Below are positions 1 to 64,000 of a DNA stretch of 64,000 nt, one piece after another. Below the pieces are notes generated by a model. That model was not told where the DNA came from. It worked only from the letters and a program-made list of their open reading frames with translations, and searched no databases. Source of the stretch: Escherichia coli (GTDB lineage Bacteria; Pseudomonadota; Gammaproteobacteria; Enterobacterales; Enterobacteriaceae); assembly GCF_003790525.1 (NCBI RefSeq), contig NZ_CP033634.1; one strand, given 5' to 3'. Both the position numbers and the translations under genes were made by a program. How positions within the stretch are numbered: the stretch's first letter is position 1; every line of letters starts with the position of its first letter.

Positions 1-1320
1 CCCAACCGCAGCTACAGCAAACTGGTGGACACACTGCTTTCCATCAAAATTGAAAAACTGCGTACCTTCCTGCGTAATTCACCGGCAGCCAACCTGGTGG
101 AAGAGAAAATTGAGAAAACGGCGATTTCCATCCGTGCTGTGCTGACCAACTACGTGAAAGCCATCCGTTACCTGCAGGGGATTGAGCATAACGGTGAGTC
201 TTTTACCATCCGTGACTGGATGCGTGGTGTCCGGGAAGATCAGAAAAACGGCTGGCTGTTTATCTCGTCGAATGCCGACACCCATGCCTCCCTGAAGCCG
301 GTGATCTCCATGTGGCTGTCCATTGCCATTCGTGGTCTGCTGGCAATGGGAGAAAACCGTAACCGTCGTGTGTGGTTTTTCTGTGACGAGTTACCCACGT
401 TACACAAACTGCCGGACCTGGTGGAGATCCTGCCGGAAGCCCGTAAGTTCGGTGGCTGTTATGTGTTTGGTATCCAGTCCTATGCCCAGCTGGAAGATAT
501 CTACGGTGAGAAAGCGGCGGCCACGCTGTTTGACGTCATGAACACCCGTGCTTTTTTCCGTTCCCCGAGCCATAAGATTGCAGAGTTCGCTGCCGGTGAG
601 ATTGGTGAGAAAGAGCACCTGAAAGCCAGCGAGCAGTATTCCTACGGTGCTGACCCGGTACGTGACGGGGTATCGACCGGTAAGGATATGGAGCGTCAGA
701 CACTGGTCAGTTATTCCGACATTCAGTCTCTGCCGGATCTGACCTGCTATGTCACTCTGCCCGGACCGTATCCGGCAGTAAAACTCTCCCTGAAATATCA
801 GGCACGACCGAAGGTCGCTCCGGAGTTTATTCCGCGTGACATCAACCCGGAAATGGAGAACCGTCTGAGTGCCGTACTTGCTGCAAGGGAAGCAGAAGGT
901 CGCCAGATGGCCAGCCTCTTCGAACCGGAGGTTGCCTCCGGAGAAGGCGTGACTCAGGCTGAACAGCCACAACAGCCACAACAGCCACAACAGCCACAAC
1001 AGCCACAACAGCCACAACAGCCACAACAGCCACAACAGCCAGTGTCTTCTGTCATGAATGATAAGAAGTCAGATGCAGGTGTGAGTGTTCCGGCAGGGGG
1101 GATCGAGCAGGAGCTGAAAATGAAACCGGAAGAAGAGATGGAACAGCAACTGCCACCCGGGATCAGTGAATCCGGTGAAGTGGTGGATATGGCCGCTTAT
1201 GAGGCATGGCAACAGGAAAATCATCCGGACATCCAGCAGCAGATGCAGCGTCGTGAAGAGGTGAACATTAATGTGCACCGGGAGCGCGGGGAGGATGTTG
1301 AGCCGGGAGATGATTTCTGA
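1..1320 (+). CDS. traD: Conjugative coupling protein TraD, C-terminal part (gene begins upstream of window)
   Basis: Open frame from nt 1 to TGA at 1318-1320; C-terminus has the QPQ repeat array and ...EDVEPGDDF tail typical of F-like TraD; stop overlaps the traI ATG. Confidence 0.93.
964..1041 (+). repeat. 9-bp tandem repeat (CAGCCACAA x8 plus partial unit) encoding the TraD C-terminal QPQ array
   Basis: Read directly from sequence. Confidence 0.9.
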
Positions 1321-4300
1321 TGTTGAGTTTTAGCGTTGTTAAATCGGCAGGCAGTGCCGGAAACTATTACACCGACAAGGATAATTACTATGTGCTGGGT
1401 AGCATGGGAGAACGCTGGGCCGGTCAGGGGGCTGAACAGCTTGGGCTGCAGGGCAGCGTCGATAAGGATGTTTTTACCCGTCTTCTGGAGGGCAGGCTGC
1501 CGGACGGGGCGGATTTAAGCCGCATGCAGGATGGCAGTAATAAGCATCGTCCCGGCTACGACCTGACCTTCTCCGCCCCCAAAAGTGTCTCCATGATGGC
1601 CATGCTCGGGGGGATAAACGTCTTATTGATGCACATAACCAGGCTGTGGATTTTGCTGTCCGTCAGGTGGAGGCGCTGGCTTCCACACGGGTGATGACGG
1701 ACGGACAGTCAGAAACGGTGCTGACCGGTAATCTGGTGATGGCACTGTTTAACCATGACACCAGTCGCGATCAGGACCCACAGTTACACACGCATGTGGT
1801 GGTGGCTAATGTCACGCAGCATAACGGCGAGTGGAAGACACTGAGCAGTGACAAAGTGGGGAAAACCGGATTTTCCGAGAACGTGCTCGCGAACCGGATT
1901 GCGTTCGGGAAAATATATCAGAGTGAGTTACGTCAGCGCGTTGAGGCGCTGGGTTATGAAACCGAAGTGGTCGGTAAGCACGGTATGTGGGAGATGCCGG
2001 GCGTACCGGTGGAGGCCTTTTCCGGACGCTCACAGGCTATCCGGGAGGCCGTCGGGGAAGATGCCTCGCTGAAATCCCGGGATGTGGCGGCACTGGATAC
2101 GCGAAAATCCAAACAGCACGTCGATCCGGAAATCAGAATGGCTGAATGGATGCAGACGCTGAAGGAAACCGGGTTCGACATCCGGGCATATCGTGACGCG
2201 GCGGATCAGCGTGCGGAGACCCGCACGCAGGCGCCCGGGGCTGTTTCACAGGAGGGGCCGGATGTGCAGCAGGCGGTGACACAGGCCATTGCCGGATTAA
2301 GTGAACGAAAAGTGCAGTTCACGTATACGGACGTGCTGGCCAGGACGGTCGGCATACTGCCGCCGGAAAATGGTGTGATTGAACGGGCACGCGCCGGTAT
2401 CGATGAGGCCATCAGCCGTGAGCAGCTTGTCCCCCTCGATCGTGAGAAGGGGCTGTTCACGTCCGGGATTCATGTGCTCGATGAGCTGTCAGTCCGGGCA
2501 CTCAGTCGTGACATCATGAAACAGAACCGGGTGACCGTACATCCGGAGAAAAGTGTCCCCCGGACGGCCGGTTACAGCGATGCCGTCAGTGTTCTGGCAC
2601 AGGATCGCCCGTCGCTGGCCATTGTGTCCGGGCAGGGCGGTGCAGCCGGGCAGCGTGAGCGGGTGGCTGAACTGGTCATGATGGCCCGGGAGCAGGGGCG
2701 GGAGGTGCAGATTATCGCTGCTGACCGTCGCTCGCAGATGAACCTGAAGCAGGATGAACGGCTGTCCGGTGAGCTGATAACCGGACGTCGTCAGCTGCAG
2801 GAGGGCATGGTCTTCACGCCGGGCAGTACCGTTATCGTTGACCAGGGCGAAAAACTCTCCCTGAAAGAGACGTTAACCCTGCTGGACGGTGCCGCACGTC
2901 ATAACGTACAGGTCCTGATAACCGACAGCGGGCAGCGAACCGGTACAGGCAGTGCGCTGATGGCCATGAAGGATGCCGGGGTGAACACGTATCGCTGGCA
3001 GGGCGGAGAACAGCGACCGGCCACCATCATCAGTGAACCGGACCGGAATGTCCGCTATGACCGGCTGGCCGGAGATTTTGCGGCCAGCGTGAAAGCCGGA
3101 GAAGAGAGCGTGGCACAGGTCAGCGGGGTACGGGAACAGGCCATACTGACACAGGCCATTCGCAGTGAGCTGAAAACACAGGGCGTGCTCGGACACCCGG
3201 AGGTGACCATGACCGCCCTGTCACCGGTCTGGCTGGACAGCCGGAGCCGTTATCTGCGGGATATGTACCGACCGGGGATGGTGATGGAGCAGTGGAACCC
3301 GGAGACACGCAGTCATGACCGCTATGTTATCGACCGGGTGACGGCGCAGAGTCACAGCCTGACCCTGCGGGATGCGCAGGGCGAAACGCAGGTGGTGCGT
3401 ATTTCCTCCCTGGACAGCAGCTGGTCGCTGTTCCGGCCGGAAAAAATGCCGGTGGCAGACGGCGAGCGACTGAGGGTGACAGGGAAAATTCCCGGACTCC
3501 GCGTCTCCGGCGGTGACCGCCTGCAGGTGGCATCCGTCAGTGAAGATGCGATGACGGTTGTTGTGCCGGGGCGGGCTGAACCGGCCACCCTGCCTGTGGC
3601 TGATTCACCGTTCACGGCACTGAAGCTGGAGAACGGCTGGGTGGAAACGCCCGGGCATTCCGTCAGCGACAGTGCGAAGGTTTTTGCCTCCGTCACACAG
3701 ATGGCAATGGACAACGCCACCCTGAACGGTCTGGCCCGCAGTGGTCGTGATGTCCGGCTGTATTCTTCACTGGATGAAACCCGTACTGCGGAAAAACTTG
3801 CCCGCCATCCCTCCTTTACGGTGGTTTCTGAGCAGATAAAGGCGCGTGCCGGTGAGACATTGCTGGAAACCGCTATCAGTCTGCAGAAAGCCGGGCTTCA
3901 CACGCCGGCACAGCAGGCTATTCATCTGGCCCTTCCTGTGCTGGAAAGTAAAAACCTGGCCTTCAGCATGGTGGACCTGCTGACAGAGGCGAAGTCGTTT
4001 GCTGCAGAAGGAACCAGTTTTACTGAACTGGGAGGGGAAATCAATGCGCAGATAAAACGCGGTGATTTACTGTATGTGGATGTGGCAAAAGGCTATGGCA
4101 CAGGCCTGCTGGTTTCCCGTGCGTCGTATGAGGCAGAAAAGAGCATTCTTCGCCATATTCTCGAAGGTAAGGAGGCGGTCACGCCGCTGATGGAGAGAGT
4201 ACCTGGCGAACTCATGGAGAAACTGACATCAGGACAGCGTGCCGCCACCCGCATGATACTGGAAACGTCCGACCGTTTCACGGTGGTGCAGGGCTATGCC

Positions 4301-6589
4301 GGTGTGGGTAAGACCACACAGTTCCGGGCGGTGATGTCAGCCGTGAACATGCTGCCGGAGAGTGAGCGTCCCCGTGTCGTTGGGCTGGGTCCCACGCACC
4401 GCGCGGTCGGGGAGATGCGCAGCGCCGGCGTGGATGCACAGACACTGGCGTCCTTTCTGCATGACACGCAGCTGCAGCAGCGCAGCGGAGAAACGCCGGA
4501 TTTCAGCAACACGCTGTTCCTGCTCGATGAGAGCTCAATGGTGGGCAATACCGACATGGCACGGGCATACGCCCTGATTGCGGCCGGTGGCGGTCGTGCT
4601 GTGGCCAGCGGTGACACGGACCAGCTGCAGGCCATCGCGCCCGGTCAGCCTTTCCGTCTCCAGCAGACGCGCAGTGCTGCCGATGTGGTCATCATGAAGG
4701 AGATTGTGCGTCAGACGCCGGAACTGCGGGAGGCGGTATACAGCCTGATTAACCGGGATGTGGAAAGGGCACTGTCCGGGCTTGAGAGTGTGAAACCGTC
4801 TCAGGTTCCCCGTCAGGAGGGCGCATGGGCACCGGAGCACTCCGTGACGGAGTTCAGTCACAGCCAGGAAGCGAAACTGGCAGAAGCGCAGCAGAAGGCG
4901 ATGCTGAAAGGCGAGGCTTTCCCGGATATCCCCATGACACTGTATGAAGCCATTGTCCGCGACTATACCGGCAGGACACCGGAAGCACGGGAGCAGACGC
5001 TGATTGTCACACACCTGAATGAGGACCGGCGCGTACTGAACAGCATGATTCATGATGCACGGGAAAAGGCCGGTGAGCTGGGCAAAGAGCAGGTCATGGT
5101 GCCTGTCCTGAACACAGCGAATATACGTGACGGAGAACTGCGTCGTCTCTCCACCTGGGAGAATAACCCGGATGCCCTTGCCCTGGTGGATAGTGTGTAT
5201 CACCGGATTGCCGGTATCAGCAAGGATGACGGGCTGATAACCCTGCAGGATGCGGAAGGTAACACGCGGCTGATTTCGCCCCGGGAGGCGGTGGCTGAAG
5301 GCGTCACACTGTACACCCCGGACACCATCCGGGTGGGAACCGGTGACCGGATGCGCTTCACGAAGAGTGACCGGGAGCGCGGTTATGTGGCCAACAGCGT
5401 CTGGACGGTGACAGCGGTTTCAGGTGACAGTGTCACGTTGTCGGACGGACAGCAGACCCGGGTGATTCGCCCCGGTCAGGAGCGGGCAGAGCAACATATT
5501 GACCTGGCTTATGCCATCACCGCCCACGGTGCGCAGGGGGCAAGTGAAACCTTTGCCATCGCGCTTGAAGGCACGGAAGGTAACCGGAAACTGATGGCAG
5601 GCTTTGAGTCAGCTTATGTAGCCCTGTCGCGTATGAAGCAGCATGTGCAGGTGTACACCGATAACCGTCAGGGCTGGACGGATGCCATCAACAATGCCGT
5701 ACAGAAAGGAACTGCCCACGATGTGTTTGAACCGAAACCGGACCGGGAGGTCATGAATGCAGAGCGGCTGTTCAGTACGGCGCGGGAGCTGCGGGACGTG
5801 GCGGCAGGCCGTGCCGTTCTTCGTCAGGCGGGACTTGCCGGGGGAGACAGTCCTGCACGGTTTATTGCTCCGGGACGTAAATATCCGCAACCGTATGTGG
5901 CACTGCCGGCTTTTGACCGTAACGGCAGGTCCGCCGGTATCTGGCTGAACCCGCTGACCACGGATGACGGAAACGGGCTGCGGGGATTCAGCGGTGAAGG
6001 CCGGGTGAAAGGCAGCGGGGATGCACAGTTTGTGGCCCTGCAGGGCAGCCGTAACGGAGAGAGCCTGCTGGCTGATAATATGCAGGATGGTGTCCGGATT
6101 GCCCGTGATAATCCTGACAGCGGTGTGGTGGTGAGAATCGCCGGTGAAGGCCGTCCGTGGAATCCCGGTGCCATCACCGGTGGTCGCGTGTGGGGGGATA
6201 TCCCGGACAACAGCGTCCAGCCGGGGGCCGGAAATGGTGAACCGGTTACAGCTGAAGTGCTGGCACAGCGGCAGGCTGAAGAGGCCATCCGCCGTGAAAC
6301 GGAACGTCGCGCAGATGAAATTGTCCGTAAAATGGCAGAGAACAAACCTGACCTGCCGGATGGCAGAACAGAGCAGGCTGTCAGGGAGATTGCCGGGCAG
6401 GAGCGTGACCGGGCTGCCATAACTGAACGGGAAGCCGCGCTGCCGGAGAGTGTGCTGCGTGAATCACAACGGGAGCGGGAAGCGGTCCGGGAGGTTGCCC
6501 GGGAAAATCTGCTGCAGGAGCGTCTGCAGCAGATGGAGCGGGATATGGTCCGTGACCTGCAGAAAGAGAAAACCCTGGGCGGAGACTGA
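1320..6589 (+). CDS. traI: TraI relaxase/helicase; frame interrupted by an apparent 1-nt loss in a G6 run near 1608-1613 (ORFs 1320-1694 and 1646-6589)
   Basis: N-terminus [35 protein letters not shown] and the 1647-aa downstream ORF both match recalled F TraI; the two ORFs are in different frames and together give full length. Confidence 0.85.
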
Positions 6590-6608
6590 TACAGGAAGAC
6601 AAACACTG

Positions 6609-7355
6609 ATGACAACGGATAACACGAATACGACACGTAACGATTCACTGGCTGCACGGACCGATACCTGGTTGCAGTCGTTTCTGGTCTGGTCACCCGG
6701 ACAGCGGGATATCATCAAAACGGTGGCACTGGTGCTGATGGTACTGGACCACATCAATCTGATATTCCAGCTGAAGCAGGAATGGATGTTTCTGGCCGGG
6801 CGAGGAGCCTTTCCGCTGTTTGCCCTGGTGTGGGGGCTGAATCTGTCCCGTCATGCGCATATCCGGCAACCGGCCATTAACCGGCTGTGGGGATGGGGAA
6901 TTATTGCCCAGTTCGCATATTATCTGGCCGGCTTTCCCTGGTATGAGGGGAATATCCTGTTTGCCTTTGCAGTGGCGGCACAGGTGCTGACGTGGTGTGA
7001 AACGCGCAGTGGGTGGCGTACAGCAGCGGCCATTCTTCTGATGGCCCTGTGGGGGCCCTTGTCCGGCACCAGTTACGGCATTGCCGGGCTGCTGATGCTG
7101 GCAGTCAGCCACCGGCTGTACCGGGCGGAAGACAGAGCGGAACGTCTGGCGCTGGTCGCCTGCCTGCTGGCTGTTATTCCGGCGCTTAACCTTGCCACCA
7201 GTGATGCAGCGGCGGTGGCCGGTCTTGTGATGACGGTGCTGACCGTTGGTCTGGTGTCGTGTGCAGGAAAATCATTACCCCGTTTCTGGCCCGGGGATTT
7301 TTTCCCGGTATTCTACGCCTGTCATCTGGCTGTGCTGGGCGTTCTGGCGCCGTGA
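6609..7355 (+). CDS. traX: TraX F-pilin acetylase
   Basis: MTTDNTNTTRNDSLAARTDTWLQS... near-identical to recalled F TraX; ATG at 6609 inside the longer listed ORF. Confidence 0.9.
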   Translation: MTTDNTNTTRNDSLAARTDTWLQSFLVWSPGQRDIIKTVALVLMVLDHINLIFQLKQEWMFLAGRGAFPLFALVWGLNLSRHAHIRQPAINRLWGWGIIAQFAYYLAGFPWYEGNILFAFAVAAQVLTWCETRSGWRTAAAILLMALWGPLSGTSYGIAGLLMLAVSHRLYRAEDRAERLALVACLLAVIPALNLATSDAAAVAGLVMTVLTVGLVSCAGKSLPRFWPGDFFPVFYACHLAVLGVLAP

Positions 7356-7409
7356 CGGGTGTGGTATCTTTGACCGTAACAGGATGATTCGTCAGAGGCA
7401 GAACACAGC

Positions 7410-7970
7410 ATGACAGAGCAGAAGCGACCGGTACTGACACTGAAGCGGAAAACGGAAGGGGAGACGCCTGTCCGCAGCCGGAAAACCATCATCAATGTCA
7501 CCACGCCACCAAAGTGGAAGGTGAAAAAGCAGAAGCTGGCCGAGAAAGCAGCCCGGGAAGCAGAGCTGGCGGCAAAAAAAGCGCAGGCCAGACAGGCACT
7601 GTCCATTTATCTGAACCTGCCCACGCTGGATGAGGCCGTGAATACCCTGAAACCCTGGTGGCCGGGATTGTTTGACGGTGACACGCCCCGGCTTCTGGCC
7701 TGCGGTATCCGGGACGTGTTACTGGAAGACGTGGCGCAGCGGAATATCCCGCTCTCGCATAAAAAACTGCGCAGGGCGCTGAAGGCCATCACCCGTTCAG
7801 AAAGCTATCTGTGTGCCATGAAAGCCGGTGCCTGCCGGTATGACACGGAAGGGTATGTGACGGAGCATATTTCTCAGGAGGAGGAAGCGTATGCGGCAGC
7901 GCGTCTGGATAAAATCCGCCGCCAGAACCGGATAAAGGCAGAACTTCAGGCCGTGCTTGATGAGAAATAA
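7410..7970 (+). CDS. finO: FinO fertility-inhibition RNA chaperone
   Basis: 186-aa product [14 protein letters not shown]... matches recalled F/R100 FinO; position after traX is canonical. Confidence 0.92.
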
Positions 7971-8557
7971 AAAAGCCTCCGTCAGAGAGAGGAGGCAGGG
8001 AAATAAGGCTTAAAGGAAATAACTTCCGTACCCAAAAGGAAATCGGTCCACTGAATTATTTAACACCATAATGTTGACGGGTTAAAGAGGAGTGATAAAG
8101 ATGAATGGATTCAGAAACAGTTCACGGAACGGTCAGGTCTGGCGCTGGCAGCGTGCCGGAAGCCGGGCCGTTATTCTGGAGGTCAGTGGACGCTGGATGG
8201 AAGCGGCAGAAGCATGGCGACGGGCTGCCGGTGTTGCACCCCGGACAGACTGGCAGCAGTTTGCCCGAAAAAGGGCTGAACAATGCCACCGACGCTGCCG
8301 GGGAAGGGTGTAACGAAAAAGCAGCCTTCATTACTCCAGGGATTCAGAAGGCTGAATAATGCATGAGATTTGCTTTTTTTAATATCCGGTCGGGCAGTAT
8401 GACCGGACAGTTCTGAGTAGCACAGAGTTTTTTCCGTATTAAGTCGTGATTTTATATTTTGTGATTAATTTCGCAAAATAAGGTGTTATTCAGTGTGTGC
8501 TGCGATATTCAGGATTACCTGAAATACAGGTGCCATTTATCTGATATGGAGAATAAT

Positions 8558-9019
8558 ATGAGGAAATATATTCCACTGGTATTATTTATCTTTTCATGGC
8601 CGGTATTGTGTGCAGATATTCATGGACGGGTTGTTCGTGTACTGGACGGTGATACCATCGAGGTCATGGACTCACGGAAGGCAGTGCGGATCAGGCTGGT
8701 AAATATTGATGCACCGGAAAGGAAACAGGATTATGGCCGGTGGTCAACGGACATGATGAAATCACTGGTTGCAGGAAAAACGGTTACCGTCACATATTTT
8801 CAGCGAGATCGTTATGGTCGTATTCTCGGGCAGGTTTATGCACCAGACGGAATGAATGTTAATCAGTTTATGGTCCGGGCCGGGGCTGCCTGGGTATATG
8901 AGCAGTACAACACAGATCCCGTGCTGCCTGTCCTTCAGAACGAAGCCAGACAACAAAAACGTGGGCTCTGGTCAGATGCTGATCCGGTTCCCCCCTGGAT
9001 ATGGAGACACCGTAAATAA
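8558..9019 (+). CDS. Secreted thermonuclease-family (staphylococcal-nuclease-like) endonuclease
   Basis: Signal-peptide-like N-terminus MRKYIPLVLFIFSWPVLCA then SNase-like motifs (LDGDTIEV, RLVNIDAPE, DRYGRILGQVY); GGAG 6 nt before the ATG at 8558. Confidence 0.75.
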   Translation: MRKYIPLVLFIFSWPVLCADIHGRVVRVLDGDTIEVMDSRKAVRIRLVNIDAPERKQDYGRWSTDMMKSLVAGKTVTVTYFQRDRYGRILGQVYAPDGMNVNQFMVRAGAAWVYEQYNTDPVLPVLQNEARQQKRGLWSDADPVPPWIWRHRK

Positions 9020-9064
9020 AGCGATGGCAATCTTATCATTCATCTGTTCTCAGCGGGAATAAAA

Positions 9065-9274
9065 ATGGCGAAAACAAAACAGGAATGGCTGTATCAGTTA
9101 CGGCGATGTTCATCAGTCAATACGCTGGAAAAAATTATTCATAAAAACAGAGACAGTTTATTAAACAGTGAACGTGAATCATTTAATTCAGCAGCAGACC
9201 ACCGGTTAGCGGAATTAATCACCGGAAAGTTATATGACAGGATACCAAAAGAGATATGGAAATATGTAAGGTAA
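9065..9274 (+). CDS. Hypothetical small protein
   Basis: 69-aa ORF between nuclease and DUF2726 genes in the same orientation; no recognisable domain. Confidence 0.4.
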   Translation: MAKTKQEWLYQLRRCSSVNTLEKIIHKNRDSLLNSERESFNSAADHRLAELITGKLYDRIPKEIWKYVR

Positions 9275-9311
9275 TAATTCAACATAATTAATTTCCAGGA
9301 ACAGATAAATA

Positions 9312-9902
9312 ATGAAGTTGATTATTTTTATTCTCATTGTTCTGATTATTGCAGCGTTACTTATCCGGATTATCCTCAGAAGTGTAAATCAGCATTCTCC
9401 TTTGCTGATGCAGTTACATGCGGCAGGTATACGGACCGGTGATGCAGAGCGAATACTGTCCGGCGGTGAATACTGGCAACGTCAGAAGACGCTGCTGACA
9501 GAAAGGGAAGTCAGTTTTATGAAAGGACTGTTCAGAATTGTGGATATGAAGCGGTGGTATCTGTGTCCGCAGGTACGGGTCGCGGATATCGTCCAGCTGA
9601 ACGGGAATATCCGGCCACGATCACGCCAGTGGTGGCAGTTATTCAGGATGGTGTCTCAGTGGCATGTTGATGTGGTTATCGTTGAGCAGCGTTCGTTCAG
9701 TATTGTTGCAGCAGTAGAGCTGGATGATGCCAGCCATTTACGACCGGAACGCAGACGCCGGGATATTCTTCTGGAAGAGGTTCTGAGGCAGGCTGGTATT
9801 CCGTTGCTCAGAAGCCACGATGCCAGAAAACTGCTGCAGATGACCGGAGAATGGCTGAATACAACAGGGGCTGATCAGCAGTCCCCGGAACATCGTAGCT
9901 GA
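9312..9902 (+). CDS. DUF2726-like (nuclease-related fold) protein with N-terminal transmembrane helix
   Basis: Hydrophobic N-terminus; central WHVDVVIVE and ELDDASH segments recalled as typical of DUF2726 proteins common downstream of finO in IncF plasmids. Confidence 0.65.
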   Translation: MKLIIFILIVLIIAALLIRIILRSVNQHSPLLMQLHAAGIRTGDAERILSGGEYWQRQKTLLTEREVSFMKGLFRIVDMKRWYLCPQVRVADIVQLNGNIRPRSRQWWQLFRMVSQWHVDVVIVEQRSFSIVAAVELDDASHLRPERRRRDILLEEVLRQAGIPLLRSHDARKLLQMTGEWLNTTGADQQSPEHRS

Positions 9903-10056
9903 CGCCTTCGCGTTGCTCAGTTGTCCAACCCCGGAAACGGGAAAAAGCAAGTTTTCCCCGCTCCCGGCGTTTCCGTAATAAAAAACGGGAAATGGTGGTC
10001 ACAGAATAAATTCCGGAACTACCTGTACCCAAACTTTATATAATAAAGGTGAATAT

Positions 10057-10506
10057 ATGGAATATGATGATGTATCAGAATTGATGATTAAGCGTGAACA
10101 CAATATTCTTATTGTTGGGAATTCTGCCTCCCACATTGATAAGTTTTTTAAGGAGTATTCTATACCAAGTTCTAAATATTATGATTTCACTCAGATTAAC
10201 AGTGATTCAGATGTAGAGAGAAATGAGAATGCTGTCTCTTTTATCAGGGATGCAATGAATAGTGAAGAGCTCACAATCATTTTTAATTGCGTTGGGTGGC
10301 CTGATTTAGGTGGTGGAGCAGCAGTATCACAGTTTGCAATGATGGCCAGAAAATTTGGTAAACAACTTATTGTCGCTGTAAGTGAAAAGGATGCCATCAA
10401 ATTAAAAGACAACTTTGATATTATTGGGATGTTGTCATATGGTAAAGAAAATTTTATTGCCATGAGTCATACGAAAAGCGAGTTAACTGGAGGGAAACGT
10501 CGGTAA
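10057..10506 (+). CDS. Hypothetical 149-aa protein in an AT-rich segment flanked by imperfect direct repeats
   Basis: Clean ORF with ATG start; Rossmann-like ILIVGNSA and GGG-containing segments; function unassigned. Confidence 0.5.
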   Translation: MEYDDVSELMIKREHNILIVGNSASHIDKFFKEYSIPSSKYYDFTQINSDSDVERNENAVSFIRDAMNSEELTIIFNCVGWPDLGGGAAVSQFAMMARKFGKQLIVAVSEKDAIKLKDNFDIIGMLSYGKENFIAMSHTKSELTGGKRR

Positions 10507-10649
10507 CGGATTAAAAATAGATGTAAATAAAAAGCATACTTATTGGCTGGAGTGACGCCTTCGTGCTTCGGTAGTAAAAAACGGGAAATGAAGGTAATAG
10601 TCAGCAACAGGGAATGTGGTATTATCGCGGCGGGTGTCTGAGCCTTTCT

Positions 10650-10740
10650 GGTTCAGGCAAGACGCAGGTACCAGAAATGCGAAGACCCCACTTGTTAATC
10701 CATTAACTCGTGAGGTCTGCATGAAGTACTTGAACACTAC
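10650..10740 (-). ncRNA. Putative SrnC-like antisense RNA (approximate)
   Basis: Position inferred from the Hok/Sok paradigm (antisense across the leader start region); promoter not identified. Confidence 0.3.
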
Positions 10741-10927
10741 TGATTGTAGCCTCTTCCTTGCAGAGAGGTCAAAGTTTATGACGAAATATGCCCTTATCGG
10801 GTTGCTCGCCGTGTGCGCCACGGTGTTGTGTTTTTCACTGATATTCAGGGAACGGTTATGTGAACTGAATATTCACAGGGGAAATACAGTGGTGCAGGTA
10901 ACTCTGGCCTACGAAGCACGGAAGTAA
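10721..10927 (+). CDS. SrnB leader/overlapping reading frame (mok-like) of Hok-family type I toxin locus
   Basis: In-frame upstream ATG at 10721 (MKYLNTTDCSLFLAERSKF) ahead of the toxin ORF, the arrangement recalled for srnB. Confidence 0.5.
   Translation: MKYLNTTDCSLFLAERSKFMTKYALIGLLAVCATVLCFSLIFRERLCELNIHRGNTVVQVTLAYEARK
10778..10927 (+). CDS. srnB: SrnB, Hok/Gef-family membrane toxin (type I toxin-antitoxin)
   Basis: MTKYALIGLLAVCATVLCFSLIFRERLCELNIHRGNTVVQVTLAYEARK, a typical ~50-aa Hok-family peptide; GAGAGG before the ATG at 10778. Confidence 0.8.
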   Translation: MTKYALIGLLAVCATVLCFSLIFRERLCELNIHRGNTVVQVTLAYEARK

Positions 10928-11210
10928 GCTGCCGGGCGGGGACGGAAGTCCCCGCTTTCCGGGAGTGTGAGGTATTTCAGGGGCAGACACCCTACACGTC
11001 AGAAACCGCCGGTCCCGCCCGGGGCCGGCACACAGGTTAAGGCATTTCCTGTTTTTCAGCCATTTCGCAACAAAATTCACACTAAACGACAGTAATCCCC
11101 GTTGATTTGTGCGCCAACACAGATCGTCGTCACAATTCTCAAGTCGCTGATTTCAAAAAACTGTAGTATCCTCTGCGAAACGATCCCTGTTTGAGTATTG
11201 AGGAGGCGGG

Positions 11211-11471
11211 ATGTCGCAGATCGAAAATGCAGTAACTTCCTCACCGAAACGCATTTACAGAAAAGGTAATCCGTTAACCGGAGCCGAGAAACAACGTATA
11301 TCTGTTTCCCGGAAAAAGGGGACACATAAAGCGATTAATGTTTTCATCCAGAGTGAACTCAAAGATGATTTGACACAGCTTTGTAAAGATTCGGGCTTAA
11401 CTCAAAAAGAAATGATAGAGCACTGGATTTTGAAAGAAAAAGCTGCGATGGATAATGCGAATAGAAGGTAA
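11211..11471 (+). CDS. copB: RepA2/CopB replication copy-number repressor (IncFII)
   Basis: MSQIENAVTSS... resembles recalled R100 RepA2; AGGAGG before the ATG; directly upstream of the tap-repA1 unit. Confidence 0.85.
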   Translation: MSQIENAVTSSPKRIYRKGNPLTGAEKQRISVSRKKGTHKAINVFIQSELKDDLTQLCKDSGLTQKEMIEHWILKEKAAMDNANRR

Positions 11472-11569
11472 CTAAGTTACTTTCTTGAACATTTGAATTG
11501 CGGATGCTAGATTACTGATCGTTTAAGGAATTTTGTGGCTGGCCACGCCGTAAGGTGGCAGGGAACTGG

Positions 11570-11670
11570 TTCTGATGTGGATTTACAGGAGCCAGAAAAG
11601 TGAAAACCCCGATAATCTTCAGCAAGTTTGGCGACTAAGAGAAGATTAACGGGGCCATCTAAAAACCGTA
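11570..11670 (-). ncRNA. copA: Putative CopA antisense RNA (approximate)
   Basis: Inferred from the canonical IncFII arrangement between copB and tap; exact ends not determined. Confidence 0.35.
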
Positions 11671-11706
11671 TAGCCAACAATTCAGCTATGCGGGGAGTAT
11701 AGTTAT

Positions 11707-11781
11707 ATGCCCGGAAAAGTTCAAGACTTCTTTCTGTGCTCGCTCCTTCTGCGCATTGTAAGTGCAGGATGGTGTGACTGA
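11707..11781 (+). CDS. tap: Tap/RepA6 leader peptide, translationally coupled to repA1
   Basis: 24-codon [27 protein letters not shown] whose stop overlaps the repA1 GTG start. Confidence 0.7.
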
Positions 11782-31434: not shown

Positions 31435-32523
31435 CTATTCAGTTAGCATGAGCTTTGCTTTAAGAAACGTAAGTTTGATGTCATCAGTTTTGGTGAACTT
31501 GAACTTACCGTCAGTAGAAGCGTTAAACCTTTCAAAATAGTATTCAAGTAGCGGATCGTACCTGCCACCGTGAACCCAAGTGTAGAACTTACCAAGTTCA
31601 TAACGTAACTCTTTATCAAGTTCAGATCTTATTCTCAGCTCACTATCGTTTGCTAGTTCAACGATGTTCATTTCTTGAAGGTTCGTCTTAATCTCTTCAA
31701 TCAGAGGTAGGAGGGATTCTTTATACTTATCAGCCAATGGTACAAGGTCAGCGTCAGTTACTTCCGCTTCAAAAATCATAATCAGGTCGTCAATCTCCCC
31801 GTTATAGTAATCGTTATCTAATCGTTTTTCTGACTCAGTACGAAGAACATAGAGTTGTTCTAAAGGATCTAATTTAGTCTCAATTTTTTCTTTTGAAAGT
31901 TTGTGTTGATACTCAACAAACAGCGTTTCAATCCTATCAGCAATAACATCAAGATACTCATATCGAATTCTGAGAAATTCCAACAGCTCATTGATATTGA
32001 GGTTTAACGTTAGGTCTTCTTTACCCACATCTCGACTGTACAAATGAACACTCAAATCGCCAGTGTTGAAATGACTTTGAAATGGCCAACTTGCGAAACG
32101 CTTTGAGTTTTCTTGATTCAGATTTACGGGGTGAGCACCGAAACACGCCCTGATAGTTTTAAAATAATTATTATCATCTTCATTAGCGAAGAGGCGATCT
32201 TTGAAACATTTCTTTTCACCATAAAACGGATCTTTCTTATCAGTTATAAACACTCGATGGAGTTGTTTTATTGACTCGAAAATAAGGTCTATTGAAGAGA
32301 TCAGAGAGTAGACCTGCATACATCTACTATCTATGTTCTTGTCAAACTCAGGCGCATTTTCTAAGTGGCGAACAGAGACAGAGATCCAATCCATAGCAGA
32401 GCAAACGAGGTTAAAAAGATTCTTACCACCTTTATCTTTGTATATTTGATACACAAAGCTAGAGTTTGAGTTAACTAAGTCTCGAAAATCACTGATTTTA
32501 TCGTCACTAACAACGTTTCTCAT
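31435..32523 (-). CDS. Hypothetical 362-aa protein, candidate abortive-infection effector (Rx5H HEPN-like motif)
   Basis: Long clean ORF in a low-GC segment; RACFGAH fits the Rx4-6H HEPN pattern; no other family recognised. Confidence 0.6.
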   Translation of the reverse strand: MRNVVSDDKISDFRDLVNSNSSFVYQIYKDKGGKNLFNLVCSAMDWISVSVRHLENAPEFDKNIDSRCMQVYSLISSIDLIFESIKQLHRVFITDKKDPFYGEKKCFKDRLFANEDDNNYFKTIRACFGAHPVNLNQENSKRFASWPFQSHFNTGDLSVHLYSRDVGKEDLTLNLNINELLEFLRIRYEYLDVIADRIETLFVEYQHKLSKEKIETKLDPLEQLYVLRTESEKRLDNDYYNGEIDDLIMIFEAEVTDADLVPLADKYKESLLPLIEEIKTNLQEMNIVELANDSELRIRSELDKELRYELGKFYTWVHGGRYDPLLEYYFERFNASTDGKFKFTKTDDIKLTFLKAKLMLTE

Positions 32524-32958
32524 TCTCTAATCGCCTTCTAACCAATTGAAAATATTATGAAGAATGGCAAAAATGATAGTGATAGTTCTTCAATTCTTCA
32601 ACTTCTTTTTTGATTTGAAGTGAAGTGATACGCTGGGTTTTGTCACTTAGTTAGATTTGAACGATGAGGATCTCTAGCCAGTTGTATTGCTAGGCATTAT
32701 CCGAAGACAAATAGAAGAACTGAACCTCGAAGTAACTTTTATCCTAGGACGTGCTGAAGCTGGTCTCCGCAAACTTGTGATCTAGGCCAACACGCCTTTG
32801 CCCCCAAAACATTTAAAGCTATCCCTCATCACACCTTGCTAACTCGTTACTTGCCCGAATTTTTGTAATGAGCCAATATGCTATTAGTTGGTTATCCACT
32901 TAATTGTTTTATCAATTTATTTGATGACAATTTACACCATGTGTTCAAGGTATTGATT

Positions 32959-34059
32959 ATGGAATTACAGACAAGGCTAGTTTTTATCGATACAAGCGCT
33001 TTTGAAAAGAAAAACTATCAATTTGGGCAACACGCTCTTGGTCGTCTTCAAGAACTAATTGAGGATGAGAAAATCCACTTGCTCATTACTGATGTGACAA
33101 GGAAAGAGATCGACTCCCATCTCAAACACAAATCTGAAGAAGCAGCTTCTATGATAAAGAAGATGCAAAGAGATGCGATGTTCCTAAGAAACACCCCCGA
33201 CCTTGATTGTCATGGCATCTTCACCAAGATTAAAGGTGATGATATTTATGCTGTTATCAGTGAAAAATTTGATGATTTCGTCGAAAACGGCTACGTCGAA
33301 ACAATTGATGTAAGCACTGTTAACCCTCAAGTTGTATTTGATGCTTACTTCAACAACCTTCCTCCTTTTGGCAAAGAATCAAAAAAGCACGAGTTTCCTG
33401 ATGCATTTGCGCTAGAAGCTATTAAACAGGTGAGCTTGGCTAGAGGATATTCAGCCTATATCGTTAGTGACGACGGCGATATGAAATCATTCTGTGAGAA
33501 AGAAGATAACTTCATTCATCTTGAAAATGTCGATGACCTAATTGACTTGATTGTTCGAAGCGACAAAGCGTACGAAGAACCAGCCAAATTTGCTGATGAA
33601 ATATTCGAACAACTCCTAGAACAAATCAAAGCGGATGCCCTGCAAGCTCTCGAAGATGGCGAGTTCAACTATGAAAACGCAGATCCTTTCGATGAGACTA
33701 TCAATTCTATAGAAATCAACTCGGTGAATGTTGGGAAGAAAAACTTACAGAATGTCGATGCCGAGTGGGCTGAATACGAAGTAGAATTTGAGGTGGTTGT
33801 TACGGCAGATTATCGATTCTCAGATTATGACCGTTCACCTTGGGACCCTGAAGACAAGCAATATGTATTCGTCTTGAGTAATGAGTCAACAGTAAAACAC
33901 AAAGAAACATACACTGCCCACATAACACTTGCCTATACCGATGGATTAAAAGCTAACGCATACATTGAAGAGTTTTACTTCCAAGATACATATTTTGAGC
34001 TGACTGATAATGACTCCGAAGTCATTAGCTTCAAAGAACTAGATATCAACGGTGAATGA
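32959..34059 (+). CDS. PIN-like domain protein (resembles DUF4935-type PIN-like nucleases); alternative upstream start at 32878
   Basis: N-terminal LVFIDTSAF...LLITDVTRKEI...EFPDAFALEAI...YIVSDDGDM pattern of acidic residues on a PIN-like scaffold; stop lies 2 nt before the next gene. Confidence 0.6.
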   Translation: MELQTRLVFIDTSAFEKKNYQFGQHALGRLQELIEDEKIHLLITDVTRKEIDSHLKHKSEEAASMIKKMQRDAMFLRNTPDLDCHGIFTKIKGDDIYAVISEKFDDFVENGYVETIDVSTVNPQVVFDAYFNNLPPFGKESKKHEFPDAFALEAIKQVSLARGYSAYIVSDDGDMKSFCEKEDNFIHLENVDDLIDLIVRSDKAYEEPAKFADEIFEQLLEQIKADALQALEDGEFNYENADPFDETINSIEINSVNVGKKNLQNVDAEWAEYEVEFEVVVTADYRFSDYDRSPWDPEDKQYVFVLSNESTVKHKETYTAHITLAYTDGLKANAYIEEFYFQDTYFELTDNDSEVISFKELDINGE

Positions 34060-34060
34060 C

Positions 34061-34529
34061 ATGAAGCTATATGTAATAGGTAATGGCTTTGATGTTCATC
34101 ATGGCCTTGACACTAGGTATACATCTTTTGGGCTTTATCTCAAAAATAACTACTGGGAAACTTATGAACTATTGCTCGACTATTACGGGTTTGCTGACTT
34201 AGACCCAGATTTTCCAACAACAATGTCAGACCCTTTATGGTCTGAATTTGAAACGAGTATGTCACTGCTTGATAAAGATTCAGTTTTGGAAGCAAACATG
34301 GATGCAATGCCAAACTATTCTTCAGATGACTTTCGAGACAGAGACCGATACACGCTTGAAATTGAGATGGAGCGAATACTTGGCCTTCTAACCACTGAAC
34401 TGTATAAAGCATTCAAAGAGTTCATTTTGGCTGTACAGTTTCCTCAGTTTGATCACAGCCGATCAGTAAACATTGATAGAGACGCTGTTTACCTCACATT
34501 CAACTACACAGATACGCTTTCTCAATACT
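34061..34529 (+). pseudogene. AbiH-like abortive infection gene, truncated at codon 156 by IS2
   Basis: N-terminus MKLYVIGNGFDVHHGLDTRYTSF matches the recalled AbiH N-terminal signature; the frame runs into the IS2 left end at 34530. Confidence 0.6.
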
Positions 34530-34620
34530 TAGACTGGCTCCCTGAATCTCCAGACAACCAGTATCACTTAAATAAGTGATAGTCTTAATACTAGTTTTTA
34601 GACTAGTCATTGGAGAACAG

Positions 34621-34986
34621 ATGATTGATGTCTTAGGGCCGGAGAAACGCAGACGGCGTACCACACAGGAAAAGATCGCAATTGTTCAGCAGAGCTTTGA
34701 ACCGGGGATGACGGTCTCCCTCGTTGCCCGGCAACATGGTGTAGCAGCCAGCCAGTTATTTCTCTGGCGTAAGCAATACCAGGAAGGAAGTCTTACTGCT
34801 GTCGCCGCCGGAGAACAGGTTGTTCCTGCCTCTGAACTTGCTGCCGCCATGAAGCAGATTAAAGAACTCCAGCGCCTGCTCGGCAAGAAAACGATGGAAA
34901 ATGAACTCCTCAAAGAAGCCGTTGAATATGGACGGGCAAAAAAGTGGATAGCGCACGCGCCCTTATTGCCCGGGGATGGGGAGTAA
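34621..34986 (+). CDS. insC: IS2 OrfA (InsC)
   Basis: [56 protein letters not shown]... Confidence 0.92.
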
Positions 34987-35849
34987 GCTTAGTCAGCCGT
35001 TGTCTCCGGGTGTCGCGTGCGCAGTTGCACGTCATTCTCAGACGAACCGATGACTGGATGGATGGCCGCCGCAGTCGTCACACTGATGATACGGATGTGC
35101 TTCTCCGTATACACCATGTTATCGGAGAGCTGCCCACGTATGGTTATCGTCGGGTATGGGCGCTGCTTCGCAGACAGGCAGAACTTGATGGTATGCCTGC
35201 GATCAATGCCAAACGTGTTTACCGGATCATGCGCCAGAATGCGCTGTTGCTTGAGCGAAAACCTGCTGTACCGCCATCGAAACGGGCACATACAGGCAGA
35301 GTGGCCGTGAAAGAAAGCAATCAGCGATGGTGCTCTGACGGGTTCGAGTTCTGCTGTGATAACGGAGAGAGACTGCGTGTCACGTTCGCGCTGGACTGCT
35401 GTGATCGTGAGGCACTGCACTGGGCGGTCACTACCGGCGGCTTCAACAGTGAAACAGTACAGGACGTCATGCCAGGAGCGGTGGAACGCCGCTTCGGCAA
35501 CGATCTTCCGTCGTCTCCAGTGGAGTGGCTGACGGATAATGGTTCATGCTACCGGGCTAATGAAACACGCCAGTTCGCCCGGATGTTGGGACTTGAACCG
35601 AAGAACACGGCGGTGCGGAGTCCGGAGAGTAACGGAATAGCAGAGAGCTTCGTGAAAACGATAAAGCGTGACTACATCAGTATCATGCCCAAACCAGACG
35701 GGTTAACGGCAGCAAAGAACCTTGCAGAGGCGTTCGAGCATTATAACGAATGGCATCCGCATAGTGCGCTGGGTTATCGCTCGCCACGGGAATATCTGCG
35801 GCAGCGGGCTTGTAATGGGTTAAGTGATAACAGATGTCTGGAAATATAG
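34944..35849 (+). CDS. insD: IS2 OrfB (InsD) transposase catalytic part (expressed as OrfAB frameshift fusion)
   Basis: DDE integrase-like ORF overlapping orfA in the -1 frame. Confidence 0.92.
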
Positions 35850-35957
35850 GGGCAAATCCAGTGATATCCAATTCATTCAGTCTGTAAACACAATAGTGGA
35901 CATTCTCACATTGTCAAACGTGTATAGTTAGAGAGTGGAAGTAAAAGTGTATGGGTG

Positions 35958-36056
35958 GTTATTGCTGAGTACGATGACCGGTTCGTTGCGAAGGTCCGGG
36001 CGGAAAACTTTTTCACATGAGGCGTAGAAACTGTTGATATCAGCCAGTGCAAACAT
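35958..36056 (-). pseudogene. impB: impB 5' portion (first 33 codons)
   Basis: MFALADINSFYASCEKVFRPDLRNEPVIVLSNN matches the recalled UmuC N-terminus; the ATG overlaps the impA stop. Confidence 0.75.
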
Positions 36057-36493
36057 CAGCGTAACTCCCGCGTCCTGTGTATCACGTGAGTGACAACACC
36101 AAAAATACAGATGTTTTCCGGATACAGTGTGCGGAACTCCGGGCTGTCTGAAACCGGCTCCAGTGCCGGGCGTGGGCGCAACAGCAGTCGTTTGACGGTG
36201 AACTCACCATCGATCTCAGCGATAACGATGTCCCCGTGTTGTGGTTTTTCGGCCCTGTCCACTACCAGCAGATCACCATTCTGCACGCCAGCCTGGTTCA
36301 TCGATTCACCGCTGGCGCGCAGAAAGAAGGTGGCTGCAGGTCTGCTGATGCAATAGCTGTTCAGATCCAGTTCCTGCTCAGCATAATCAGTGGCAGGCGA
36401 AGGAAAACCGGCCAGGCAACGATCGGCAAACAACGGTCGCACGTAACTGTCATTGCCTGAAGGGTCAGCCGGACGGTGATAAACGGTACTCAT
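36056..36493 (-). CDS. impA: ImpA (UmuD-like, LexA-type S24 peptidase fold)
   Basis: 145-aa product aligns with recalled UmuD (FPSPATDYAEQELDLN...GESMNQAGVQNGDLLVVD...GDIVIAEIDGEFTVKRL). Confidence 0.88.
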   Translation of the reverse strand: MSTVYHRPADPSGNDSYVRPLFADRCLAGFPSPATDYAEQELDLNSYCISRPAATFFLRASGESMNQAGVQNGDLLVVDRAEKPQHGDIVIAEIDGEFTVKRLLLRPRPALEPVSDSPEFRTLYPENICIFGVVTHVIHRTRELR

Positions 36494-36738
36494 GCTGCAG
36501 GCAGCCAGCTGTCGTCCTGCCAGATTTCTTCCAGCAGAGACAGGATACGTTCTTTATCCTTGTCGTTGCGGGCTCCTGTGACAGATACAGACGGGGCGCT
36601 GCCCTGGTCTATACGCAGCCAGATTTCCGGGTAGTGTGGTTTCAGACGTCGTTCGATTTCATTCTGTAGCGCCTGAAGTGTGCCTGATTTGAGGTTTTTT
36701 GTGCTCTGGCGGTCGAAAAGAATTTCAATGCGGATCAT
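36490..36738 (-). CDS. impC: ImpC, small first gene of the impCAB operon
   Basis: 82-aa ORF from ATG 36738 with GGAG upstream; stop overlaps the impA start; sits between the LexA box and impA. Confidence 0.7.
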   Translation of the reverse strand: MIRIEILFDRQSTKNLKSGTLQALQNEIERRLKPHYPEIWLRIDQGSAPSVSVTGARNDKDKERILSLLEEIWQDDSWLPAA

Positions 36739-36761
36739 GTTCTCATCTCCCTTTTCTTTTG

Positions 36762-36777
36762 CTGTATGTATATACAG
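36762..36777 (-). promoter_or_regulatory. LexA (SOS) box CTGTATGTATATACAG upstream of impC
   Basis: Perfect CTGT-N8-ACAG palindrome 24 bp upstream of the impC start. Confidence 0.7.
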
Positions 36778-37378
36778 TATTCTAATAACTGAATCCACAC
36801 ACAGTCAAATGTCATTATTGTGACTAAAAAACGCTCAATTCTCTGAGGGTGTGGCTGTATGCCTGCTGTGGACTGCTGTGTCCAGCTTATCCACAGCATT
36901 TTGCGCACGGTTCTGTGAATAAAATACCTGGTTACCCAGGCCGTGCCGGCACGTTAACCGGGCTGCATCCAATGCAAGTGTGTCGCTGTCGCCGGCATCC
37001 TCACCAGGTCACTCAGCAGTCAGGGAGAAAAATGGCGGATGAAGTATGACGGAGACGGTCGGGCAAGTGCCCGTTTCTTTTCCGACAAAGGATGTCGCCG
37101 TGCTCCTCTTTTTACTGCGCCGGCTGACGCGGCGCGGCATAAACGCTGCCTGTGGTCAGTGTCCCGCGTCCGGCGGGCACGGGACGGGCGCTTTTACCGC
37201 TCCCGGCTGGCACCGGTGACAGTGTACGCCAGCCCGTCGCCCTTTTCTGATGAACGCCCTTCAAGCCGCTTTCGCGAATGAAAGGGACATCTTATTCGGT
37301 CTTTACGCTGGAGAGTTACTTTGGAAGACTGCGTCAACACGATGATAAGCGTACAAAGCCATTGTTAAGGGATCCTCT

Positions 37379-38395
37379 ATGACTGTTGTTACTGTCGGTA
37401 TTGATTTAGCTAAAAATGTGTTCGCTGTGCATGGCGTTAATGCTGCAGGAAAAGCTGTTTTAGTTAAGCCTCTTGTGCGTCGGGCTAAATTGCTTGAATT
37501 GATTGCAACACTTCCAGCATGTCTGATTGGAATTGAAGCATGTACAGGTGCACATTACTGGGCAAGAGAGTTCCAGAAAATGGGGCATACAGTTCGAATT
37601 ATGGCGCCGCAACTGGTTTCTCCATACCGTATGGGTGGCCGTCATGGGAAAAATGATGCTGCAGATGCCGCTGCCATTTGTGAAGCTGTTACCCGTCCTA
37701 ATATGCGGTTTGTTCCCATAAAATCAGTTGAGCAGCAAGGGCAGTTATTTGTACACAGAGCTCATCAGGGATATGTCAGTGAGAGAACAGCATTGATTAA
37801 TCGCATCCGGGGATTGCTCAGTGAGTTAGGTATTGTTCTCCCGCAGGCGTTTAAAGCGTTTTTATCCGGGGTGGCTCAGGTCCTTGAGGATTTGCCCGGT
37901 TACTGTAATCAGGTTATTGGTGATCTTCTTAATGAGCTTTATCACATAGAAGAAAAGATTAAAAACAGTGAAAAACTCATTCAGCAACTTGCCAGAGATA
38001 ACTCAGCAGCACAACTACTAATGCAATTCAGGGGGATAGGCCCGATGACTGCAACAGCAATCGTTGCCAGCATAGGTAATGGTCATGATTTCAAGAACGG
38101 ACGTCAGTTTAGTGCCTGGCTGGGGCTAACACCAAGACAACAAAGTTCCGGGGGGAAAGCACGGTTAGGGAGAATAACTAAAGCCGGCGACAGCTATCTC
38201 AGAACACTTCTTGTTTTGGGGGCGAGATCTGTATTGTTGGGAGCAGCTAAAAATGATGATCCGGTCAGTCGATGGGCCCTGCAGTTAAAAGAAAGGCGAG
38301 GATATGGACGAGCGCTTGTTGCGATAGCAGCAAAAAATGCACGTATGTGCTGGGCAATGTTGCACCTGAGAGATGAATTCAGATTTCCTGCCTAG
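37379..38395 (+). CDS. IS110-family transposase/recombinase
   Basis: 338 aa; N-terminal RuvC-like segment (VGIDLAKNVFAVHG...IGIEACTGAHYW), NDAADAAAICEA motif and C-terminal GIGPMTATAIVASIGNGHDF segment; element ends not determined. Confidence 0.85.
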   Translation: MTVVTVGIDLAKNVFAVHGVNAAGKAVLVKPLVRRAKLLELIATLPACLIGIEACTGAHYWAREFQKMGHTVRIMAPQLVSPYRMGGRHGKNDAADAAAICEAVTRPNMRFVPIKSVEQQGQLFVHRAHQGYVSERTALINRIRGLLSELGIVLPQAFKAFLSGVAQVLEDLPGYCNQVIGDLLNELYHIEEKIKNSEKLIQQLARDNSAAQLLMQFRGIGPMTATAIVASIGNGHDFKNGRQFSAWLGLTPRQQSSGGKARLGRITKAGDSYLRTLLVLGARSVLLGAAKNDDPVSRWALQLKERRGYGRALVAIAAKNARMCWAMLHLRDEFRFPA

Positions 38396-39091
38396 TCTAC
38401 TGATTATTAATGAGTTTATGAAATTGATTTCTTTCCTTGCATGACGACTGCACGATGATGATTTAAAAGGTTTGGACCTGCGCCATGGTTTACTCGAGAT
38501 ATGCAAGAGGCTGCCATGTTTATGTGGATATCTGTTTCGCGGATGGAGTCTATGGCGTGCGTCTTTCGTCAGGGTTCGTTGCTAACAACAGCACGTTAAT
38601 AACCGTTTATAGGCTCGCTGTCCGTAACCTTTTACTCTGACTGTGCAAGTTGTGTGCAGAAATCAATCTCATGATAGATAAAAGAATTATTCCACTGTTG
38701 CACCTGGAGTGTTCGGTGCTCGCTTTGCTGCGCTCCGCCTCAATCCAGTTGCAACAGCGTTTAATTAAAAGCATTAAGGCTTGTGTCATTGCGTACTTGA
38801 GCTATGCAGGAGATTTTTATTGGTTCTCTGTTTCGCGGATGAAGTCTCTGACATGAGCCTTTCTCTCATAAAAATCGTTCTATTTCATATTGATATATTA
38901 ATTTCATCATCATCGTTGACTCTGCAACAGATGTCCTTATAGGCATAGCCTTGCCGTCAAAAAGACGACGGCTGCGGTATTCCACGGTCGGCCTGACCCG
39001 TTACCGGACGCGGTGAACAGCCCACAGGCAGCGGGGAACGGGCACCACAGGGGTGCCCTCCCGGTGCCTTCTGTAAGAGAAGGAGGCTTTT

Positions 39092-39775
39092 ATGTCCCGT
39101 TTTATCCTGGGTGACTGCGTGCGAGTTATGGCCACGTTTCCGGACAATGCTGTCGATTTCATCCTCACCGACCCGCCGTATCTCGTCGGTTTCCGTGACC
39201 GTTCCGGGCGCACCATTGCCGGTGACGTTAACGATGACTGGTTGCAACCTGCCAGCAATGAGATGTACCGCGTACTCAAAAAAGACGCTCTGTTGGTCAG
39301 CTTCTACGGCTGGAACCGTATTGACCGCTTTATGGCGGCCTGGAAACGCGCCGGATTCAGCGTGGCAGGGCACCTCGTGTTCACCAAAAACTACACATCC
39401 AAATCTGCGTATGTCGCGTACCGCCACGAATGCGCCTACATCCTGGCAAAAGGCCGTCCACGTCTGCCACAAAACCCGCTGCCGGACGTGCTGGGCTGGA
39501 AATATTCGGGCAATCGTCATCACCCGACGGAAAAGCCTGTTACCAGCCTGCAACCGCTGATTGAGAGCTTCACACACCCGAACGCAATTGTGCTGGACCC
39601 GTTTGCAGGCAGCGGCTCAACCTGCGTTGCCGCCCTCCAGTCCGGACGCCGGTATATCGGTATCGAGCTGCTTGAGCAGTATCACCGTGCCGGACAGCAA
39701 CGACTGGCTGCCGTTCAACGGGCCATGCAGCAGGGGGCCGCGAATGATGACTGGTTTATGCCGGAGGCTGCGTAA
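39092..39775 (+). CDS. Orphan DNA methyltransferase (N6-adenine/N4-cytosine class, DPPY motif)
   Basis: FILTDPPYLVGF motif IV and C-terminal FAGSGST AdoMet-binding motif; AGGAGG before the ATG; no adjacent endonuclease gene. Confidence 0.8.
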   Translation: MSRFILGDCVRVMATFPDNAVDFILTDPPYLVGFRDRSGRTIAGDVNDDWLQPASNEMYRVLKKDALLVSFYGWNRIDRFMAAWKRAGFSVAGHLVFTKNYTSKSAYVAYRHECAYILAKGRPRLPQNPLPDVLGWKYSGNRHHPTEKPVTSLQPLIESFTHPNAIVLDPFAGSGSTCVAALQSGRRYIGIELLEQYHRAGQQRLAAVQRAMQQGAANDDWFMPEAA

Positions 39776-39997
39776 ATGAACTATGCCGGACACGAAAAAC
39801 TTCGCGCCGAAGTGGCGGAGGTGGCCAACACCATGTGTGACCTTCGGGCCAGGCTGAACGATATGGAGCATCGCTGTCGTTTTGATTCCGATGTGCTTGT
39901 TGAACGCCTGACACGCCAGACGCTGTATCGCGCCAATCGCCTGTTTATGGAGGCGTATACCGAAATTCTTGAACTGGATGCGTGCTTCAAAGATTAA
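39776..39997 (+). CDS. Hypothetical leading-region protein
   Basis: 73-aa ORF starting 1 nt after the methyltransferase stop. Confidence 0.5.
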   Translation: MNYAGHEKLRAEVAEVANTMCDLRARLNDMEHRCRFDSDVLVERLTRQTLYRANRLFMEAYTEILELDACFKD

Positions 39998-40009
39998 GGG
40001 GGAGACGAA

Positions 40010-40444
40010 ATGTACGGAACATGCGAAACACTCTGCCGGGAGCTGGCAGCGCAGTATCCGGGAGACACGCCGCTGATGCTGGTTGTCTGGTCCCCGGAAG
40101 AGATTCAGGCACTGGCTGACGGTATGGAAATTTCTCTGACCGATCATGAAATCAGGACCGTCCTGTCGCGCCTGGAGGACATCCCGGAAGACCAGCGGAG
40201 TGAATCCGGTATTTCTTCTGCCGCTGCGATGGAGATTATCAGCAACGTGAGCGAAAACCGCCAGGTGACCGTCCCTGCTGAACTGCTGGCGTCCCTGATT
40301 CAGACCGCCGAACAGGCACTGTGGAAACGTGAATGGGCCGCCCGTGATAACGGCCTTGCCGTCCCGGAATGTGTTACCCGCCGTCAGGCAGTGATTAATC
40401 AGGCCCGCACCCTGCTGAAAAACAACACACACGAAAACAACTGA
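40010..40444 (+). CDS. Hypothetical leading-region protein (paralogue of the ORF at 41921-42343)
   Basis: 144 aa; shares the ...R.VTVPA..L...... block with the 41921 ORF. Confidence 0.55.
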   Translation: MYGTCETLCRELAAQYPGDTPLMLVVWSPEEIQALADGMEISLTDHEIRTVLSRLEDIPEDQRSESGISSAAAMEIISNVSENRQVTVPAELLASLIQTAEQALWKREWAARDNGLAVPECVTRRQAVINQARTLLKNNTHENN

Positions 40445-40558
40445 TGTTATCGCCGCCTGCCCTCTGCCATTCAGAGACTGACCGGAACCGGGGCGGAACT
40501 GGTACTGTCCGGCAGTCAGTGGCAGTCGCTGCCGGTACTTCCGGCAGACGGAACGCAG

Positions 40559-41032
40559 GTGTCTTTCCCGTATGCCGGAGAATGGCTGACCGAAGACGAA
40601 ATCAGGGCTGTTCTTGATGCGGTGCACGATGCGGTACGAAGCATCTGTTACCAGGTGGCAGAAGATACGCGGCGTATCCGGGCGGCGCTGACCACCACCG
40701 GTCAGACGTTGCTGACCCGCCAGACGCGCCGCTTTCGCCTGGTCGTGAAGGAAAGCGATCATCCCTGCTGGCTCGATGAAGATGACGAAAACCTGCCCGT
40801 AGTGCTCGATGTCATCGTGAACCGGGGCGCACGTTTTTCGGCAGTGGAAATGTACCTGGTCAGCGATTGTATTGAGCATATCCTGTCCAGTGGGCTGGCC
40901 TGCGATGTGCTGCGTATACCGGATGAACCGCCCCGCCGCTGGTTTGACCGTGGTGTTCTGCGGGAGGTGGTCCGGGAAGCCCGGACCGAAATCCGCAGCA
41001 TGGCGGATGCCCTGGCAAAAATCCGTAAATGA
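40559..41032 (+). CDS. Hypothetical leading-region protein (GTG start)
   Basis: 157-aa ORF in the same orientation as its neighbours. Confidence 0.5.
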
Positions 41033-41448
41033 TGACACTGGCGGGGTAAATCCCCGCCTTTTTCCTGCCGGTCCCCGGACAGAGCACAAAGGAAGTCGCC
41101 GCCGGCTCCGCTTTACCCGGCCATGCGGGGCATGGCCTTGTGGATTTTCAGTTATGTGGCCTCAGCGTCGTGTGCGGGCTGTGCCGTGCCTCCATCGTAG
41201 CCGGGCTTCTGCGGGCGGGTTGCAAGGTAAGGTGAACCGCTGCGGTCACCCGGTCCCTCCTTCCCGTCTGCCGTGATTTTCCGGTCGTTCACCCGCTCAG
41301 ATTTCGCGGTCTCACCCTCCAACTCCCGCCAGCCGTGTGCGTCAGGCTGCGGCTTCCCTTGCGCCCTTGCAACCCTGCAGGCCCGGCAAAGATGGAGGCA
41401 CGGCACCGCCCGGTGTCGCGGAATATGTGAACAACGGAGGAAAACATC

Positions 41449-41874
41449 ATGCAATATGCGAAACCTGTCACTCTGAATGTTGAAGAGTGCGACCGTCTGT
41501 TTTTTCTGCCTTACCTGTTTGGCCAGGATTTTCTGTATGCCGAGGCATCTGTGTACGCGCTGGCGAAAAAAATGATGCCGGAATATGACGGCGGATTCTG
41601 GCACTTCATCCGCCTGCCGGACGGTGGCGGTTACATGATGCCGGATGGCGACCGTTTTCATCTGGTCAACGGTGAAAACTGGTTTGACCGTACGGTCAGC
41701 GCCGATGCCGCAGGCATCATTGTGACTTCCCTTGTGATTAACCGTCAGTTGTGGCTGTACCACGACAGCGGTGATGCAGGACTGACTCACCTGTACAGGA
41801 TGCGCGATGCGCAGTTGTGGAGCCACATCGAATTTCACCCCGAATGCAATGCGATTTACGCGGCACTGGACTGA
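41449..41874 (+). CDS. klcA: KlcA/ArdB-family antirestriction protein
   Basis: 141-aa product; size, leading-region position and recalled KlcA/ArdB family resemblance. Confidence 0.7.
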
Positions 41875-41920
41875 TTAACGGACGGGGCGGCAATGCCGCC
41901 CCTGTAAAGGAGACGAGAAC

Positions 41921-42343
41921 ATGTACTGTACTGTTAAAGAAATTATCCGCGAAGTGCTGGATACAGACGTGCCGGACAGTGAATGCGTTTTTGCCGTGGT
42001 GCTGACCCGTGGGGATGTGCGCCACATAGCTCAGGACTGGAGTCTGGCAGACGATGAGCTGGAAACCGTCATGCAGCGGCTGGACGATGCCTTTGAGCAT
42101 GGTGCGGATGTCAGCGTTGTTCACGACGTTGTTCGTGAACTGATGGAAGAAAAGCGCGCCAGCCGTCATGTGACAGTCCCGGCGATGATGCTGGAAAAAG
42201 TGATGGCGCTGGCAGGCAGTGAAATGAAGCGCCTGTATGCCGTCGGAAGTGAGAACGGGGGCGACGGTGACGCATTCGTCAGGGAGGAACGCGAAGCAAT
42301 GGACGTTGTGTTACAGGCGCTGGACGGGGAGACGATGTCATGA
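41921..42343 (+). CDS. Hypothetical leading-region protein
   Basis: 140-aa ORF with an AGGAGA-type ribosome-binding site. Confidence 0.55.
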   Translation: MYCTVKEIIREVLDTDVPDSECVFAVVLTRGDVRHIAQDWSLADDELETVMQRLDDAFEHGADVSVVHDVVRELMEEKRASRHVTVPAMMLEKVMALAGSEMKRLYAVGSENGGDGDAFVREEREAMDVVLQALDGETMS

Positions 42344-42531
42344 ATATCAGCACAGAAACCCGCGAAATTCTGCGTAATTACAGGGCCGTGATTAATGCGC
42401 GGCGTCGTGAAATGGGGCAGAAACCGCTCACCACCGCGCAGATTGTTGATGAAATCTGCGATTTTGTGGCGAATCAGCAGGCGGTTTTCCTAGGCGGTCA
42501 CTACATCTTACAGGGCAGCAGAAACAGGTGA
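42340..42531 (+). CDS. Hypothetical small protein
   Basis: 63-aa ORF overlapping the upstream stop. Confidence 0.4.
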   Translation: MNISTETREILRNYRAVINARRREMGQKPLTTAQIVDEICDFVANQQAVFLGGHYILQGSRNR

Positions 42532-42720
42532 TACAGGGGCAGGCGGTGGAGGCCGCCTGTCAGCCCGCGCGAAAACCCCTGGCAGGCTGACGCCTGCCGG
42601 AAGGGAAGCGGGCCACGCTGGCGCGTCGCCCGTTACCCTTCCCGTCTGTGATGTGTCTGACTCAGGAGTGTTTCTTTCTTATGTTATGGAACTGTTCCTG
42701 ATGTTGTTGTTCCTTTATCT

Positions 42721-43335
42721 GCTGCTCTGATTCTGACTACTGCAGTGTTGTTCTGTCTGCCGGGCGCACCTTCGGCTCCCGGCTGCCTGGCGGCATCCGG
42801 TCGTCAGGCCCGACTCCGACAGGCAGCTGCTGGCGCACCCGCCAGTCTCCGCCGAACCCGCTGGCGCGGTTTCGGGCTGTCGCTACGGTCCGATGCGTGA
42901 AAACCCCGGGCTTGCAGCGACCGTTCCGGTCGCGCCGCCTCTGTCGCGCCGTGGCCTGCGCTCCAGGCATCCCGGCAAAAAGACGCCGGGATGTAAGGCG
43001 CAACGCCGTTTCGCAAACCGCGCTTCACGTCGTTGCTGCGGGTCCCTGCTCATTGCCTGCCGGGTGCCACACACCCGTATGAGTCCCTGTCGCCGGGGGC
43101 ATAGACAGCCACAACCTGCCGCACTGACTGTCCAGGGTAAATGAACAGCCCACAAAATTTTTTACCCAGAACCCGGTAAAAAATTTTGCGTTCTGCCCAG
43201 GACAGGTGCGTCAGGCCGTGGCAGTGATGCCCCTTGCGGCGAAGGTTCTCAAACGGGTGAAGTTCATACCACAGGGAATACAGCAGCAGGTTCCCGCGAA
43301 ACGTCAAAACCGCGGCTCCCGAAACTCAACGGGTG
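42721..43335 (+). repeat. Frpo/ssi-like leading-region repeat, copy 1 (putative single-stranded-DNA promoter element)
   Basis: About 600 bp of GC-rich non-coding sequence recurring near-identically at 46052-46675 and, with an internal deletion, at 51454-52010; each copy precedes a plus-strand gene cluster. Confidence 0.6.
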
Positions 43336-43570
43336 ATGTTCTTTAAAAATCAGGATTTATTTCAGGCTCCGGCAATACGCATTTATGTGTTCTGTCAGTC
43401 ATCCGGCTGGCAGGTAATGAGAACGCAGGAACAGAAGGAGGAAAACACCGGAGAACGTCAGACGCAGATATGAAAAAAGCAGGTCAGGGACCTGCTTAAT
43501 CCACGCCGTAAGAATTGCGCAACCAATTTTGACGGCATTGTTAACCAATTTGTCATAAGGAGTTTCATTT

Positions 43571-43801
43571 ATGACGGTAAGTATTGTTTCACCTTCCGCA
43601 GCGGCTGTAAAGCCCCGCCGTCATCCCCGTTTCAGACGCGAAGACATCCCCGCGCCGGAAATTGACCCCGTGCTGAAAGCCTTCGGGCGACACATAGCCC
43701 GGAGTTTTCACCGGGGGCGTGGTGTACACATCCCCGCCATGAAAAACACGGCCTTCGGGCAGGTGCTCCGCACACTCGAACTGAAACGCGCTTTTAACTG
43801 A
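43571..43801 (+). CDS. Hypothetical small basic protein
   Basis: 76-aa ORF downstream of Frpo copy 1. Confidence 0.4.
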   Translation: MTVSIVSPSAAAVKPRRHPRFRREDIPAPEIDPVLKAFGRHIARSFHRGRGVHIPAMKNTAFGQVLRTLELKRAFN

Positions 43802-43852
43802 TGAGGTGAGCCGCCCCGCGAGGGGCGGCAACAGATGGAAGGAGAACATTTT

Positions 43853-45214
43853 ATGACATTAGCAGCAATCACCATGACCGCCCCGGAAGCCGCCAACCCT
43901 GTGCAGATGTACCGCGCGACCTACTCACCGGATGACAACAAACTGCGCCTGTATGCCGCGTCACGTCTTGACCCGGAGACGTATAAAAAAGTGCATGATG
44001 CCGGTTTTCGCTGGGCACCCAAACAGGCGCTGTTTGTCGCGCCAGCCTGGACACCGGGCCGGGAAGACGTGCTCCTCTCACTTGCCGGAGAGATTGAGGA
44101 TGAAGACAGCACGCTCGCTGAACGTCAGGAAGCACGGGCGGAGCGGTTTACCGGATACAGCGGAAAGCGGGCCAGTGAATCCGCACAGGCACTTGATGAA
44201 GTGGAAAGACTGGCCGCGATGATCCCGCCCGGTCAGCCCATTCTTGTGGGGCATCACAGCGAACGCCGCGCCCGTCGTGATGCGCAGCGTATTGAAAACG
44301 GCATGAAACGTGCCGTGATGCTCTTTGAGCGTGCGGAATACTGGGAGGAGCGGGCGCGGTCGGCACTGCTTCACGCGAAGTATAAAGAACGCCCGGACGT
44401 TCGCTGGCGTCGTATCAAAAAAATCGAAGCGGATTTGCGCAAGGCTGAAAAGACCATCGCGCAGTCGCAGAAATATCTGACGATGTGGCGGGCTGAATCG
44501 CTGGATCTGAATATGGCAAAACTCATCAGCAGTCATGACCATATCAGCGCCTGTTTCCCGCTGGACAGGTATCCGCGCCCGGCAGAAAAAAGCCAGTATG
44601 AAGGAAGTCGATCGTTATGGTCGGCCCTGGATGATGACATCATCACCACGGAGCAGGCCCGCGAAATTGCGATCCGCTGTCATGAACGGCAGATTCAGCA
44701 TCAACAACGCTGGGTTAACCACTATCATAACCGCCTGATCTATGAGCGTGCCATGCTGGACGAAAGCGGCGGCGTGGTTACCCGGACACAGGATTTTGAG
44801 CCGGGCGGACAGGTTTTCAGCCGGGGCGAGTGGCTGACCATCATCCGCGTGAACAAAAGCAACGGGGCGGTGAGTTCAGTCACAACGCCGAATTACAGTT
44901 TTCTCGGGTACAGCGGCACGATGAAAGTGACACCCGATCGCATCACGGACTACAAAGCACCATCGGCAGAAGAGGCTGCCGTCGCCAGTCAGGCCGCGAA
45001 GCGTCCGCCGGTAGTCAACTATCCGGGGGAAGGTTTCCGGGAAATGACAAAGGCGCAGTGGGCCGCCCTGCCCCGGGACTGTAAGGCCGTGCGCAGTGTG
45101 GCAGAGACAGAAGACCACGGGGCATACCGCTACCGCCGCACAATGGACAATAATTTCCGCCTGGTGAATGTGTATATCACTGACATGAAAATCACGGAAA
45201 TCCCACAGAAATAA
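43853..45214 (+). CDS. Large leading-region protein (recalled as DUF3560-like)
   Basis: 453 aa from the ATG at 43853 (GGAAGGAGA 7 nt upstream); the listed ORF starts 6 codons earlier. Confidence 0.65.
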   Translation: MTLAAITMTAPEAANPVQMYRATYSPDDNKLRLYAASRLDPETYKKVHDAGFRWAPKQALFVAPAWTPGREDVLLSLAGEIEDEDSTLAERQEARAERFTGYSGKRASESAQALDEVERLAAMIPPGQPILVGHHSERRARRDAQRIENGMKRAVMLFERAEYWEERARSALLHAKYKERPDVRWRRIKKIEADLRKAEKTIAQSQKYLTMWRAESLDLNMAKLISSHDHISACFPLDRYPRPAEKSQYEGSRSLWSALDDDIITTEQAREIAIRCHERQIQHQQRWVNHYHNRLIYERAMLDESGGVVTRTQDFEPGGQVFSRGEWLTIIRVNKSNGAVSSVTTPNYSFLGYSGTMKVTPDRITDYKAPSAEEAAVASQAAKRPPVVNYPGEGFREMTKAQWAALPRDCKAVRSVAETEDHGAYRYRRTMDNNFRLVNVYITDMKITEIPQK

Positions 45215-45260
45215 GGTATATCCCCCCGGGAAATCCCCGGGGGATGACGGAGATAATGAC

Positions 45261-45824
45261 ATGCACAGTCAGTTAAGAGAACGTATCCGGCTGATGCGCG
45301 CAAGGCTGGATAACGCCGCGCCGGTTGCTGAAATCCGGGCTGAATCTCAGCTTTTTGTGACTCCTGCCCCGGTCTGTGATCGCCTGGTGACGCTGGCGGA
45401 AATCAGCAACCGTGATCACATTCTGGAACCCTCTGCCGGCACCGGGGCCATACTGCTGGCGATTCGGGATACCGCGCCGGAGGCCATGTGTGATGCGGTG
45501 GAGATTAACAGCGGGCTGGTCCGGTATCTGCGGGAAAATTTTAACGGTGTCAGGGTACAGTGTGGCGACTTCATGGAATGGCAGCCGGTGCAGTATTACA
45601 GCCGGATCATTATGAATCCGCCGTTCAGTCACGGGCAGGATATCCGGCATATCCTGCGGGCTTTTTCCCTGTTGCGTCCGGGGGGCGTTCTGGTTGCCGT
45701 CTGTCTCAACGGGCCGCGCCAGCAGGAGAAGCTGTTACCGTTTTCTGACGTCCGCGAGGAGCTGCCGCGCGGCACGTTTGCTTATACCGATGTCCCGACG
45801 ATGATTATTCGTTTGCGTGCCTGA
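45261..45824 (+). CDS. Second orphan SAM-dependent methyltransferase (NPPF motif)
   Basis: ILEPSAGTGAIL (AdoMet-binding motif I) and IIMNPPFSHG (motif IV); 187 aa; no endonuclease partner. Confidence 0.7.
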   Translation: MHSQLRERIRLMRARLDNAAPVAEIRAESQLFVTPAPVCDRLVTLAEISNRDHILEPSAGTGAILLAIRDTAPEAMCDAVEINSGLVRYLRENFNGVRVQCGDFMEWQPVQYYSRIIMNPPFSHGQDIRHILRAFSLLRPGGVLVAVCLNGPRQQEKLLPFSDVREELPRGTFAYTDVPTMIIRLRA

Positions 45825-46006
45825 TGACACAGGGCTGGCGGGAGGATAAATGCCCGTCTGTCCGCGCCGGGAAAAGACCGCGCGCCGGTGGCGCTGAAAG
45901 GGGCCGCGCTCACGCGCCGCCCCTTTCATTACGCGGACGTTCTGATGGGGGCTTCTGTCTTTTCAGACCTGTCATTTGTCTGTTACTGATGATGTTGTTG
46001 TTCCTG

Positions 46007-46040
46007 CTACTGCTACTGCTACTGCTACTGCTACTGCTCT
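46007..46040 (+). repeat. Hexanucleotide tandem repeat (CTACTG)n immediately upstream of Frpo copy 2
   Basis: ctgctactgctactgctactgctactgctactgctc read directly; absent at the equivalent position of copies 1 and 3. Confidence 0.85.
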
Positions 46041-46051
46041 TCTTTTTCCTG

Positions 46052-46675
46052 CTGCTCTGATTCTGACTACTGCAGTGTTGTTCTGTCTGCCGGGCGCACC
46101 TTCGGCTCCCGGCTGCCTGGCGGCATCCGGTCGTCAGGCCCGACTCCGACAGGCAGCTGCTGGCGCACCTGCCAGTCTCCGCCGAACCCGCTGGCGCGGT
46201 TTCGGGCTGCCGCTACGGTCCGATGCGTGAAAACCCGGCTTGCAGCGACCGTTCCGGTCGCGCCGCCCCTGTCGCGCCGTGACCTGCGCTCCAGGCATCC
46301 CGGCAAAAAGACGCCGGGATGTAAGGCGCAACGCCGTTTCGCAAACCGCGCTTCACGTCGTTGCGGCGGGTCCCTGCCCGTTGTTGTGTCCGGTGCCATT
46401 CACCTGTTTAAGCCCCTGTCGCCGGGGGCTGATACAGCCACAACCTGCCGCACTGACTGTCCAGGGTAAATGAACAGCCCACAAAATTTTTTACCCAAAA
46501 CCCGGTAAAAAATTTTGCGTTCTGCCCAGGACAGGTGCGTCAGGCCGTGGCAGTGATGCCCCATGCGGCGAAGGTTCTCAAACAGGTGATGGTGAATACC
46601 GGAGGGAACAAAGAGCAGGTCCCCGCAAAACGTCAAAACCGCGGCTCCCGAAACTCAACAGATGATGGGGGCTGA
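46052..46675 (+). repeat. Frpo/ssi-like leading-region repeat, copy 2
   Basis: Near-identical to copy 1; lies directly upstream of ssb. Confidence 0.6.
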
Positions 46676-46700
46676 AAACATCAACAGAAGGAGACACATC

Positions 46701-47228
46701 ATGGCAGTTCGTGGCATTAACAAGGTCATTCTTGTCGGTCGTCTGGGAAAAGATCCGGAAGTCCGTTACATCCCAAACGGGGGCGCAGTGGCAAACCTGC
46801 AGGTGGCCACGTCAGAAAGCTGGCGCGACAAACAGACGGGGGAGATACGGGAGCAGACAGAATGGCATCGCGTGGTGCTGTTCGGCAAGCTCGCGGAAGT
46901 GGCTGGTGAGTATCTGCGCAAGGGCGCGCAGGTCTACATCGAAGGTCAGCTTCGCACCCGTAGCTGGGAGGATAACGGTATCACCCGTTACGTCACCGAA
47001 ATTCTTGTTAAGACCACGGGCACCATGCAGATGCTGGGACGTGCCGCAGGTACTCAGACTCAGCCGGAAGAGGCGCAACAGTTCAGCGGTCAGCCTCAGC
47101 CGGAATCACAGCCGGAACCGAAAAAAGGAGGCGCGAAAACGAAAGGCCGTGGACGTAAGGCCGCGCAGCCGGAGCCTCAGCAGCCGTCTGAACCCGCGTA
47201 TGACTTCGATGACGACATTCCGTTCTAA
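46701..47228 (+). CDS. ssb: Plasmid single-stranded DNA-binding protein
   Basis: [48 protein letters not shown]... OB-fold SSB with acidic DFDDDIPF tail; AAGGAG before the ATG. Confidence 0.92.
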
Positions 47229-47241
47229 CGAAAGACAGTGA

Positions 47242-47517
<276 letters not shown>

Positions 47518-47580
47518 GAGAGGTGCCGGACGGGAACGCGTCCGGCAGACATACAACCATCCCGGTCAAAGGAGAAATAT

Positions 47581-49539
47581 ATGTCAGTTACAGAGTCTAA
47601 GACAAAAACGGAGCGTAAATCCAGCCGTAAACCTGCAAAAACGCAGGAAACTGTCCTGTCTGCCCTGCTGGCGCAGACGGAGGAAGTGAGCGTGCCGCTG
47701 GCCTCGCTGATTAAATCACCGCTGAATGTGCGCACGGTGCCGTATTCTGCGGAGTCCGTCAGCGAACTGGCGGAGTCCATTAAGGGCGTCGGACTGCTGC
47801 AGAATCTGGTCGTGCATACCCTGCCAGGTGACCGTTACGGTGTCGCCGCAGGTGGTCGCCGACTGGCAGCACTCAACATGCTGGCAGAGCGTGGAATCAT
47901 TCCGGCTGACTGGCCTGTCCGCGTGAAAATTATTCCGCAGGAACTGGCGACGGCTGCATCGATGACCGAGAACGGTCATCGTCGGGATATGCACCCTGCC
48001 GAACAGATTGCCGGATTCCGCGCAATGGCGCAGGAAGGCAAAACACCTGCACAAATCGGTGATTTGCTGGGCTATTCACCCCGCCACGTTCAGCGAATGC
48101 TGAAACTGGCAGACCTTGCGCCTGTCATTCTCGATGCGCTGGCAGAGGACCGCATCACCACAGAGCACTGTCAGGCGCTGGCGCTGGAGAACGACACCGC
48201 GCGTCAGGTGCAGGTGTTTGAAGCCGCCTGTCAGTCAGGATGGGGCGGTAAACCGGAAGTGCAGACCATTCGTCGTCTGGTGACCGAAAGTGAAGTGGCG
48301 GTGGCGGGGAACAGTAAATTCCGCTTCGTGGGGGCTGATGCCTTCTCGCCAGATGAACTGCGCACCGATTTGTTCAGCGACGACGAGGGTGGCTATGTGG
48401 ACTGCGTGGCGCTCGATGCCGCCCTGCTGGAAAAACTCCAGGCTGTTGCTGAACACCTTCGGGAAGCCGAAGGCTGGGAATGGTGCGCCGGACGTATGGA
48501 GCCTGTCGGTTTCTGCCGTGAGGATGCCGGAACATACCGCAGTCTGCCGGAGCCGGAAGCGGTGCTGACGGAGGCGGAAGAAGAACGCCTGAACGAACTG
48601 ATGGCACGTTACGACGCGCTGGAAAATCAGTGTGAGGAATCCGACCTGCTGGAAGCAGAAATGAAGCTGATTGACTGCATGGCGAAGGTCAGGGCGTGGA
48701 CGCCGGAGATGCGTGCCGGAAGTGGCTTGGTGGTATCCTGGCGTTATGGAAACGTATGTGTCCAGCGTGGTGTGCAGTTGCGCAGTGAGGATGACGTGGC
48801 TGACGACGCTGGCCGCACGGAACAGGTGCAGGAGAAAGCCTCCGTGGAGGGAATCAGTCTGCCGCTGCTGACGAAAATGTCTTCCGAACGCACGCTGGCA
48901 GTCCAGGCGGCACTCATGCAGCAACCGGACAAATCCCTGGCACTGCTGGCATGGACGCTCTGCCTGAATGTGTTTGGCAGCGGAGCGTACAGTAAACCAG
49001 CACAAATCAGCCTGGAATGTGAACATTATTCGCTGACCAGCGATGCGCCATCGGGGAAGGAAGGTGCCGCATTCATGGCGCTGATGGCAGAAAAAGCCCG
49101 TCTTGCTGCCCTGTTGCCGGAGGGATGGGCACGGGACATGACGACGTTCCTGTCACTCAGTCAGGAGGTGCTGTTATCCCTGCTCAGTTTCTGCACCGCA
49201 TGCAGCCTTAACGGTGTCCAGACCCGTGAGTGTGGTCACACGTCACGCAGTCCGCTTGACTCGCTGGAAACCGCTATCGGATTCCACATGCGCGACTGGT
49301 GGCAGCCGACAAAAGCAAACTTCTTCGGACACCTGAAAAAGCCGCAGATTATCGCAGCCCTGAATGATGCCGGACTGTCCGGTGCCGCACGGGACGCGGA
49401 GAAGATGAAGAAAGGCGATGCGGCTGAACATGCAGAGTTCCACATGAAAGACAACCGCTGGGTGCCTGGCTGGATGTGTGCACCACGTCCACAGACGGAT
49501 GCCACTGAACGCACCGCTAACCTGGCTGATGCCGCCTGA
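47581..49539 (+). CDS. ParB-like nuclease-domain protein of the leading region
   Basis: 652 aa; N-terminal ParB/Srx-like motif (GLLQNLVVHTLPGDRYGVAAGGRRLAA). Confidence 0.8.
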   Translation: MSVTESKTKTERKSSRKPAKTQETVLSALLAQTEEVSVPLASLIKSPLNVRTVPYSAESVSELAESIKGVGLLQNLVVHTLPGDRYGVAAGGRRLAALNMLAERGIIPADWPVRVKIIPQELATAASMTENGHRRDMHPAEQIAGFRAMAQEGKTPAQIGDLLGYSPRHVQRMLKLADLAPVILDALAEDRITTEHCQALALENDTARQVQVFEAACQSGWGGKPEVQTIRRLVTESEVAVAGNSKFRFVGADAFSPDELRTDLFSDDEGGYVDCVALDAALLEKLQAVAEHLREAEGWEWCAGRMEPVGFCREDAGTYRSLPEPEAVLTEAEEERLNELMARYDALENQCEESDLLEAEMKLIDCMAKVRAWTPEMRAGSGLVVSWRYGNVCVQRGVQLRSEDDVADDAGRTEQVQEKASVEGISLPLLTKMSSERTLAVQAALMQQPDKSLALLAWTLCLNVFGSGAYSKPAQISLECEHYSLTSDAPSGKEGAAFMALMAEKARLAALLPEGWARDMTTFLSLSQEVLLSLLSFCTACSLNGVQTRECGHTSRSPLDSLETAIGFHMRDWWQPTKANFFGHLKKPQIIAALNDAGLSGAARDAEKMKKGDAAEHAEFHMKDNRWVPGWMCAPRPQTDATERTANLADAA

Positions 49540-49590
49540 TGAACAACCACACCGCCCCGCCGGAGACGGGGCGGCAGAGGGAGAAATACG

Positions 49591-50028
49591 ATGATGAATA
49601 CCGAACTGACACTGAATGCCCTGCAGTCCATGAATGCCCAGGAATATGAAGAAATCCGTGCTGCGGGAAGCGATATGCGCCGTAATCTCACTCACGAGGT
49701 GATGCGTGAAGTGGACGCACCGGCTAACTGGATGATGAATGGCGAGTATGGCAGCGAGTTCGGGGGCTTTTTCCCCGTCCAGGTTCGTTTCACGCCAGCC
49801 CACGAACGTTTCCACCTGGCATTATGTTCGCCGGGAGACGTCTCTCAGCTCTGGGTGCTGGTTCTGGTGAATGCCGGTGGTGAGCCGTTTGCGGTGGTTC
49901 AGGTGCAGCGGCGGTTTGCACCGGAAGCTGTCAGCCATTCACTGGCACTGGCGGCGTCACTGGATGCGCAGGGGTACAGCGTTAACGACATCATTCATAT
50001 CCTGATGGCGGAAGGAGGTCAGGCATGA
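49591..50028 (+). CDS. psiB: PsiB plasmid SOS-inhibition protein (alternative start 49594)
   Basis: ...[26 protein letters not shown]...[33 protein letters not shown]... near-identical to recalled F PsiB. Confidence 0.92.
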
Positions 50029-50744
50029 GCGCACGTTCACAGGCACTGGTTCCTCTCAGCACAGAGCAACAGGCCGCATGGCGGGCGGTGGCGGAGACCG
50101 AAAAACGCCGCCATCAGGGTAACACGCTGGCTGAATATCCGTATGCGGGGGCGTTTTTCCGCTGTCTGAACGGAAGCCGCAGGATTTCGCTGTCTGACCT
50201 GCGATTTTTCATGCCATCCCTGACCGCAGAAGAACTGCACGGCAGCCGTCTTCAGTGGCTGTATGCCATCGATGTGCTGATTGAAACACAGGGCGAGGTC
50301 TGCCTCCTTCCCCTTCCCGGTGATGCAGCAGAGCGCTTGTTCCCGTCGGTGCGGTTTCGTGTCAGGGAACGCAGTCGCCATAAATCCGCGCTGGTCATGC
50401 AGAAGTACAGCCGCCAGCAGGCGAGGGAGGCAGAGCAGAAAGCCCGTGCGTACCAGGCGCTGGTCGCTCAGGCTGAAATCGAACTGGCATTCCATTCGCC
50501 GGAAACAGTCGGAAGCTGGCATGCACGCTGGAGTGACCGGGTGGCAGAGCATGACCTGGAAACCCTGTTCTGGCAGTGGGGCGAGCGTTTTCCGTCACTG
50601 GCCGGAATGGAACGCTGGCAGTGGCAGGATATGCCGTTCTGGCAGGTTATTGCGGAAGCCAGTCTTGCAGCAAGAGAGGCCGGTCACGCTGTCCGTGAGA
50701 TGGAGCGGTGGATGGTGCCGAACAAACTCCGGGAGGCAGCGTGA
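50025..50744 (+). CDS. psiA: PsiA
   Basis: 239-aa product downstream of and overlapping psiB, as in F. Confidence 0.9.
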
Positions 50745-50924
50745 TGCGGCAACAATCACACGGATTTCCCGTGAACGGTCTGAATGAGCGGATTATTTTC
50801 AGGGAAAGTGAGTGTGGTCAGCGTGCAGGTATATGGGCTATGATGTGCCCGGCGCTTGAGGCTTTCTGCCTCATGACGTGAAGGTGGTTTGTTGCCGTGT
50901 TGTGTGGCAGAAAGAAGATAGCCC

Positions 50925-51000
50925 CGTAGTAAGTTAATTTTCATTAACCACCACGAGGCATCCCTATGTCTAGTCCACATCAGGATAGCCTCTTACCGCG
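50925..51000 (-). ncRNA. sok: Putative Sok antisense RNA (approximate)
   Basis: Position inferred from the hok/sok paradigm (antisense across the mok start region). Confidence 0.35.
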
Positions 51001-51178
51001 CTTTGCGCAAGGAGAAGAAGGCCATGAAACTACCACGAAGTTCCCTTGTCTGGTGTGTGTTGATCGTGTGTCTCACACTGTTGATATTCACTTATCTGAC
51101 ACGAAAATCGCTGTGCGAGATTCGTTACAGAGACGGACACAGGGAGGTGGCGGCTTTCATGGCTTACGAATCCGGTAA
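50966..51178 (+). CDS. mok: Mok-like overlapping reading frame of the hok/sok locus
   Basis: 70-codon frame overlapping hok in the +2 register, as described for R1 hok/sok. Confidence 0.55.
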
Positions 51179-51182
51179 GTAG
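51024..51182 (+). CDS. hok: Hok host-killing toxin (type I toxin-antitoxin; flmA-like)
   Basis: [52 protein letters not shown], 52 aa, matching recalled Hok. Confidence 0.9.
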
Positions 51183-51453
51183 CAACCTGGAGGCGGGCGC
51201 AGGCCCGCCTTTTCAGGACTGATGCTGGTCTGACTACTGAAGCGCCTTTATAAAGGGGCTGCTGGTTCGCCGGTAGCCCCTTTCTCCTTGCTGATGTTGT
51301 ACGGGCATGAACAACCTGACTTCAGGAAGGTCGTTTCCCTTCAGGAACGGGGATGAACGCGCGCCTGCGGCGCCCGTTCTTTTCCCCCGCCTTCTCTGGT
51401 TACGGCCTGTCAGAAATCACATCACCTTCCCTGTGATTATTCTCTTTTTCTTC

Positions 51454-52010
51454 CTGCTCTGATTCTGACTACTGCAGTGTTGTCCTGTCTGCTGGCGCAC
51501 CTGCCAGTCTCCGCCGAACCCGCTGGCGCGGTTTCGGGCTGTCGCTACGGTCCGATGCGTGAAAACCCCGGGCTTGCAGCGACCGTTCCGGTCGCGCCGC
51601 CTCTGTCGCGCCGTGGCCTGCGCTCCTGGCATCCCGGCAAAAAGACGCCGGGATGTAAGGCGCAACGCCGTTTCGCAAACCGCGCTTCACGTCGTTGCTG
51701 CGGGTCCCTGCCCGTTGTTGTGTCCGGTGCCATTCACCTGTTTAAGCCCCTGTCGCCGGGGGCTGATACAGCCACAACCTGCCGCACTGACTGTCCAGGG
51801 TAAATGAACAGCCCACAAAATTTTTTACCCAAAACCCGGTAAAAAATTTTGCGTTCTGCCCAGGACAGGTGCGTCAGGCCGTGGCAGTGATGCCCCTTGC
51901 GGCGAAGGTTCTCAAACAGGTGATGGTGAATACCGGAGGGAACAAAGAGCAGGTCCCCGCAAAACGTCAAAACCGCGGCTCCCGAAACTCAACAGATGAT
52001 GGGGGCTGAA
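51454..52010 (+). repeat. Frpo/ssi-like leading-region repeat, copy 3 (about 70-bp internal deletion relative to copies 1 and 2)
   Basis: Same start (ctgctctgattctgactactgcagtgttg) and end (cgtcaaaaccgcggctcccgaaactcaac) as the other copies. Confidence 0.6.
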
Positions 52011-52438
52011 AACCAGAGAGAGGAGAAAGCTGGATGAGTACCCGAAATATCCACGTTAACACCGCGTCGTACACGATTCTTGTTGCCGGGAGGGAAAAAA
52101 CACCGGGGAAGAGTGGGACGTCCTGGAATTCAGCAGCCTGACTGAGCTGAAAAAATATCGCAAAAGCCACCCGGAAAAGATGGCCTTCAGCTATAGCTAC
52201 GCGCTCAGCCGGGGTGTGGATACGCAGTTCCGCCATATCAACATTGCGGAAGCCGATCACTTCAAACAGTTCCTGCGTCAGATTAAGCGTGCCGGCCTCG
52301 ATATCCGGGCGATCTGCTGACCGGATGTGATGAATATCCCTCCTGATTGTTGCAATCTTGTTAATGGAGATCGGGAGAGATGATATTAAGCGGAAAAATT
52401 TTTTATTAAATTTATTCTTTCATAAAGGAGTAGCTGTT

Positions 52439-53260
52439 ATGCGATTAGCTTCCCGTTTTGGTCGGTATAATTCCATCCGTCGTGAACGTCCTTTAACGGA
52501 TGATGAATTAATGCAGTTCGTGCCTTCGGTATTTTCCGGTGATAAACATGAGTCCCGGAGTGAACGTTATACGTATATTCCAACAATCAATATCATCAAT
52601 AAGTTACGTGATGAAGGTTTCCAGCCATTCTTTGCCTGTCAGAGTCGGGTTCGTGATTTGGGACGCCGCGAATACAGTAAACATATGTTACGTCTTCGCA
52701 GGGAAGGGCATATTAACGGGCAGGAAGTTCCTGAAATTATCCTGCTTAATTCACATGATGGTTCATCCAGTTATCAGATGATCCCCGGAATTTTTCGTTT
52801 TGTCTGCACAAATGGCCTGGTGTGCGGAAATAATTTTGGCGAAATCCGTGTTCCACATAAAGGTGATATTGTCGGGCAGGTTATCGAGGGAGCGTATGAA
52901 GTGCTCGGTGTCTTTGATAAGGTCACTGATAATATGGAGGCGATGAAAGAAATTCATCTTAACAGTGACGAGCAACATTTATTTGGCAGAGCTGCACTGA
53001 TGGTCAGGTATGAAGATGAAAATAAAACGCCAGTGACACCTGAACAGATAATTACTCCCCGTCGTCGGGAAGATAAACAGAACGATCTCTGGACAACCTG
53101 GCAGCGGGTTCAGGAGAATATGATAAAAGGTGGATTATCGGGGCGAAGTGCCTCCGGGAAAAATACCAGGACAAGAGCCATTACAGGTATTGATGGTGAT
53201 ATAAGAATCAACAAGGCGTTATGGGTGATTGCCGAACAGTTCAGAAAGTGGAAGTCATGA
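52439..53260 (+). CDS. DUF932-like leading-region protein
   Basis: 273 aa from the ATG at 52439 (AAGGAG upstream), MRLASRFGRYNSIRRERPLTDDELMQF...; the gene nearest oriT on the leading side. Confidence 0.7.
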   Translation: MRLASRFGRYNSIRRERPLTDDELMQFVPSVFSGDKHESRSERYTYIPTINIINKLRDEGFQPFFACQSRVRDLGRREYSKHMLRLRREGHINGQEVPEIILLNSHDGSSSYQMIPGIFRFVCTNGLVCGNNFGEIRVPHKGDIVGQVIEGAYEVLGVFDKVTDNMEAMKEIHLNSDEQHLFGRAALMVRYEDENKTPVTPEQIITPRRREDKQNDLWTTWQRVQENMIKGGLSGRSASGKNTRTRAITGIDGDIRINKALWVIAEQFRKWKS

Positions 53261-53556
53261 TAATATAAGTAAAGCCCCGAAAAAATTTTCGGGGCTTTAC
53301 TTATATTATCATTTTTCGGCATTGCTGTGTCGTCTGATATACCTCAATTTCATCGACCGGCTTTCCGGTTGTCTGTAAATATTGTGCCCGCGAAAAATGG
53401 TCTGGCAGGAGGCTGCGCAGTTACCGGGTATATATAAGATGGGTTCCCGCTTCGCGGGGCTTCGGCCAGTCAGTATTGTCACTCATATGATATTTTTGTG
53501 TGTGGCCTTCCATGCCGCTTTTGCGGCATAACCGGTATCTGACAATGTCTGTAAGA

Positions 53557-54066
53557 TTAATTGTTCTGCACGCTGTTAATTTCCGGAAGTGATTTCTTCG
53601 TGGCCGGAAGCCGGATACCTTTACTGCTTTTTATCCCGGTATAAATCCGGTAAACCTCTGATGCGTAGGCAAGACGTCTCTGGTTCTGGCGTTCGGATTT
53701 CCTGAATCCTGCATTGTATGCACCAACGGCCTCCCAGGTGACGCCCCATTTTTTAAATGCTATTGCCAGATAATAAGCACCGGTATAAATGTTCATGCAG
53801 GGATCTGTTGTCAGATGTTCTGGCTTAATTCCGTAGCGGGCCAGTTCGTTAAAATGCTGGGAATCTACCTGCATCAGTCCGCTGCCATATCCCGTTACCG
53901 GATTAATACCGATGGCATTAACCCGGTAACGGGATTCTTTCCATGATATTGCTCTCAGTAAATCAGGATCTATTTTGTAATCCCGGCCTGCAAGATCAAA
54001 GCAATCAGTGGCATGGCAGATCTCATTTATAAACATCAGGCAGATGGCTAACATCCATTTTTTCAT
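53557..54066 (-). CDS. Lytic transglycosylase (gene X / orf169-like)
   Basis: 169 aa from [10 protein letters not shown]...; signal peptide then lysozyme-like transglycosylase motifs ([24 protein letters not shown]). Confidence 0.85.
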
Positions 54067-54099
54067 TTTTCCACCTCTGGTGACTTTATCCGTAAATAA

Positions 54100-54470
54100 T
54101 TTAACCCACTCCACAAAAAGGCTCAACAGGTTGGTGGTTCTCACCACCAAAAGCACCACACACTACGCAAAAACAAGTTTTTGCTGATTTGCCACTTGAA
54201 TCATTAACTTATGTTTTAAATAATGTATTTTAATTTATTTTACATTATAAAAAGGATTCATTGGTGAATCGCATATGATTCACCAATGAATTTAACACAA
54301 CTCATAGATGAATCAGTAATAATAAAACAACGAGTTAAAGCGAATTGACTCTAGATTCAATTCGTGATGTGATTTGCTGCATGAATCGTAATTTTCGTAA
54401 CTTGCGTCACGATTCGATTCATCGATGAATTGTCATTTTTTTATATGTGAAATAAATTTGATGCGATAAG
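54100..54470. other. oriT region; nic predicted on the minus strand near 54157/54158
   Basis: Inverted repeat TTGGTGGTTCTCACCACCAA (54131-54150) followed by AAGCACCACACACTACGCAAAAAC, resembling the recalled F/R100 nic region; AT-rich tract with repeated motifs before traM. Confidence 0.7.
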
Positions 54471-54489
54471 AAAATAAAGAGGTATACAT

Positions 54490-54873
54490 ATGGCGAAAGT
54501 GCAGGCTTATGTCAGTGACGAAATTGTCTATAAAATAAATAAAATTGTGGAAAGAAGACGTGCAGAAGGAGCTAAAAGTACAGATGTAAGTTTCTCAAGC
54601 ATATCCACTATGCTTCTCGAATTAGGGCTTCGTGTATATGAGGCTCAGATGGAGCGTAAAGAGTCAGCGTTCAATCAGGCTGAGTTTAATAAGGTGCTTC
54701 TTGAATGTGCGGTAAAAACACAGTCAACAGTTGCTAAGATTTTAGGTATTGAGTCACTAAGCCCTCATGTTTCCGGGAATCCAAAGTTTGAATATGCGAA
54801 TATGGTCGAAGATATCAGGGAGAAGGTGTCATCTGAGATGGAGAGGTTCTTTCCAGAAAATGATGAGGATTAA
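54490..54873 (+). CDS. traM: TraM
   Basis: MAKVQAYVSDEIVYKINKIVERRRAEGAKSTDVSFSSISTMLLELGLRVYEAQ..., 127 aa. Confidence 0.9.
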   Translation: MAKVQAYVSDEIVYKINKIVERRRAEGAKSTDVSFSSISTMLLELGLRVYEAQMERKESAFNQAEFNKVLLECAVKTQSTVAKILGIESLSPHVSGNPKFEYANMVEDIREKVSSEMERFFPENDED

Positions 54874-54961
54874 AAAAGAATTAAAAGTTGATTTGCTTCA
54901 AATAACAGGATTTTGATCTGGTTCAATTTGATGACAATTAACCGCATAAAGGTTATATTAA

Positions 54962-55040
54962 TTACGTGGTTAATGCCACGTTAAAAATTGAAACTGAAAA
55001 TCGCCGATGCAGGGAGTTCAGACCTCCCTGCATCGACTGT
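54962..55040 (-). ncRNA. finP: Putative FinP antisense RNA against the traJ leader (approximate)
   Basis: Two hairpins in the traJ 5' UTR (CGTGG-TTAATG-CCACG at about 54965-54980; GATGCAGGGAG-TTCAGAC-CTCCCTGCATC at about 55005-55035); finO is present in the window. Confidence 0.45.
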
Positions 55041-55066
55041 CCATAGAATCCTTAACGGAGGTTCCT

Positions 55067-55753
55067 ATGTGTGCGCTGGATCGTAGAGAAAGGCCACTTA
55101 ACAGTCAATCTGTAAATAAATACATCCTTAACGTTCAGAATATCTACAGAAATTCTCCCGTTCCGGTTTGTGTCCGTAACAAAAACCGGAAAATCCTTTA
55201 TGCCAATGGGGCTTTTATTGAACTCTTTTCCAGAGAAGATAAACCCTTATCCGGAGAGAGTTATATACGTCTGCAGGTTGAAATTTTTCTTTCATCACTT
55301 GAACTGGAATGCCAGGCTCTTGGACATGGCTCTGCATTTTGTCGTCGTTTTAATTTTCATGGCGAAATCTATCAGATAAGGATGGAGAATGTTTCTTTTT
55401 ATAATGACGAATCTGTTGTTTTATGGCAAATTAATCCGTTTCCTGATTATCCATTTTTTGCGTTAAATCAGAGTGGAAGTAATACAAATACTTCTGATAA
55501 ATTAACGATATGGAATGATCTTTCTCCAGGGACATTGGTTGTTTTCTCTTTTTATATGCTGGGTGTTGGTCACGCAACAATTGCCAGAGAGTTGGGTATT
55601 ACAGACAGAGCATCTGAGGATCGAATTAAACCAGTTAAACGGAAAATAAAAGAATTTTTTGAACACTTTGATTTATTCAGAGTGTCATGTATCTATAAAG
55701 GAGAAATAGATTCGCTATTAAGTATAATTCGTGAATTTTATAGTATTAAGTAA
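55067..55753 (+). CDS. traJ: TraJ transfer activator
   Basis: 228 aa from the ATG at 55067 (GGAGG 6 nt upstream); position between traM and traY; TraJ is poorly conserved among F-like plasmids. Confidence 0.7.
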
Positions 55754-55846
55754 ATGTTAAATAAGGCACGCCAATTTTGGCGTGTTTTTTTTCGTCGGTT
55801 TCTGTGCAATCATGATTTTATTAGTCAGGAAACAGAGGTGAATTGA

Positions 55847-56074
55847 GTGAGGAGGCGTAACGCGAGAGGCGGGATAAGCAGAACAGTCTCAGTGTATCTC
55901 GATGAAGATACAAATAACCGACTTATTCGGGCCAAAGATCGTAGCGGTAGAAGTAAAACTATAGAGGTTCAGATCCGTCTCAGAGATCATCTGAAACGGT
56001 TTCCTGATTTCTATAATGAAGAAATATTCAGGGAGGTGATCGAAGAGAACGAGTCAACATTTAAAGAACTTTAG
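55847..56074 (+). CDS. traY: TraY (R100-type short form, GTG start)
   Basis: MRRRNARGGISRTVSVYLDEDTNNRLIRAKDRSGRSKTIEVQIRLRDHLKRFPDFYNEEIFREVIEENESTFKEL; ribbon-helix-helix motifs. Confidence 0.8.
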   Translation: MRRRNARGGISRTVSVYLDEDTNNRLIRAKDRSGRSKTIEVQIRLRDHLKRFPDFYNEEIFREVIEENESTFKEL

Positions 56075-56107
56075 TTTTTATCTATCAATATTAAACAGAG
56101 GAATCAT

Positions 56108-56467
56108 ATGAATACTGTTTTAAGTGTTCAGGGTGCTTCTGCGCCTGTTGAAAAGAAATCGTTTTTTTCTAAATTCACTCGTCTGAATATGCTTCGCCTG
56201 GTTCGCGCAGTGATCCCGGTTGCTGTTCTGATGATGTTCTTCCCGCAACTGGCAATGGCAGCACAGGGCCAGGACCTGATGCAGAGTGGTAACTCCACGG
56301 TTAAGGCGACCTTCGGTAAGGACTCCAGTGTTGTTAAATGGGTTGTTCTGGCTGAAGTTCTGGTCGGTGCTGTCATGTACATGATGACCAAAAACGTCAA
56401 GTTCCTGGCCGGTTTTGCCATCATCTCTGTATTTATTGCTGTGGGTATGGCCGTCGTTGGCCTCTGA
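56108..56467 (+). CDS. traA: TraA propilin
   Basis: [31 protein letters not shown]...[10 protein letters not shown]...[25 protein letters not shown]. Confidence 0.93.
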
Positions 56468-56481
56468 CAGGAAATAAAACG

Positions 56482-56793
56482 ATGTCGGGAGACGAGAATA
56501 AACTTAAGAAATATCGTTTCCCGGAAACACTGACCAACCAGAGCCGCTGGTTTGGCCTGCCACTGGATGAACTGATCCCCGCAGCAATCTGTGTTGGCTG
56601 GGGTATCACAACATCGAAATATCTGTTCGGTATTGGTGCAGCTGTTCTGGTTTATTTCGGGATTAAAAAACTGAAAAAAGGGCGGGGCAGTTCCTGGTTA
56701 CGTGACCTGATTTACTGGTATATGCCAACAGCCCTGCTGCGCGGTATTTTTCATAATGTTCCCGATTCGTGTTTCCGGCAGTGGATTAAATAG
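56482..56793 (+). CDS. traL: TraL
   Basis: 103-aa product in conserved gene order. Confidence 0.9.
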
Positions 56794-56814
56794 AACTGAT
56801 ATCAGGATTGTTAT

Positions 56815-57381
56815 ATGGAACACGGTGCCCGTTTAAGTACCAGTCGTGTAATGGCCATCGCCTTTATATTTATGTCAGTGCTTATTGTTCTCAGCCTCTC
56901 TGTTAACGTCATTCAGGGGGTGAATAACTACCGCCTTCAGAATGAGCAACGCACTGCCGTGACGCCAATGGCATTTAATGCCCCCTTTGCCGTGTCACAG
57001 AACAGTGCCGACGCCTCTTATTTACAGCAGATGGCGCTGTCATTTATTGCCCTCCGTCTGAATGTTTCATCAGAAACCGTCGATGCCTCACATCAGGCGC
57101 TTCTGCAATATATCCGCCCGGGCGCACAGAACCAGATGAAAGTTATTCTGGCTGAAGAAGCGAAGCGTATTAAAAACGATAACGTGAACTCAGCCTTTTT
57201 CCAGACCAGTGTTCGTGTCTGGCCTCAGTATGGCCGTGTGGAAATTCGTGGTGTGCTTAAAACCTGGATTGGTGATTCAAAACCTTTCACTGATATCAAA
57301 CATTACATCCTTATTCTGAAGCGGGAAAACGGGGTGACCTGGCTGGATAATTTCGGGGAAACAGACGATGAGAAAAAATAA
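56815..57381 (+). CDS. traE: TraE
   Basis: 188-aa product with N-terminal transmembrane helix; conserved order. Confidence 0.9.
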
Positions 57382-58096
57382 TACGGCAATAATATTCGGC
57401 GGCCTGTTTTTTTCCTGCAGCGTGATGGCCGCAAACGGTACGCTGGCCCCCACTGTGGTGCCAATGGTGAACGGTGGTCAGGCCAGTATTGCCATCAGCA
57501 ATACCAGCCCGAATCTGTTTACCGTTCCCGGTGACCGGATTATCGCCGTGAACAGTCTGGATGGTGCCCTGACCAATAATGAGCAGACCTCCTCCGGCGG
57601 TGTGGTGGTGGCCACCGTCAACAAAAAGCCCTTTACGTTCATTCTGGAAACAGAACGTGGTCTGAATCTTTCCATTCAGGCCGTTCCCCGTGAAGGCGCG
57701 GGGCGTACCATTCAGCTGGTCAGTGACCTGCGCGGAACCGGAGAAGAAGCCGGTGCGTGGGAAACGTCCACGCCTTACGAATCCCTGCTTGTGACCATCA
57801 GCCAGGCTGTCCGTGGCGGAAAATTACCTGCAGGCTGGTATCAGGTTCCTGTGACAAAGGAAACCCTGCAGGCCCCGGCGGGGCTGTCTTCAGTGGCAGA
57901 TGCCGTATGGACGGGGAATCACCTGAAGATGGTCCGCTTTACCGTGGAAAATAAAACGCTGTCTGCCCTGAATATCCGGGAAAGTGATTTCTGGCAGCCG
58001 GGAACCCGTGCCGTGATGTTCAGCCAGCCTGCCAGCCAGTTACTGGCAGGTGCGCGCATGGATGTGTATGTCATCCGTGACGGGGAGGGCAACTGA
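57368..58096 (+). CDS. traK: TraK
   Basis: 242-aa product with signal peptide; overlaps traE and traB as in F. Confidence 0.9.
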
Positions 58097-59523
58097 TGGC
58101 CAGTATCAACACCATTGTGAAACGCAAGCAGTACCTGTGGCTGGGGATTGTGGTTGTCGGTGCAGCCTCCGCGATTGGTGGGGCACTGTATCTGTCTGAT
58201 GTGGACATGTCCGGTAACGGTGAGGCGGTGGCTGAACAGGAGCCTGTACCGGATATGACCGGTGTGGTGGATACGACCTTTGATGACAAGGTGCGTCAGC
58301 ATGCCACCACAGAGATGCAGGTGACGGCAGCGCAGATGCAGAAGCAGTATGAGGAAATCCGTCGTGAGCTGGATGTCCTGAACAAACAGCGCGGTGATGA
58401 CCAGCGTCGTATTGAAAAGCTGGGACAGGATAATGCTGCCCTGGCAGAGCAGGTAAAAGCCCTGGGTGCAAATCCCGTCACCGCGACCGGTGAGCCAGTA
58501 CCGCAGACGCCAGCCTCACCGCCCGGCCCGGAAGGCGAACCACAGCCAGGAAACACACCCGTATCTTTCCCGCCGCAGGGCAGCGTTGCTGTTCCACCGC
58601 CGACGGCGTTTTATCCCGGGAATGGTGTCACGCCACCACCACAGGTGACGTACCAGTCTGTGCCGGTGCCTAACCGGATACAGCGTAAGGTGTTTACCCG
58701 TAATGAGGGAAAACAGGGACCATCACTGCCGTACATTCCGTCAGGAAGTTTTGCGAAAGCCATGCTGATTGAAGGGGCGGATGCCAATGCCTCTGTCACC
58801 GGTAATGAATCCACGGTGCCGATGCAGCTGCGTATCACCGGCCTGGTGGAAATGCCGAACAGCAAGACGTATGACGCAACGGGATGTTTTGTGGGTCTGG
58901 AAGCCTGGGGGGATGTGTCCAGTGAGCGTGCCATTGTACGCACCCGCAATATCAGCTGCCTGAAGGACGGCAAAACTATTGATATGCCGATTAAGGGGCA
59001 TGTCAGCTTCCGGGGTAAAAACGGTATCAAGGGCGAAGTGGTGATGCGTAACGGCAAAATCCTCGGCTGGGCATGGGGCGCGGGATTTGTTGACGGTATC
59101 GGTCAGGGAATGGAGCGTGCCTCCCAGCCGGCTGTCGGGCTGGGTGCCACCGCTGCTTACGGGGCCGGCGATGTCCTTAAAATGGGTATCGGTGGCGGCG
59201 CATCGAAAGCCGCACAGACGCTCAGTGACTACTACATCAAACGTGCCGAACAGTATCACCCGGTGATACCGATTGGTGCGGGCAACGAAGTGACCGTGGT
59301 GTTCCAGGACGGCTTCCAGCTGAAAACCGTGGAAGAGATGGCGCTGGAACGCACGCAGAGCAGAGCTGAAGAAGACAATCCGGAAAGTCCGGTTCCTGTT
59401 CCGCCATCGGCTGAAAGTCATCTTAACGGCTTTAATACTGACCAGATGCTGAAGCAGCTGGGCAACCTGAATCCGCAGCAGTTTATGTCCGGCAGCCAGG
59501 GAGGGGGCAACGATGGCAAATAA
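58096..59523 (+). CDS. traB: TraB
   Basis: 475-aa product with N-terminal transmembrane helix, coiled coil and Pro-rich linker. Confidence 0.9.
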   Translation: MASINTIVKRKQYLWLGIVVVGAASAIGGALYLSDVDMSGNGEAVAEQEPVPDMTGVVDTTFDDKVRQHATTEMQVTAAQMQKQYEEIRRELDVLNKQRGDDQRRIEKLGQDNAALAEQVKALGANPVTATGEPVPQTPASPPGPEGEPQPGNTPVSFPPQGSVAVPPPTAFYPGNGVTPPPQVTYQSVPVPNRIQRKVFTRNEGKQGPSLPYIPSGSFAKAMLIEGADANASVTGNESTVPMQLRITGLVEMPNSKTYDATGCFVGLEAWGDVSSERAIVRTRNISCLKDGKTIDMPIKGHVSFRGKNGIKGEVVMRNGKILGWAWGAGFVDGIGQGMERASQPAVGLGATAAYGAGDVLKMGIGGGASKAAQTLSDYYIKRAEQYHPVIPIGAGNEVTVVFQDGFQLKTVEEMALERTQSRAEEDNPESPVPVPPSAESHLNGFNTDQMLKQLGNLNPQQFMSGSQGGGNDGK

Positions 59524-60097
59524 TATGTCACTCCGTCAGATATGCCATGCCACCCGGTATGTTGTTGTCCGGGGCCTGTGTTGGTTGTTCTGGTGTCTGA
59601 AATACGCCGTCATTCTGCCACTGGCCACAATGGCCCTGATGGCTCTGTTTGTTTTATGGAAGGACAACACCACACCGGGAAAATTACTGGTTCAGGAAAT
59701 TGACTTCGTAAGACAAACAGCCCCTGCCGGGCAGTTTCCTGTAAGAGAATGTTTGCCTTCTCTGCATGATCTTCCAGGAGCAGAAGAGAAAATCTGCCGT
59801 TACCGTGCTGCTGATGCTGCAGATTATGTCAGGGAGACTGACCGGTCACTGATGCAACTGGTCACCGCATTCTGGGCAACGCTGGCACTTATGTATATGT
59901 CGTTTGCGGCAGGCACCGGGAAATATCCGGTGCTGCCCGGAAAAATGAAATGTGTCCGTGTGGCAACAGCAGATGAGCGTCTGAAGGAAGTTCTTGCAGA
60001 AGACACTTCCCTGCCGGGAAAAATCAGGGAATGCCATGTTTATTTCCCTGATGACAGAACAATCAGAAACAACGGAGATAAAAATGAACATGCGTAA
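59513..60097 (+). CDS. traP: TraP
   Basis: 194-aa membrane protein following traB. Confidence 0.85.
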   Translation: MANNMSLRQICHATRYVVVRGLCWLFWCLKYAVILPLATMALMALFVLWKDNTTPGKLLVQEIDFVRQTAPAGQFPVRECLPSLHDLPGAEEKICRYRAADAADYVRETDRSLMQLVTAFWATLALMYMSFAAGTGKYPVLPGKMKCVRVATADERLKEVLAEDTSLPGKIRECHVYFPDDRTIRNNGDKNEHA

Positions 60098-60404
60098 TAT
60101 TAATGTTATTACTGCCCGCTCTGTACCGGATAAAAGCGTATCAGATGATTTTATGCATGCTGTTCTCAGTAACTGCACCACAAGAATCGTACTTCCTGCA
60201 CCGAAGGAATTCAGTTCTGAATCATTGCCGCACAATTTTAATATGGCTGCTGTCGGTGTGATGAAGAAGGGTATGTCGATGAGCTTATTTTCTTCTCCGG
60301 GGCATATTGTGGTTGCCGGACAATCCGGTGGCGGAAAATCTGTTCCGGTGAAAGAACTAATCGACAGAATTATTCAGAAATATAAGGAACCCTTCGATGA
60401 ATAA
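60084..60404 (+). CDS. trbD: Putative TrbD-like protein (start uncertain)
   Basis: ORF between traP and trbG; ATG at 60084 preceded by ACGGAG; assignment by position only. Confidence 0.45.
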   Translation: MNMRNINVITARSVPDKSVSDDFMHAVLSNCTTRIVLPAPKEFSSESLPHNFNMAAVGVMKKGMSMSLFSSPGHIVVAGQSGGGKSVPVKELIDRIIQKYKEPFDE

Positions 60405-60648
60405 GCTGGTTTCTGATGGCAGCGTCAAAAAAATAAATTATCCGGTGCTGTATGAATCCGGAATAACACCTCCGTTATGTGAAGTCAGTGCGCCAGAACC
60501 TGATGCGGGGGGGAAACGCATTGTGGCATATGTTTATAAATCATCACGGAATACGGTTTTTGAAAATCCTGACATTGTAAAAACCTGTACGGTCAGGGAT
60601 TTGAAGAATGATTTTGTGAACTGCGATGAGAAAGGTGAGGGACAATGA
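60397..60648 (+). CDS. trbG: TrbG
   Basis: 83-aa product MNKLVSDGSVKKINYPVLYESG... Confidence 0.8.
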   Translation: MNKLVSDGSVKKINYPVLYESGITPPLCEVSAPEPDAGGKRIVAYVYKSSRNTVFENPDIVKTCTVRDLKNDFVNCDEKGEGQ

Positions 60649-61160
60649 AACAGATTTCTTTATTTATTCCTCTGCTGGGGACCTTATTACTTTCCGGCTG
60701 TGCCGGAACCAGTACGGAATTTGAGTGTAACGCCACCACATCCGATACCTGTATGACGATGGAGCAGGCCAATGAGAAGGCCAAAAAACTGGAGCAGTCC
60801 TCAGAAGCAAAGCCGGTTGCGGCATCACTGCCGCGCCTGGCTGAAGGGAACTTCCGGACAATGCCGGTGCAGACCATTACCGCGACCACTCCGTCCGGCA
60901 GCAGACCTGCGGTGACAGCACATCCGGAGCAGAAACTGCTGGCACCACGCCCGCTGTTTACCGCTGCCCGGGAAGTGAAAACGGTTGTTCCGGTCAGTTC
61001 AGTTACGCCGGTAACACCTCCTCGTCCGCTAAGAACGGGTGAGCAGACGGCAGCATTATGGATAGCGCCTTATATTGATAACCAGGATGTTTATCATCAG
61101 CCATCCAGCGTGTTTTTTGTTATTAAACCGTCTGCGTGGGGAAAGCCACGTATTAATTAA
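60645..61160 (+). CDS. traV: TraV outer-membrane lipoprotein
   Basis: MKQISLFIPLLGTLLLSGCAGTSTEFECNATTSDTCMTMEQANEKA... (lipobox LLSGC). Confidence 0.9.
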   Translation: MKQISLFIPLLGTLLLSGCAGTSTEFECNATTSDTCMTMEQANEKAKKLEQSSEAKPVAASLPRLAEGNFRTMPVQTITATTPSGSRPAVTAHPEQKLLAPRPLFTAAREVKTVVPVSSVTPVTPPRPLRTGEQTAALWIAPYIDNQDVYHQPSSVFFVIKPSAWGKPRIN

Positions 61161-61294
61161 CTGGCCCTGAAGTTGTATATCAGCCGGCAATGTCGGCGGG
61201 CTTTCTGTATTCAAAATCTGCCTGTAAAACGAGTGCCCTGTGCGTGAAAAGGGATGGGCGGTAGCGTGTCAGAACATGTCGGGAGGAATATTCC

Positions 61295-61516
61295 GTGAGT
61301 GATGAAGCCGATGAAGCATATTCAGTGACAGAACAACTGACCATGACAGGAATAAACCTGATACGCCAGAAAATAAATGCTCATGGTATTCCTGTTTATC
61401 TCTGTGAAGCATGCGGAAATCCTATTCCGGAAGCCCGGCGGAAAATATTTCCCGGTGTGACGTTGTGCGTTGAATGTCAGGCGTATCAGGAAAGGCAGAG
61501 GAAACACTATGCATAA
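61295..61516 (+). CDS. traR: TraR (DksA-like zinc-finger protein; GTG start)
   Basis: MSDEADEAYSVTEQLTMTGINLIRQKINAHGIPVYLCEACGNPIPEARRKIFPGVTLCVECQAYQERQRKHYA. Confidence 0.9.
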   Translation: MSDEADEAYSVTEQLTMTGINLIRQKINAHGIPVYLCEACGNPIPEARRKIFPGVTLCVECQAYQERQRKHYA

Positions 61517-61982
61517 ATCAGAAGCTGAAAAAATAGATTCTATTCTGGATGAACATCAACAGATATATCGCAGACATAACCGAATAGATAACATCCTGGC
61601 GTTTTGTGCGTGTATTGCATGGGTTCCCTGTATTATTGCTGCGTTCGGCGTTGATGGTATATATCTGAAAATACTGTTTGCGGTCCTTGCCTGCTGTGGT
61701 GCGGTATGCTTTTTTATTTTCTTCTTCACCCTCCTGCCGGAATCACTCATGGTCCTCAGCCGTCAGAGCCTGCTTCAGCTTATGCGTCTGACTGAAGACG
61801 TACCGGATGCGAGACAGGAACTGCTTAACCGTCTGCTGTCCGGTAAAAAACTGACTGGTCGGGATGAACAGGATATCCGGCGTCTCTGGCAGGAGAAAGT
61901 GGATGCAATGCAGGAGTCTGCCACCCGTCAGCGTGAACAGGATACTATTCGGAAGTTTACTGAAGGGAATAAATCCGAATGA
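61509..61982 (+). CDS. Hypothetical membrane protein between traR and traC
   Basis: 157 aa from an ATG overlapping the traR stop; central hydrophobic segments. Confidence 0.5.
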   Translation: MHKSEAEKIDSILDEHQQIYRRHNRIDNILAFCACIAWVPCIIAAFGVDGIYLKILFAVLACCGAVCFFIFFFTLLPESLMVLSRQSLLQLMRLTEDVPDARQELLNRLLSGKKLTGRDEQDIRRLWQEKVDAMQESATRQREQDTIRKFTEGNKSE

Positions 61983-62030
61983 GAATCTGCAGTGTTTTAT
62001 GACCTCATAAGTTAACTGAAGGGATATTCA

Positions 62031-62276
62031 GTGATTAATATACAAGCGGAGATAATAAAGAATGCATACCTTTATTTTTCTTGTGCTGATAAAAATATTA
62101 ACGGTGGCGGAAGCTGGAATATTACACCCATGCCAAATACGGACGTATGCGTGCAGGTTCTTCGGACAATCGAGTCACACGGAGGCAGGGGATTTGGAAA
62201 TACAGGGGAATGTATTGAAGTTAAAACAAATAAACCTTTGAACAACGTGATGGATACACTGAATGGGGGGCAATGA
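62031..62276 (+). CDS. Hypothetical small protein (GTG start)
   Basis: 81-aa ORF; weak support. Confidence 0.35.
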   Translation: MINIQAEIIKNAYLYFSCADKNINGGGSWNITPMPNTDVCVQVLRTIESHGGRGFGNTGECIEVKTNKPLNNVMDTLNGGQ

Positions 62277-62303
62277 GTGCTTACTGCTTCAAAGGAAAAT
62301 GAA

Positions 62304-62666
62304 ATGAAGTCGATATATTTAGAATCTGTTCTGGCTTTTATATTTGTTGGCGTTATGGCTATGTTGATATGTGGTCTTTTTTACAATGACTACCTTGAGC
62401 AACAACCTGCAACACCAGAACAACTGAGAGAGATTACACAGGATATCCCCTGTGCAGCAGAAGCATTTAAGGAAGCTATTAAGTCTGACACATCTGATTA
62501 TCAGCCTGAACCTTTAAGTCTTGGTAAGGCAAAAGAGCTTGCATCAGCGTGTAGAGAAAGAAACGAAATGGCAGAGGTGAAACGGGTAAGAGAAAATGAG
62601 CGCAATAAGATTCGCGAAAAACAAATTCAGGCATTAAATGATGCTCATTCAGTAAAGGAACGTTAA
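62304..62666 (+). CDS. Hypothetical protein with N-terminal transmembrane helix
   Basis: 120 aa from the ATG at 62304, with AAAGGAAA upstream. Confidence 0.45.
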   Translation: MKSIYLESVLAFIFVGVMAMLICGLFYNDYLEQQPATPEQLREITQDIPCAAEAFKEAIKSDTSDYQPEPLSLGKAKELASACRERNEMAEVKRVRENERNKIREKQIQALNDAHSVKER

Positions 62667-62791
62667 TCCTGGTTTCCTGTTAAAAGCCTCCATCTCTTAT
62701 TTGTGCTGTGGTTTCAGGAATGGCACTGCGTGATATATCCACGGCCACAGACTGATATTTTCCTTTTTTAAACGCACTAAGGAATACGCAT

Positions 62792-64000: not shown

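Follow-up and report, generated by a model that had tools for sequence, protein, structure and literature searches.

The traI gene in the analysed window, a stretch of 64,000 nucleotides from Escherichia coli that is an IncFII R100-like plasmid, is written in two reading frames that meet in a run of six G. The missing seventh G is probably a long-read consensus undercall of a G/C homopolymer, with the plasmid DNA itself unchanged. A G7 run at codons 97-99 would then have been written one base short, and the plasmid would encode a normal TraI of 1756 amino acids and be self-transmissible. As written, traI is a pseudogene or an error. The first-pass annotation had offered these two alternatives, a homopolymer sequencing error and a real pseudogene, and they proved to be the right ones. 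It gave no weights to them; the comparison of related sequences favours a sequencing or assembly error over a real pseudogene.

That annotation had described a traI relaxase gene split by a frameshift in a G6 run, and in this it was accurate to the base, as ORFs, translations, NCBIfam matches and the repair by one G all agree. The frame switch that it had placed at ctcggggggat (1605-1615) was found there, and the sequence reads exactly six G at 1608-1613. According to the ORF list, the gene consists of an ORF of 124 amino acids with an ATG start and an ORF of 1647 amino acids with a GTG start, offset by -1 (Table 1). The translation of the former comprises native TraI residues 1-98, ending in ...MMAMLGG, followed by 26 out-of-frame residues and a TGA. 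The other frame reads GDKRLIDAHNQ... (GDKRLIDAHNQAVDF...) through to the TraI C-terminus. NCBIfam TraI models matched ORF1 at positions 1-102 and ORF2 at positions 126-1752 (PRK13709, E = 0), which rules out a chance juxtaposition. Adding one G resulted in a single ORF of 1756 amino acids that is identical to the TraI of plasmid pGZM7d (WP_121832034.1, zero amino acid differences). Hence, the gene name assigned at first pass is supported by the model matches on both ORFs as well as by the restored protein. The predicted repair to seven G was borne out by every close relative, in which the run reads GGG GGG GAT (Gly97-Gly98-Asp99).

Upstream, the traD stop codon TGA (1318-1320) overlaps the traI ATG. 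Downstream, traX differs from its pGZM7d counterpart by one synonymous C/T exchange at 7092 (CTG vs TTG, both Leu) and is otherwise identical. The TGATG inside traI is a possible candidate for a termination-reinitiation point, judged from the overlap of stop and start codon. Gene callers placed the start of the second product at the ATG of this motif in two other G6 contigs (at 6375 there), and a helicase-bearing fragment might be translated from it despite the break.

Table 1. Coordinates of traI and neighboring features in the window.
Feature	Position	Strand	Evidence
traD 3' part (coupling protein)	25..1320	+	ORF list; traD annotation in pGZM7d and other relatives
traI 5' fragment, 98 native and 26 out-of-frame codons, TGA 1692-1694	1320..1694	+	translation, NCBIfam
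catalytic tyrosine codons Y16, Y17, Y23, Y24	1365..1391	+	restored-protein numbering, F TraI alignment
G6 homopolymer, codons 97-98	1608..1613	+	G7 in every close relative
traI downstream ORF, -1 frame: remaining relaxase domain, ssDNA-binding domains, helicase, C-terminal domain	1646..6589	+	
TGATG, fragment-1 stop overlapping in-frame ATG (Met126) of the downstream frame (candidate reinitiation point)	1692..1696	+	sequence
HUH metal-binding histidine codons H146 (1754-1756), H157 (1787-1789), H159 (1793-1795)	1754..1795	+	restored-protein numbering, F TraI alignment
traX, intact, directly downstream of traI	6609..7355	+	collinear with pGZM7d traX
finO, intact, 186 aa	7410..7970	+	ORF list; pGZM7d annotation

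Residues 1-340 of the restored TraI aligned without gaps to F TraI (PDB 5N8O, 1P4D; E = 3e-211), and the HUH/TrwC relaxase domain was recognized at residues 10-283 (Pfam PF08751 TrwC, E = 1.7e-80). As written, this domain is divided over two frames. The SF1B helicase and TraI_C regions are represented on ORF2 by matches above curated cut-offs to NCBIfam PRK13709, PRK14712, and TIGR02760, and on the identical product in relatives by the Pfam matches AAA_30 and TraI_C. The traD-traX context of the gene is present, and in place of a single ORF of about 1756 codons there is one broken at 1608-1613. By these sequence matches, traI is here an ordinary gene of the R100 type (MOBF12 relaxase-helicase), and the IncFII plasmid that carries it belongs to the pGZM7d / RDDW01000035 lineage. 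A side observation concerns one of the family models. Residues 9-1631 of the downstream TraI fragment (window 1694-6586) span positions 1-1623 of NF011300 (PRK14712, 'TraI'), which is the whole model. NF011300 (1623 positions) begins at about TraI residue 134, and this extent suggests that traI ORFs lacking their 5' part were used to build it.

In the restored protein Y16, Y17, Y23, and Y24 as well as H146, H157, and H159 are all at the positions known from F TraI; ORF1 contains the tyrosines, and ORF2 contains the histidines. The first-pass annotation had deduced a loss of self-transfer from relaxase tyrosines lying on both sides of the break. This reason has to be withdrawn, as all four tyrosine codons are located upstream; it is the three histidines that are separated from them. 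The deduction as such stands for the case that the break is real. Relaxase activity would then be lost because the nucleophile is parted from the metal site and residues 99-125 are removed, as we infer from the established HUH mechanism.

A real and very recent 1-bp deletion is the main alternative to the preferred undercall, and we regard it as unlikely, though it has to be weighed seriously. It would have arisen by slipped-strand mispairing in G7 and truncated TraI after residue 98. With Y16 parted from H146, H157, and H159 there would be no functional relaxase, oriT would stay un-nicked, and self-transfer would be lost. Since oriT is intact and the tra operon is otherwise intact in its visible portion, a co-resident R100-type plasmid could mobilise the plasmid in trans. 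A +1 slip could revert the lesion, and a helicase fragment TraI(126-1756) might be produced by reinitiation at the TGATG. This explanation takes the sequence at face value, in which the lesion is present. It counts against this explanation that the visible tra genes of the window show no second lesion.

Over about 60 kb the window runs collinear with pGZM7d (NZ_CP129283.1), a plasmid of E. coli from chicken liver in Henan. The comparison showed 14 base substitutions, distributed over 12 sites, along with two homopolymers that are unequal by a single base and three tandem repeats of unequal copy number, and the resistance region is rearranged between the two plasmids. The traI genes of pGZM7d, pMTY1886_IncFII, and the FDAARGOS_1287 plasmid carry G7. 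The traP dinucleotide at 59934-59935 occurs in three states: the window shares TG with four other public contigs, pGZM7d and pMTY1886 have GA, and the FDAARGOS_1287 plasmid has GC. The TG allele served as the marker that picked out the sub-lineage of the window.

A look-up of the TraP allele of the window led to the closest sequence found, the draft contig RDDW01000035.1 (GCA_003686615.1, 50,256 bp). It is 100% identical to window positions 49513-64000 over 14,488 bp and in this stretch shares with it the TraP allele (59934) as well as a run of six A at 52095. Compared to window positions 1-9589, its sole difference is one extra G in the traI run. In total, 9,589 + 14,488 = 24,077 bp could be compared, in which only G7 versus G6 differs, and the contig encodes an intact TraI of 1756 amino acids. 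A Logan contig from SRR18428940 also has G7 and is otherwise the same as the window over 8,579 bp. Relative to its close relatives the G6 break is private to the window, as far as their sequences tell. A sister with G7 and zero substitutions over 24 kb leaves hardly any time in which a real mutation could have occurred, which favours the undercall and speaks against a deletion.

The same comparison also provided points against an undercall. All 43 other homopolymers of at least 6 bases agree between the window and RDDW01000035.1 over these 24 kb, including G7 at 60507 and T8 at 55785. Thus, the assembly is not generally error-prone, and its apparent accuracy supports a real deletion. A run of six A at 52095-52100, where pGZM7d has A7, splits a conserved hypothetical ORF of 95 amino acids (window 52034-52320; WP_000107526.1 in relatives). 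At first this A6 was suspected to reveal an assembly prone to errors; the suspicion was dropped, since RDDW01000035.1 and DASMRJ010000046.1, two independent contigs, share it at 100% identity. By this agreement, A6 at 52095 is a real inherited variant of the lineage and not an assembly error, which again lends weight to a deletion in traI. In RefSeq, 15 records have A6, and about 427 fall into the 95-99% identity band that holds A7. Moreover, G7 runs are true hotspots of slipped-strand mutation, and loss of transfer functions is frequent in F-like plasmids. A real and very recent mutation would give the same picture in every comparison made here.

The sequencing history of the window bears on the undercall as well. 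The window spans repeats, among them two copies of IS26, and must therefore have been assembled from long reads, alone or in a hybrid approach, which is a further reason to favour the undercall. Both this long-read origin and the error at the missing G are conclusions that we infer from the sequence. Errors in long-read consensus sequences are mainly homopolymer deletions that break up genes (PMC12007338).

Our survey of public records revealed that G6 at this site is rare and unevenly distributed. Exactly 10 RefSeq records of complete E. coli sequences contain G6 in the identical 66-bp context, all of them with accessions in the range CP014-CP034, which we take to be deposits of 2016-2018. 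In those inspected, traI was flagged as 'frameshifted' by PGAP. From an even-step sample of G7 records with the same flanks, 3 out of 34 were in this accession range. With counts extrapolated from this sample, and thus approximate, G6 is present in about 10 of 95 low-numbered records and in none of the later ones, which number about 877 (Fisher p = 5e-11). For the later records (about 877, estimated) the upper 95% bound on G6 is about 0.34%, a figure that speaks against a real deletion. The link from accession range through deposit date to sequencing platform is our assumption, except for pYHCC. This G6 plasmid (KR078259) was sequenced by PacBio alone (PMC4622254).

PLSDB contained 26 G6 records; the G7 records lie in the 95-99% identity band of that search, which comprised about 1,578. 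Besides E. coli, Shigella and Klebsiella were represented among the 26 G6 records, 7 of which have GenBank-only accessions. Later G6 records do exist among them (CP054243/47/50, CP088688, and CP148534/38/49), which counts against the undercall. Overall, the in-frame G7 accounted for more than 98% of records. In short-read metagenomes, 90 contigs with this context had G7 and a single one, 1.4 kb long and of 1x coverage, had G6.

The exact truncated product of 124 amino acids was present on 55 contigs in public collections. For 36 of the 68 index blocks listing it, no carrying contig reached 2 kb. Among the matches listed, 5 of the 10 longest carrying contigs had traI or traD broken up many times over, as is characteristic of noisy long-read assemblies. 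These shredded G6 contigs showed 1-8 gap columns in pairwise traI alignments with the window or a cleaner contig of the same allele. The window's 1631-aa downstream product, the mark of a carrier of the same allele with G6, had no record in the public collections. G6 was found on at least 4 traI alleles, that of the window and at least 3 others, which are 118-131 substitutions apart. It is therefore a recurrent site-specific event that has arisen at least 4 times rather than the property of one lineage.

Several of these records fit a real deletion. There is the one short-read metagenome contig with G6, and there are the 55 contigs with the 124-aa product, together with the 36 of 68 index blocks without a carrier reaching 2 kb. 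In addition, two contigs whose traI is otherwise clean share G6 and are identical to each other over 5,270 bp; one is an E. coli plasmid, and the other belongs to an assembly with a protein named Klebsiella pneumoniae MGH 59. Against a deletion, G6 is clustered in assemblies that have low accession numbers or are visibly noisy long-read products. We favour the undercall because G6 is confined in RefSeq to low-numbered accessions and occurs in the PacBio-only pYHCC and in noisy assemblies, and because about 877 later records (estimated) lack G6 and the short-read contigs stand at 90 G7 to 1 G6. TraI is a textbook protein, and dozens of public records already contain this lesion at this position and flag it. 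A literature search yielded no relevant report of a frameshift in traI at this position.

The recurrence of G6 on several traI alleles could also be expected if the G run were functional. It might then act as a reversible G7/G6 switch of self-transfer, or G6 might be decoded to full-length TraI by -1 or transcriptional slippage. In the leaky version, a P-site tRNA-Gly would slip by -1 on GGG GGG before the AUA codon and give rise to a low level of wild-type TraI. Re-pairing from GGG (1611-1613) to GGG (1610-1612) would be perfect and would bring GAT (Asp99) into the A site, resulting in the wild-type protein, and AUA, the codon in the A site of the 0 frame, is one of the rare codons of E. coli. 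That indels can be corrected during translation is recognised (PMC5009743). We nevertheless consider a functional run highly improbable, and the comparison of sequences lends it no support. The gene is in a single frame with G7 in more than 98% of the records, and the two-frame arrangement is not conserved in relatives. Nor is the run itself conserved. F and F-like alleles read GGT GGC GAT and pSLT-like alleles GCC GGT GAT, and GGG GGG GAT or GAC was found in the R100-like group only. The restriction of G6 to low-numbered RefSeq accessions is likewise unlike what a biological switch predicts.

No slippery heptamer of the type X XXY YYZ occurs in the 0 frame, in which the codons are CTC GGG GGG ATA and a would-be C GGG GGG does not fit. 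Thus, slippage of a single tRNA in the P site would be the only possible mechanism. The 87 nt downstream (1614-1700) had a predicted folding energy of -28 kcal/mol, which did not differ significantly from shuffled sequences (z = -1.23), and no Shine-Dalgarno-like stimulator was evident in the sequence upstream of the G run. A programmed -1 frameshift was rejected on the grounds of the lacking in-frame heptamer and of the downstream structure being not significant. A tract of 6-7 bases is shorter than typical phase-variable tracts and is unconserved here, and coexistence of ON and OFF states independent of the sequencing method found no support. A family-wide contingency tract was rejected because the F and pSLT alleles are devoid of the G run. 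If the run were functional after all, plasmids annotated with a traI pseudogene would still conjugate at a reduced rate.

Several further differences were noted in the window. An insertion of 1,315 bp (22185-23499) that is not present in pGZM7d is flanked by an 8-bp target duplication. On its minus strand (22219-23427) it encodes a 402-aa transposase of the IS256 family (NCBIfam NF033543), and it is located near the 3'-end of a methyl-accepting chemotaxis-like gene beside IS26. In the 3' region of traD, a 9-bp unit AACAGCCAC at 962-970 lies in the Gln/Pro-rich tail of TraD. Its copy number varies in near-identical sister contigs, two of which have one copy fewer and one of which has two more. 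Compared to pGZM7d, an 8-bp unit (AAGATAAC / ATAACAAG) was lost at one and gained at the other of the positions 28660 and 29772, and 24 bp of CTGCTA repeats are absent at 46004. At 35473-35474 in an IS2-like region, the window has CA (CCAGG, a Dcm site) where pGZM7d has TG (CTGGG); as a speculation, one of the two records may contain a methylation miscall from nanopore sequencing at this motif.

The PGAP flags 'frameshifted' on psiA, trbE, and short ssb fragments were found alike in pGZM7d, pMTY1886_IncFII, and the FDAARGOS_1287 plasmid. The flagged psiA corresponds to about 50024-50786 and the ssb fragment to about 51803-52008 in the window (2445-3207 and 4224-4429 in the pGZM7d segment). The flags on psiA, trbE, and the upstream ssb fragment were considered as assembly errors and rejected, being common to three independently sequenced relatives. 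They are thus features of the lineage or of the annotation model and uninformative on the window.

If the missing G is an error, as we prefer to assume, its consequence is only practical: traI is called a pseudogene by annotation pipelines, and a conjugative resistance plasmid can be mis-scored as non-transmissible. A useful by-product is that the G7 run of R100-type traI would have to be regarded as a recurrent miscalling site in long-read assemblies. If the deletion is real, the window would represent a resistance plasmid that has freshly lost self-transfer and is still mobilisable, which bears on the risk assessment of the isolate and adds no new biology.

Among known systems, the closest parallels to the lesion are other G6 plasmids. 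pEcIMT16316 (CP023816), pZH193 (CP014498), the AR_0058 plasmid (CP021690), pCRE10.1 (CP034401), and pYHCC, among others, have the same 66-bp context and 124-aa product as the window. They differ from it in their traI alleles, with about 98.8% identity over 1.2 kb and 129-131 substitutions over the full length, so that the event in the window is an independent one. Long-read homopolymer deletion errors resemble the window in that one base is lost from a 7-run and a conserved gene is fragmented, whereas no other such error occurs in 24 kb of the window. Contingency loci and programmed -1 sites such as those of dnaX and the IS3 family also have a mononucleotide run in the 5' coding region, the length of which sets the frame. 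In contrast, the run in the window is short, unconserved, and without a 0-frame heptamer or downstream structure. The TraI proteins of F and R100 (MOBF12 HUH relaxase / SF1B helicase; PDB 5N8O, 1P4D, 2A0I) are like the restored TraI of the window, which has the same 1756 amino acids in length; the window ORF is interrupted at codons 97-99, whereas F, reading GGT GGC GAT, has no homopolymer there.

Follow-up and report, generated by a model that had tools for sequence, protein, structure and literature searches.

The 64,000-nucleotide stretch analyzed here (henceforth the window) is from an F-type plasmid. Plasmids of this type are the chief vehicles of resistance and virulence genes among Enterobacteriaceae. 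The interval under study lies within the accessory region between finO and the RepFII replicon. This finO–repA segment is known to vary among F-type plasmids. In the window finO (7410-7970, from the ORF list and annotation) is followed by a thermonuclease gene (8483-9019), hha (9065-9274), a plus-strand ORF named either DUF2726 or yihA in matching plasmids (9312-9902), a plus-strand gene for a 149-residue protein (ORF149, 10057-10506, delineated from the ORF list and by homology, motif alignment and dN/dS), the hok-family srnB module (10598-10927, plus strand) and copB (11211-11471), beyond which lie the CopA RNA and repA1. The srnB module was recognized from a promoter scan, an Rfam sok match and the Hok/Gef annotation of matching plasmids, and comprises a predicted promoter (10598-10625), a hok/sok leader (10632-10788; sok match of 93.5 bits) and a Hok-like ORF (10778-10927). 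A cmscan of positions 8000-13500 against Rfam (E<=1) returned only AS-pc02, sok, CopA and a weak PK-repZ match. The leader of ORF149 (10005-10056, plus strand), defined by alignment of the left junction, carries a Shine-Dalgarno-like AAAGGTGA, and the promoter scan predicted no promoter within it; a TATAAT at about 10038 was considered as a promoter and rejected, being too near the start codon and replaced by TCTCAT in homologous loci. The ORF149 gene has a GC content of 0.356 and a GC3 of 0.313, compared with 0.497 for yihA/DUF2726, 0.507 for the srnB region and 0.517 for the window, which agrees with the original prediction of a composition lower in GC than that of its neighbors (~0.50). Low GC is locally not confined to this gene, as hha (0.367) and copB (0.395) are also AT-rich.

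The gene had further been described as bracketed by direct motifs, and each of these indeed occurs twice and no more in the window, once to the left and once to the right of 10057-10506: TGACGCCTTCG is present only at 9900-9910 and 10553-10563 (0.06 occurrences expected by chance), and TAAAAAACGGGAAATG only at 9979-9994 and 10575-10590 (0.01 expected). A repeat search showed the second motif to be part of a longer direct repeat of 34 nt, 82% identical between its left copy (TTCCGTAATAAAAAACGGGAAATGGTGGTCACAG, 9971-10004, plus strand) and its right copy (10567-10600). Between the motifs the left repeat holds 68 nt (9911-9978) containing two hairpins, and the right repeat just 11 nt (10564-10574, TGCTTCGGTAG). 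The left repeat is a full two-hairpin element together with its tail (9896-9995), whose TGACGCC block begins with the TGA stop codon of yihA/DUF2726 (9900-9902). With a covariance model derived from 16 diverse copies, a single full element is detected in the window, at 9896-9977 with the minus strand as the structured one (96.8 bits, E 4e-24). The right repeat (10553-10600, plus strand) appears to be a decayed second copy that retains the TGACGCCTTCG block and the 34-nt tail while its hairpin core is down to a few bases (TGCTTCGG); it goes undetected by the covariance model and resembles the element over 11 and ~34 nt only, and these two blocks suggest its derivation from a full element. This right copy is graded across plasmids: in L046 (plasmid loci used for comparison are given L numbers) it is the same as in the window, in L010 it is a variant lacking TGACGCCTTCGTGC, and in L004 and L012 a bigger deletion reaches into the 3' end of the ORF, resulting in a C-terminus of the form ...SEFCS. 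The flanking repeats are not a target duplication: they represent two copies, one complete and the other with an internal deletion, of an intergenic element that is widespread and pre-existing.

Along the plus strand, this element is composed, in order, of CTGACGCC, a small first hairpin, GTTGTCCAACCCC, a main hairpin of ~16 bp, GGCGTTTC and the tail YGTAATAAAAANCGGGAAATGG. It spans ~80 nt, or ~100 nt with its ~20-30-nt tail, and its termini form short 7-nt inverted repeats, T(G/A)ACGCC...GGCGTT, beside which we saw no target duplications. The blocks CTGACGCC, GTTGTCCAACCCC and GGCGTTTC are invariant in all copies collected, the invariance of the latter two being imposed by the search pattern. 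An 86-nt element query matched at least 5000 plasmid records, and the matches listed include 7716 places, at one to four copies per replicon, in hosts such as Escherichia, Klebsiella, Enterobacter, Yersinia and Serratia. When species-representative genomes were scanned with a pattern, the element also turned up on F-like plasmid contigs of Pantoea, Erwinia, Kluyvera, Kosakonia, Izhakiella, Buttiauxella and Klebsiella. Its copies start at, or no more than ~50 nt from, the stop codon of the upstream gene, which is yihA, traT, finO or a DsbC-like gene. Downstream lies ORF149, copB, srnB, a gene for a PLD-type nuclease or an ORF that precedes traD; in many plasmids the traT-adjoining element is the second copy (e.g. 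L009, 29039-29117). Diverged copies (28-38 bits) were recovered from ~328 records of VirB-type and IncX-like plasmids of 30-52 kb. These have the opposite orientation with respect to their neighboring genes, with the wobble pairs remaining on the same element strand, and hence the orientation of the element relative to transcription is not fixed. In an IncX-like plasmid the whole interval separating two co-oriented ORFs is made up of the element, which lies there in its well-folding orientation. Searches of the IncP-like, Yersinia and Providencia plasmids with intact members of the ORF149 family (discussed below) did not find the element, indicating that the element and the gene family are not strictly linked. 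No Rfam family matched at the element in the above cmscan of 8000-13500, full-text literature searches returned no paper containing its sequence, and literature searches on yihA/finO/srnB and on the pHK01 antisense RNAs yielded nothing specific. The element, which lies at the borders of genes in 5000 or more conjugative plasmids, seems not to have been described before.

The predicted structure of the element shows a pronounced strand bias. As RNA, the minus strand of the window copy folds with -42.5 kcal/mol and a z-score of -3.95, compared with a z-score of -1.39 for the plus strand, and RNAalifold applied to the element alignment gives -23.2 kcal/mol for the minus strand against -8.2 kcal/mol for the plus strand, for which the main hairpin is not predicted at all. 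On the minus strand RNAalifold reports five pairs that are changed on both sides, i.e. covariation. Scoring the same pairs on either strand gives 246 paired cells out of 255 for the minus strand (96%) and 213 out of 255 for the plus strand (84%), a fraction biased by the structure having been taken from the minus-strand alignment; the asymmetry of G·U(T) pairs, of which the minus strand has 35 and the plus strand 2, cannot be created in this way. The minus strand also folds better in all 16 element sequences, under RNA and DNA parameters alike. A wobble bias of this strength points to a role of the element in RNA or in single-stranded DNA. The well-folding strand runs antisense to every gene that flanks the element in F-type plasmids. 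The minus strand of the window bears, at 54150-54166 between the SLT gene and traM, a nic-like sequence of the F type, which we take to be the nic sequence of oriT; given this site, the structured strand of the window element would be the transferred T-strand. Judged solely by how the relaxase gene is oriented, the strand that folds in the IncX-like plasmid is probably not its T-strand, so that the element probably has no fixed orientation relative to the transferred strand either, and the idea that the element is universally a T-strand hairpin is weakened by these IncX-like copies, which lie opposite to the co-oriented relaxase gene. An intrinsic terminator scan found none at 9896-9995 or 10553-10600 on either strand, and no U-tract follows the hairpins of the element on either strand, the tails being CGUUUCCG (plus) and GGGGUUGGACAAC (minus).

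Against a yardstick of at least 5000 plasmid records matched by the element and by each of the neighboring genes, ORF149-like DNA is present in 797 plasmid records, 382 of which cover at least 80% of the query. In the comparison with other plasmids that had been proposed as a check, the gene is thus variably present. Many plasmids bear truncated copies, which implies that it is dispensable. Plasmids without the gene have a single element at the equivalent position (L001, L011, L045, L002), in one of three arrangements: 1) another gene, the element and srnB (L001); 2) a paralog, the element and srnB (L011, L045); 3) yihA, the element and copB, lacking the gene as well as srnB (L002, L009 and many alignment matches). 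Alignments of the window to other plasmids begin or end at 9899, 9973-9984 and 10577, which are the edges of the element and its tail. The gene is also found behind upstream genes other than yihA (L004, L044), and L004 and L012 carry two diverged tandem paralogs (dS > 1) in the order type B (120-127 aa), full element, type A, the last being the IncF-clade type to which ORF149 belongs; the left 34-nt tail repeat is kept upstream of every type-A gene copy examined. We also searched with a synthetic precise empty site, in which yihA and the element were joined straight to srnB. It was covered to at least 80% by 370 records, and all 30 best matches listed were two-piece alignments of ~1390 bp, i.e. 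occupied sites; with no precise yihA–element–srnB site found among these 30, gain or loss of the ORF149 gene alone at this site is not directly seen. The coming and going of this gene is ordinary plasmid mosaicism.

ORF149 itself has no match in Pfam, NCBIfam, PADLOC or PHROGs, and its close homologs, which occur on enterobacterial plasmids only, all carry the annotation 'hypothetical'. The window version is five to eight codons shorter than its homologs of 154-157 aa on account of a TAC to TAA change at 10504-10506. Across seven gene copies dN/dS is 0.20-0.58 in all 21 pairs, which shows that the gene is coding and still constrained; it is a real gene under purifying selection, though not strongly constrained. 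An exhaustive search of 1.8 billion cluster representatives recovered distant relatives of 141-164 aa at 24-36% identity (phmmer E down to 9e-11), which display an intact Walker A motif of the form G-x-T-G-[SA]-G-K-[ST] and a Walker B motif LILD. At the Walker A position ORF149 has instead G21-N-S-A-S-H-I-D, which departs from GxxxxGK[ST], and all members of the IncF clade share G-N-S-A-S-x-[IV]-D; at the Walker B position ORF149 (residues 74-77) and all other members of this clade have IIFN in place of LILD, without the Asp/Glu. Yet hhalign aligns the IncF clade to the intact-Walker clade with 99.6% probability (E 1.2e-23) and the motifs in register, and both clades share the blocks SKYYDF and ARK-GK-LIV, the beta-loop-helix start and an equal size. 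The intact clade in turn weakly matches many P-loop entries of Pfam, NCBIfam and PDB via its Walker A region. To go by these profile alignments, ORF149 shares descent with bona fide P-loop proteins. Of the profile and structure prediction called for in the original prediction, it is the profile comparison that links the protein to P-loop NTPases. The suggested small Rossmann-like fold is only roughly right: ORF149 is a single alpha/beta domain with homology to the small NTPases of the P-loop class, but the Walker A and B residues are absent. Structure models of ORF149 reached a pLDDT of 64-68, with no gain from a deeper alignment, and Foldseek searches of PDB and AFDB50 with the low-confidence model retrieved its own family and generic alpha/beta folds without specificity. 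Two other affinities were rejected: a reading of GWPDLGGGAAVSQ as the T4 glycine loop of FtsZ, since close homologs do not keep the glycines and the alignment of the family is to P-loop proteins instead, and a PDB sequence match to residues 381-569 of TraI (2l8b), which is not significant (E 0.79). Because the Walker A lysine and serine and the Walker B aspartate have been lost clade-wide, ORF149 most likely cannot bind or hydrolyze nucleotide in the usual way, and would act, if at all, by binding a partner, as a non-catalytic descendant of a plasmid ATPase.

The family as a whole comprises uncharacterized P-loop NTPases of ~140-180 aa on conjugative plasmids (IncP-like, IncI2 and VirB-type), and it seems not to have been studied. 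PGAP names its intact members 'ATP-binding protein' or, misleadingly, 'sigma 54-interacting transcriptional regulator'. All intact relatives examined are on conjugative plasmids, where they occur: 1) near or directly upstream of a TopoIII gene (L005, L006, L007, L014, L015/16), followed by genes for Hha and H-NS in L014 and for H-NS in L015/16; 2) inside the relaxase operon of an IncP-like plasmid, flanked by traF and the TopoIII gene traE (L047); 3) between virB2 and virB3/4 (L013, L048) or upstream of virB1 (L020); 4) between the coupling protein gene (T4CP) and pilN in IncI2 plasmids (L019); and 5) within a pil operon (L008). As these relatives adjoin DNA-processing genes, one might speculate that ORF149 has a role in plasmid DNA handling or establishment.

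The anatomy and distribution described above are direct observations, as are the homology, motif loss and selective constraint of ORF149, and we consider it probable that they reflect a modular accessory region in which the ORF149 module, encoding a constrained and Walker-dead P-loop descendant, is shuffled via copies of the element. Under this proposal the finO–RepFII accessory region would consist of gene modules parted by copies of the two-hairpin element, the order in the window being yihA, a full element, an optional AT-rich gene, a core-less element copy and srnB. Recombination between element copies, which we infer from the positions of the breakpoints, would allow a module to be gained, lost or tandemly duplicated; ordinary homologous recombination would suffice for such exchange, and the internal deletions of the right-hand copy would represent secondary decay. 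Module exchange fits better than a one-off insertion, because homology breaks at the element edges and no precise empty site was found among the best matches listed. The cassette inserted or exchanged by recombination of the original prediction was accordingly right in spirit and wrong in mechanism: exchange is borne out by the variable presence of the gene and by the breakpoints, and simple insertion finds no support, given the exclusively occupied sites among the best empty-site matches and repeats that are not a target duplication. If so, the variation of the finO–repA segment is arranged around a single structured and unannotated ~80-nt element in at least 5000 sequenced plasmids, which offers a concrete handle on how backbone modules get shuffled. 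Should no function emerge for the element or the protein, the finding amounts to ordinary plasmid mosaicism; what is out of the ordinary is the widespread, strand-biased element at module borders and the Walker-dead IncF clade of an unstudied family.

The direct repeats around an AT-rich gene of a composition unlike that of its neighbors could at first sight be the target duplication of a transposition-like insertion. This explanation has a very low probability and is effectively refuted: the repeats, of 11 and 34 nt, are imperfect and belong to an element found independently in thousands of plasmids, the insert has neither a transposase ORF nor terminal inverted repeats bounding the gene, a precise empty site is missing among the best matches, and the same gene is found behind other upstream genes (L004, L044). 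A better, though still improbable, candidate is that the element is mere expression punctuation, i.e. a terminator, an mRNA 3' stabilizer or an intercistronic processing hairpin with no part in mobility. Such a role would sit well with copies that begin at or within ~50 nt of an upstream stop codon, with the IncX-like element that fills the gap of two co-oriented ORFs in its well-folding orientation, and with the copy downstream of traT, where a 1987 paper reportedly places terminator activity. It does not sit well with the well-folding strand in F-type plasmids being antisense to every flanking gene, nor with the absence of a U-tract on both strands and the empty terminator scan here, and punctuation alone would leave the homology breaks at the element unexplained. 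A punctuation role is nevertheless compatible with, and not exclusive of, module exchange.

The strand bias raises the further possibility that the element is the site of a strand-specific, hairpin-dependent recombination, either attC-like or as a substrate of an HUH nuclease such as a relaxase or REP-associated transposase, in which a dedicated single-strand mechanism rather than general homologous recombination swaps the cassettes. The covarying, strand-specific hairpin with its wobble asymmetry (35 vs 2), the coincidence of module borders with the element, the terminal inverted repeats T(G/A)ACGCC...GGCGTT and the identity of the structured strand with the presumed T-strand in the window (nic-like site on the minus strand, adjoining traM) are all consistent with it, as are the diverged IncX-like copies that are reversed with respect to genes and keep their wobble pairs on the same element strand. 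Yet no integrase or dedicated recombinase lies alongside the element, our reading of the sequence finds no integron core sites (GTTRRRY/RYYYAAC), no target duplications were seen, and the IncX-like structured strand, as judged from relaxase gene orientation only, is probably not the T-strand. Moreover, the copies are alike enough (~80-100 nt, >90%) for RecA-dependent exchange, and we regard such a dedicated mechanism as unlikely. The broader notion that the element is a strand-specific structured single-stranded DNA or antisense RNA of F-like and, in diverged form, IncX-like plasmids and the physical site at which cassettes are swapped between backbones is likewise unlikely; it might, for example, serve a relaxase or another nuclease of the HUH type as hairpin substrate, or provide the transferred strand with a site for priming.

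Placed among known systems, we rate the element as a putative REP/MITE-like repeat and ORF149 as a pseudo-enzyme of the P-loop family. Like REP, ERIC and MITE-like repeats the element is short (~80 nt) and lies strictly between genes, forms hairpins that are better on one strand through G·U pairs, has 7-nt terminal inverted repeats and occurs in both orientations across plasmid families. It differs from them in being present in only one to four copies per replicon (among the matches listed), in being seen only on conjugative plasmids, and in that neither a target duplication nor a mobilizing enzyme was seen for it; it is also not known to share sequence similarity with the REP or ERIC consensus. 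Integron cassettes come to mind in that an optional, apparently promoterless ORF is followed by a structured, strand-specific imperfect palindrome and in that ORF149-family cassettes occur in tandem (L004). However, attC cores are absent, as the GTTGTCC and GTTGCTC of the element misfit GTTRRRY, and neither IntI nor attI was seen near the element; the ORFs from 7500 to 13000 are finO, the nuclease gene, hha, yihA, ORF149, srnB, copB and repA, with no integrase, the genes flanking ORF149 are plasmid backbone, and the element-linked exchange is explicable by homology alone. In folding best on the F-type transferred strand the element also recalls the hairpins of ssi/primosome assembly sites and the inverted repeats of oriT, from which it departs in that its IncX-like copies seem to be reversed with respect to the relaxase gene.

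ORF149, for its part, is alike in sequence, size and plasmid carriage to the small (~140-180 aa) plasmid P-loop proteins annotated as 'ATP-binding protein', and its gene ties IncF plasmids to a small P-loop family found beside TopoIII or type IV secretion genes elsewhere. Judged by its motifs, the IncF protein is a naturally occurring, catalytically dead form that would be of use in dissecting the function of this family. The two groups part company both in motif and in location: the intact relatives combine GxTGxGKS with LILD and adjoin genes for TopoIII, the coupling protein or VirB components, whereas the IncF clade combines GNSASHID with IIFN and resides in the finO–repA accessory region.

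Among the homologs of ORF149 (window 10057-10506, plus strand), the window copy is distinguished by its 3' end: at 10504-10506 it has a TAA stop codon where the homologs read TAC (Tyr) and continue for 5-8 further codons (…GGKRRYRIKN). This late nonsense change is common to the approximately 100%-identical plasmids. A large class of IncF plasmids retains the 3' half of the gene alone, as in the compared plasmid locus L010 (about 1790-2500), and a search of plasmid records with the ORF149 gene recovered many plasmids that match the query only at positions 285-536. The sequence abutting the residual 3' half (…CAGTAAGTTGGCAGCATCACC) is recognisable as the end of IS1, and IS66-family genes lie beside it. 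At two other plasmid loci, L004 (1150-2138) and L012 (2174-2982), we found tandem diverged paralogs of the gene, arranged in both cases as a 'type B' gene (MNYQTV…, 120-127 aa), a full copy of the two-hairpin element and a 'type A' gene. As the pairwise dS between the type A and type B paralogs exceeds 1, the duplication is old.

A diverged element is also present on an IncX-like 31-kb plasmid (L049, NZ_CP116128.1, region 15288-23742), accompanied by thermonuclease, Hha, H-NS, TopoIII and DUF2726 genes; a member of the P-loop family of ORF149 relatives is absent from this accessory gene set. These accessory genes are the same gene pool as that of the IncF finO–repA region. Extra diverged element copies, scoring 29-31 bits, were recovered from plasmid contigs of Klebsiella michiganensis and Entomohabitans (L040 7438-7521; L035 11650-11724), at a distance of several kb from the main copy and oriented like it.

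Between finO and the nuclease gene, the minus strand of the window (8210-8393) gives a strong Rfam match (202 bits) to AS-pc02 (RF02876, 'Antisense to pHK01_099'), so there is documented antisense transcription at roughly 1.5 kb distance from the element. In L009, another compared locus, a GC-rich hairpin (AGGAGGC…GCCTCCT, 29000-29040) immediately follows the stop codon of traT and precedes the element by a short distance. This hairpin, which is separate from the element, may correspond to the terminator described for traT in older literature. Further along the window, the minus strand at 54150-54166 carries an F-type nic-like sequence, GTAGTGTGTGGTGCTTT, flanked by the SLT (gene X) ORF and traM; the plus-strand interval 54490-54873 belongs to the same region. 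This sequence identifies the minus strand as the transferred strand of the window plasmid.

In IncI2 plasmids, PGAP labels the intact family member (L019 4941-5471 and further matches) a 'sigma 54-interacting transcriptional regulator'. This label looks like an annotation artefact, because the protein has 176 aa with a Walker A match only. Contigs assigned to Streptomyces, a Lachnospiraceae MAG, Nanosynbacter, Acinetobacter idrijaensis and Microbacterium (L023, L025/L026, L028, L036/L037 and L038) contain yihA, traT and the element as part of F-plasmid sequence of enterobacterial origin, which in many cases is identical to that of E. coli plasmids; these assemblies are likely to be contaminated or mis-binned.

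What the first reader, a model, noticed from the sequence alone, without database searches (positions are those of the whole stretch)
31435..32523. 362-aa orphan ORF with an HEPN-like Rx5H motif as candidate abortive-infection effector
Largest gene of the impB insertion, divergent from the PIN-like/AbiH-like pair, strongly low-GC, with no family I can assign. It contains RACFGAH, which fits the Rx4-6H signature of HEPN RNases used by many Abi and toxin systems. Its size is in the range of Abi_2 (AbiD/AbiF)-type proteins.
Basis: inference. Interest (0 to 1): 0.75.

Follow-up and report, generated by a model that had tools for sequence, protein, structure and literature searches.

The report
Uncharacterised mobile single-gene defence candidate
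The 362-residue gene is real and belongs to a large, unnamed protein family that travels as a self-contained 1.5-kb module between marine bacteria, plasmids, prophages and defence islands; its Arg-x5-His motif is the most conserved part of the family, but I could neither show nor exclude that it is a HEPN RNase.

Summary
The ORF (31435-32523, minus strand, 362 aa, about 37% GC) and RACFGAH (residues 125-131) are there. It is not an orphan: there are 386 clusters at 90% identity and 572 representatives at 50%, in Gammaproteobacteria and Firmicutes. None has a Pfam, NCBIfam, PADLOC, PHROG or PDB sequence match.

An Rx4-6H string occurs by chance in 68% of shuffles of this protein. Conservation is what makes the motif meaningful: H131 is invariant, as are D117 and W46, and R125 is kept in 97% of 106 diverse members.

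The AlphaFold2 model (pLDDT 89.8) puts R125 at the end of a short helix and H131 in the following loop. This follows a long helix with conserved acidic residues and a loop insert, which fits the published HEPN layout. However:
- the residue after R is Ala;
- no HEPN profile matches (hhalign against Abi_2: 0.07%);

The gene has no conserved partner. It sits on a 1,486-bp module found 95-98.5% identical in four Vibrionaceae genomes. It recurs next to Gabija, AbiD, AbiH, AbiE, RM genes and a PADLOC candidate system, in an ICE variable region and in prophage accessory positions.

Verdict: a plausible new stand-alone defence or abortive-infection family. The HEPN mechanism is unproven.

The parts
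31435..32523 (-). Coding sequence of the 362-aa protein, a member of a large uncharacterised family.
   Evidence: ORF. Annotated intact in RefSeq. 386 clusters and 572 representatives are homologous. dN/dS is 0.04-0.13 for most orthologue pairs.
32131..32151 (-). Codons for R125-A-C-F-G-A-H131, the Rx5H motif.
   Evidence: H131 is invariant and R125 is kept in 97% of 106 diverse members. R125 lies at the C-terminal end of predicted helix 117-128 and H131 in the following loop.
32119..32175 (-). Codons 117-135 (DDNNYFKTIRACFGAHPVN), the most conserved segment of the family. It starts with invariant D117.
   Evidence: Mean column conservation is 0.76, against 0.31-0.60 elsewhere. D117 is kept in 106/106 members.
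31891..32418 (-). Conserved N-terminal core, residues 36-211: helix 36-55, helix 64-92 (D79, E83, Q87, H89, R90), loop insert 93-116, helix 117-128, motif loop, a three-stranded sheet (141-175, carrying FASWP 143-147), and helix 177-211.
   Evidence: AlphaFold2 secondary structure. Conservation. Coevolution contacts: H1/H2 antiparallel, H2/H4 parallel, 118-183, 82-118, and 87/90-134.
31438..31890 (-). Less conserved C-terminal helical half, residues 212-362. It is the candidate regulatory, sensing or oligomerisation part (inference).
   Evidence: Helices 220-361. Mean conservation is 0.31-0.40. R234 and Y308 are nearly invariant.
32573..32601 (-). Sigma-70-like promoter candidate, TTGAAG-17-TATCAT, upstream of the gene.
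   Evidence: Consensus scan. The scan is not enriched over shuffles, but this stretch is conserved in Salinivibrio, Vibrio, Shewanella marinintestina and partly V. parahaemolyticus upstream regions.
31323..32808 (-). Self-contained 1,486-bp single-gene module: 285 bp upstream region, the gene, and about 110 nt of tail.
   Evidence: It is 95-98.5% nt identical, with the same sharp ends, in four Vibrionaceae genomes that share none of the island's other genes.
31326..31331 (+). TGCCCC at the module's 3' border (GGGGCA on the gene strand).
   Evidence: Homology to L016, L017 and L002 stops right after ...CATAAAGGGGCA. It is one of only two TGCCCC sites inside the island.
32797..32808 (+). TTTGCCCCCAAA junction shared by the 362-aa module (its 5' border) and the PIN-AbiH module (its left border).
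   Evidence: The Shewanella baltica pSBP1 match to PIN-AbiH starts at TTTGCCCC. The Vibrionaceae matches to the 362-aa module end at GGGGCA on the gene strand.
31036..31322 (.). AT-rich non-coding end of the island, between the truncated impB/umuC and the module.
   Evidence: Sequence. The umuC pseudogene ends at window position 31035. This corresponds to the short AT-rich 3' end described for GInt islands (PMC5385486).

Best explanation
The gene encodes a stand-alone, constitutively promoted immune-type effector (abortive-infection-like), carried as cargo on mobile elements.

Shown:
- It belongs to a large family under purifying selection.
- It needs no conserved partner gene.
- It moves as a 1.5-kb module of promoter plus gene.
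- It recurs among defence genes, in an ICE variable region and in prophage accessory positions.

Inferred:
- The conserved N-terminal core (residues about 36-211) is the catalytic part. Its centre is built from invariant H131 and D117, R125, and residues of the preceding long helix (D79, E83, Q87-R90).
- The most likely chemistry is HEPN-like, metal-independent RNA cleavage by an Rx5H site. That probably requires dimerisation.
- The less conserved C-terminal helical half keeps the enzyme silent until a phage cue is present.

The defence role is the better supported part. The RNase chemistry is the weaker part.
For: Family size and constraint.

Conservation: H131, D117 and W46 are invariant. 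R125 is kept in 97%, D79 in 98% and E83 in 89% of 106 members with 24-58% identity to the query. Residues 117-135 are the conservation peak.

Layout against the HEPN description in PMC3710099:
- The AlphaFold2 model (pLDDT 89.8, pTM 0.79) puts R125 at the end of a helix and H131 at the start of the following loop.
- This follows a long helix bearing acidic residues and a 24-residue loop insert.
- Coevolution contacts agree with an H1-H2 hairpin, H2 parallel to H4, H3 packed on H2 and H4, and residues 87/90 near 134.

No conserved neighbour in 36 genome loci. The 1,486-bp module is shared with four Vibrionaceae genomes.

Defence company:
- AbiD plus GajA/GajB in V. pelagius.
- GajA/GajB in Marinomonas rhodophyticola.
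- PDC-S20, a PADLOC candidate system, in M. balearica.
- A 1,579-aa Eco57I-type protein and an EVE protein.
- A fusion to AbiEi followed by AbiEii.
- PIN/AbiH in the window.
- AbiH 3.4 kb away in Petroclostridium.

Mobile-element positions: the region between traN and ssb-recT-yqaJ of an SXT/R391-like ICE in Edwardsiella ictaluri, and accessory positions in two temperate phages and eight IMG/VR contigs.

Disrupted copies recur, as expected for a costly gene.

Single-protein HEPN abortive-infection proteins have precedent, for example HepS (PMC13043305).
Against: - No sequence-profile match to any HEPN-clan Pfam family for any of 106 members. No PADLOC model matched any of the 12 members scanned.
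- hhalign against an Abi_2 alignment gives 0.07% probability.
- Foldseek against PDB finds nothing below E 0.09.
- All 49 significant AFDB50 matches are uncharacterised and appear to be family members.
- The residue after R is Ala (88%), not the polar N/D/H usual in HEPN.
- A roughly 45-residue sheet separates the motif from the next helix.
- Only about 8 of about 40 inspected contexts have a recognisable defence gene next door. 26 of 30 nearest-neighbour ORFs scanned had no convincing PADLOC hit.
- There are no experimental data.
Confidence: 0.4

Rival explanations
1. It is a defence or abortive-infection protein, but not a HEPN RNase. The invariant D117/H131/W46 centre would belong to a new helical fold with another activity, such as action on DNA, nucleotides, NAD or membranes, or a purely sensing or scaffolding role.
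For: The context evidence is the same as for the best explanation. Every homology and fold search failed to find HEPN. The residue after R is Ala. D117 and W46 are invariant and have no counterpart in the HEPN description. A sheet is inserted after the motif.
Against: The position of Rx5H at a helix end, the acidic helix before it and the loop insert fit HEPN well. No alternative fold or enzyme family was detected either.
Confidence: 0.25
2. It is an anti-defence or establishment factor of mobile elements. It would help plasmids, ICEs and phages overcome host immunity rather than protect the host.
For: It is carried by conjugative plasmids, an ICE and temperate phages. In V. parahaemolyticus it sits beside an MPTase-PolyVal protein (PF18818), whose ArdC-type anti-restriction association I recall from memory, and beside methyltransferase genes. 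In IncI-type plasmids the host island lies a few kb from ardA and an orphan methylase.
Against: A solitary chromosomal copy lies between housekeeping genes in Shewanella marinintestina. Other copies are adjacent to Gabija, AbiD, AbiH and RM genes in chromosomal islands. It has its own promoter and is larger than most known anti-defence proteins (size comparison from memory). The position in the IncI plasmid is set by the umuC target of the island, not by the leading region.
Confidence: 0.1
3. It is a toxin or addiction-type stabilisation gene, part of a toxin-antitoxin-like pair, and its main role is maintenance of the element that carries it.
For: One member is fused to an AbiEi antitoxin/regulator domain, upstream of AbiEii. 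In a Latilactobacillus prophage a 74-aa Cro/C1 HTH gene ends 6 nt before the family gene. Pseudogenised copies recur.
Against: No conserved neighbour was found across 36 genome loci. The mobile module contains only this gene, with no second ORF or Rfam RNA. The AbiEi fusion was seen once, and relatives of that subfamily are not fused.
Confidence: 0.1

Closest known systems
Single-protein HEPN abortive-infection nucleases, e.g. HepS of prophage Gifsy-1 (PMC13043305), and the HEPN superfamily as defined by Anantharaman et al. 2013 (PMC3710099)
   Same: A stand-alone gene on mobile elements and prophages. A conserved Rx4-6H string placed at the end of a helix and the start of the following loop. 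A conserved acidic residue in the preceding helix. A loop insert before the motif helix. An all-helical core.
   Different: No detectable sequence or structural similarity to any HEPN family. Ala follows the Arg instead of N/D/H. A roughly 45-residue sheet follows the motif. D117 and W46 are invariant in addition. It is much larger than HepS-type proteins, for which that paper excluded sequences longer than 250 aa. No RNase activity or dimer has been shown.
Abi_2 / AbiD-AbiF family (PF07751)
   Same: Similar length (about 330-390 aa), a single-gene Abi-type protein with an R-x-x-x-x-H core, found in the same Vibrio defence island.
   Different: Profile-profile comparison gives 0.07% probability. 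No Pfam PF07751 hit for any of 106 members. The motif context differs: RNRCAHH in Abi_2 against RAxFGAHP here.
Cargo of GInt islands / rulB(umuC)-targeting integron-like elements (PMC5385486, PMC4542609)
   Same: In E. coli NCTC86 and in Shigella and Salmonella plasmids the gene lies in a roughly 10-kb island. The island is inserted about 99 nt into umuC. It consists of a tyrosine recombinase, two large ORFs and a small ORF, then variable cargo and a short AT-rich end.
   Different: The gene is cargo, not part of the mobility machinery. The window copy of the island has lost the recombinase operon to IS2. Only one of the two large ORFs shows recombinase-like strings, and the other has a weak Pfam hit. 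The same gene module also occurs outside such islands.
Defence genes carried as compact cassettes, e.g. integron cassettes of Vibrio (bioRxiv 10.1101/2024.07.02.601686, title and abstract seen)
   Same: A small, self-contained, single-gene unit with sharp borders. It is found in several Vibrionaceae genomes and lies in tandem with a second unit (PIN-AbiH) that shares a border sequence.
   Different: By eye, the borders read GGGGCA/TTTGCCCC, not the integron GTTRRRY core (core recalled from memory). No attC-like array or integron integrase was seen in the Vibrio loci. The unit carries its own promoter region.

Membership tests
HEPN superfamily | Conserved Rx4-6H motif | tested here: met
   RACFGAH at residues 125-131. 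H is kept in 106/106 and R in 103/106 diverse members. In a single sequence the string is expected by chance (P=0.68).
HEPN superfamily | [quoted passage not shown] | tested here: inconclusive
   AlphaFold2 secondary structure has helix 117-128, then a loop containing H131. This agrees with the description.
HEPN superfamily | Polar residue (N, D or H) immediately after the conserved Arg | tested here: not met
   Position 126 is Ala in 88% of members, and Ser, Thr or Gly in the rest. The criterion comes from one search, which says 'typically', so this is not absolute.
HEPN superfamily | Conserved acidic residue in helix 2, near the motif | tested here: inconclusive
   D79 (98%) and E83 (89%) lie in helix 64-92. 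Coevolution links 82-118 and 87/90-134. Proximity of D79/E83 to R125/H131 was not measured.
HEPN superfamily | Four-helix up-down core of two alpha-hairpins, with a frequent insert between helices 2 and 3 | tested here: inconclusive
   The helix order 36-55, 64-92, [loop 93-116], 117-128, [sheet], 177-211 and the coevolution contacts are compatible. Helix 3 is short, and a 45-residue sheet precedes helix 4.
HEPN superfamily | Detectable profile or structural similarity to an established HEPN family | tested here: not met
HEPN superfamily | Dimer with a composite active site; metal-independent RNase activity | not testable with these tools
   There was no multimer prediction, no coordinates and no biochemistry.
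Abi_2 (AbiD/AbiF, PF07751) | Match to the family profile | tested here: not met
   hhalign of A2 against the Abi_2 alignment A3 gives probability 0.07%. No PF07751 hit. No AbiD or AbiF model in PADLOC matched.
Known or candidate anti-phage systems (PADLOC-DB v2.0.0) | Match to any of 5,027 models | tested here: not met
   No family at E<=1 for the query. None was found for nine distant members apart from the AbiEi part of one fusion and one weak PtuB hit (E 0.006). None was found for the two phage-borne members.
Toxin-antitoxin pair | Conserved adjacent partner gene | tested here: not met
   All-against-all clustering of ORFs from about 45 loci finds no neighbour family linked to the gene. The 1,486-bp module holds one ORF.
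Defence-island resident (guilt by association) | Recurrent adjacency to known defence genes in unrelated genomes | tested here: inconclusive
   Clear cases: Gabija twice, AbiD, PDC-S20 (a PADLOC candidate system), a 1,579-aa Eco57I-type protein plus an EVE protein, AbiE, AbiH twice. But 26 of 30 nearest-neighbour ORFs from about 22 further loci had no convincing hit. No background control was run.
Integron gene cassette | Borders at a GTTRRRY core (recalled from memory) with an attC site, in an array next to an integron integrase | tested here: not met
   By eye, the borders are GGGGCA/TTTGCCCC. No repeat array of attC type was found in L015-L018. No dedicated attC model was available.

The most novel reading that the evidence does not exclude
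The family is a new kind of stand-alone immune enzyme whose D117-R125-H131 centre is not a HEPN site. Its 1.5-kb promoter-plus-gene unit, bounded by GGGGCA cores and joined head-to-tail to a second unit (PIN-AbiH) at a shared TTTGCCCC junction, would reveal an undescribed cassette-exchange mechanism. That mechanism would load defence genes into the cargo end of umuC-targeting recombinase islands and into Vibrionaceae genomes.
Probability: 0.12. Interest if true: 0.75.

Novelty: new variant of a known kind. Interest (0 to 1): 0.42.

Why it matters
If the module protects against phages, it adds a widespread family that none of the libraries searched here covers (no Pfam, NCBIfam or PADLOC model) to the list of single-gene immune proteins. 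The family has about 570 clusters at 50% identity, from marine Gammaproteobacteria to Firmicutes and their prophages.

It would also give a compact 1.5-kb unit with a clear mutational target: D117, R125 and H131.

The near-identity to Vibrio and Salinivibrio genes (97-99% protein identity, 95-98.5% over the whole module) documents recent flow of cargo from marine bacteria. The flow reached E. coli, Shigella, Salmonella, Klebsiella and Proteus plasmids, and the chromosome of E. coli NCTC86, through a umuC-targeting island.

It is not a surprise to a specialist. Candidate defence genes with HEPN-like motifs on mobile elements are common, and nothing here is yet functional evidence.

Tried and rejected
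Searches that found nothing:
- Sequence searches of the query and of family profiles against Pfam, NCBIfam, PADLOC, PHROGs and PDB.
- Literature searches for the protein accession and for phage phi458. Neither gave a description of the family.

Ideas tested and rejected:
- Abi_2 relationship. An Abi_2 alignment was built from the V. pelagius AbiD neighbour and compared by hhalign. It was rejected at 0.07% probability.
- A three-gene system with PIN and AbiH. The two modules occur separately, in Shewanella baltica and in Vibrionaceae, and only abut in the island.
- A conserved partner or antitoxin. None was found. The ORF that overlaps P0259 is unrelated to AbiEi.
- A conserved upstream RNA element. 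Upstream regions align only among close relatives, and Rfam gives nothing.
- An integron cassette. The border sequences are wrong and there are no attC-type repeats.

Fusion partners:
- The 255-residue N-terminal extension of P0131 has no known family.
- The C-terminal extension of P0240 is AbiEi/DUF6577, but this was seen only once.

Correction of my own recollection: I first placed the HEPN motif at the start of helix 4, which would have argued against HEPN. Reading PMC3710099 corrected this.

Full report
**1. What is in the sequence**

An ORF of 362 codons runs from 32523 to 31435 on the minus strand. The window is 100% identical to E. coli GZM7 plasmid pGZM7d (NZ_CP129283.1), where RefSeq annotates the ORF as an intact hypothetical protein.

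GC is about 0.37 from 31000 to 34500, against roughly 0.45-0.55 around it.

The order of the surrounding genes is as follows:
- a umuC/impB pseudogene lacking its 5' end (29848-31035, minus strand);
- the 362-aa gene (minus strand);
- a PIN-domain gene (plus strand);
- an AbiH gene cut after 175 codons;
- IS2;
- 99 nt of the umuC 5' end;
- umuD/impA and a dinI-like gene.

RACFGAH is at residues 125-131 and is the only Rx4-6H string in the protein. By itself it means little: 68% of 20,000 shuffles of this protein contain such a string.

**2. The gene is not an orphan**

A search of 5.8 billion proteins found 386 clusters at E<=1e-3. Most are 360-370 aa, all are 'hypothetical', and none carries a Pfam domain. 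They come from Vibrio, Shewanella, Marinomonas, Moritella, Photobacterium, Psychrobacter, Edwardsiella and others.

A profile search of 1.84 billion representatives found 572 clusters at 50% identity. Structure-based matches extend the family to Bacillus, Clostridia, Latilactobacillus and a mollicute, all 'Uncharacterized protein'.

dN/dS against orthologues is 0.04-0.13. One near-identical pair that differs at only 10 nt gives 0.38.

In an alignment of 106 diverse members (24-58% identity to the query):
- W46, D117 and H131 are invariant;
- S42, D45, D79, R125 (97%), F128, S145, W146, Y162, R234 and Y308 are at least 90% conserved.

Residues 117-135 (DDNxYFKxIRAxFGAHPVN) form the conservation peak, at 0.76 against 0.31-0.60 elsewhere. 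That follows from conservation, not from the string itself.

**3. Is it HEPN?**

No library recognises the protein or its relatives:
- Pfam, run on the query and separately on each of 34 and 106 members;
- NCBIfam;
- PADLOC;
- PHROGs;
- PDB sequences, by phmmer and by two profiles.

An AlphaFold2 model built on 34 homologues is confident (pLDDT 89.8, pTM 0.79). Its fold matches are uninformative:
- Foldseek against PDB gives nothing below E 0.09.
- All 49 significant AFDB50 matches are uncharacterised and appear to be family members.

A profile-profile comparison with an Abi_2 (AbiD/AbiF) alignment, built from a Vibrio neighbour gene, gives 0.07% probability.

[quoted passage not shown] It also describes a conserved acidic residue in helix 2 and frequent inserts between helices 2 and 3 (PMC3710099). 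The model has this order: helix 36-55; helix 64-92 carrying D79 and E83; a 24-residue loop; helix 117-128 ending near R125; and H131 in the loop.

A coevolution analysis of 240 sequences (Neff 173) supports the following contacts:
- an antiparallel 36-55/64-92 hairpin;
- helix 64-92 parallel to helix 177-211;
- 118-183 and 82-118;
- 87/90-134.

This is what a HEPN-like bundle would give, but it is not specific to HEPN.

Against HEPN: the residue after Arg is Ala rather than N/D/H, a 45-residue three-stranded sheet follows the motif, and D117 and W46 have no HEPN counterpart.

I could not inspect coordinates or model a dimer. My reading is that HEPN-like chemistry is permitted, and is the best single guess, but it has not been demonstrated.

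**4. The gene works and moves alone**

Clustering all ORFs from about 45 loci found no neighbour family linked to the gene.

The nucleotide match to four Vibrionaceae genomes covers window 31323-32808 at 95-98.5% identity and stops sharply at the same two points. The genomes are Salinivibrio sharmensis, V. anguillarum, Vibrio sp. ES.051 and a V. pelagius plasmid. None of the island's other genes is present in these loci. The unit is 285 bp of upstream region, with a conserved TTGAAG-17-TATCAT promoter-like site, the gene, and about 110 nt of tail.

Both ends carry GGGGCA on the gene strand.

The neighbouring PIN-AbiH pair is a separate 2,341-bp unit. It is 92.5% identical to a stretch of Shewanella baltica pSBP1, and it starts at the same TTTGCCCC junction. 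These two junctions are the only TGCCCC sites inside the island. I cannot explain this.

**5. The island**

In E. coli NCTC86 (chromosome) and in Shigella, Salmonella, Klebsiella and E. coli plasmids the gene lies at the far end of a roughly 10-kb insertion, about 99 nt into umuC. The insertion holds, in order:
- a tyrosine recombinase (509 aa);
- ORFs of 616, 663 and 146 aa;
- AbiH;
- PIN;
- the 362-aa gene;
- about 0.3 kb of AT-rich DNA.

This is the architecture of GInt islands and of the rulB-targeting 'integron-like elements' (PMC5385486, PMC4542609). The recombinase nature of the two large ORFs is only weakly supported here.

In the window, IS2 has removed the recombinase operon and the 3' part of AbiH. 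The island is therefore an immobile remnant in which the 362-aa gene is the only intact cargo gene besides PIN.

The gene is present in 28 of 5,426 complete E. coli genomes, with 24 of the 33 places chromosomal.

**6. Company elsewhere**

Recognisable defence genes lie next to family members in these places:
- V. pelagius: AbiD, GajA and GajB. The family gene here is a pseudogene.
- Marinomonas rhodophyticola: GajA and GajB.
- M. balearica: PDC-S20, a PADLOC candidate system built on a KAP NTPase.
- Two metagenomic contigs: a 1,579-aa Eco57I-type protein, and in one of them an EVE protein.
- Petroclostridium: AbiH 3.4 kb away.
- One metagenome-assembled genome: the family domain is fused to AbiEi/DUF6577, upstream of AbiEii.

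Mobile-element positions:
- In Edwardsiella ictaluri the gene lies between traN and the ssb-recT-yqaJ block of an SXT/R391-like ICE. From memory, this is a variable hotspot position.
- Two temperate phages carry relatives in accessory positions. Escherichia phage phi458 has one near the invertase and tail-fibre region. A Latilactobacillus phage has one between the endolysin and the integrase, just after a small Cro/C1 gene.
- Eight IMG/VR contigs carry relatives, several near contig ends.

Counter-examples exist. In Shewanella marinintestina the gene sits alone between housekeeping genes. 26 of 30 nearest-neighbour ORFs from about 22 further loci gave no convincing PADLOC hit.

Disrupted copies are frequent: five of the genome loci, the Proteus and Providencia plasmids, and an IS3 insertion in one E. 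coli plasmid.

**7. Explanation and rivals**

Best explanation (0.40): a stand-alone immune or abortive-infection-type effector. Its conserved N-terminal core carries the active centre, most likely a HEPN-like RNase site. Its more variable C-terminal helical half regulates or senses.

Rivals:
- The same role with a non-HEPN centre (0.25).
- An anti-defence or establishment factor of mobile elements (0.10).
- A toxin or addiction function (0.10).

The remaining probability goes to functions I cannot name.

**8. Comparison, novelty and score**

The gene works like, or at least looks like, single-protein HEPN abortive-infection nucleases such as HepS (PMC13043305). It fails the tests that would file it in any established HEPN family or in Abi_2.

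It is best described as a new, unnamed family that may be a new variant of a known kind of defence protein.

A specialist would find it a reasonable candidate rather than a surprise. The unexplained module borders are the most unusual feature. Interest: 0.42.

Noticed in passing
window 31323-32808 and 32797-34530; L012, L016, L017, L002, L054: Two adjacent cargo units have sharp borders that carry the same short core: the 362-aa gene unit and the PIN-AbiH unit. The core is TGCCCC/TTTGCCCC on the plus strand, and a degenerate TTGTCCAGAA at the far end. Inside the roughly 10-kb island TGCCCC occurs only at these two borders. Each unit is found separately at 92-98% identity in Vibrionaceae or Shewanella. 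This could mark a recombination site, but the mechanism is unknown.
   Followed up: partly
window 31036-35849; L053 5240-15489; L012: The 'impB insertion' is the remnant of a roughly 10-kb umuC-targeting island with GInt / integron-like-element architecture: a tyrosine recombinase, 616-aa and 663-aa ORFs, a 146-aa ORF, cargo and an AT-rich end. The island is also present in the chromosome of E. coli NCTC86. In the window, IS2 has deleted the recombinase operon and the last 144 codons of AbiH.
   Followed up: partly
L030 6231-7900 and L040 7710-9694: umuD-umuC genes lie next to family members in Marinomonas rhodophyticola and Photobacterium aquimaris as well, with no sign of the E. coli island's other genes. 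It is unclear whether this reflects umuC as a general insertion hotspot.
   Followed up: no
L009 6001-8935 (protein P0240): A 609-aa protein joins the family domain (residues 3-318) to a complete AbiEi/DUF6577 domain (384-588). An AbiEii gene follows it. Close relatives P0247 and P0259 are not fused.
   Followed up: partly
L011 783-2654 (protein P0131): A 623-aa member carries a 255-residue N-terminal extension (FGDINDYRKYGLLR..., LVFLDPDNGL) with no match in Pfam, NCBIfam or PADLOC.
   Followed up: partly
L014 4771-6149: In Latilactobacillus phage TMW 1.1381 P1 a 74-aa Cro/C1-type HTH gene ends 6 nt before the family gene, between the endolysin and the integrase. It may be a regulator or an antidote in this branch.
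   Followed up: no
L002 8001-9397; L034; L040; L048; L050; plasmids NZ_CP047590, NZ_CP046050, NZ_KX774387, NZ_MK181559: Family genes are often split, frameshifted or interrupted by insertion sequences, which suggests a cost of carriage.
   Followed up: partly
L017 4953-5228 and 11452-11727; L016 94-1086 and 5679-6573: In Vibrio sp. ES.051, 276-nt direct repeats (90% identical) lie 6.5 kb apart and bracket the family gene. In Salinivibrio, a 99-bp tandem array and roughly 420-bp repeats lie close to the module end.
   Followed up: no
window 34052-34579: The AbiH gene of this plasmid is truncated (175 of 319 codons), so the PIN-AbiH pair is probably inactive here, while the 362-aa gene is intact.
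   Followed up: yes
window 37379-38395 and 24875-27198: Other mobile or foreign material lies nearby: an IS110-family element (ISShdy1), and a block with a truncated nagE-like PTS gene, a DUF7916 gene and a GntR regulator.
   Followed up: no

Follow-up and report, generated by a model that had tools for sequence, protein, structure and literature searches.

A horizontally mobile PIN_12–AbiH gene pair of gammaproteobacteria and its IS2-truncated copy on an Escherichia coli plasmid

Introduction

Within a 64,000-nucleotide stretch of an Escherichia coli plasmid (hereafter, the window), an intact gene for a PIN-like protein is followed directly by the start of a gene for an AbiH-like protein, which runs into an IS2 element. 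An initial interpretation made from the nucleotide sequence without database searches (the sequence-only reading) suggested that the two genes are a co-translated pair, and that a PIN-like protein, if a fixed partner of AbiH, would make for an unreported architecture. AbiH is among the commoner single-gene defences, yet no mechanism is listed for it so far; PIN_12, the family to which the PIN-like protein belongs, has been linked to defence only recently. The locus therefore raises the question of whether the two proteins form an obligate system, or whether each is sufficient in itself and the pair is an accumulation of separate defences.

Organization of the locus

The features of the locus are collected in Table 1. 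Both open reading frames (ORFs) of the sequence-only reading lie where it had placed them, and its family assignments are borne out by Pfam profile searches: the product of the first gene matches PIN_12 (PF16289) over its full length (model positions 1–172 of 172, E = 4.7e-36), and the fragment encoded by the second matches AbiH (PF14253) at model positions 1–155 of 260 (E = 2.1e-29) and, additionally, the PADLOC AbiH model (E = 1.4e-12). The spacer between the stop codon of the former and the ATG of the latter is a single nucleotide, not the two that had been counted, and the genes abut rather than overlap, as had been supposed. An overlap would require initiation of AbiH at GTG 34052, a candidate that was dropped because this codon is not conserved, whereas the ATG is. 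A 393-residue version of the PIN ORF starting at 32878 was also discarded: all homologues start at MELQTRL, and the longer frame is a gene-caller extension.

Downstream, the abiH frame incorporates 16 IS2-derived codons past 34529 and stops at 34577–34579; the right terminal sequence of IS2 is also visible. E. coli plasmid pGZM7d (NZ_CP129283.1) matches the window at 100% identity, and the RefSeq labels there are 'PIN domain-containing protein', 'AbiH family protein' and 'IS3-like element IS2 family transposase'. Consensus scans for promoters and terminators around the intact pair scored no better than shuffled sequences, and are thus uninformative on the operon. Presumably, the promoter resides in the leader of the cassette, where DNA similarity to the Shewanella, Photobacterium, Vibrio and Pseudoalteromonas loci begins ~162 bp upstream of the PIN ATG, with none earlier.

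Table 1. Coordinates of the PIN_12–AbiH locus and of the surrounding island in the window
Feature	Position	Strand	Remarks
umuC (impB-type, plasmid), C-terminal part, split by the island	29848..31026	-	Translation begins NNDGCVIARSPEAKALG
Left part of the island	31027..32796		Holds a 362-aa ORF (31435-32523, minus strand)
Cassette leader, probably with the promoter	32797..32958	+	5' end of the 2.34-kb unit common to unrelated genomes
Intact PIN_12 (formerly DUF4935) gene, 366 aa	32959..34059	+	ATG 32959; TGA 34057-34059
AbiH fragment, first 156 codons (predicted SIR2 fold)	34061..34529	+	ATG 34061; chimeric ORF runs on into IS2
IS2, 1,331 bp	34530..35860	+	From BLAST of the intact island against the window; source record annotation, IS3-like element IS2 family transposase
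Residual right end of the island, 97 bp	35861..35957		Separates IS2 from the umuC N-terminal fragment; in intact copies, lies a short way upstream of the start of the integrase gene
umuC, N-terminal 33 codons	35958..36056	-	Translation MFALADINSFYASCEKVFRPDLRNEPVIVLSNN, then island sequence

The island in umuC and the DNA replaced by IS2

The cassette is cargo of a tyrosine-recombinase island of ~10.2 kb, which splits umuC at the point where the LSNN codons give way to those for DGC. Both junctions carry the hexamer AATAAC on the minus strand (31026–31021 and 35963–35958). In sister records, the C-terminal part of the interrupted gene is annotated as umuC lacking its N-terminus; umuD and dinI-like genes follow at 36056–36798, downstream of umuC in plus-strand coordinates, which is upstream on the operon strand. 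The same island, with an intact pair, occupies the chromosomal umuC of E. coli NCTC86, where the cassette with its leader lies at 1458661–1461061 of NZ_CP019778.1. Moreover, in at least 22 other plasmids, including S. dysenteriae NZ_CP026778, the DNA is the same as far as 34529 and then runs on, and for most of these the annotation shows a full-length 'bacteriophage abortive infection AbiH family protein'. No relevant account of a defence island that targets umuC emerged from a literature search.

A BLAST comparison of an intact island locus (L003) with the window aligns L003 positions 1–5349 with 29164–34529, and 11906–13058 with 35861–37012. Homology to the intact loci thus stops at 34529 and resumes at 35861, confirming that abiH is cut by IS2 after codon 156. 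The element takes the place of 6,556 bp of island: the missing DNA comprises AbiH codons 157–319, three to five uncharacterised genes (with products of 146 and 663 aa, plus one of 616 aa in NCTC86, where the S. dysenteriae record has three shorter ORFs) and the gene for a 509-residue tyrosine recombinase, and the deletion ends 3 nt from the start codon of the latter. IS2 has thus inserted in abiH, and a 6.6-kb deletion has taken AbiH residues 157–319 together with the remaining island.

The 362-residue ORF in the left part of the island gave no match in Pfam, PADLOC, NCBIfam or PHROG. As a candidate third member of the module it was rejected, being found only in the enterobacterial island and absent from all non-enterobacterial copies of the cassette.

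The pair as a mobile cassette

Using profile hidden Markov models (HMMs) of both families, we scanned 77 genome loci encoding PIN_12 relatives. Where the PIN_12 protein is at least 80% identical to the query, an AbiH gene lies directly downstream in eight of nine loci, and the same pairing is seen in Aliivibrio fischeri, Photobacterium damselae, Acinetobacter seifertii, Vibrio harveyi and a lineage of metagenome-assembled genomes (MAGs). The genes remain adjacent, co-oriented and tightly spaced from 100% down to ~59% protein identity (the lower end being 59% for AbiH, with V. harveyi as the 59% pair). In most pairs the junction consists of the stop codon, 1–2 nt and the ATG, and the geometry 1899–2999/3001–3960 recurs in Aliivibrio, P. 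damselae and Acinetobacter. The spacer of V. harveyi is 11 nt and contains GAGG, whereas the genes of the MAG lineage (L088–L091), as called, would possibly overlap by 11 nt. Thus, the expectation that close homologues of the PIN-like gene would have an AbiH-like gene immediately downstream was upheld in many genomes, and the spacing of 1–11 nt fits co-transcription and translational coupling, as had been suggested. Additionally, divergence in one protein tracks that in the other (r = 0.96 over 55 locus pairs), as is expected of co-inherited genes.

The conservation extends beyond the coding regions to a DNA block of 2.34 kb, which takes in ~162 bp ahead of the PIN start codon and ~117 bp beyond the abiH stop codon. 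Its boundaries coincide in the umuC island of E. coli/Shigella, in the tra region carried by a Shewanella baltica plasmid, and in Photobacterium, Vibrio and Pseudoalteromonas. Positions 32797–34529 of the window are the surviving part of this horizontally mobile cassette of two co-oriented, abutting genes. Repeat searches at its ends returned only TTGCCCCAAA-type direct repeats; terminal inverted repeats were looked for and not found, and no attC-like site was seen in the 117-bp 3' region, either by eye or in the repeat searches. Across 5,426 complete E. coli genomes, the pair is present in 28, at 24 chromosomal and 9 plasmid places. Intact versions, the existence of which had been anticipated, encode an AbiH of 319 residues; 27 complete genomes of E. 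coli carry them, NCTC86 among these. We conclude that the pair is a real unit within one lineage, and that the pairing is gammaproteobacterial and occurs in many unrelated contexts.

The cassette is always on mobile DNA, and a defensive role for this particular clade is putative; conceivably, therefore, the pair could render some other service to mobile elements, for instance in turning over RNA or in maintaining the element, or the two genes could be hitch-hiking in chance adjacency. The latter is excluded by the recurrence of the identical cassette in unrelated genomes. As for the former, the neighbours of the cassette include known defence genes (Hachiman, represented by HamA and a helicase; a Lamassu LmuB_C-domain gene with a Cap4-nuclease/ATPase gene; and Tn7-like cargo), and anti-phage activity has been reported for both families, albeit with proteins that are distant relatives of the cassette clade or are likened to it by family membership only. 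On balance, a role outside defence appears improbable.

The AbiH protein

Intact AbiH models as a SIR2-like Rossmann fold, and an intact homologue matches the PADLOC AbiH model with E = 1.1e-29. Its best structural matches are immune SIR2 proteins, namely those of SIR2-HerA/Nezha, Thoeris, SIR2-APAZ/short Argonaute and PD-T7-2 systems, and a SIR2-like fold is also ascribed to AbiH in a 2026 review of Abi systems and in the SIRim preprint. A sequence search of solved structures returned nothing for either AbiH or the PIN_12 protein. In an alignment of 44 sequences, the invariant residues include G7-N8-G9-F10-D11, N148, H168, G181-H182 and G262-H263-S264. By analogy with the sirtuins, the first three of these are likely to be NAD-binding and catalytic residues, corresponding to the GAG loop and to the catalytic Asn and His, respectively.

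The fragment encoded in the window keeps the GNGFD loop and Asn148, and loses His168 and everything beyond; consequently, it cannot be an active enzyme. It falls short of the complete protein of ~320 residues that is provided by the intact copies elsewhere and, judged from its sequence, the AbiH of the window plasmid is dead. The proposal that the module is probably inactive here holds, therefore, for AbiH, but not for PIN_12, the gene for which is intact: its product may still be active, such that the locus may retain part of its function.

AbiH has been presented as a defence of one gene, and activity on its own is reported from Lactococcus, from S. thermophilus and from a Vibrio, the cloned insert measuring only 1,379 bp in the last case. 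The cassette protein resembles AbiH of Lactococcus lactis (PF14253; a single-gene system in DefenseFinder and PADLOC) in its profile, its length of ~320 residues and its predicted SIR2-like fold, and it shares with the family the carriage on mobile elements and in defence islands. It differs in that its gene is the second cistron behind that for PIN_12, in that phage protection by the cassette clade is putative and, for the copy in the window, in the truncation after residue 156 that removes the predicted catalytic His.

The PIN_12 protein

The PIN_12 protein models as a PIN/VapC-like fold with conserved acidic residues that are predicted to bind metal. An N-terminal PIN nuclease domain is accompanied by a helical insert and by a C-terminal β-rich domain, for which no relatives were detectable, and the protein has no matching model in PADLOC, NCBIfam or PHROGs. 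It may be compared with Cosus (Brc24), a single PIN_12 protein carried on integron cassettes, which blocks phage T7 and requires its predicted PIN active-site residues to do so (bioRxiv 10.1101/2024.07.02.601719). Likened by family and description, the two have in common a PIN_12 domain, residence on a small mobile cassette, and homologues in Vibrio and marine gammaproteobacteria. They differ in that Cosus stands alone and is accompanied by an attC site, whereas the PIN_12 gene considered here is coupled to abiH on a cassette in which no such site was seen by eye.

With VapC-type PIN toxins, the protein shares the PIN fold and the conserved acidic residues. VapC toxins are the classic case of PIN domains, and this, with the tight coupling of the genes, might lead one to suspect an arrangement akin to a toxin–antitoxin pair, with either the PIN nuclease or the NADase being toxic and the other protein neutralizing it. 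We consider this very improbable indeed. At 366 residues, and with its helical insert and extra C-terminal β-rich domain, the PIN_12 protein is unlike VapC, and there is no antitoxin gene: both proteins are large enzymes, and no small partner ORF is present. Moreover, as described below, the natural loss of either partner is tolerated, and the genes of both families are mostly solitary.

Dispensability of the partners

Relatives of the PIN_12 protein with 38–55% identity have the same length, and their genes stand alone with no conserved neighbour in Psychrobacter, Shewanella, Marinomonas, Aeromonas, Pantoea and Pseudomonas. This agrees with Matelska et al. 2017, where DUF4935 is placed in a VapC-like group and DUF4935 genes are said to be usually monocistronic. 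Given that the AbiH HMM detects distant viral members of its family, the absence of AbiH beside the distant PIN_12 genes is real at that sensitivity. One solitary relative is much closer, the Arsukibacterium protein (L009) being 85% identical. Conversely, AbiH relatives of 45–63% identity are found without PIN_12 in V. lentus, Acinetobacter bereziniae, Alteromonas, a P2-like prophage of Salmonella and a viral contig, and a PIN_12 gene was present at none of 80 AbiH loci on viral contigs (23–63% identity).

Neighbour-joining trees place the paired PIN_12 proteins in a single clade, within which the solitary Arsukibacterium protein is nested, whereas solitary AbiH genes (57–63% identity) are interleaved with paired ones. 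Two comparisons are informative on the surroundings: the solitary abiH of V. lentus and the pair of V. harveyi have a common UvrD-like neighbour, with neither a PIN gene nor a PIN remnant at the V. lentus locus, and two Acinetobacter loci, one with AbiH alone and one paired, lie in a common DUF932 neighbourhood.

Either gene may also be broken while the other is intact. Besides the window, abiH is frameshifted or truncated beside an intact PIN gene in four E. coli records (H45, H51, H53 and H54); the reverse, PIN cut by an IS3-family element or IS5 with AbiH intact, is seen in three (H38, H48 and H50). For the frameshifted abiH of H45, H51 and H53, which come from two draft-level CM records and NZ_AP027685, an error of sequencing or assembly could be the cause; this does not apply to the IS insertions and truncations. 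Additionally, when queried with an artificial fusion, none of the matches listed was a natural PIN_12–AbiH fusion, with none exceeding 56% query cover and none having both Pfam domains, and the paired PIN_12 proteins have no extra domain relative to the solitary ones. Of the two hallmarks of an obligate two-gene system, then, tight adjacency is observed, but an inability of either gene to persist alone among close relatives is not: contrary to the sequence-only reading, neither partner is fixed, and the pairing is confined to one lineage.

These observations bear on a cooperative two-component system, in which the proteins would form a complex, with one sensing and the other executing, or in which a product of AbiH would control the nuclease; the solitary relatives would then be older, single-gene versions. 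Such an arrangement would account for the 1–11-nt spacing and shared cassette ends across so many contexts, the monophyly of the paired PIN_12 clade and the co-divergence of the proteins. It would also have precedents, as immune SIR2 proteins are often partnered (SIR2-HerA, Thoeris and short Argonautes), and it is these, named too in the SIRim preprint, that are the top structural matches of AbiH. Indeed, SIR2-HerA/Nezha, Thoeris ThsA-ThsB, SIR2-APAZ/short Argonaute and PD-T7-2 all resemble the cassette in encoding an immune-type SIR2 protein beside a second protein. In the cassette, however, that second protein is a PIN_12 nuclease, and not a HerA ATPase, TIR protein or Argonaute; it matches no PADLOC model, and the partnership is evolutionarily dispensable. 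The nesting of solitary AbiH within the paired clade, two instances of which share a neighbourhood with a paired relative, the close but solitary PIN_12 of Arsukibacterium, the disruption of either gene with the other intact, the lack of a fusion among the matches listed, and the lack of an extra domain in paired PIN_12 all argue against cooperation, which we regard as plausible but as the less probable reading. Somewhat less probable again is its fullest form, a true SIR2-plus-nuclease immune system working through physical contact or an NAD-derived product, with the solitary relatives being of a simpler kind, and with the cassette, given its conserved ends and the direct repeats that flank it, moved by a site-specific mechanism not previously described.

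Proposed function

Since single-gene defence has been reported for both families, and either partner is evolutionarily dispensable, the best supported model is an operon in which two abortive-infection effectors, each sufficient by itself, are stacked: a SIR2-like enzyme that consumes NAD+ and an RNase of the PIN type. We put the probability of this model at roughly 0.55. A single transcript starting in the leader ahead of the PIN gene would cover both genes, and each protein would be an effector in its own right. On infection, AbiH would consume NAD+, in the manner of other immune SIR2 proteins, by means of the GNGFD loop, Asn148 and His168, whereas PIN_12 would cut RNA via its metal-binding acidic residues, as is reported of Cosus. 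The operon would, therefore, represent two independent defences placed one behind the other, and not an obligate two-component machine. We infer the NADase and RNase activities solely from the folds and the conserved residues.

Two observations count against the stacked-effector model. A spacer of 1 nt that is kept from 100% to ~60% identity is more typical of genes that belong to one system, and the paired PIN_12 clade is almost never found without AbiH, which fits co-adaptation.

The architecture does appear to be new, as had been surmised: no description of a conserved PIN_12–AbiH operon was found in the literature searched, or among the PADLOC and NCBIfam models. Apparently, then, it is an undescribed, lineage-restricted two-gene version of AbiH or, equally, of Cosus-like PIN_12 defence. 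Both parts belong to known defence families, however, the pairing does not hold generally, and what the window contains is a decayed remnant created by IS2, the practical weight of which is modest. The wider interest is that a natural and recurrent operon offers a ready means of telling cooperation between immune SIR2 proteins and PIN nucleases from simple stacking. Moreover, current annotation tools would call the AbiH half only, such that the PIN_12 half would be overlooked, including where, as in the window, it lies beside a dead AbiH.

The PIN_12–AbiH cassette and its umuC island

The 2.34-kb cassette, comprising the PIN_12 nuclease gene followed by the AbiH gene, ends sharply and at the same boundaries across unrelated genomes. 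In Photobacterium a direct repeat of 24 nt, TTGCCCCAAA(A)GCAWTTYAAAGCAA (83% identity), brackets it. The cassette itself contains no recombinase gene, and no obvious attC site was seen at it.

The integrative island around the window's cassette enters umuC at a conserved SNN|DGC motif, with AATAAC present at each of its two junctions. The same island occupies plasmid-borne umuC genes of the impCAB type and, in E. coli NCTC86, the umuC gene of the chromosome. It encodes a 509-aa tyrosine recombinase together with several large genes, for which no family was matched. One gene adjoining the integrase, 616 codons in length, gives a very weak match to Phage_integrase (E 0.18), and could encode a second, degenerate recombinase-like protein. 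The 362-aa ORF divergent from the PIN_12 gene is without a match in Pfam, PADLOC, NCBIfam or PHROG; it is restricted to the enterobacterial umuC island, being absent beside the cassette elsewhere, and could represent additional island cargo.

Coordinates of the island, the cassette ends and associated genes (L-numbers denote collected genome loci)
Feature	Location	Strand
Integrative island, ~10.2 kb	window 31027-35957, as a remnant; complete copies in L003 and at L176 9338-19487	
Cassette left end	window ~32797	
Cassette ends	L003 3617 and 5957	
Cassette-end coordinates	L005 5840-5863 and 8170-8193	
362-aa ORF, divergent from the PIN_12 gene	window 31435-32523	-
616-aa island gene, adjoining the integrase	L176 16011-17858	-
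IS110-family ISShdy1 transposase gene	window 37379-38395	+

State of AbiH and neighbouring genes

AbiH is annotated in two pieces in the loci of E. coli E18 and PRO_A-1443-6M-A (L177 and L178) and in a further E. coli record (H53). The split stems from length differences of 1-2 nt, which fall at two separate sites and reflect either recurrent natural inactivation or homopolymer errors in the assemblies.

Both the pair and solo AbiH relatives adjoin other defence-type genes (L082 727-3654; L083 1-4724; L183/L184 3994-6944). The neighbours in V. lentus, where AbiH is solo, are a DUF4365 gene and a UvrD-like helicase, the latter being the only such neighbour seen beside the V. harveyi pair. The next genes downstream in Aliivibrio fischeri and Photobacterium damselae form a Hachiman system, made up of HamA and a DEAD helicase; on the upstream side, A. 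fischeri has another AbiH gene as well as a PLD-like gene.

In the window, the ISShdy1 transposase gene lies just past the dinI-like and umuD genes, and gives this short plasmid segment another IS besides IS2.

Follow-up and report, generated by a model that had tools for sequence, protein, structure and literature searches.

A simple insertion of IS2 generates a 5-bp target site duplication, and members of the IS3 family move mainly by a copy-out-paste-in route via a circle, a route that does not itself delete flanking DNA. An IS-associated deletion is classically recognized by a single insertion sequence (IS) whose flanks do not match and by a gap when compared with a reference. Only the right inverted repeat (IRR) of IS2 serves as donor in the first chemical step of transposition, and the left inverted repeat (IRL) is the recipient (PMC3299598). 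Of the 83 events recorded in the long-term evolution experiment for IS150, another member of the IS3 family, 14 were an IS with an adjacent deletion and no duplication (PMC11708052); these deletions spanned 14 bp to 48.9 kb, and in every case a simple insertion had come first (Ngan et al. 2024, PMC11708052). SEs (strand-biased circularizing integrative elements) form the second kind of described system to which the locus relates. Characteristic of SEs is a recombination of attL with attR from which a circle of one strand arises and after which no empty donor site is left. SE-SenBL10, located on a Salmonella chromosome (BL10, NZ_CP024619.1, 1982483-1992641), has a length of 10,159 bp and 38.19% G+C, and knockouts of intA, intB, or srap abolish the formation of attS (the circle), with no complementation of intA and intB in trans (PMC10214605). 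The supplementary table of Idola et al. 2023 lists WP_011264068.1 and WP_011264070.1 of plasmid pSC138 as a tfp-srap block and counts pSC138 as SE-positive (PMC10214605). Here, we analyzed a stretch of 64,000 nucleotides from Escherichia coli (NZ_CP033634.1; hereafter, the window), in which IS2 very likely entered an SE residing in umuC and 6,559 bp to one side of it were then lost through an IS2-associated deletion.

A complete IS2 of 1,331 bp occupies positions 34530-35860 on the plus strand of the window, from its left end TAGACTGGCTCCCTGAATCTCC, which begins at 34530, to its right end ...GGGGCAAATCCA, which ends at 35860, and each of these terminal sequences was found once in the window. 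Inverted-repeat detection and the sequence itself placed IRL at approximately 34530-34571 and IRR at approximately 35820-35860, and orfA (34622-34986) and orfB (34944-35849), both on the plus strand, were taken from the list of open reading frames. The transposase is intact in RefSeq (WP_088895425.1), with a programmed -1 frameshift, and the protein is identical to that of chromosomal IS2 copies. The element is 99.1 to 99.5% identical to annotated IS2 copies and 99.8% identical to two chromosomal copies, so that size, terminal inverted repeats, frameshifted orfA/orfB, and identity all assign it to IS2 of the IS3 family. Only one copy of IS2 is present in the window, and likewise in the whole of the matching plasmid pGZM7d (NZ_CP129283.1); the median in E. 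coli is IS2 at four places per genome.

The flanks of this copy do not match. The left flank reads ...CTCAATACT, its last five bases being ATACT, and the right flank reads GTGATATCC, its first five bases being GTGAT, and hence the 5-bp duplication is absent. Both boundaries are unambiguous, as the junction-adjacent base differs between IS2 and the intact reference. An apparent extension of similarity by 12 to 27 bp past the right end of IS2 in the top E. coli matches was dismissed as chance. As a control, the two chromosomal copies that are 99.8% identical carry perfect 5-bp duplications (CGAGT/CGAGT and GCGAC/GCGAC), which shows the lack of one to be a genuine anomaly of the copy in the window; it marks a secondary rearrangement and is no argument against the identity of the element as IS2.

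Comparison with intact copies located the rearrangement precisely. The queried 5.4 kb (31000-36400) are 100% identical to the E. coli plasmid pGZM7d, and the segment missing at IS2 is present in full in 16 plasmids from Escherichia, Shigella, Salmonella, and Klebsiella, with approximately 30 plasmid records matching the deleted block. In the alignment with an S. dysenteriae plasmid locus (L003), the window up to 34529 corresponds to L003 up to 6349, and the window from 35861 onward corresponds to L003 from 12906. The loss lies exactly at IS2; it measures 6,556 bp against L003, and 6,559 bp against pSC138 and the majority of the other copies, the pSC138 coordinates missing from the window being 4501-11059. 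The sequences that abut IS2 are thus non-contiguous in the reference, and the 6,556 to 6,559 bp that separate them there are absent here; the deleted block was sought elsewhere in the window and not found.

The intact insert is 10,159 bp long, as in the pSC138 copy (L004, 998-11156, corresponding to 101,399-111,557 of the plasmid; 10,159 bp, 38.25% G+C). Its cargo on one strand comprises a gene for a 362-amino-acid protein, a PIN_12 gene, and a 960-nucleotide abiH gene (319 amino acids), and on the opposite strand, counted from the far end, follow genes for proteins of 509, 616, 663, and 146 amino acids. The deletion took the last 491 of the 960 nucleotides of abiH, a 255-bp spacer, and srap, intB, tfp, and intA on the minus strand, and it stopped 3 bp before the intA ATG, the start codon lying 3 bp to the left of the base equivalent to 35861 in intact copies. 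The initial annotation had read the absent duplication between ATACT and GTGAT as the trace of a deletion, had measured 97 bp between IS2 and the right terminus of the insert, and had argued that the interrupted AbiH-like gene needs several hundred base pairs more than that. Each of these points is borne out: IS2 at 34530-35860 lacks a duplication that its chromosomal controls possess, the 97 bp are exact (35861-35957), and intact abiH runs 491 nucleotides past the IS2 site. The annotation had also called for comparison with an intact copy and had held that an abiH-like gene ending inside the 97 bp after IS2 would speak against a deletion; the 16 plasmids instead support the deletion, with abiH continuing for 491 nucleotides in DNA that is missing from the window. 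Its proposal that the loss removed the 3' part of a defense cassette stands only in part, since the 3' end of abiH is gone, but only 491 bp of the loss are defense gene and the remainder is the mobility module of the element, with the four genes that it needs to move (srap, intB, tfp, and intA). Judged from the alignment, the surviving 97 bp are the leader and terminus upstream of intA and not the tail of the defense cassette.

The insert that carries IS2 spans 31027-35957 and splits a minus-strand plasmid umuC/impB gene. The 3' part of this gene (29848-31026, minus strand) was identified from the list of open reading frames, the junction contexts, and the IMS families that Pfam assigns to this gene in locus L016, and it is severed by the insert from the 5' fragment (35958-36056, minus strand), whose sequence comprises 33 codons and an ATG that overlaps the umuD stop. 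At the left border, a 6-bp repeat GTTATT (AATAAC on the coding strand) at 31021-31026, on the attR side, adjoins the SE terminus C' (CACCGTTACACGTTTTACACCC, 31027-31048), which is identical in three other copies (L003, L004, and L005) and whose boundary was set by a contig with an empty site (L024). At the right border, alignment to intact copies delimits the surviving intA-proximal end of the SE (35861-35957), which includes terminus C (...GGAAGTAAAAGTGTATGGGTG); the insert ends ...GTAAAAGTGTATGGGTG at 35957, followed by GTTATT at 35958-35963 on the attL side, again as judged from the empty site. The termini form an imperfect inverted repeat (CACCGTTACACGTTTTAC versus CACCCATACACTTTTAC at the other end, reverse complemented). 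The empty site was found in a short-read contig of another sample, in which the same umuC allele is uninterrupted (...CTCAGC AATAAC GATGGC...), and AATAAC occurs once in this empty site and twice around the insert. The borders thus have the layout of those of an SE, in which the imperfect terminal inverted repeats C and C' measure 13 to 19 bp and each border carries a 6-bp spacer or footprint. When the left junction contexts were compared (window 30997-31026, L004 968-997, and L005 1468-1497), the 6-mer on the attR side differed between copies (ATTATT versus GTTATT), as would be expected of a carried footprint. In three alleles of the umuC/impB/rumB type that differ clearly from one another, the element was also seen to occupy the same two codons (Asn-Asn of ...SNNDGC...). 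These junctions fit an element that targets a conserved motif of umuC site-specifically and carries a footprint along.

Two further features were observed in the neighborhood of umuC. At 29761-29837, upstream of a ParA gene (29018-29644, minus strand), there is a run of an 8-bp unit AAGATAAC, reported by the repeat finder as seven overlapping 29-nucleotide copies at 8-bp spacing, which is probably a partition or operator site. On the other side, approximately 900 bp past umuD and dinI, an IS110-family element with an ISShdy1 transposase lies at 37379-38395; it breaks the alignment to the plasmid of S. dysenteriae (window 37012/37032 versus L003 14058/15094).

The genes lost from the window identify the element. 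In intact copies, their order is an ordinary recombinase, a non-catalytic recombinase-fold protein, a large recombinase, and a small protein (intA-tfp-intB-srap). The 509-amino-acid IntA matches Phage_integrase (E value 5e-7), the 616-amino-acid Tfp has only a weak partial match, and the 663-amino-acid protein has no Pfam match and shows an HDFRR...Y tyrosine-recombinase motif in its sequence; NCBIfam was uninformative for both the SE proteins and the cargo. The insert is an SE, and from length, G+C content, and the published family listing, we infer that it is essentially SE-SenBL10. The intA-tfp-intB-srap block next to terminus C, in order in the intact relatives, is wholly deleted from the window, and the copy there is a remnant of an SE and not a functional member. 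Among more distant relatives, the chromosome of the marine bacterium Pseudoalteromonas piscicida (NZ_CP074588.1, 511043-516813) carries a relative of the recombinase module with 78.6% nucleotide identity over 5.8 kb, and a Shewanella baltica plasmid carries an abiH segment that is 93% identical. Taken with the 38% G+C, these two relatives suggest that the element may have originated in marine gammaproteobacteria.

How the deletion came about was reconstructed from the product. We propose that, if the transposase drove the deletion, IS2 would have entered the SE by simple insertion in abiH, duplicating ATACT, and that a deletion initiated at IRR would then have run rightwards from IS2 to 3 bp before the intA ATG. 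The outcome would be one IS2 with one flank from each original site, and hence no 5-bp duplication. An insertion in abiH before a rightward deletion is the favored order because the novel joint lies at IRR, the only donor end, and this simple insertion followed by an IRR-driven rightward deletion would be the most economical route. An ancestor with the insertion in abiH would show the joint of IS2-IRR with ATACTACGCAATCC, and an ancestor with the insertion upstream of intA would show the joint of GCCATGTGGTGAT with IS2-IRL. Synthetic junction queries for both sites had no match in PLSDB, and neither PLSDB, nor the 5,426 complete genomes of E. coli that were searched, nor look-ups of exact proteins yielded a simple-insertion ancestor at either site. 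The look-ups of predicted 5'-truncated AbiH products returned only a contig with another IS at another position of abiH (L028), a palindromic artifact (L029), and fragments at contig ends. Coverage across the real junctions came from pGZM7d only, both in PLSDB and in the 5,426 genomes. The documented ancestor that an IS-associated deletion would ideally have is therefore missing, which is an absence from databases and not a disproof, and because no simple-insertion ancestor was found, the order of events and the distinction between a one-step and a two-step route rest on inference.

The product itself would be the same if two IS2 copies in the same orientation had been present, one lying in abiH (at ATACT) and the other 3 bp upstream of intA (at GTGAT), and homologous recombination between them had excised 6.5 kb together with one IS2. 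Recombination of this kind yields exactly what is observed, a single IS2 with mismatched flanks, and recombination between ISs is a recognized cause of missing duplications (PMC11708052); IS2 is also abundant in E. coli, with a median of four places per genome. Such a history nevertheless requires IS2 to have hit twice, independently, within 6.5 kb, in a plasmid where only one IS2 is present today, and no plasmid with either single insertion or with both was found in PLSDB or in the 5,426 complete E. coli genomes. We regard it as quite possible, if short of probable.

A single event, in which IS2 was captured at a double-strand break or by a deletion in progress and so left no target duplication, would account for the missing duplication and for the ancestor not being found, and Ngan et al. 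2024 (PMC11708052) proposed capture without duplication for IS5 and IS481. All 14 cases from the IS3 family (IS150) were nonetheless resolved as insertion followed by adjacent deletion (PMC11708052), and nothing in the sequence calls for the extra hypothesis, which makes a single capture very improbable here. That the junctions are an artifact of assembly, by collapse or mis-joining over a repeated IS2 in a strain whose element is really intact, is very improbable indeed: IS2 is a 1.3-kb repeat across which short-read contigs do mis-join, and one contig (L019) exits IS2 into unrelated DNA, but at least five other samples share the left junction at 100% identity and at least three others share the right one, the plasmid has only one IS2, the missing block is absent from the window, and an assembly error is unlikely because both junctions recur in independent assemblies. 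Draft genomes of isolates that have a junction in common with the window include GCA_958306045.1, GCA_003686615.1, GCA_035820335.1, and GCA_016108925.1. Contig L019 was set aside as junction evidence, being a short-read path through a repeat with its exit into unrelated DNA. Insertion of IS2 followed by a one-sided deletion thus remains our preferred reading, and as such the phenomenon is already known: it is an ordinary IS-associated deletion, with no new mechanism.

The deletion has distinct consequences for each gene of the cargo. What is left of abiH is its 5' part (34061-34529, plus strand), 469 of 960 nucleotides or 156 of 319 codons, recognized through a PADLOC match to the full-length homologue, the annotation WP_225877551.1, and alignment to intact copies. 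Its frame continues for 16 codons into IS2 to a stop at 34579, giving a predicted fusion product of 172 amino acids. The full-length homologue matches the PADLOC AbiH model with an E value of 1.1e-29, with its best stretch at residues 113-298, and the window retains residues 1-156 only. Because 156 of 319 residues are left and most of the conserved domain is gone, the AbiH remnant is very probably inactive. AbiH was the sole PADLOC match among the proteins of the element. The 362-amino-acid cargo gene (31435-32523, minus strand), drawn from the list of open reading frames and the annotation, is intact, and its protein had no match in Pfam, NCBIfam, or PADLOC. The PIN_12 (DUF4935) gene (32878-34059, plus strand; Pfam PF16289, E value 5.6e-36) is also intact; it is annotated with 393 or 366 amino acids depending on the record, most homologues have 366, and an internal ATG at 32959, which would give 366 amino acids, is probably the true start. 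Homologues of PIN_12 at 41 to 51% identity sit beside other defense-like genes (TIR, NERD-helicase, and DUF4238) and have no AbiH neighbor. PIN_12 and AbiH as an obligate two-gene system was considered and rejected, as these homologues stand alone; because they occur without AbiH, the two genes are probably independent and AbiH alone was lost. The remnant as a whole keeps both termini and none of the four core genes, and it should be immobile, since the core genes are gone and the published knockouts abolish circle formation.

Loss of parts of the element is not confined to the window. At least four independent decays, including the IS2 deletion described here, occurred among the plasmid copies that we examined. 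In NZ_CP061760.1 (L014, 7306-8500), IS5 replaces 4,541 bp, a stretch that includes tfp in full, the greater part of intB, and part of intA. In CP088639.1 (L015, at approximately 5109), the element breaks off within abiH, where unrelated plasmid DNA follows. The Providencia/Proteus form in pC131 (L005, at approximately 5668) ends 177 bp after abiH and has neither core genes nor a C terminus. It would seem that abiH and the cargo region have been hit by ISs repeatedly. Separate observations concern another isolate (GCA_053243075.1; L028, 1-60), in which a different IS abuts abiH at the equivalent of approximately 34435 in the window, and NZ_MK181559.1, in which IS3 lies inside the cargo region. 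Whether these decays reflect a recurrent, selected process, by which plasmid SEs in enterobacteria lose the recombinase core and/or AbiH through independent IS events and the immobilized defense cargo stays fixed in umuC, is a suggestion that we make tentatively and consider doubtful.

Taken as an insertion followed by a deletion, the history of this locus explains together an abiH pseudogene, an insert in umuC that has ends but no recombinase, and an IS2 without a duplication. In the annotation of this plasmid, AbiH should be scored inactive and the insert listed as a dead SE, and the case shows that ordinary IS activity can strand SE-type elements.

Set against known systems, the event resembles the adjacent deletions of IS150 (PMC11708052) in leaving a single IS without target duplication, in a one-sided loss, and in a size within the range of 14 bp to 48.9 kb. 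It differs from the IS150 cases (PMC11708052) in that the stepwise history is reconstructed here, and in that the right end of IS2 is the only donor of the first step (PMC3299598). Like GInts (PMC5385486), the intact relatives of the insert group three tyrosine-recombinase-like genes with a small gene at one end, carry their cargo at the opposite end, and are bordered by imperfect direct repeats, but the non-catalytic protein of GInts comes third (ginA, ginB, ginC, ginD) (PMC5385486), whereas the weakest integrase-like protein here comes second, as in SEs. We rejected a GInt as the identity of the insert on this gene order, on the published tfp-srap listing, and because GInts form a separate protein cluster. 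Like SEs (PMC10214605), the intact relatives have intA-tfp-intB-srap in order adjoining one terminus, imperfect terminal inverted repeats of approximately 20 bp, a 6-bp border repeat, and 38% G+C, and like SE-SenBL10 (PMC10214605) they measure 10,159 bp. Unlike SEs (PMC10214605), the copy in the window has lost the four core genes and is left with its termini and part of its cargo. It lies on a plasmid, in umuC/impB, and plasmid copies are neither named in the description of SEs, nor is their defense cargo described there (PMC10214605); the locus thus adds a plasmid-borne, defense-carrying, umuC-targeting example to this recently defined class.

Follow-up and report, generated by a model that had tools for sequence, protein, structure and literature searches.

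The locus examined here raises the question of what becomes of an SOS-regulated transcript once its operon has been split by a mobile element. The window, the whole stretch of 64,000 nucleotides of Escherichia coli DNA that was analyzed (contig NZ_CP033634.1), contains an impCAB operon, all features of which were read directly from the sequence on the minus strand, and the third gene of this operon is interrupted by an insert. An earlier note had claimed that SOS-induced transcripts would continue beyond the break into the insert, antisense to IS2 and to a pair of PIN and AbiH genes. The control region, the operon, the insert and the downstream RNA are considered in turn.

A promoter scan placed a sigma-70 promoter, TTGACT-18-TAGAAT (36808–36779, minus strand), at the top of 19 sites with 10 of 12 matches. 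Abutting it is a high-affinity LexA (SOS) box, TACTGTATATACATACAGCA (36779–36760, minus), recognized by a 20-mer scan and by its identity to the box of plasmid pTF2. The first base of this box is the last base of the -10 hexamer, and its CTGT-N8-ACAG core occupies 36777–36762 (minus). A second, weak LexA-like box, GACTGTGTGTGGATTCAGTT (36806–36787, minus), overlaps the -35 hexamer. In the impCAB operon of pTF2 (IncI1), the same 20-mer as that of the window has a heterology index of 1.60, and the weak second box, identical in sequence to the one found here, has an index of 13.49 (PMC12211044). Proteomics of a constitutive-SOS lexA mutant with pTF2 showed ImpC to be up 21-fold, ImpA 9-fold, and ImpB 2-fold (PMC12211044).

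It could be objected that the box is a chance palindrome and that the imp operon is constitutive or silent, given that the bare CTGT-N8-ACAG motif is expected about once per window: one match was found against 0.93 expected, and 64 of 100 shuffled sequences gave at least one. Because of this chance expectation, the bare motif was rejected as stand-alone evidence, and the 20-mer test was used instead. With up to 3 mismatches to the LexA 20-mer consensus allowed, the window yielded a single match (2 mismatches), and no match of any kind was seen in 100 shuffles. The box also coincides exactly with the -10/+1 position of the top-ranked promoter, is identical to the experimentally supported box of pTF2, and has equivalents upstream of every umuD-like operon that hosts the SE-SenBL10 element described below (five different operons). 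A chance origin is effectively refuted by these observations and can be set aside with near certainty. The SOS box noted earlier upstream of impC-impA, in the gene order impC-impA-impB, is thus both real and strong. Because the sequence is identical to that of pTF2, LexA control of the operon is predicted on this plasmid as well: the operon would be kept off by LexA at the box abutting the -10 hexamer, and DNA damage would relieve repression to allow ImpC and ImpA to be made. Repression and its relief by SOS have been shown for the identical promoter elsewhere and would be expected here by analogy.

The first two genes of the operon are intact. Of these, impC (36738–36490, minus) encodes a DinI-like protein of 82 aa (Pfam DinI, 3.6e-18), the counterpart of which in plasmid pGZM7d is likewise annotated as DinI-like, and impA (36493–36056, minus) encodes a UmuD-like S24 autopeptidase of 145 aa (Pfam Peptidase_S24, 2.7e-23). 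Alignment of ImpA with E. coli UmuD (48% identity) showed retention of the Ala28-Gly29 cleavage site, Ser64, and Lys101. The third gene begins as a fragment, impB' (36056–35928, minus), which on translation consists of 33 authentic codons followed by nine codons (HPYTFTSTL) and a stop from the left end of the element, and which matches the Pfam IMS profile at positions 2–31 only. When aligned to an intact operon (L005), impB breaks off precisely behind codon 33, at 35958, and resumes at 31026. The 3' part, codons 34–423 (31020–29848, minus), is 99% identical to intact ImpB and contains no frameshift or stop. No contiguous 423-codon Y-family polymerase gene is therefore present, as 4,931 bp and a repeated hexamer lie between the two parts.

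The region thus covers the two-thirds nearest the promoter of a plasmid impCAB operon of the canonical, LexA-repressed type. The first 33 residues of UmuC include the catalytic Asp6 and the steric-gate Tyr11. Since residues 1–33 of ImpB are cut off from the remainder of the protein, error-prone polymerase function must be lost, as had been presumed in the earlier note, which also placed the interruption correctly at 33 codons with ImpA and ImpC remaining. With impB split at this point, only ImpC and ImpA can be made, and no ImpA'2-ImpB polymerase would be able to form.

Read in the direction of the operon, the 4,931-bp insert in impB is bounded by a target-derived attL hexamer, AATAAC (35963–35958, minus), which corresponds to the Asn32-Asn33 codons of impB. 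This is followed by a 97-bp left end (35957–35861, minus) with terminal motif C (CACCCATACACTTTTAC), which is 100% identical to nt 1–97 of the full SE-SenBL10 element. The left end carries a promoter-like site, TTGACA-16-TATTGT (35917–35890, minus; promoter scan), and in intact copies the ATG of intA lies 3 nt past the point at which these 97 bp end. Next comes a copy of IS2, a member of the IS3 family (34530–35860, plus), identified by its length of 1,331 bp, its ends, and its transposase annotation, with the transposase genes antisense to imp. IS2 cuts the abortive-infection gene AbiH, of which an N-terminal part remains (AbiH', 34061–34529, plus; Pfam AbiH profile positions 1–159 of 260); the full-length AbiH of L004 has 319 aa and matches both Pfam AbiH (1.6e-64) and PADLOC AbiH (1.1e-29). 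An intact gene for a PIN_12-domain protein (32959–34059, plus; Pfam PIN_12, 5.6e-36) is also antisense to imp, and its product gave no match in a PADLOC search. A cargo ORF of 362 aa (32523–31435, minus) lies in the same sense as imp and was without match in Pfam, NCBIfam, and PADLOC. It has 386 homologues, and those with an organism name are mostly from marine gammaproteobacteria; its AF2 model has a pLDDT of 90.6, and comparison with the PDB gave no informative neighbour. The insert closes with a right end (31046–31027, minus), the motif C' of which aligns as an imperfect inverted repeat of the left end (CACCCATACAC-TTTTAC versus CACCGTTACACGTTTTAC), in line with the motifs C and C' of 13–19 bp that characterize SE termini. 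Both ends of the element are kept in the window. The attR hexamer, AATAAC (31026–31021, minus), occupies the position of the donor footprint, and the last three bases of the right end, GTG, open an uninterrupted in-frame ORF of 393 aa ('ImpB). A scan of positions 28000–39000 against Rfam at E ≤ 0.1 returned no RNA family.

The identity of the insert follows from comparison with the intact element in plasmid p113k of S. Typhimurium BL10, which is 10,159 bp long with 38.2% GC. This copy corresponds to the SE-SenBL10 entry of Idola et al. 2023 by length, GC, Tfp (WP_099949651.1), and Srap (WP_099949652.1). SE-SenBL10 is listed there as a strand-biased circularizing integrative element (Mob DNA 14:7, Additional file 8), and no strand-biased circularization assay of SE-SenBL10 itself was found in the main text of that paper. 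In the window, IS2 is flanked by nt 1–97 and nt 6654–10156 of the element, and the right 3.5 kb of the insert is 99.9% identical to SE-SenBL10 over 3,503 bp. All four core genes, intA-tfp-intB-srap, are present in intact relatives (L008, L012, and L017–L019) and absent from the window. By BLASTP, the IntA, Tfp, and IntB proteins of an intact relative matched those of SE-6945 (6e-18, 9e-12, and 6e-15, respectively), and the match between the Srap proteins was not significant (E = 0.8). Tn7-like elements, group II introns, Tn554, RIT, and GInt were also considered for the insert, but SE is favoured by its published listing, by the order of the core genes, and by their similarity to those of SE-6945.

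impB was thus split by site-specific insertion of a catalogued tyrosine-recombinase transposon, SE-SenBL10, from which an IS2-associated deletion then took nt 98–6653, comprising intA, tfp, intB, srap, and the C-terminal part of AbiH. IS2 is flanked by ATACT on one side and GTGAT on the other, without a 5-bp target duplication, and therefore marks a 6.5-kb deletion of the element; a missing duplication is what either of two routes would leave, insertion of IS2 followed by a deletion next to it or recombination between two IS2 copies. Because the core genes were deleted next to IS2, the window holds a remnant and not a functional member of the family, a non-autonomous 4.9-kb wreck that cannot move by itself. 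The description of the insert as a single "defence cargo element" consequently has to give way to that of an IS2-truncated SE-SenBL10 lacking its four recombination genes, and, as AbiH is cut to profile positions 1–159 of 260, the supposed PIN/AbiH pair is broken.

What SOS transcripts leaving impA would encounter can be considered in this light. They would be translated through the 42-codon impB' fusion peptide and would then proceed as untranslated RNA antisense to IS2. No intrinsic-terminator-like site was found by scanning the minus strand from 36056 to 34245, and the region as a whole contained 7 terminator-like sites compared with 7.0 in shuffled sequences. A terminator immediately after impA had been named as the observation that would speak against read-through, and, because no intrinsic terminator follows impA, that objection falls away. 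Beyond the impB' stop (35928), ~3.4 kb of RNA goes untranslated; just downstream it is C-rich and G-poor (C/G 2.1 and 1.7 within the first 200 nt), and it is less structured than shuffled sequence (z = +1.5). Untranslated, C-rich, unstructured RNA provides the usual conditions for Rho termination. Rho termination inside IS2 is likely because the downstream RNA is of this kind, and in the absence of an intrinsic terminator most imp transcripts would be expected to be ended by Rho within IS2, although some could run further. A Rho stop within IS2 would in turn make it unlikely that the PIN gene or AbiH' is under SOS control. The earlier claim that transcripts continue into the insert therefore stands insofar as no hairpin-plus-U-tract terminator blocks them; continuation is only permitted, and the untranslated C-rich RNA favours Rho. 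The word "antisense" likewise holds over IS2, AbiH', and the PIN gene, which lie on the opposite strand as stated, but past the PIN gene the same RNA would be sense to the 362-aa ORF and the 3' part of impB.

The earlier model in full, in which SOS transcripts cross the whole insert and modulate the IS2 transposase and PIN/AbiH during DNA damage by antisense RNA or transcriptional interference, draws on the strong promoter and LexA box, on a minus strand free of intrinsic terminators from impA to 34245, and on the opposite orientation of IS2, AbiH', and the PIN gene. It is nevertheless improbable, given a 3.4-kb untranslated path that begins C-rich, G-poor, and poorly folded and so favours Rho, and given that AbiH is already truncated. 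Furthermore, the arrangement was found in one public plasmid record only, that of pGZM7d (1 of 17 junction-bearing plasmids), so nothing suggests that it has been selected for. An effect of imp read-through on the PIN gene or AbiH' is accordingly unsupported.

Still less credible, with only a slim chance of being correct, is productive read-through in the sense direction, whereby SOS transcripts would yield the product of the 362-aa ORF and, from the right-end GTG, an 'ImpB shortened at its N-terminus, paralleling the proposed rulB(2) of pWW0. Both the 362-aa ORF and the 393-aa 'ImpB ORF are oriented as imp, the latter is uninterrupted, and an analogous ORF has been noted in pWW0. These ORFs, however, lie 3.4–4.9 kb from the promoter, beyond antisense IS2 and PIN sequence, and the GTG has no clear Shine-Dalgarno sequence upstream. 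The product would also lack residues 1–31 of ImpB, and UmuC without these residues is missing its first catalytic Asp and its steric-gate Tyr. The reading preferred here, and held with good confidence, is that of an ordinary SOS impCAB operon with impB cut by SE-SenBL10, which was later gutted by IS2, and with read-through limited by Rho. Read-through into the wreck is possible and probably short-lived, and a role for it is undemonstrated.

The position of the insertion is not peculiar to this plasmid. The element is always found after codon 33 and in the orientation of the operon, whether in impB, in the E. coli chromosomal umuC, or in three divergent plasmid umuC homologues, and its target is the AAYAAY (Asn-Asn) hexamer, which lies within the SNND motif conserved among umuC-family genes. 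For SEs, attL has been described as carrying the hexamer of the target and attR that of the donor attL. Across the 12 complete copies, a count that leaves out the window and the near-identical pGZM7d, attL was the local allele in all 12, and attR differed from attL in 9. Both hexamers of the window are AATAAC, and it is therefore uninformative for this rule. Four of the five E. coli chromosomal copies combine attL AATAAT with attR AATAAC, and the attR of L003, AACAAC, is the attL of L014 in the same strain. Chromosomal umuC copies can thus be seen with the plasmid-type hexamer AATAAC, and one Shigella plasmid copy with the chromosomal-type AATAAT. Such reciprocal footprints suggest traffic of a non-conjugative element between chromosomes and conjugative plasmids. 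In E. coli strain 97.3, an IS5-deleted copy seems to have transferred from one plasmid to another.

It is conceivable, as a tentative proposal, that this choice of target is a strategy of promoter capture, in which same-orientation insertion 33 codons into the gene places the core genes under the LexA box, DNA damage triggers copy-out, and copies in plasmid leading regions are also triggered by the SOS pulse after conjugative entry, allowing a non-conjugative element to shuttle between plasmids and chromosomes. In intact copies, intA-tfp-intB-srap start 100 nt past the junction, 545–822 nt downstream of the LexA box, and intA could be read from the LexA-controlled promoter; this arrangement had a functional logic only as long as the element was intact. 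SOS-triggered copy-out would also explain the reciprocal 6-bp footprints. The IS2-gutted copy of the window keeps both ends and might still be mobilized in trans. That a LexA promoter might read into an insert in a umuC-like gene is not a new idea: for elements located in umuC/rulB genes, LexA-driven transcription into their integrases was suggested in 2011–2014, and it has been postulated for rulB-inserted elements (PMC4542609).

For the chicken-origin multiresistance F-type plasmid itself, the result is a dead error-prone polymerase operon that retains predicted SOS-inducible ImpC and ImpA, together with an immobilized, partly broken defence island in impB. The present value of the analysis lies in clarifying the annotation. 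More broadly, the umuC-family genes of plasmids and chromosomes serve as interchangeable landing pads for one SE transposon, with 6-bp footprints recording the traffic. If LexA read-through does drive SE recombinases, SOS-inducing antibiotics would promote the spread of SE cargo, which in related elements includes tmexCD-toprJ and mcr-9.

Among known systems, the operon is closest to impCAB of the IncI-complex plasmids (TP110 and pTF2, and pWR501 of Shigella), the plasmid analogue of umuDC plus dinI, with which it shares gene order, overlapping stop/start codons, promoter, and LexA box. The intact operon of the IncK2/Z plasmid pMRY16-002_3 is 98% identical to it. The window operon differs from these in its split impB and in its location on an F-type plasmid related to pGZM7d, to which the window is identical only at ~23.5–46 kb. 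Its surroundings differ from the usual ones as well, with ~1 kb of upstream backbone deleted and ISShdy1 nearby. The insert has the termini, target hexamer, and orientation of SE-SenBL10, with IS2 replacing nt 98–6653.

The experimentally characterized SE-6945 and SE-6283 of Vibrio alfacsensis pSEA1 (Nonaka et al. 2018, 2022) have the four-gene core order of the intact relative, and both they and the family of the window element show imperfect terminal inverted repeats and a 6-bp attL-to-attR footprint. Protein identity between SE-6945 and the intact relative is only ~21–24%, and the Vibrio elements target T-rich sites and bcp and carry blaGMA-1, whereas SE-SenBL10 targets the umuC-family SNND hexamer and carries AbiH, the PIN protein, and the 362-aa ORF. 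The integron-like elements (ILEs)/GInts that occupy rulB in Pseudomonas plasmids, pWW0 among them (Jackson 2011; Rhodes 2014; Bardaji 2017), likewise lie near the start of a umuC-family gene, at a GAT codon 123 bp into rulB, with an integrase gene ~60–120 nt downstream in the same orientation and, as here, a LexA box upstream of the operon. LexA control of that integrase via the rulAB promoter was proposed by the authors of those studies, who also noted an alternative downstream rulB(2) ORF. These elements differ from SEs in family, host range, and proteins, and published GInt and SE proteins cluster separately. The tmexCD-toprJ "int-int-hp-hp" elements (SE-PaeBT2436 family) are cargo-bearing and of SE type and have umuC as an integration hotspot, having been reported repeatedly in this gene on plasmids and SXT/R391 ICEs, but they differ from SE-SenBL10 in their termini and in carrying an efflux pump as cargo.

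LexA control of the imp operon is textbook knowledge, and here the promoter, the boxes, impC, impA and the start of impB all lie on the minus strand. The top of 19 scanned sigma-70 promoter-like sites was TTGACT-18-TAGAAT at 36808-36779 (10/12 matches), and the LexA 20-mer TACTGTATATACATACAGCA was located at 36779-36760, its core (36777-36762) being the interval previously called a perfect SOS box. The bare CTGT-N8-ACAG core is by itself within chance (one match in the window against 0.93 expected; at least one in 64 of 100 shuffles); the full LexA consensus, searched with up to three mismatches, gave a single match (two mismatches) and none in 100 shuffles. The identical 20-mer has been reported for impCAB of the IncI1 plasmid pTF2 (heterology index 1.60), along with a second, weak box (index 13.49) that corresponds to 36806-36787 here and overlaps the -35; for pTF2 in a constitutive-SOS lexA mutant, ImpC was up 21-fold, ImpA 9-fold and ImpB 2-fold (PMC12211044). 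Earlier papers on the operon (Lodwick 1990; Runyen-Janecky 1999) are drawn on through a citing paper. The SOS-boxed impC-impA-impB operon of the earlier note is confirmed. Upstream of the promoter, backbone homology reaches only 37012, with ~1 kb absent, including the usual DUF1281 gene, and a 1,665-bp block with ISShdy1 (IS110 family, 37379-38395) is inserted further upstream (region 37012-38941).

impC (36738-36490; Pfam DinI, 3.6e-18) and impA (36493-36056; Peptidase_S24, 2.7e-23) were both found, and in ImpA, which shares 48% identity with E. coli UmuD, the Ala-Gly cleavage site and Ser/Lys dyad are conserved. impB starts at 36056 and matches the IMS family at profile positions 2-31 only. 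Alignment to the intact operon of the IncK2/Z plasmid pMRY16-002_3 placed the break where it had been noted, after codon 33: homology ends at 35958 and picks up again at 31026, with the hexamer AATAAC flanking the insert on either side (attL = attR). The 5' fragment, impB', takes nine further codons from the element before stopping at 35928. The 3' part, 'impB (29848-31020, minus strand), is 99% identical to intact ImpB with no frameshift, and an in-frame GTG formed by the element's last three bases (31027-31029, minus strand) opens a 393-aa ORF (29848-31029) that resembles the rulB(2) ORF noted for pWW0 insertions. Its product would be without residues 1-31, the stretch in which UmuC has its first catalytic Asp and its steric-gate Tyr.

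The 4,931-bp insert is tripartite: nt 1-97 of an integrative element that circularizes with strand bias (an SE), IS2 (34530-35860; 1,331 bp) and nt 6654-10156 of the same element. No 5-bp target duplication flanks IS2, so element nt 98-6653, comprising the full set of four recombination genes plus the 3' part of abiH, were removed by deletion or inter-IS2 recombination. The intact larger element was found in IncI-gamma/K1 plasmids of S. dysenteriae and S. Typhimurium, a K. pneumoniae megaplasmid and E. coli chromosomes; a Moellerella plasmid has at least the left junction and intA, the locus reaching the end of the record. Where the element is intact, the ATG of intA is 3 nt past the point where IS2 now starts, and the core genes, with overlapping start and stop codons, encode a 509-aa tyrosine recombinase, a 616-aa protein, a 663-aa protein with recombinase motifs and a 146-aa protein, followed by AbiH and PIN_12 genes on the opposite strand and then a 362-aa ORF. 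Three of the core proteins, in order the first to the third, are significantly similar to those of SE-6945 from Vibrio plasmid pSEA1 (IntA, 6e-18; Tfp, 9e-12; IntB, 6e-15), and the fourth has no significant similarity to its SE-6945 counterpart. On S. Typhimurium BL10 plasmid p113k the copy measures 10,159 bp at 38.2% GC and corresponds exactly to the SE-SenBL10 entry of Idola et al. 2023 (Additional file 8), including the Tfp and Srap accessions, and the element ends form an imperfect inverted repeat, as expected of SEs. Within the 97-bp left end, a promoter-like TTGACA-16-TATTGT (35890-35917, minus strand; 10/12 matches) is presumably where the element itself initiates intA transcription, now directed into IS2 antisense.

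The 362-aa ORF (31435-32523, minus strand) gave a confident AF2 model (pLDDT 90.6), mostly helical with a small sheet. It had no Pfam, NCBIfam or PADLOC match, its PDB neighbours were uninformative, and those of its 386 homologues with an organism name were mostly from marine gammaproteobacteria; a defence or accessory gene that has so far gone unrecognised is a possibility. Distant relatives of the core genes carry other, defence-like cargo: a CBASS-like SAVED/Mov34/ThiF/nucleotidyltransferase cluster in a Citrobacter IncHI2A plasmid (L009, 5704-19795) and a DUF262 protein adjoining blaGMA-1 in a V. alfacsensis plasmid (L007, 3397-12573).

The element junction was present in 17 of the 2,332 plasmids carrying this imp segment, and 29 complete E. 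coli genomes had either the junction or the left end of the element, with many chromosomal copies inside umuC among them, as in strain NCTC86. Every copy examined lies after codon 33 in the orientation of the operon, with a canonical LexA box 545-822 nt upstream of attL. The left-end hexamer is always the local gene's Asn-Asn codons (AATAAC for impB, AATAAT for E. coli umuC and, among other homologues, AACAAC or AACAAT), and the right-end hexamer is often unlike it, a pattern that is the attL-fingerprint/attR-footprint rule described for SEs rather than simple target duplication. On the chromosomes of unrelated E. coli, SE-SenBL10 follows umuC codon 33 in NCTC86 (L018, 11507-21665) and in L011, L016, L017 and L019; all five have the native AATAAT at attL, and four have AATAAC at attR. 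The latter is the plasmid impB hexamer, which suggests plasmid-to-chromosome transposition; a Shigella plasmid copy has AATAAT at its right end. E. coli O68:H12 strain 97.3 has three copies: a chromosomal one with intact core genes (L016, 11507-22864) and identical 8,014-bp IS5-deleted copies without tfp and intB on two plasmids, in differing umuC-like targets (L003, 4045-12058; L014, 12126-20139). Since the right-end hexamer of L003, AACAAC, is the attL hexamer of L014, the defective copy seems to have moved, via trans-mobilisation or gene conversion; trans-complementation of intA and intB mutants, as published, failed.

The earlier note proposed that SOS-induced transcripts would continue into the insert, antisense to IS2 and the PIN/AbiH pair, and named in advance a terminator right after impA as a finding that would count against this. 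A scan of the minus strand from 36056 to 34245 found no hairpin plus U-tract terminator, terminator-like sites overall being at chance level, so that counter-finding was absent and read-through is permitted. Rho loads onto C-rich RNA that is neither translated nor structured, and it suppresses antisense transcription. RNA past the impB' stop would be untranslated for ~3.4 kb, up to the 362-aa ORF; over the first 200 nt of this stretch the C/G ratios are 2.1 and 1.7, C exceeds G over most of the IS2 antisense stretch, and folding at the junction is weaker than in shuffled sequence (z = +1.5). For these reasons we infer that Rho probably terminates most read-through within IS2. Of the pair, AbiH is truncated as it stands, and PIN is 1.9-3 kb away from the junction; past PIN, any transcript would run in the sense direction of the 362-aa ORF and 'impB.

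The interpretation in the earlier note thus has partial support. The genes that would gain from read-through are deleted in the window, and the IS2-gutted configuration looks like decay rather than design. Plasmid pGZM7d was the only public record found to share it; pGZM7d and the window are identical only over ~23.5-46 kb (1-23500 and 46000-64000 are not collinear), with an 8-bp register shift opening at ~28.2 kb and closing at ~29.8 kb around a ParA-like gene. SOS- or conjugation-triggered SE copy-out by promoter capture, with plasmid-chromosome shuttling recorded in the footprints, is plausible, if rather doubtful, and is partly anticipated in the literature. The main text of Idola et al. 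2023 leaves umuC, SOS and defence unmentioned, SE-SenBL10 appearing in the supplementary table only. The operon and insert are already known in kind and in parts: umuC is a recognised hotspot of SE-type "int-int-hp-hp" elements bearing tmexCD-toprJ, and for rulB-inserted integron-like elements the LexA-regulated promoter of the umuC-like operon has been proposed to control the integrase just inside the polymerase gene (Jackson 2011; Rhodes 2014), so the concept of the earlier note is not new.

What the first reader, a model, noticed from the sequence alone, without database searches (positions are those of the whole stretch)
36849..38700. IS110-family element: flanking non-coding DNA may encode a bridge (guide) RNA
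IS110-family recombinases have been reported to use a structured non-coding RNA encoded in the element's non-coding end to specify target and donor sequences. About 530 bp upstream and about 700 bp downstream of the transposase gene are non-coding. The downstream part contains two ~26-bp direct repeats (tctgtttcgcggatgGagtctAtgGc at about 38523 and tctgtttcgcggatgAagtctCtgAc at about 38824).
Basis: inference. Interest (0 to 1): 0.5.

Follow-up and report, generated by a model that had tools for sequence, protein, structure and literature searches.

The report
ISShdy1 bridge RNA with duplicated target loop
This is a copy of the known insertion sequence ISShdy1, and the DNA after its transposase gene encodes the expected guide ("bridge") RNA; the two direct repeats are two copies of the RNA loop that reads the insertion site, which is an unusual extra.

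Summary
Empty-site plasmids put the element at window 37277-38942 (1666 bp). It is ISShdy1, of the IS1111 group of the IS110 family. Only 102 bp upstream of the transposase gene belong to the element; the rest of the "530 bp" is plasmid backbone. The 547-bp downstream non-coding region is inside the element.

Comparison with about 40 delimited relatives that use different targets shows a conserved ~200-nt RNA at 38435-38636. It has a target-binding loop whose two guides match each element's own flanks. It also has a donor-binding loop that matches the element ends. Twelve of its 30 base pairs show compensatory changes.

About 60 relatives have one copy each; only the ISShdy1 lineage has the second.

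TBL-B keeps its closing helix through compensatory changes. Its right-flank guide (GCUAUGC) fits the observed sites (TTCGCG|GCATAG) better than TBL-A's guide (GAUAUGC).

A bridge RNA in the right end of ISShdy1 is already listed in Durrant et al. 2024. The duplicated loop appears not to have been described. No expression data were available.

The parts
37277..38942 (+). ISShdy1 insertion sequence (1666 bp; IS1111 group of the IS110 family). One G could be assigned to either end.
   Evidence: Empty sites L001 and L003 join window 37276 to 38942/3. PGAP annotates it as ISShdy1. Seventeen further full copies in public records and metagenome contigs have identical ends. G+C is about 43-50% inside versus 56-63% in the flanks.
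37270..37276 (+). Left half of the target (TTTCGCG).
   Evidence: TTCGCG is shared by four independent sites: plasmid, yidE-like transporter, paaE and an amino-acid permease. It is identical to the left-flank guide in both RNA loops.
37283..37292 (+). Left subterminal inverted repeat (AGGGACATCT), preceded by the 6-7 nt extension (G)AATGAA.
   Evidence: It is complementary to 38929-38938. The end motif AATGAAAGGGAC(A/T)TC is conserved in about 40 relatives.
37379..38395 (+). Transposase gene (338 aa, DEDD/RuvC-like domain plus Transposase_20 domain; contains GLTPRQQSSG).
   Evidence: It is nearly identical to the ISShdy1 protein in the supplements of Durrant 2024 and Siddiquee 2024.
38435..38636 (+). 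Conserved bridge RNA / long seekRNA region (target-binding loop A plus donor-binding loop).
   Evidence: This non-coding block is conserved in all relatives. The consensus structure has 30 pairs, 96.4% of cells paired and 12 pairs with compensatory change; 0 of 500 shuffles reach this.
38466..38566 (+). Target-binding loop A (TBL-A). Closing helix 38474-38488 / 38550-38564. Right-flank guide AGATATGC at 38497-38504. Left-flank guide TTTCGCGG at 38535-38542.
   Evidence: A covariance model built only from 25 relatives outside the ISShdy1 lineage hits here at 66.4 bits, E = 9e-14. The homologous guide positions match the cognate flanks in relatives.
38563..38613 (+). Donor-binding loop. CTTTCGT (38563-38569) pairs with the left end ATGAAAG (one G-T wobble). 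Hairpin 38570-38605. TTTATAG (38606-38612) equals the right end TTATAG.
   Evidence: RNA UU(A/G)UAG tracks the right end TT(A/G)TAG in 26 of 26 elements. In L024 the left-end change AATGCAAG is matched by CUUGCAU in the RNA. The hairpin pairs covary (helices 4-5).
38769..38862 (+). Target-binding loop B (TBL-B), a diverged second copy without a donor loop. Closing helix 38776-38788 / 38849-38861. Right-flank guide AGCTATGC at 38800-38807. Left-flank guide TTTCGCGG at 38831-38838.
   Evidence: The same model gives a full-length hit of 19.3 bits, E = 0.009, the only other hit below E = 0.1 in the 64-kb window. The helix is kept through compensatory and wobble changes in L128, L013, L005/L226 and L004/L228. 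The guides are 92-95% conserved against L013 while the loop and spacers are 50-57%.
38916..38942 (+). Right end. TTGACT (38916-38921) is a -35 box. Right subterminal inverted repeat AGATGTCCTT at 38929-38938. The terminal TAG joins the left-end AAT in a circle to form TAGAAT 18 nt downstream of the -35 box.
   Evidence: Read directly from the sequence. TTGAC(A), 18 nt, then TAG|AAT is conserved in relatives. Junction promoters are described for ISEc11 (PMC11187229). Promoter function is inferred, not tested.
38943..38948 (+). Right half of the target (GCATAG).
   Evidence: GCATAG is present at all three independent chromosomal sites and at the commonest plasmid site. It is complementary to the TBL-B guide GCUAUGC.
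37039..37281 (+). 5' part of a small plasmid hypothetical gene interrupted by the IS. It is not part of the element.
   Evidence: It corresponds to CDS 2056-2367 of the empty-site plasmid L003, with the insertion point at L003 position 2293.

Best explanation
The window carries an intact copy of ISShdy1, an IS1111-group member of the IS110 family. It is inserted site-specifically, with no duplication beyond one ambiguous G, at TTTCGCG|GCATAG in a small gene of the plasmid leading region.

The 3' non-coding region is on the same strand as the transposase gene and encodes a bridge RNA (seekRNA) at about 38435-38636. This RNA has two loops.
- The target-binding loop carries a 5' guide complementary to the top strand of the right target flank and a 3' guide identical to the left target flank. 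The two meet at the crossover G.
- The donor-binding loop carries two guides in the same order that match the element's left end (ATGAAAG) and right end (TTATAG).

By analogy with ISEc11 and IS621, the excised circle forms a junction promoter (TTGACT, 18 nt, TAG|AAT). This promoter would drive the transposase and the RNA. The RNA-loaded DEDD recombinase would then pair target and donor and exchange strands.

Copy A sits inside the complete bridge RNA. Copy B, 300 nt downstream, is a stand-alone target loop found only in the ISShdy1 lineage. It differs in the right-flank guide (GCUAUGC versus GAUAUGC) and most likely works as a second target guide alongside the single donor loop.

What is shown: element boundaries, target sites, RNA conservation and covariation, guide-to-flank and guide-to-end matching, and structural conservation of copy B.
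What is inferred: transcription, processing, binding to the transposase, and the use of copy B in target choice.
For: Boundaries and identity
- Boundaries come from empty sites.
- The element is identified as ISShdy1 and the protein family is confirmed.
- ISShdy1 is listed with 'Detected Bridge RNA End = RE, IS1111' in Durrant 2024 Supplementary Table 5.

Size of the non-coding region
- About 40 relatives share the same end motifs and have 3' non-coding regions of 197-423 nt, against 547 nt here.

Conserved RNA
- The consensus structure has 30 pairs, 96.4% of cells paired, 12 pairs with compensatory change, and 0 of 500 shuffles reach this. Sliding the 3' partners drops pairing to 33-52%.

Guides match cognate flanks
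- The mean longest exact run is 5.7 (right-flank guide) and 5.4 (left-flank guide) for cognate pairs, against 2.7 and 3.2 for non-cognate pairs. The right-flank guide matches over 8 nt in L014, L015, L022 and L026, among others.
- The guide order, top-strand match 5' of bottom-strand match, is the order reported for IS1111 seekRNAs (PMC11187229).

Donor guides covary with the element ends
- 26 of 26 elements agree at the right end, and L024 shows a matched change at the left end.

Copy B
- A covariance model trained without the ISShdy1 lineage finds copy A (66.4 bits) and copy B (19.3 bits, E = 0.009) and nothing else at E < 0.1 in 64 kb.
- About 60 relatives carry one copy each.
- The copy B helix changes keep pairing: U:A to C:G at 38786:38851 in L128, C:G to U:A at 38787:38850 in L013, and wobble changes in other copies.
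- Against L013, the copy B guides are 92-95% conserved while its inner loop is 57% and neighbouring spacers about 50%.
- All three independent chromosomal insertions have GCATAG on the right. This fits guide B over 6-7 nt and guide A over only 5 nt.
Against: - There is no RNA-level evidence. No expression, processing or transposase-binding data are available here.
- The single-sequence fold of the 206-nt region is no more stable than shuffles (z = +0.4). Copy B alone gives z = -2.3.
- Copy B scores low against the family model (19 bits).
- Copy B lacks a donor loop.
- Copy B is absent or decayed in two close relatives that use the same target, L219 and L012. It is therefore dispensable for at least some lineages.
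- Sites with GCATAT and GCATAA on the right are also occupied. Position 6 of the right flank tolerates mismatch, so a two-guide explanation is not required.
- Many plasmid copies are probably one insertion inherited by descent, so only about four sites are clearly independent.
- No separate promoter for copy B was found.
Confidence: 0.85

Rival explanations
1. Copy B (38769-38862) is only a decaying relic of a partial tandem duplication of the bridge-RNA gene. Copy A alone guides ISShdy1, and the repeat has no function.
For: - The family-model score is low (19.3 bits).
- There is no donor loop after copy B.
- The close relatives L219 and L012 have no detectable copy B and sit at the same plasmid target; for L219 both flanks confirm this, for L012 only the left flank is on the contig.
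- Sites that mismatch both guides at position 6 (GCATAA) are occupied.
Against: - The duplication is older than the ~20% nucleotide divergence between ISShdy1 and L013, yet the closing helix is intact in all three lineages, with two double compensatory changes and several wobble changes.
- Against L013, the guide segments are 92-95% identical while adjacent loop and spacer sequences are 50-57%.
- Independent chromosomal sites fit guide B better than guide A.
Confidence: 0.3
2. The repeats act at the DNA level, for example as alternative element ends or as part of a hitch-hiking MITE-like module inserted next to the IS, as with ISPpu9 and MITEPpu9/ssr9. They would not act as RNA guides.
For: - There is a precedent: an sRNA module flanked by end-like boxes lies downstream of ISPpu9 and moves on its own (PMC12288879).
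- The repeats resemble the left junction: TTTCGCGAATGAA at 37270 versus TTTCGCGGATG(G/A)A in the repeats (D4).
- The 3' 160 bp of variant L128 are about 9% diverged while the rest is about 1%, which suggests modular exchange.
Against: - No left-end or right-end motif flanks copy B. The only end motifs are at 37277 and 38942.
- All full copies examined are 1666 bp with the same ends, and no shorter form ending before copy B was seen.
- Copy B aligns over its full length to the RNA model with its helix preserved.
- The resemblance to the left junction follows from the left-flank guide being identical to the target by design.
Confidence: 0.05
3. The upstream non-coding DNA (36849-37378) encodes the guide RNA, as in IS110-group elements such as IS621.
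For: IS110-group elements carry the bridge RNA upstream of the gene (PMC11208160). There is about 530 bp without a long ORF upstream.
Against: - Positions 36849-37276 are plasmid backbone present at 96-99% identity in plasmids without the IS.
- Only 102 bp of 5' non-coding DNA lie in the element.
- No RNA-model or Rfam hit falls there.
- The element has IS1111-type features, and Durrant 2024 lists its RNA in the right end.
Confidence: 0.02

Closest known systems
seekRNA of IS1111-family elements ISEc11, ISPa11 and ISKpn4 (Siddiquee et al. 2024, PMC11187229)
   Same: - A DEDD transposase of about 338 aa with the GL-P----SG motif.
- Subterminal inverted repeats.
- A long 3' non-coding region.
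- An RNA with a top-strand match located 5' of a bottom-strand match, the two overlapping at the insertion point.
- A junction promoter formed in the circle.
- No target duplication.
   Different: The transposase is only about 35% identical to the ISKpn4/ISPst6 group in that paper's identity matrix; its identity to ISEc11 and ISPa11 was not looked up. ISShdy1 itself was not studied there. The 3' non-coding region is 547 nt and contains a second target-loop copy. No RNA data exist for this element.
IS621 bridge RNA (Durrant et al. 2024, PMC11208160; Hiraizumi et al. 2024, PMC11208158)
   Same: A two-loop logic: a target-binding loop and a donor-binding loop. Each loop has one guide per flank, and the two guides pair with opposite DNA strands and meet at the crossover (core) position.
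   Different: - IS621 belongs to the IS110 group and its RNA lies upstream of the gene.
- The guide order within each loop is reversed.
- IS621 has a CT dinucleotide core, against a single ambiguous G here.
- IS621 has one target loop.
- Handshake guides could not be identified here.
Natural retargeting of ISEc11 versus ISXne4 (PMC11187229)
   Same: Closely related scaffolds differ only in the guide nucleotides, and those nucleotides track different targets. The same pattern is seen here across about 25 relatives, and between TBL-A and TBL-B at one guide position.
   Different: Here the two guide variants sit within a single element rather than in two elements.
ISPpu9 with its downstream ssr9 module, MITEPpu9 (Pares-Guillen et al. 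2025, PMC12288879)
   Same: An IS110-family element that carries an extra small-RNA-encoding module downstream of the transposase gene.
   Different: ssr9 is flanked by its own end-like boxes, moves independently and is not a guide. Copy B here has no end boxes and is a homologue of the target-binding loop.

Membership tests
IS110 family, IS1111 group insertion sequence | DEDD (RuvC-like) N-terminal domain plus a C-terminal Transposase_20 domain | tested here: met
   PF01548 (E = 3e-15) and PF02371 (E = 4e-25). NCBIfam NF033542 scores 348 bits against a cutoff of 140.
IS110 family, IS1111 group insertion sequence | GL-P----S(t)G motif in the C-terminal domain | tested here: met
   GLTPRQQSSG is present in the translation. 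The motif is defined in PMC11187229.
IS110 family, IS1111 group insertion sequence | Subterminal inverted repeats with a short left-end extension | tested here: met
   AGGGACATCT (37283-37292) is complementary to AGATGTCCTT (38929-38938), and 6-7 nt precede the left repeat.
IS110 family, IS1111 group insertion sequence | The longer non-coding region lies downstream of the transposase gene | tested here: met
   102 bp upstream against 547 bp downstream within the mapped boundaries.
IS110 family, IS1111 group insertion sequence | Sequence-specific insertion without target-site duplication | tested here: met
   Four independent sites share TTCGCG|GCATAG. Comparison with the empty site shows that only one G is ambiguous.
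IS110 family, IS1111 group insertion sequence | Circular intermediate with a junction promoter | not testable with these tools
   The sequence elements are present and conserved: TTGACT, 18 nt, then TAG|AAT. Circle formation and promoter activity require experiments.
Bridge RNA / seekRNA | A conserved secondary structure supported by covariation | tested here: met
   30 pairs, 12 with compensatory changes, 96.4% of cells paired, 0 of 500 shuffles reach this. Slid controls pair at 33-52%.
Bridge RNA / seekRNA | Two loop segments complementary to opposite strands of the two target flanks, changing with the target across relatives | tested here: met
   Cognate exact runs average 5.7 and 5.4, against 2.7 and 3.2 for non-cognate pairs. 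The right-flank guide matches over 8 nt in several relatives with unrelated targets.
Bridge RNA / seekRNA | Donor-binding segments complementary to the element ends | tested here: met
   UU(A/G)UAG tracks TT(A/G)TAG in 26 of 26 elements. CUUUCAU matches ATGAAAG, and L024 shows a matched change on both sides.
Bridge RNA / seekRNA | The RNA is transcribed, binds the transposase and is required for transposition | not testable with these tools
   No RNA-seq or biochemistry is available. No Rfam family matches the region.
Second functional target-binding loop (TBL-B) | Full-length homology to the family's target-binding loop, with the closing helix kept by compensatory change | tested here: met
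   19.3 bits, E = 0.009, covering model positions 1-108. U:A to C:G in L128 and C:G to U:A in L013. Within-species variants are wobble-preserving.
Second functional target-binding loop (TBL-B) | Its guide, not that of TBL-A, explains the insertion sites | tested here: inconclusive
   All three independent chromosomal sites and the commonest plasmid site read GCATAG, which fits guide B. GCATAT and GCATAA sites are also occupied, and there are few independent events.

The most novel reading that the evidence does not exclude
ISShdy1 naturally carries two target-binding loops for one donor-binding loop. TBL-B would be a stand-alone guide RNA that pairs in trans with the donor loop of the full bridge RNA. 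It would be the loop that specifies the commonly used GCATAG sites, while TBL-A covers the GCATAT variant of the same plasmid site. This would be a natural case of guide multiplexing in a bridge recombinase system, one that arose by partial duplication and has been kept for a long time.
Probability: 0.5. Interest if true: 0.6.

Novelty: new member of a known kind. Interest (0 to 1): 0.35.

Why it matters
ISShdy1 is a catalogued IS1111-group element, and its right end was already flagged as holding a bridge RNA.

This work adds three things:
- A base-level map of that RNA for a family common on E. coli and ETEC plasmids: target loop, donor loop, guides and junction promoter.
- The target motif (TTCGCG|GCATAG), which explains why the element sits at one spot in the leading region of conjugative plasmids.
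- A conserved second copy of the target loop.

If that copy is functional, one natural element can use two target guides with a single donor guide. This bears on split or multiplexed bridge-RNA designs and on how these elements widen or shift their target range. The family alignment also gives about 25 natural guide/target pairs on one scaffold, which could help define programming rules for IS1111-type recombinases.

Tried and rejected
1. Upstream region as the RNA source. Rejected because 36849-37276 is plasmid backbone.
2. Rfam scan of 35500-40500 at E <= 1. It returned only a spurious lncRNA hit, so no curated family covers this RNA.
3. My first reading that CTATGG after the left-flank guide in copy A was the right-flank match. 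Rejected: the family alignment shows it is the 3' strand of the closing helix (CCAUGG/CCAUGG, with a C:G to U:A change in L013 and L012), and the true right-flank guide lies 5' at 38497-38504.
4. A handshake-guide reading of the conserved (G)AAUGGAG that follows the left-flank guide, prompted by its resemblance to the left end AATGAAAG. Not supported: this segment varies in L024, L051-L053 and L060 without matching left-end changes.
5. A MITE-like or alternative-end model after ISPpu9. No end motifs flank copy B.
6. Single-sequence folding energy. Uninformative for the full RNA (z = +0.4).
7. Promoter and terminator scan inside the element. Nothing above chance, and no separate promoter for copy B.
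8. Metagenome scan with the copy-B 17-mer. Of 120 matching stretches, only six were ISShdy1 and the rest were chance matches. It did yield the useful variant L128.
9. Truncated copies ending at element position 1277 (L222). This is a plain adjacent deletion fused to distant plasmid DNA and says nothing about the RNA.
10. Search for other target-like sites in the window. No perfect site exists; the best, at 53519, has one mismatch.
Full report
**What is there**

The window matches the E. coli IncF plasmid pGZM7d at 100% identity over the queried stretch 36500-39700. The ORF at 37379-38395 (+) encodes a 338-aa protein. It has the DEDD_Tnp_IS110 and Transposase_20 domains and scores 348 bits on NCBIfam 'IS110 family RNA-guided transposase'. 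RefSeq annotates it as an ISShdy1-family transposase.

38525-38567 and 38821-38863 share 43 nt at 81% identity. A gapped local alignment extends the homology to 38434-38567 versus 38744-38863, scoring 93 against 32 +/- 7 for shuffles.

**Boundaries**

Two plasmids lacking the element (L001, L003) align to the window up to 37276 and again from 38942. The junction sequences read:
- occupied site: ...ccgcTTTCGCG|AATGAAAGGGACATCT...AGATGTCCTTATAG|GCATAGCC...
- empty site: ...TTTCGCGGCATAGCC...

The insertion is therefore 37277-38942, 1666 bp, with a single G that could belong to either end and no other duplication.

The ends carry subterminal inverted repeats, AGGGACATCT and AGATGTCCTT. The left repeat is preceded by a 6-7 nt extension. 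G+C drops inside the element.

Only 102 bp of upstream non-coding DNA belong to the element. It includes the 5' part of a small hypothetical gene that the IS interrupts. The 3' non-coding region is 547 bp and lies inside the element. These are the hallmarks of the IS1111 group, as described in PMC11187229.

**Target**

Seventeen further full copies from E. coli records and metagenome contigs have identical ends. Most sit at the same plasmid site. Its right flank varies: GCATAGCC, GCATATCC or GCATAACC.

Three chromosomal insertions are independent events:

| Site | Left flank | Right flank |
|---|---|---|
| yidE-like transporter | aaaTTTCGCG | GCATAGGa |
| paaE | gtgTTCGCG | GCATAGCG |
| amino-acid permease | cccTTCGCG | GGCATAGG |

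The shared motif is TTCGCG|GCATAG. The window contains no second perfect site.

**The RNA**

I collected relatives of the transposase and fetched their DNA. About 40 elements could be delimited by the conserved ends AATGAAAGGGAC(A/T)TC ... CCTT(A/G)TAG. They are 1362-1548 bp long, apart from one 1728-bp outlier (L074). Their 3' non-coding regions are 197-423 nt and their flanks are diverse.

Their non-coding regions share one conserved block, which corresponds to window 38435-38636. RNAalifold predicts 30 pairs on 28 sequences. Counted on the alignment, 96.4% of cells pair, 12 pairs show compensatory change, no shuffle out of 500 reaches the observed values, and sliding the 3' partners drops pairing to 33-52%.

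Reading 5' to 3', the layout is:
1. The 5' strand of a long closing helix (GGACCUGCGCC..GG).
2. UACUCG.
3. An 8-9 nt segment that is the reverse complement of each element's own right flank.
4. A variable hairpin.
5. A 6-7 nt segment identical to each element's own left flank.
6. (G)AAUGGAGYC.
7. The 3' strand of the closing helix.
8. CUUUCAU, the reverse complement of the left end ATGAAAG.
9. A covarying hairpin.
10. UUU(A/G)UAG, equal to the right end TT(A/G)TAG.
11. A conserved tail.

Guide-to-flank matching was tested across 23 elements with both flanks. The mean longest exact run is 5.7 (right-flank guide) and 5.4 (left-flank guide) for cognate pairs, against 2.7 and 3.2 for non-cognate pairs. 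The right-flank guide matches over 8 nt in L014, L015, L022 and L026, among others, which use unrelated targets.

The donor guide tracks the A/G polymorphism of the right end in 26 of 26 elements. In L024 a left-end change (AATGCAAG) is matched by a change in the RNA (CUUGCAU).

The guide order, top-strand match 5' of bottom-strand match with the two overlapping at the insertion point, is the order reported for IS1111 seekRNAs. This is a bridge RNA with both a target-binding loop and a donor-binding loop, on the transposase strand.

In the window the guides are:

| Guide | Sequence | Coordinates |
|---|---|---|
| right-flank guide A | AGATATGC | 38497-38504 |
| left-flank guide A | TTTCGCGG | 38535-38542 |
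| donor guide (left end) | CTTTCGT | 38563-38569 |
| donor guide (right end) | TTTATAG | 38606-38612 |

**What the repeats are**

Each 26-mer is the left-flank guide plus AUG(G/A)AGUC plus the 3' strand of the closing helix. The repeats are thus the 3' halves of two copies of the target-binding loop.

To test this without circularity, I built a covariance model of the target loop from 25 relatives, excluding the ISShdy1 lineage. In the 64-kb window it gives two full-length hits: 38466-38566 (66.4 bits, E = 9e-14) and 38769-38862 (19.3 bits, E = 0.009). Nothing else falls below E = 0.1. About 60 relatives have exactly one hit each. A second copy occurs only in three places: ISShdy1; a variant about 98% identical to it (L128); and L013, a relative whose transposase is 91% identical and whose DNA is about 80% identical.

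**Is copy B maintained?**

Its closing helix is 38776-38788 with 38849-38861. It differs from copy A's helix at many positions and still pairs perfectly.

| Sequence | Change | Effect on pairing |
|---|---|---|
| L128 | 38786 U>C with 38851 A>G | U:A becomes C:G |
| L128 | two further changes | U·G becomes U:A; G:C becomes G·U |
| L013 | 38787:38850 | C:G becomes U:A, and the helix is extended |
| L005, L226 | 38851 A>G | U·G wobble |
| L004, L228 | 38852 C>U | G·U wobble |

Only a terminal pair is ever lost.

Between ISShdy1 and L013 the pattern of identity within and around copy B is as follows:

| Segment | Identity |
|---|---|
| right-flank guide B and its flank | 92% |
| left-flank guide B and the next 8 nt | 95% |
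| helix strands | 67-73% |
| inner loop | 57% |
| neighbouring spacers | about 50% |

This is the pattern expected of a constrained guide RNA, not of a decaying relic.

The right-flank guide B (GCUAUGC) matches GCATAGC. Guide A (GAUAUGC) matches GCATATC. All three independent chromosomal sites and the commonest plasmid site read GCATAG. Plasmid sites reading GCATAT are also occupied by the same element (L007, L227). L128, whose guide B reads GAUAUGC, sits in a GCATAT site.

**Cautions**

- Copy B has no donor loop and scores low against the model.
- It is absent or decayed in L219 and L012. L219 sits at the same plasmid target on both flanks; L012 shares the left flank, but its right end is not on the contig.
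- GCATAA sites are also occupied, so mismatch at position 6 of the right flank is tolerated.
- The number of independent insertion events is small.
- No expression data exist. The single-sequence folding energy of the full RNA is unremarkable. No internal promoter stands out.
- Transcription is inferred to come from the circle-junction promoter (TTGACT at 38916-38921, 18 nt, then TAG|AAT). That promoter is conserved across the family and is known for ISEc11.

**Comparison with what is known**

Durrant et al. 2024 list ISShdy1 as 'Detected Bridge RNA End: RE; group IS1111' in Supplementary Table 5. They report predicted bridge RNAs in 93% of IS1111 elements. Siddiquee et al. 2024 include the ISShdy1 transposase in their phylogeny but did not study it. 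No paper in the searchable library mentions ISShdy1 in its main text.

The anatomy given here is new detail on a member of a known class. I did not find a description of a second, stand-alone target loop in the papers I could search. The nearest precedent for an extra RNA module behind an IS110-family transposase, ISPpu9/ssr9, is a different thing.

**Verdict**

This is a genuine ISShdy1 copy with a well-supported 3' bridge RNA. The repeats are a duplicated target-binding loop, and the second copy is probably functional (about 0.5-0.6). Interest is modest overall (0.35) and higher if the dual-guide reading holds.

Noticed in passing
window 37144-37173 and 39004-39033: A 30-nt inverted repeat (83% complementary) brackets the insertion site. 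It is plasmid backbone: both arms are also present about 165 bp apart in the empty-site plasmids L001 and L003. The ISShdy1 target therefore lies between the arms of a leading-region inverted repeat. Whether this structure helps targeting is unknown.
   Followed up: partly
window 38695-38768: A G+C-rich block lies in the spacer between the bridge RNA and TBL-B. It is 81% identical to L013, including a near-identical run (C/G)TGTTCGGTGCTCGCTTTGCTGCGCTCCG, while the adjacent spacer is about 50% identical. It contains a 17-nt inverted repeat (38695-38711 / 38741-38757, 88% complementary), but L013 has uncompensated mismatches in it. Its function is unexplained.
   Followed up: partly
L128 (metagenome contig ERZ791573 NODE-925), 7785-9450: This ISShdy1 variant is about 1% diverged over the transposase gene but about 9% diverged over the last 160 bp (TBL-B to the right end). 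This suggests the guide-bearing 3' module was exchanged by recombination with a more distant relative.
   Followed up: partly
L222 (NZ_LR883054.1) and similar ETEC plasmids (hits H63-H66): These are truncated ISShdy1 copies that end at element position 1277, inside TBL-A. In L222 the copy is fused to plasmid DNA that lies about 6.6 kb further on in the window (45528 onward), an adjacent deletion.
   Followed up: partly
L228 (NZ_CP053235.1, pSCU-106-1): Two ISShdy1 copies lie about 1.4 kb apart in direct orientation on one plasmid. Each follows a copy of the small hypothetical target gene, and a DUF1281 gene lies between them. The same strain also has a chromosomal copy (L004).
   Followed up: no
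L013 (Logan SRR11297252 contig 170): This relative (transposase 91% identical) lacks its left end. It is preceded by repeated ~45-nt units (GTTGAATATTCAGGTGGGA...) and followed by a second IS110-family transposase gene on the opposite strand.
   Followed up: no
window 34944-36798: Upstream neighbours are an IS2 (IS3-family) transposase ORF (34944-35849), a umuD-like gene (36056-36493, minus strand) and a DinI-like gene (36490-36798, minus strand). Downstream is a DNA methylase gene (39092-39775). This is the typical leading region of a conjugative plasmid.
   Followed up: no
L027, L029, L030, L036, L037, L039, L040, L047, L051, L053, L059, L060, L068, L093, L098 and others: Many betaproteobacterial relatives share the same left-flank guide (CUAACG). 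They sit at sites of the form ..CTAACG|T..GAG.T.ACCGG, which looks like a repeated (REP-like) chromosomal sequence.
   Followed up: no
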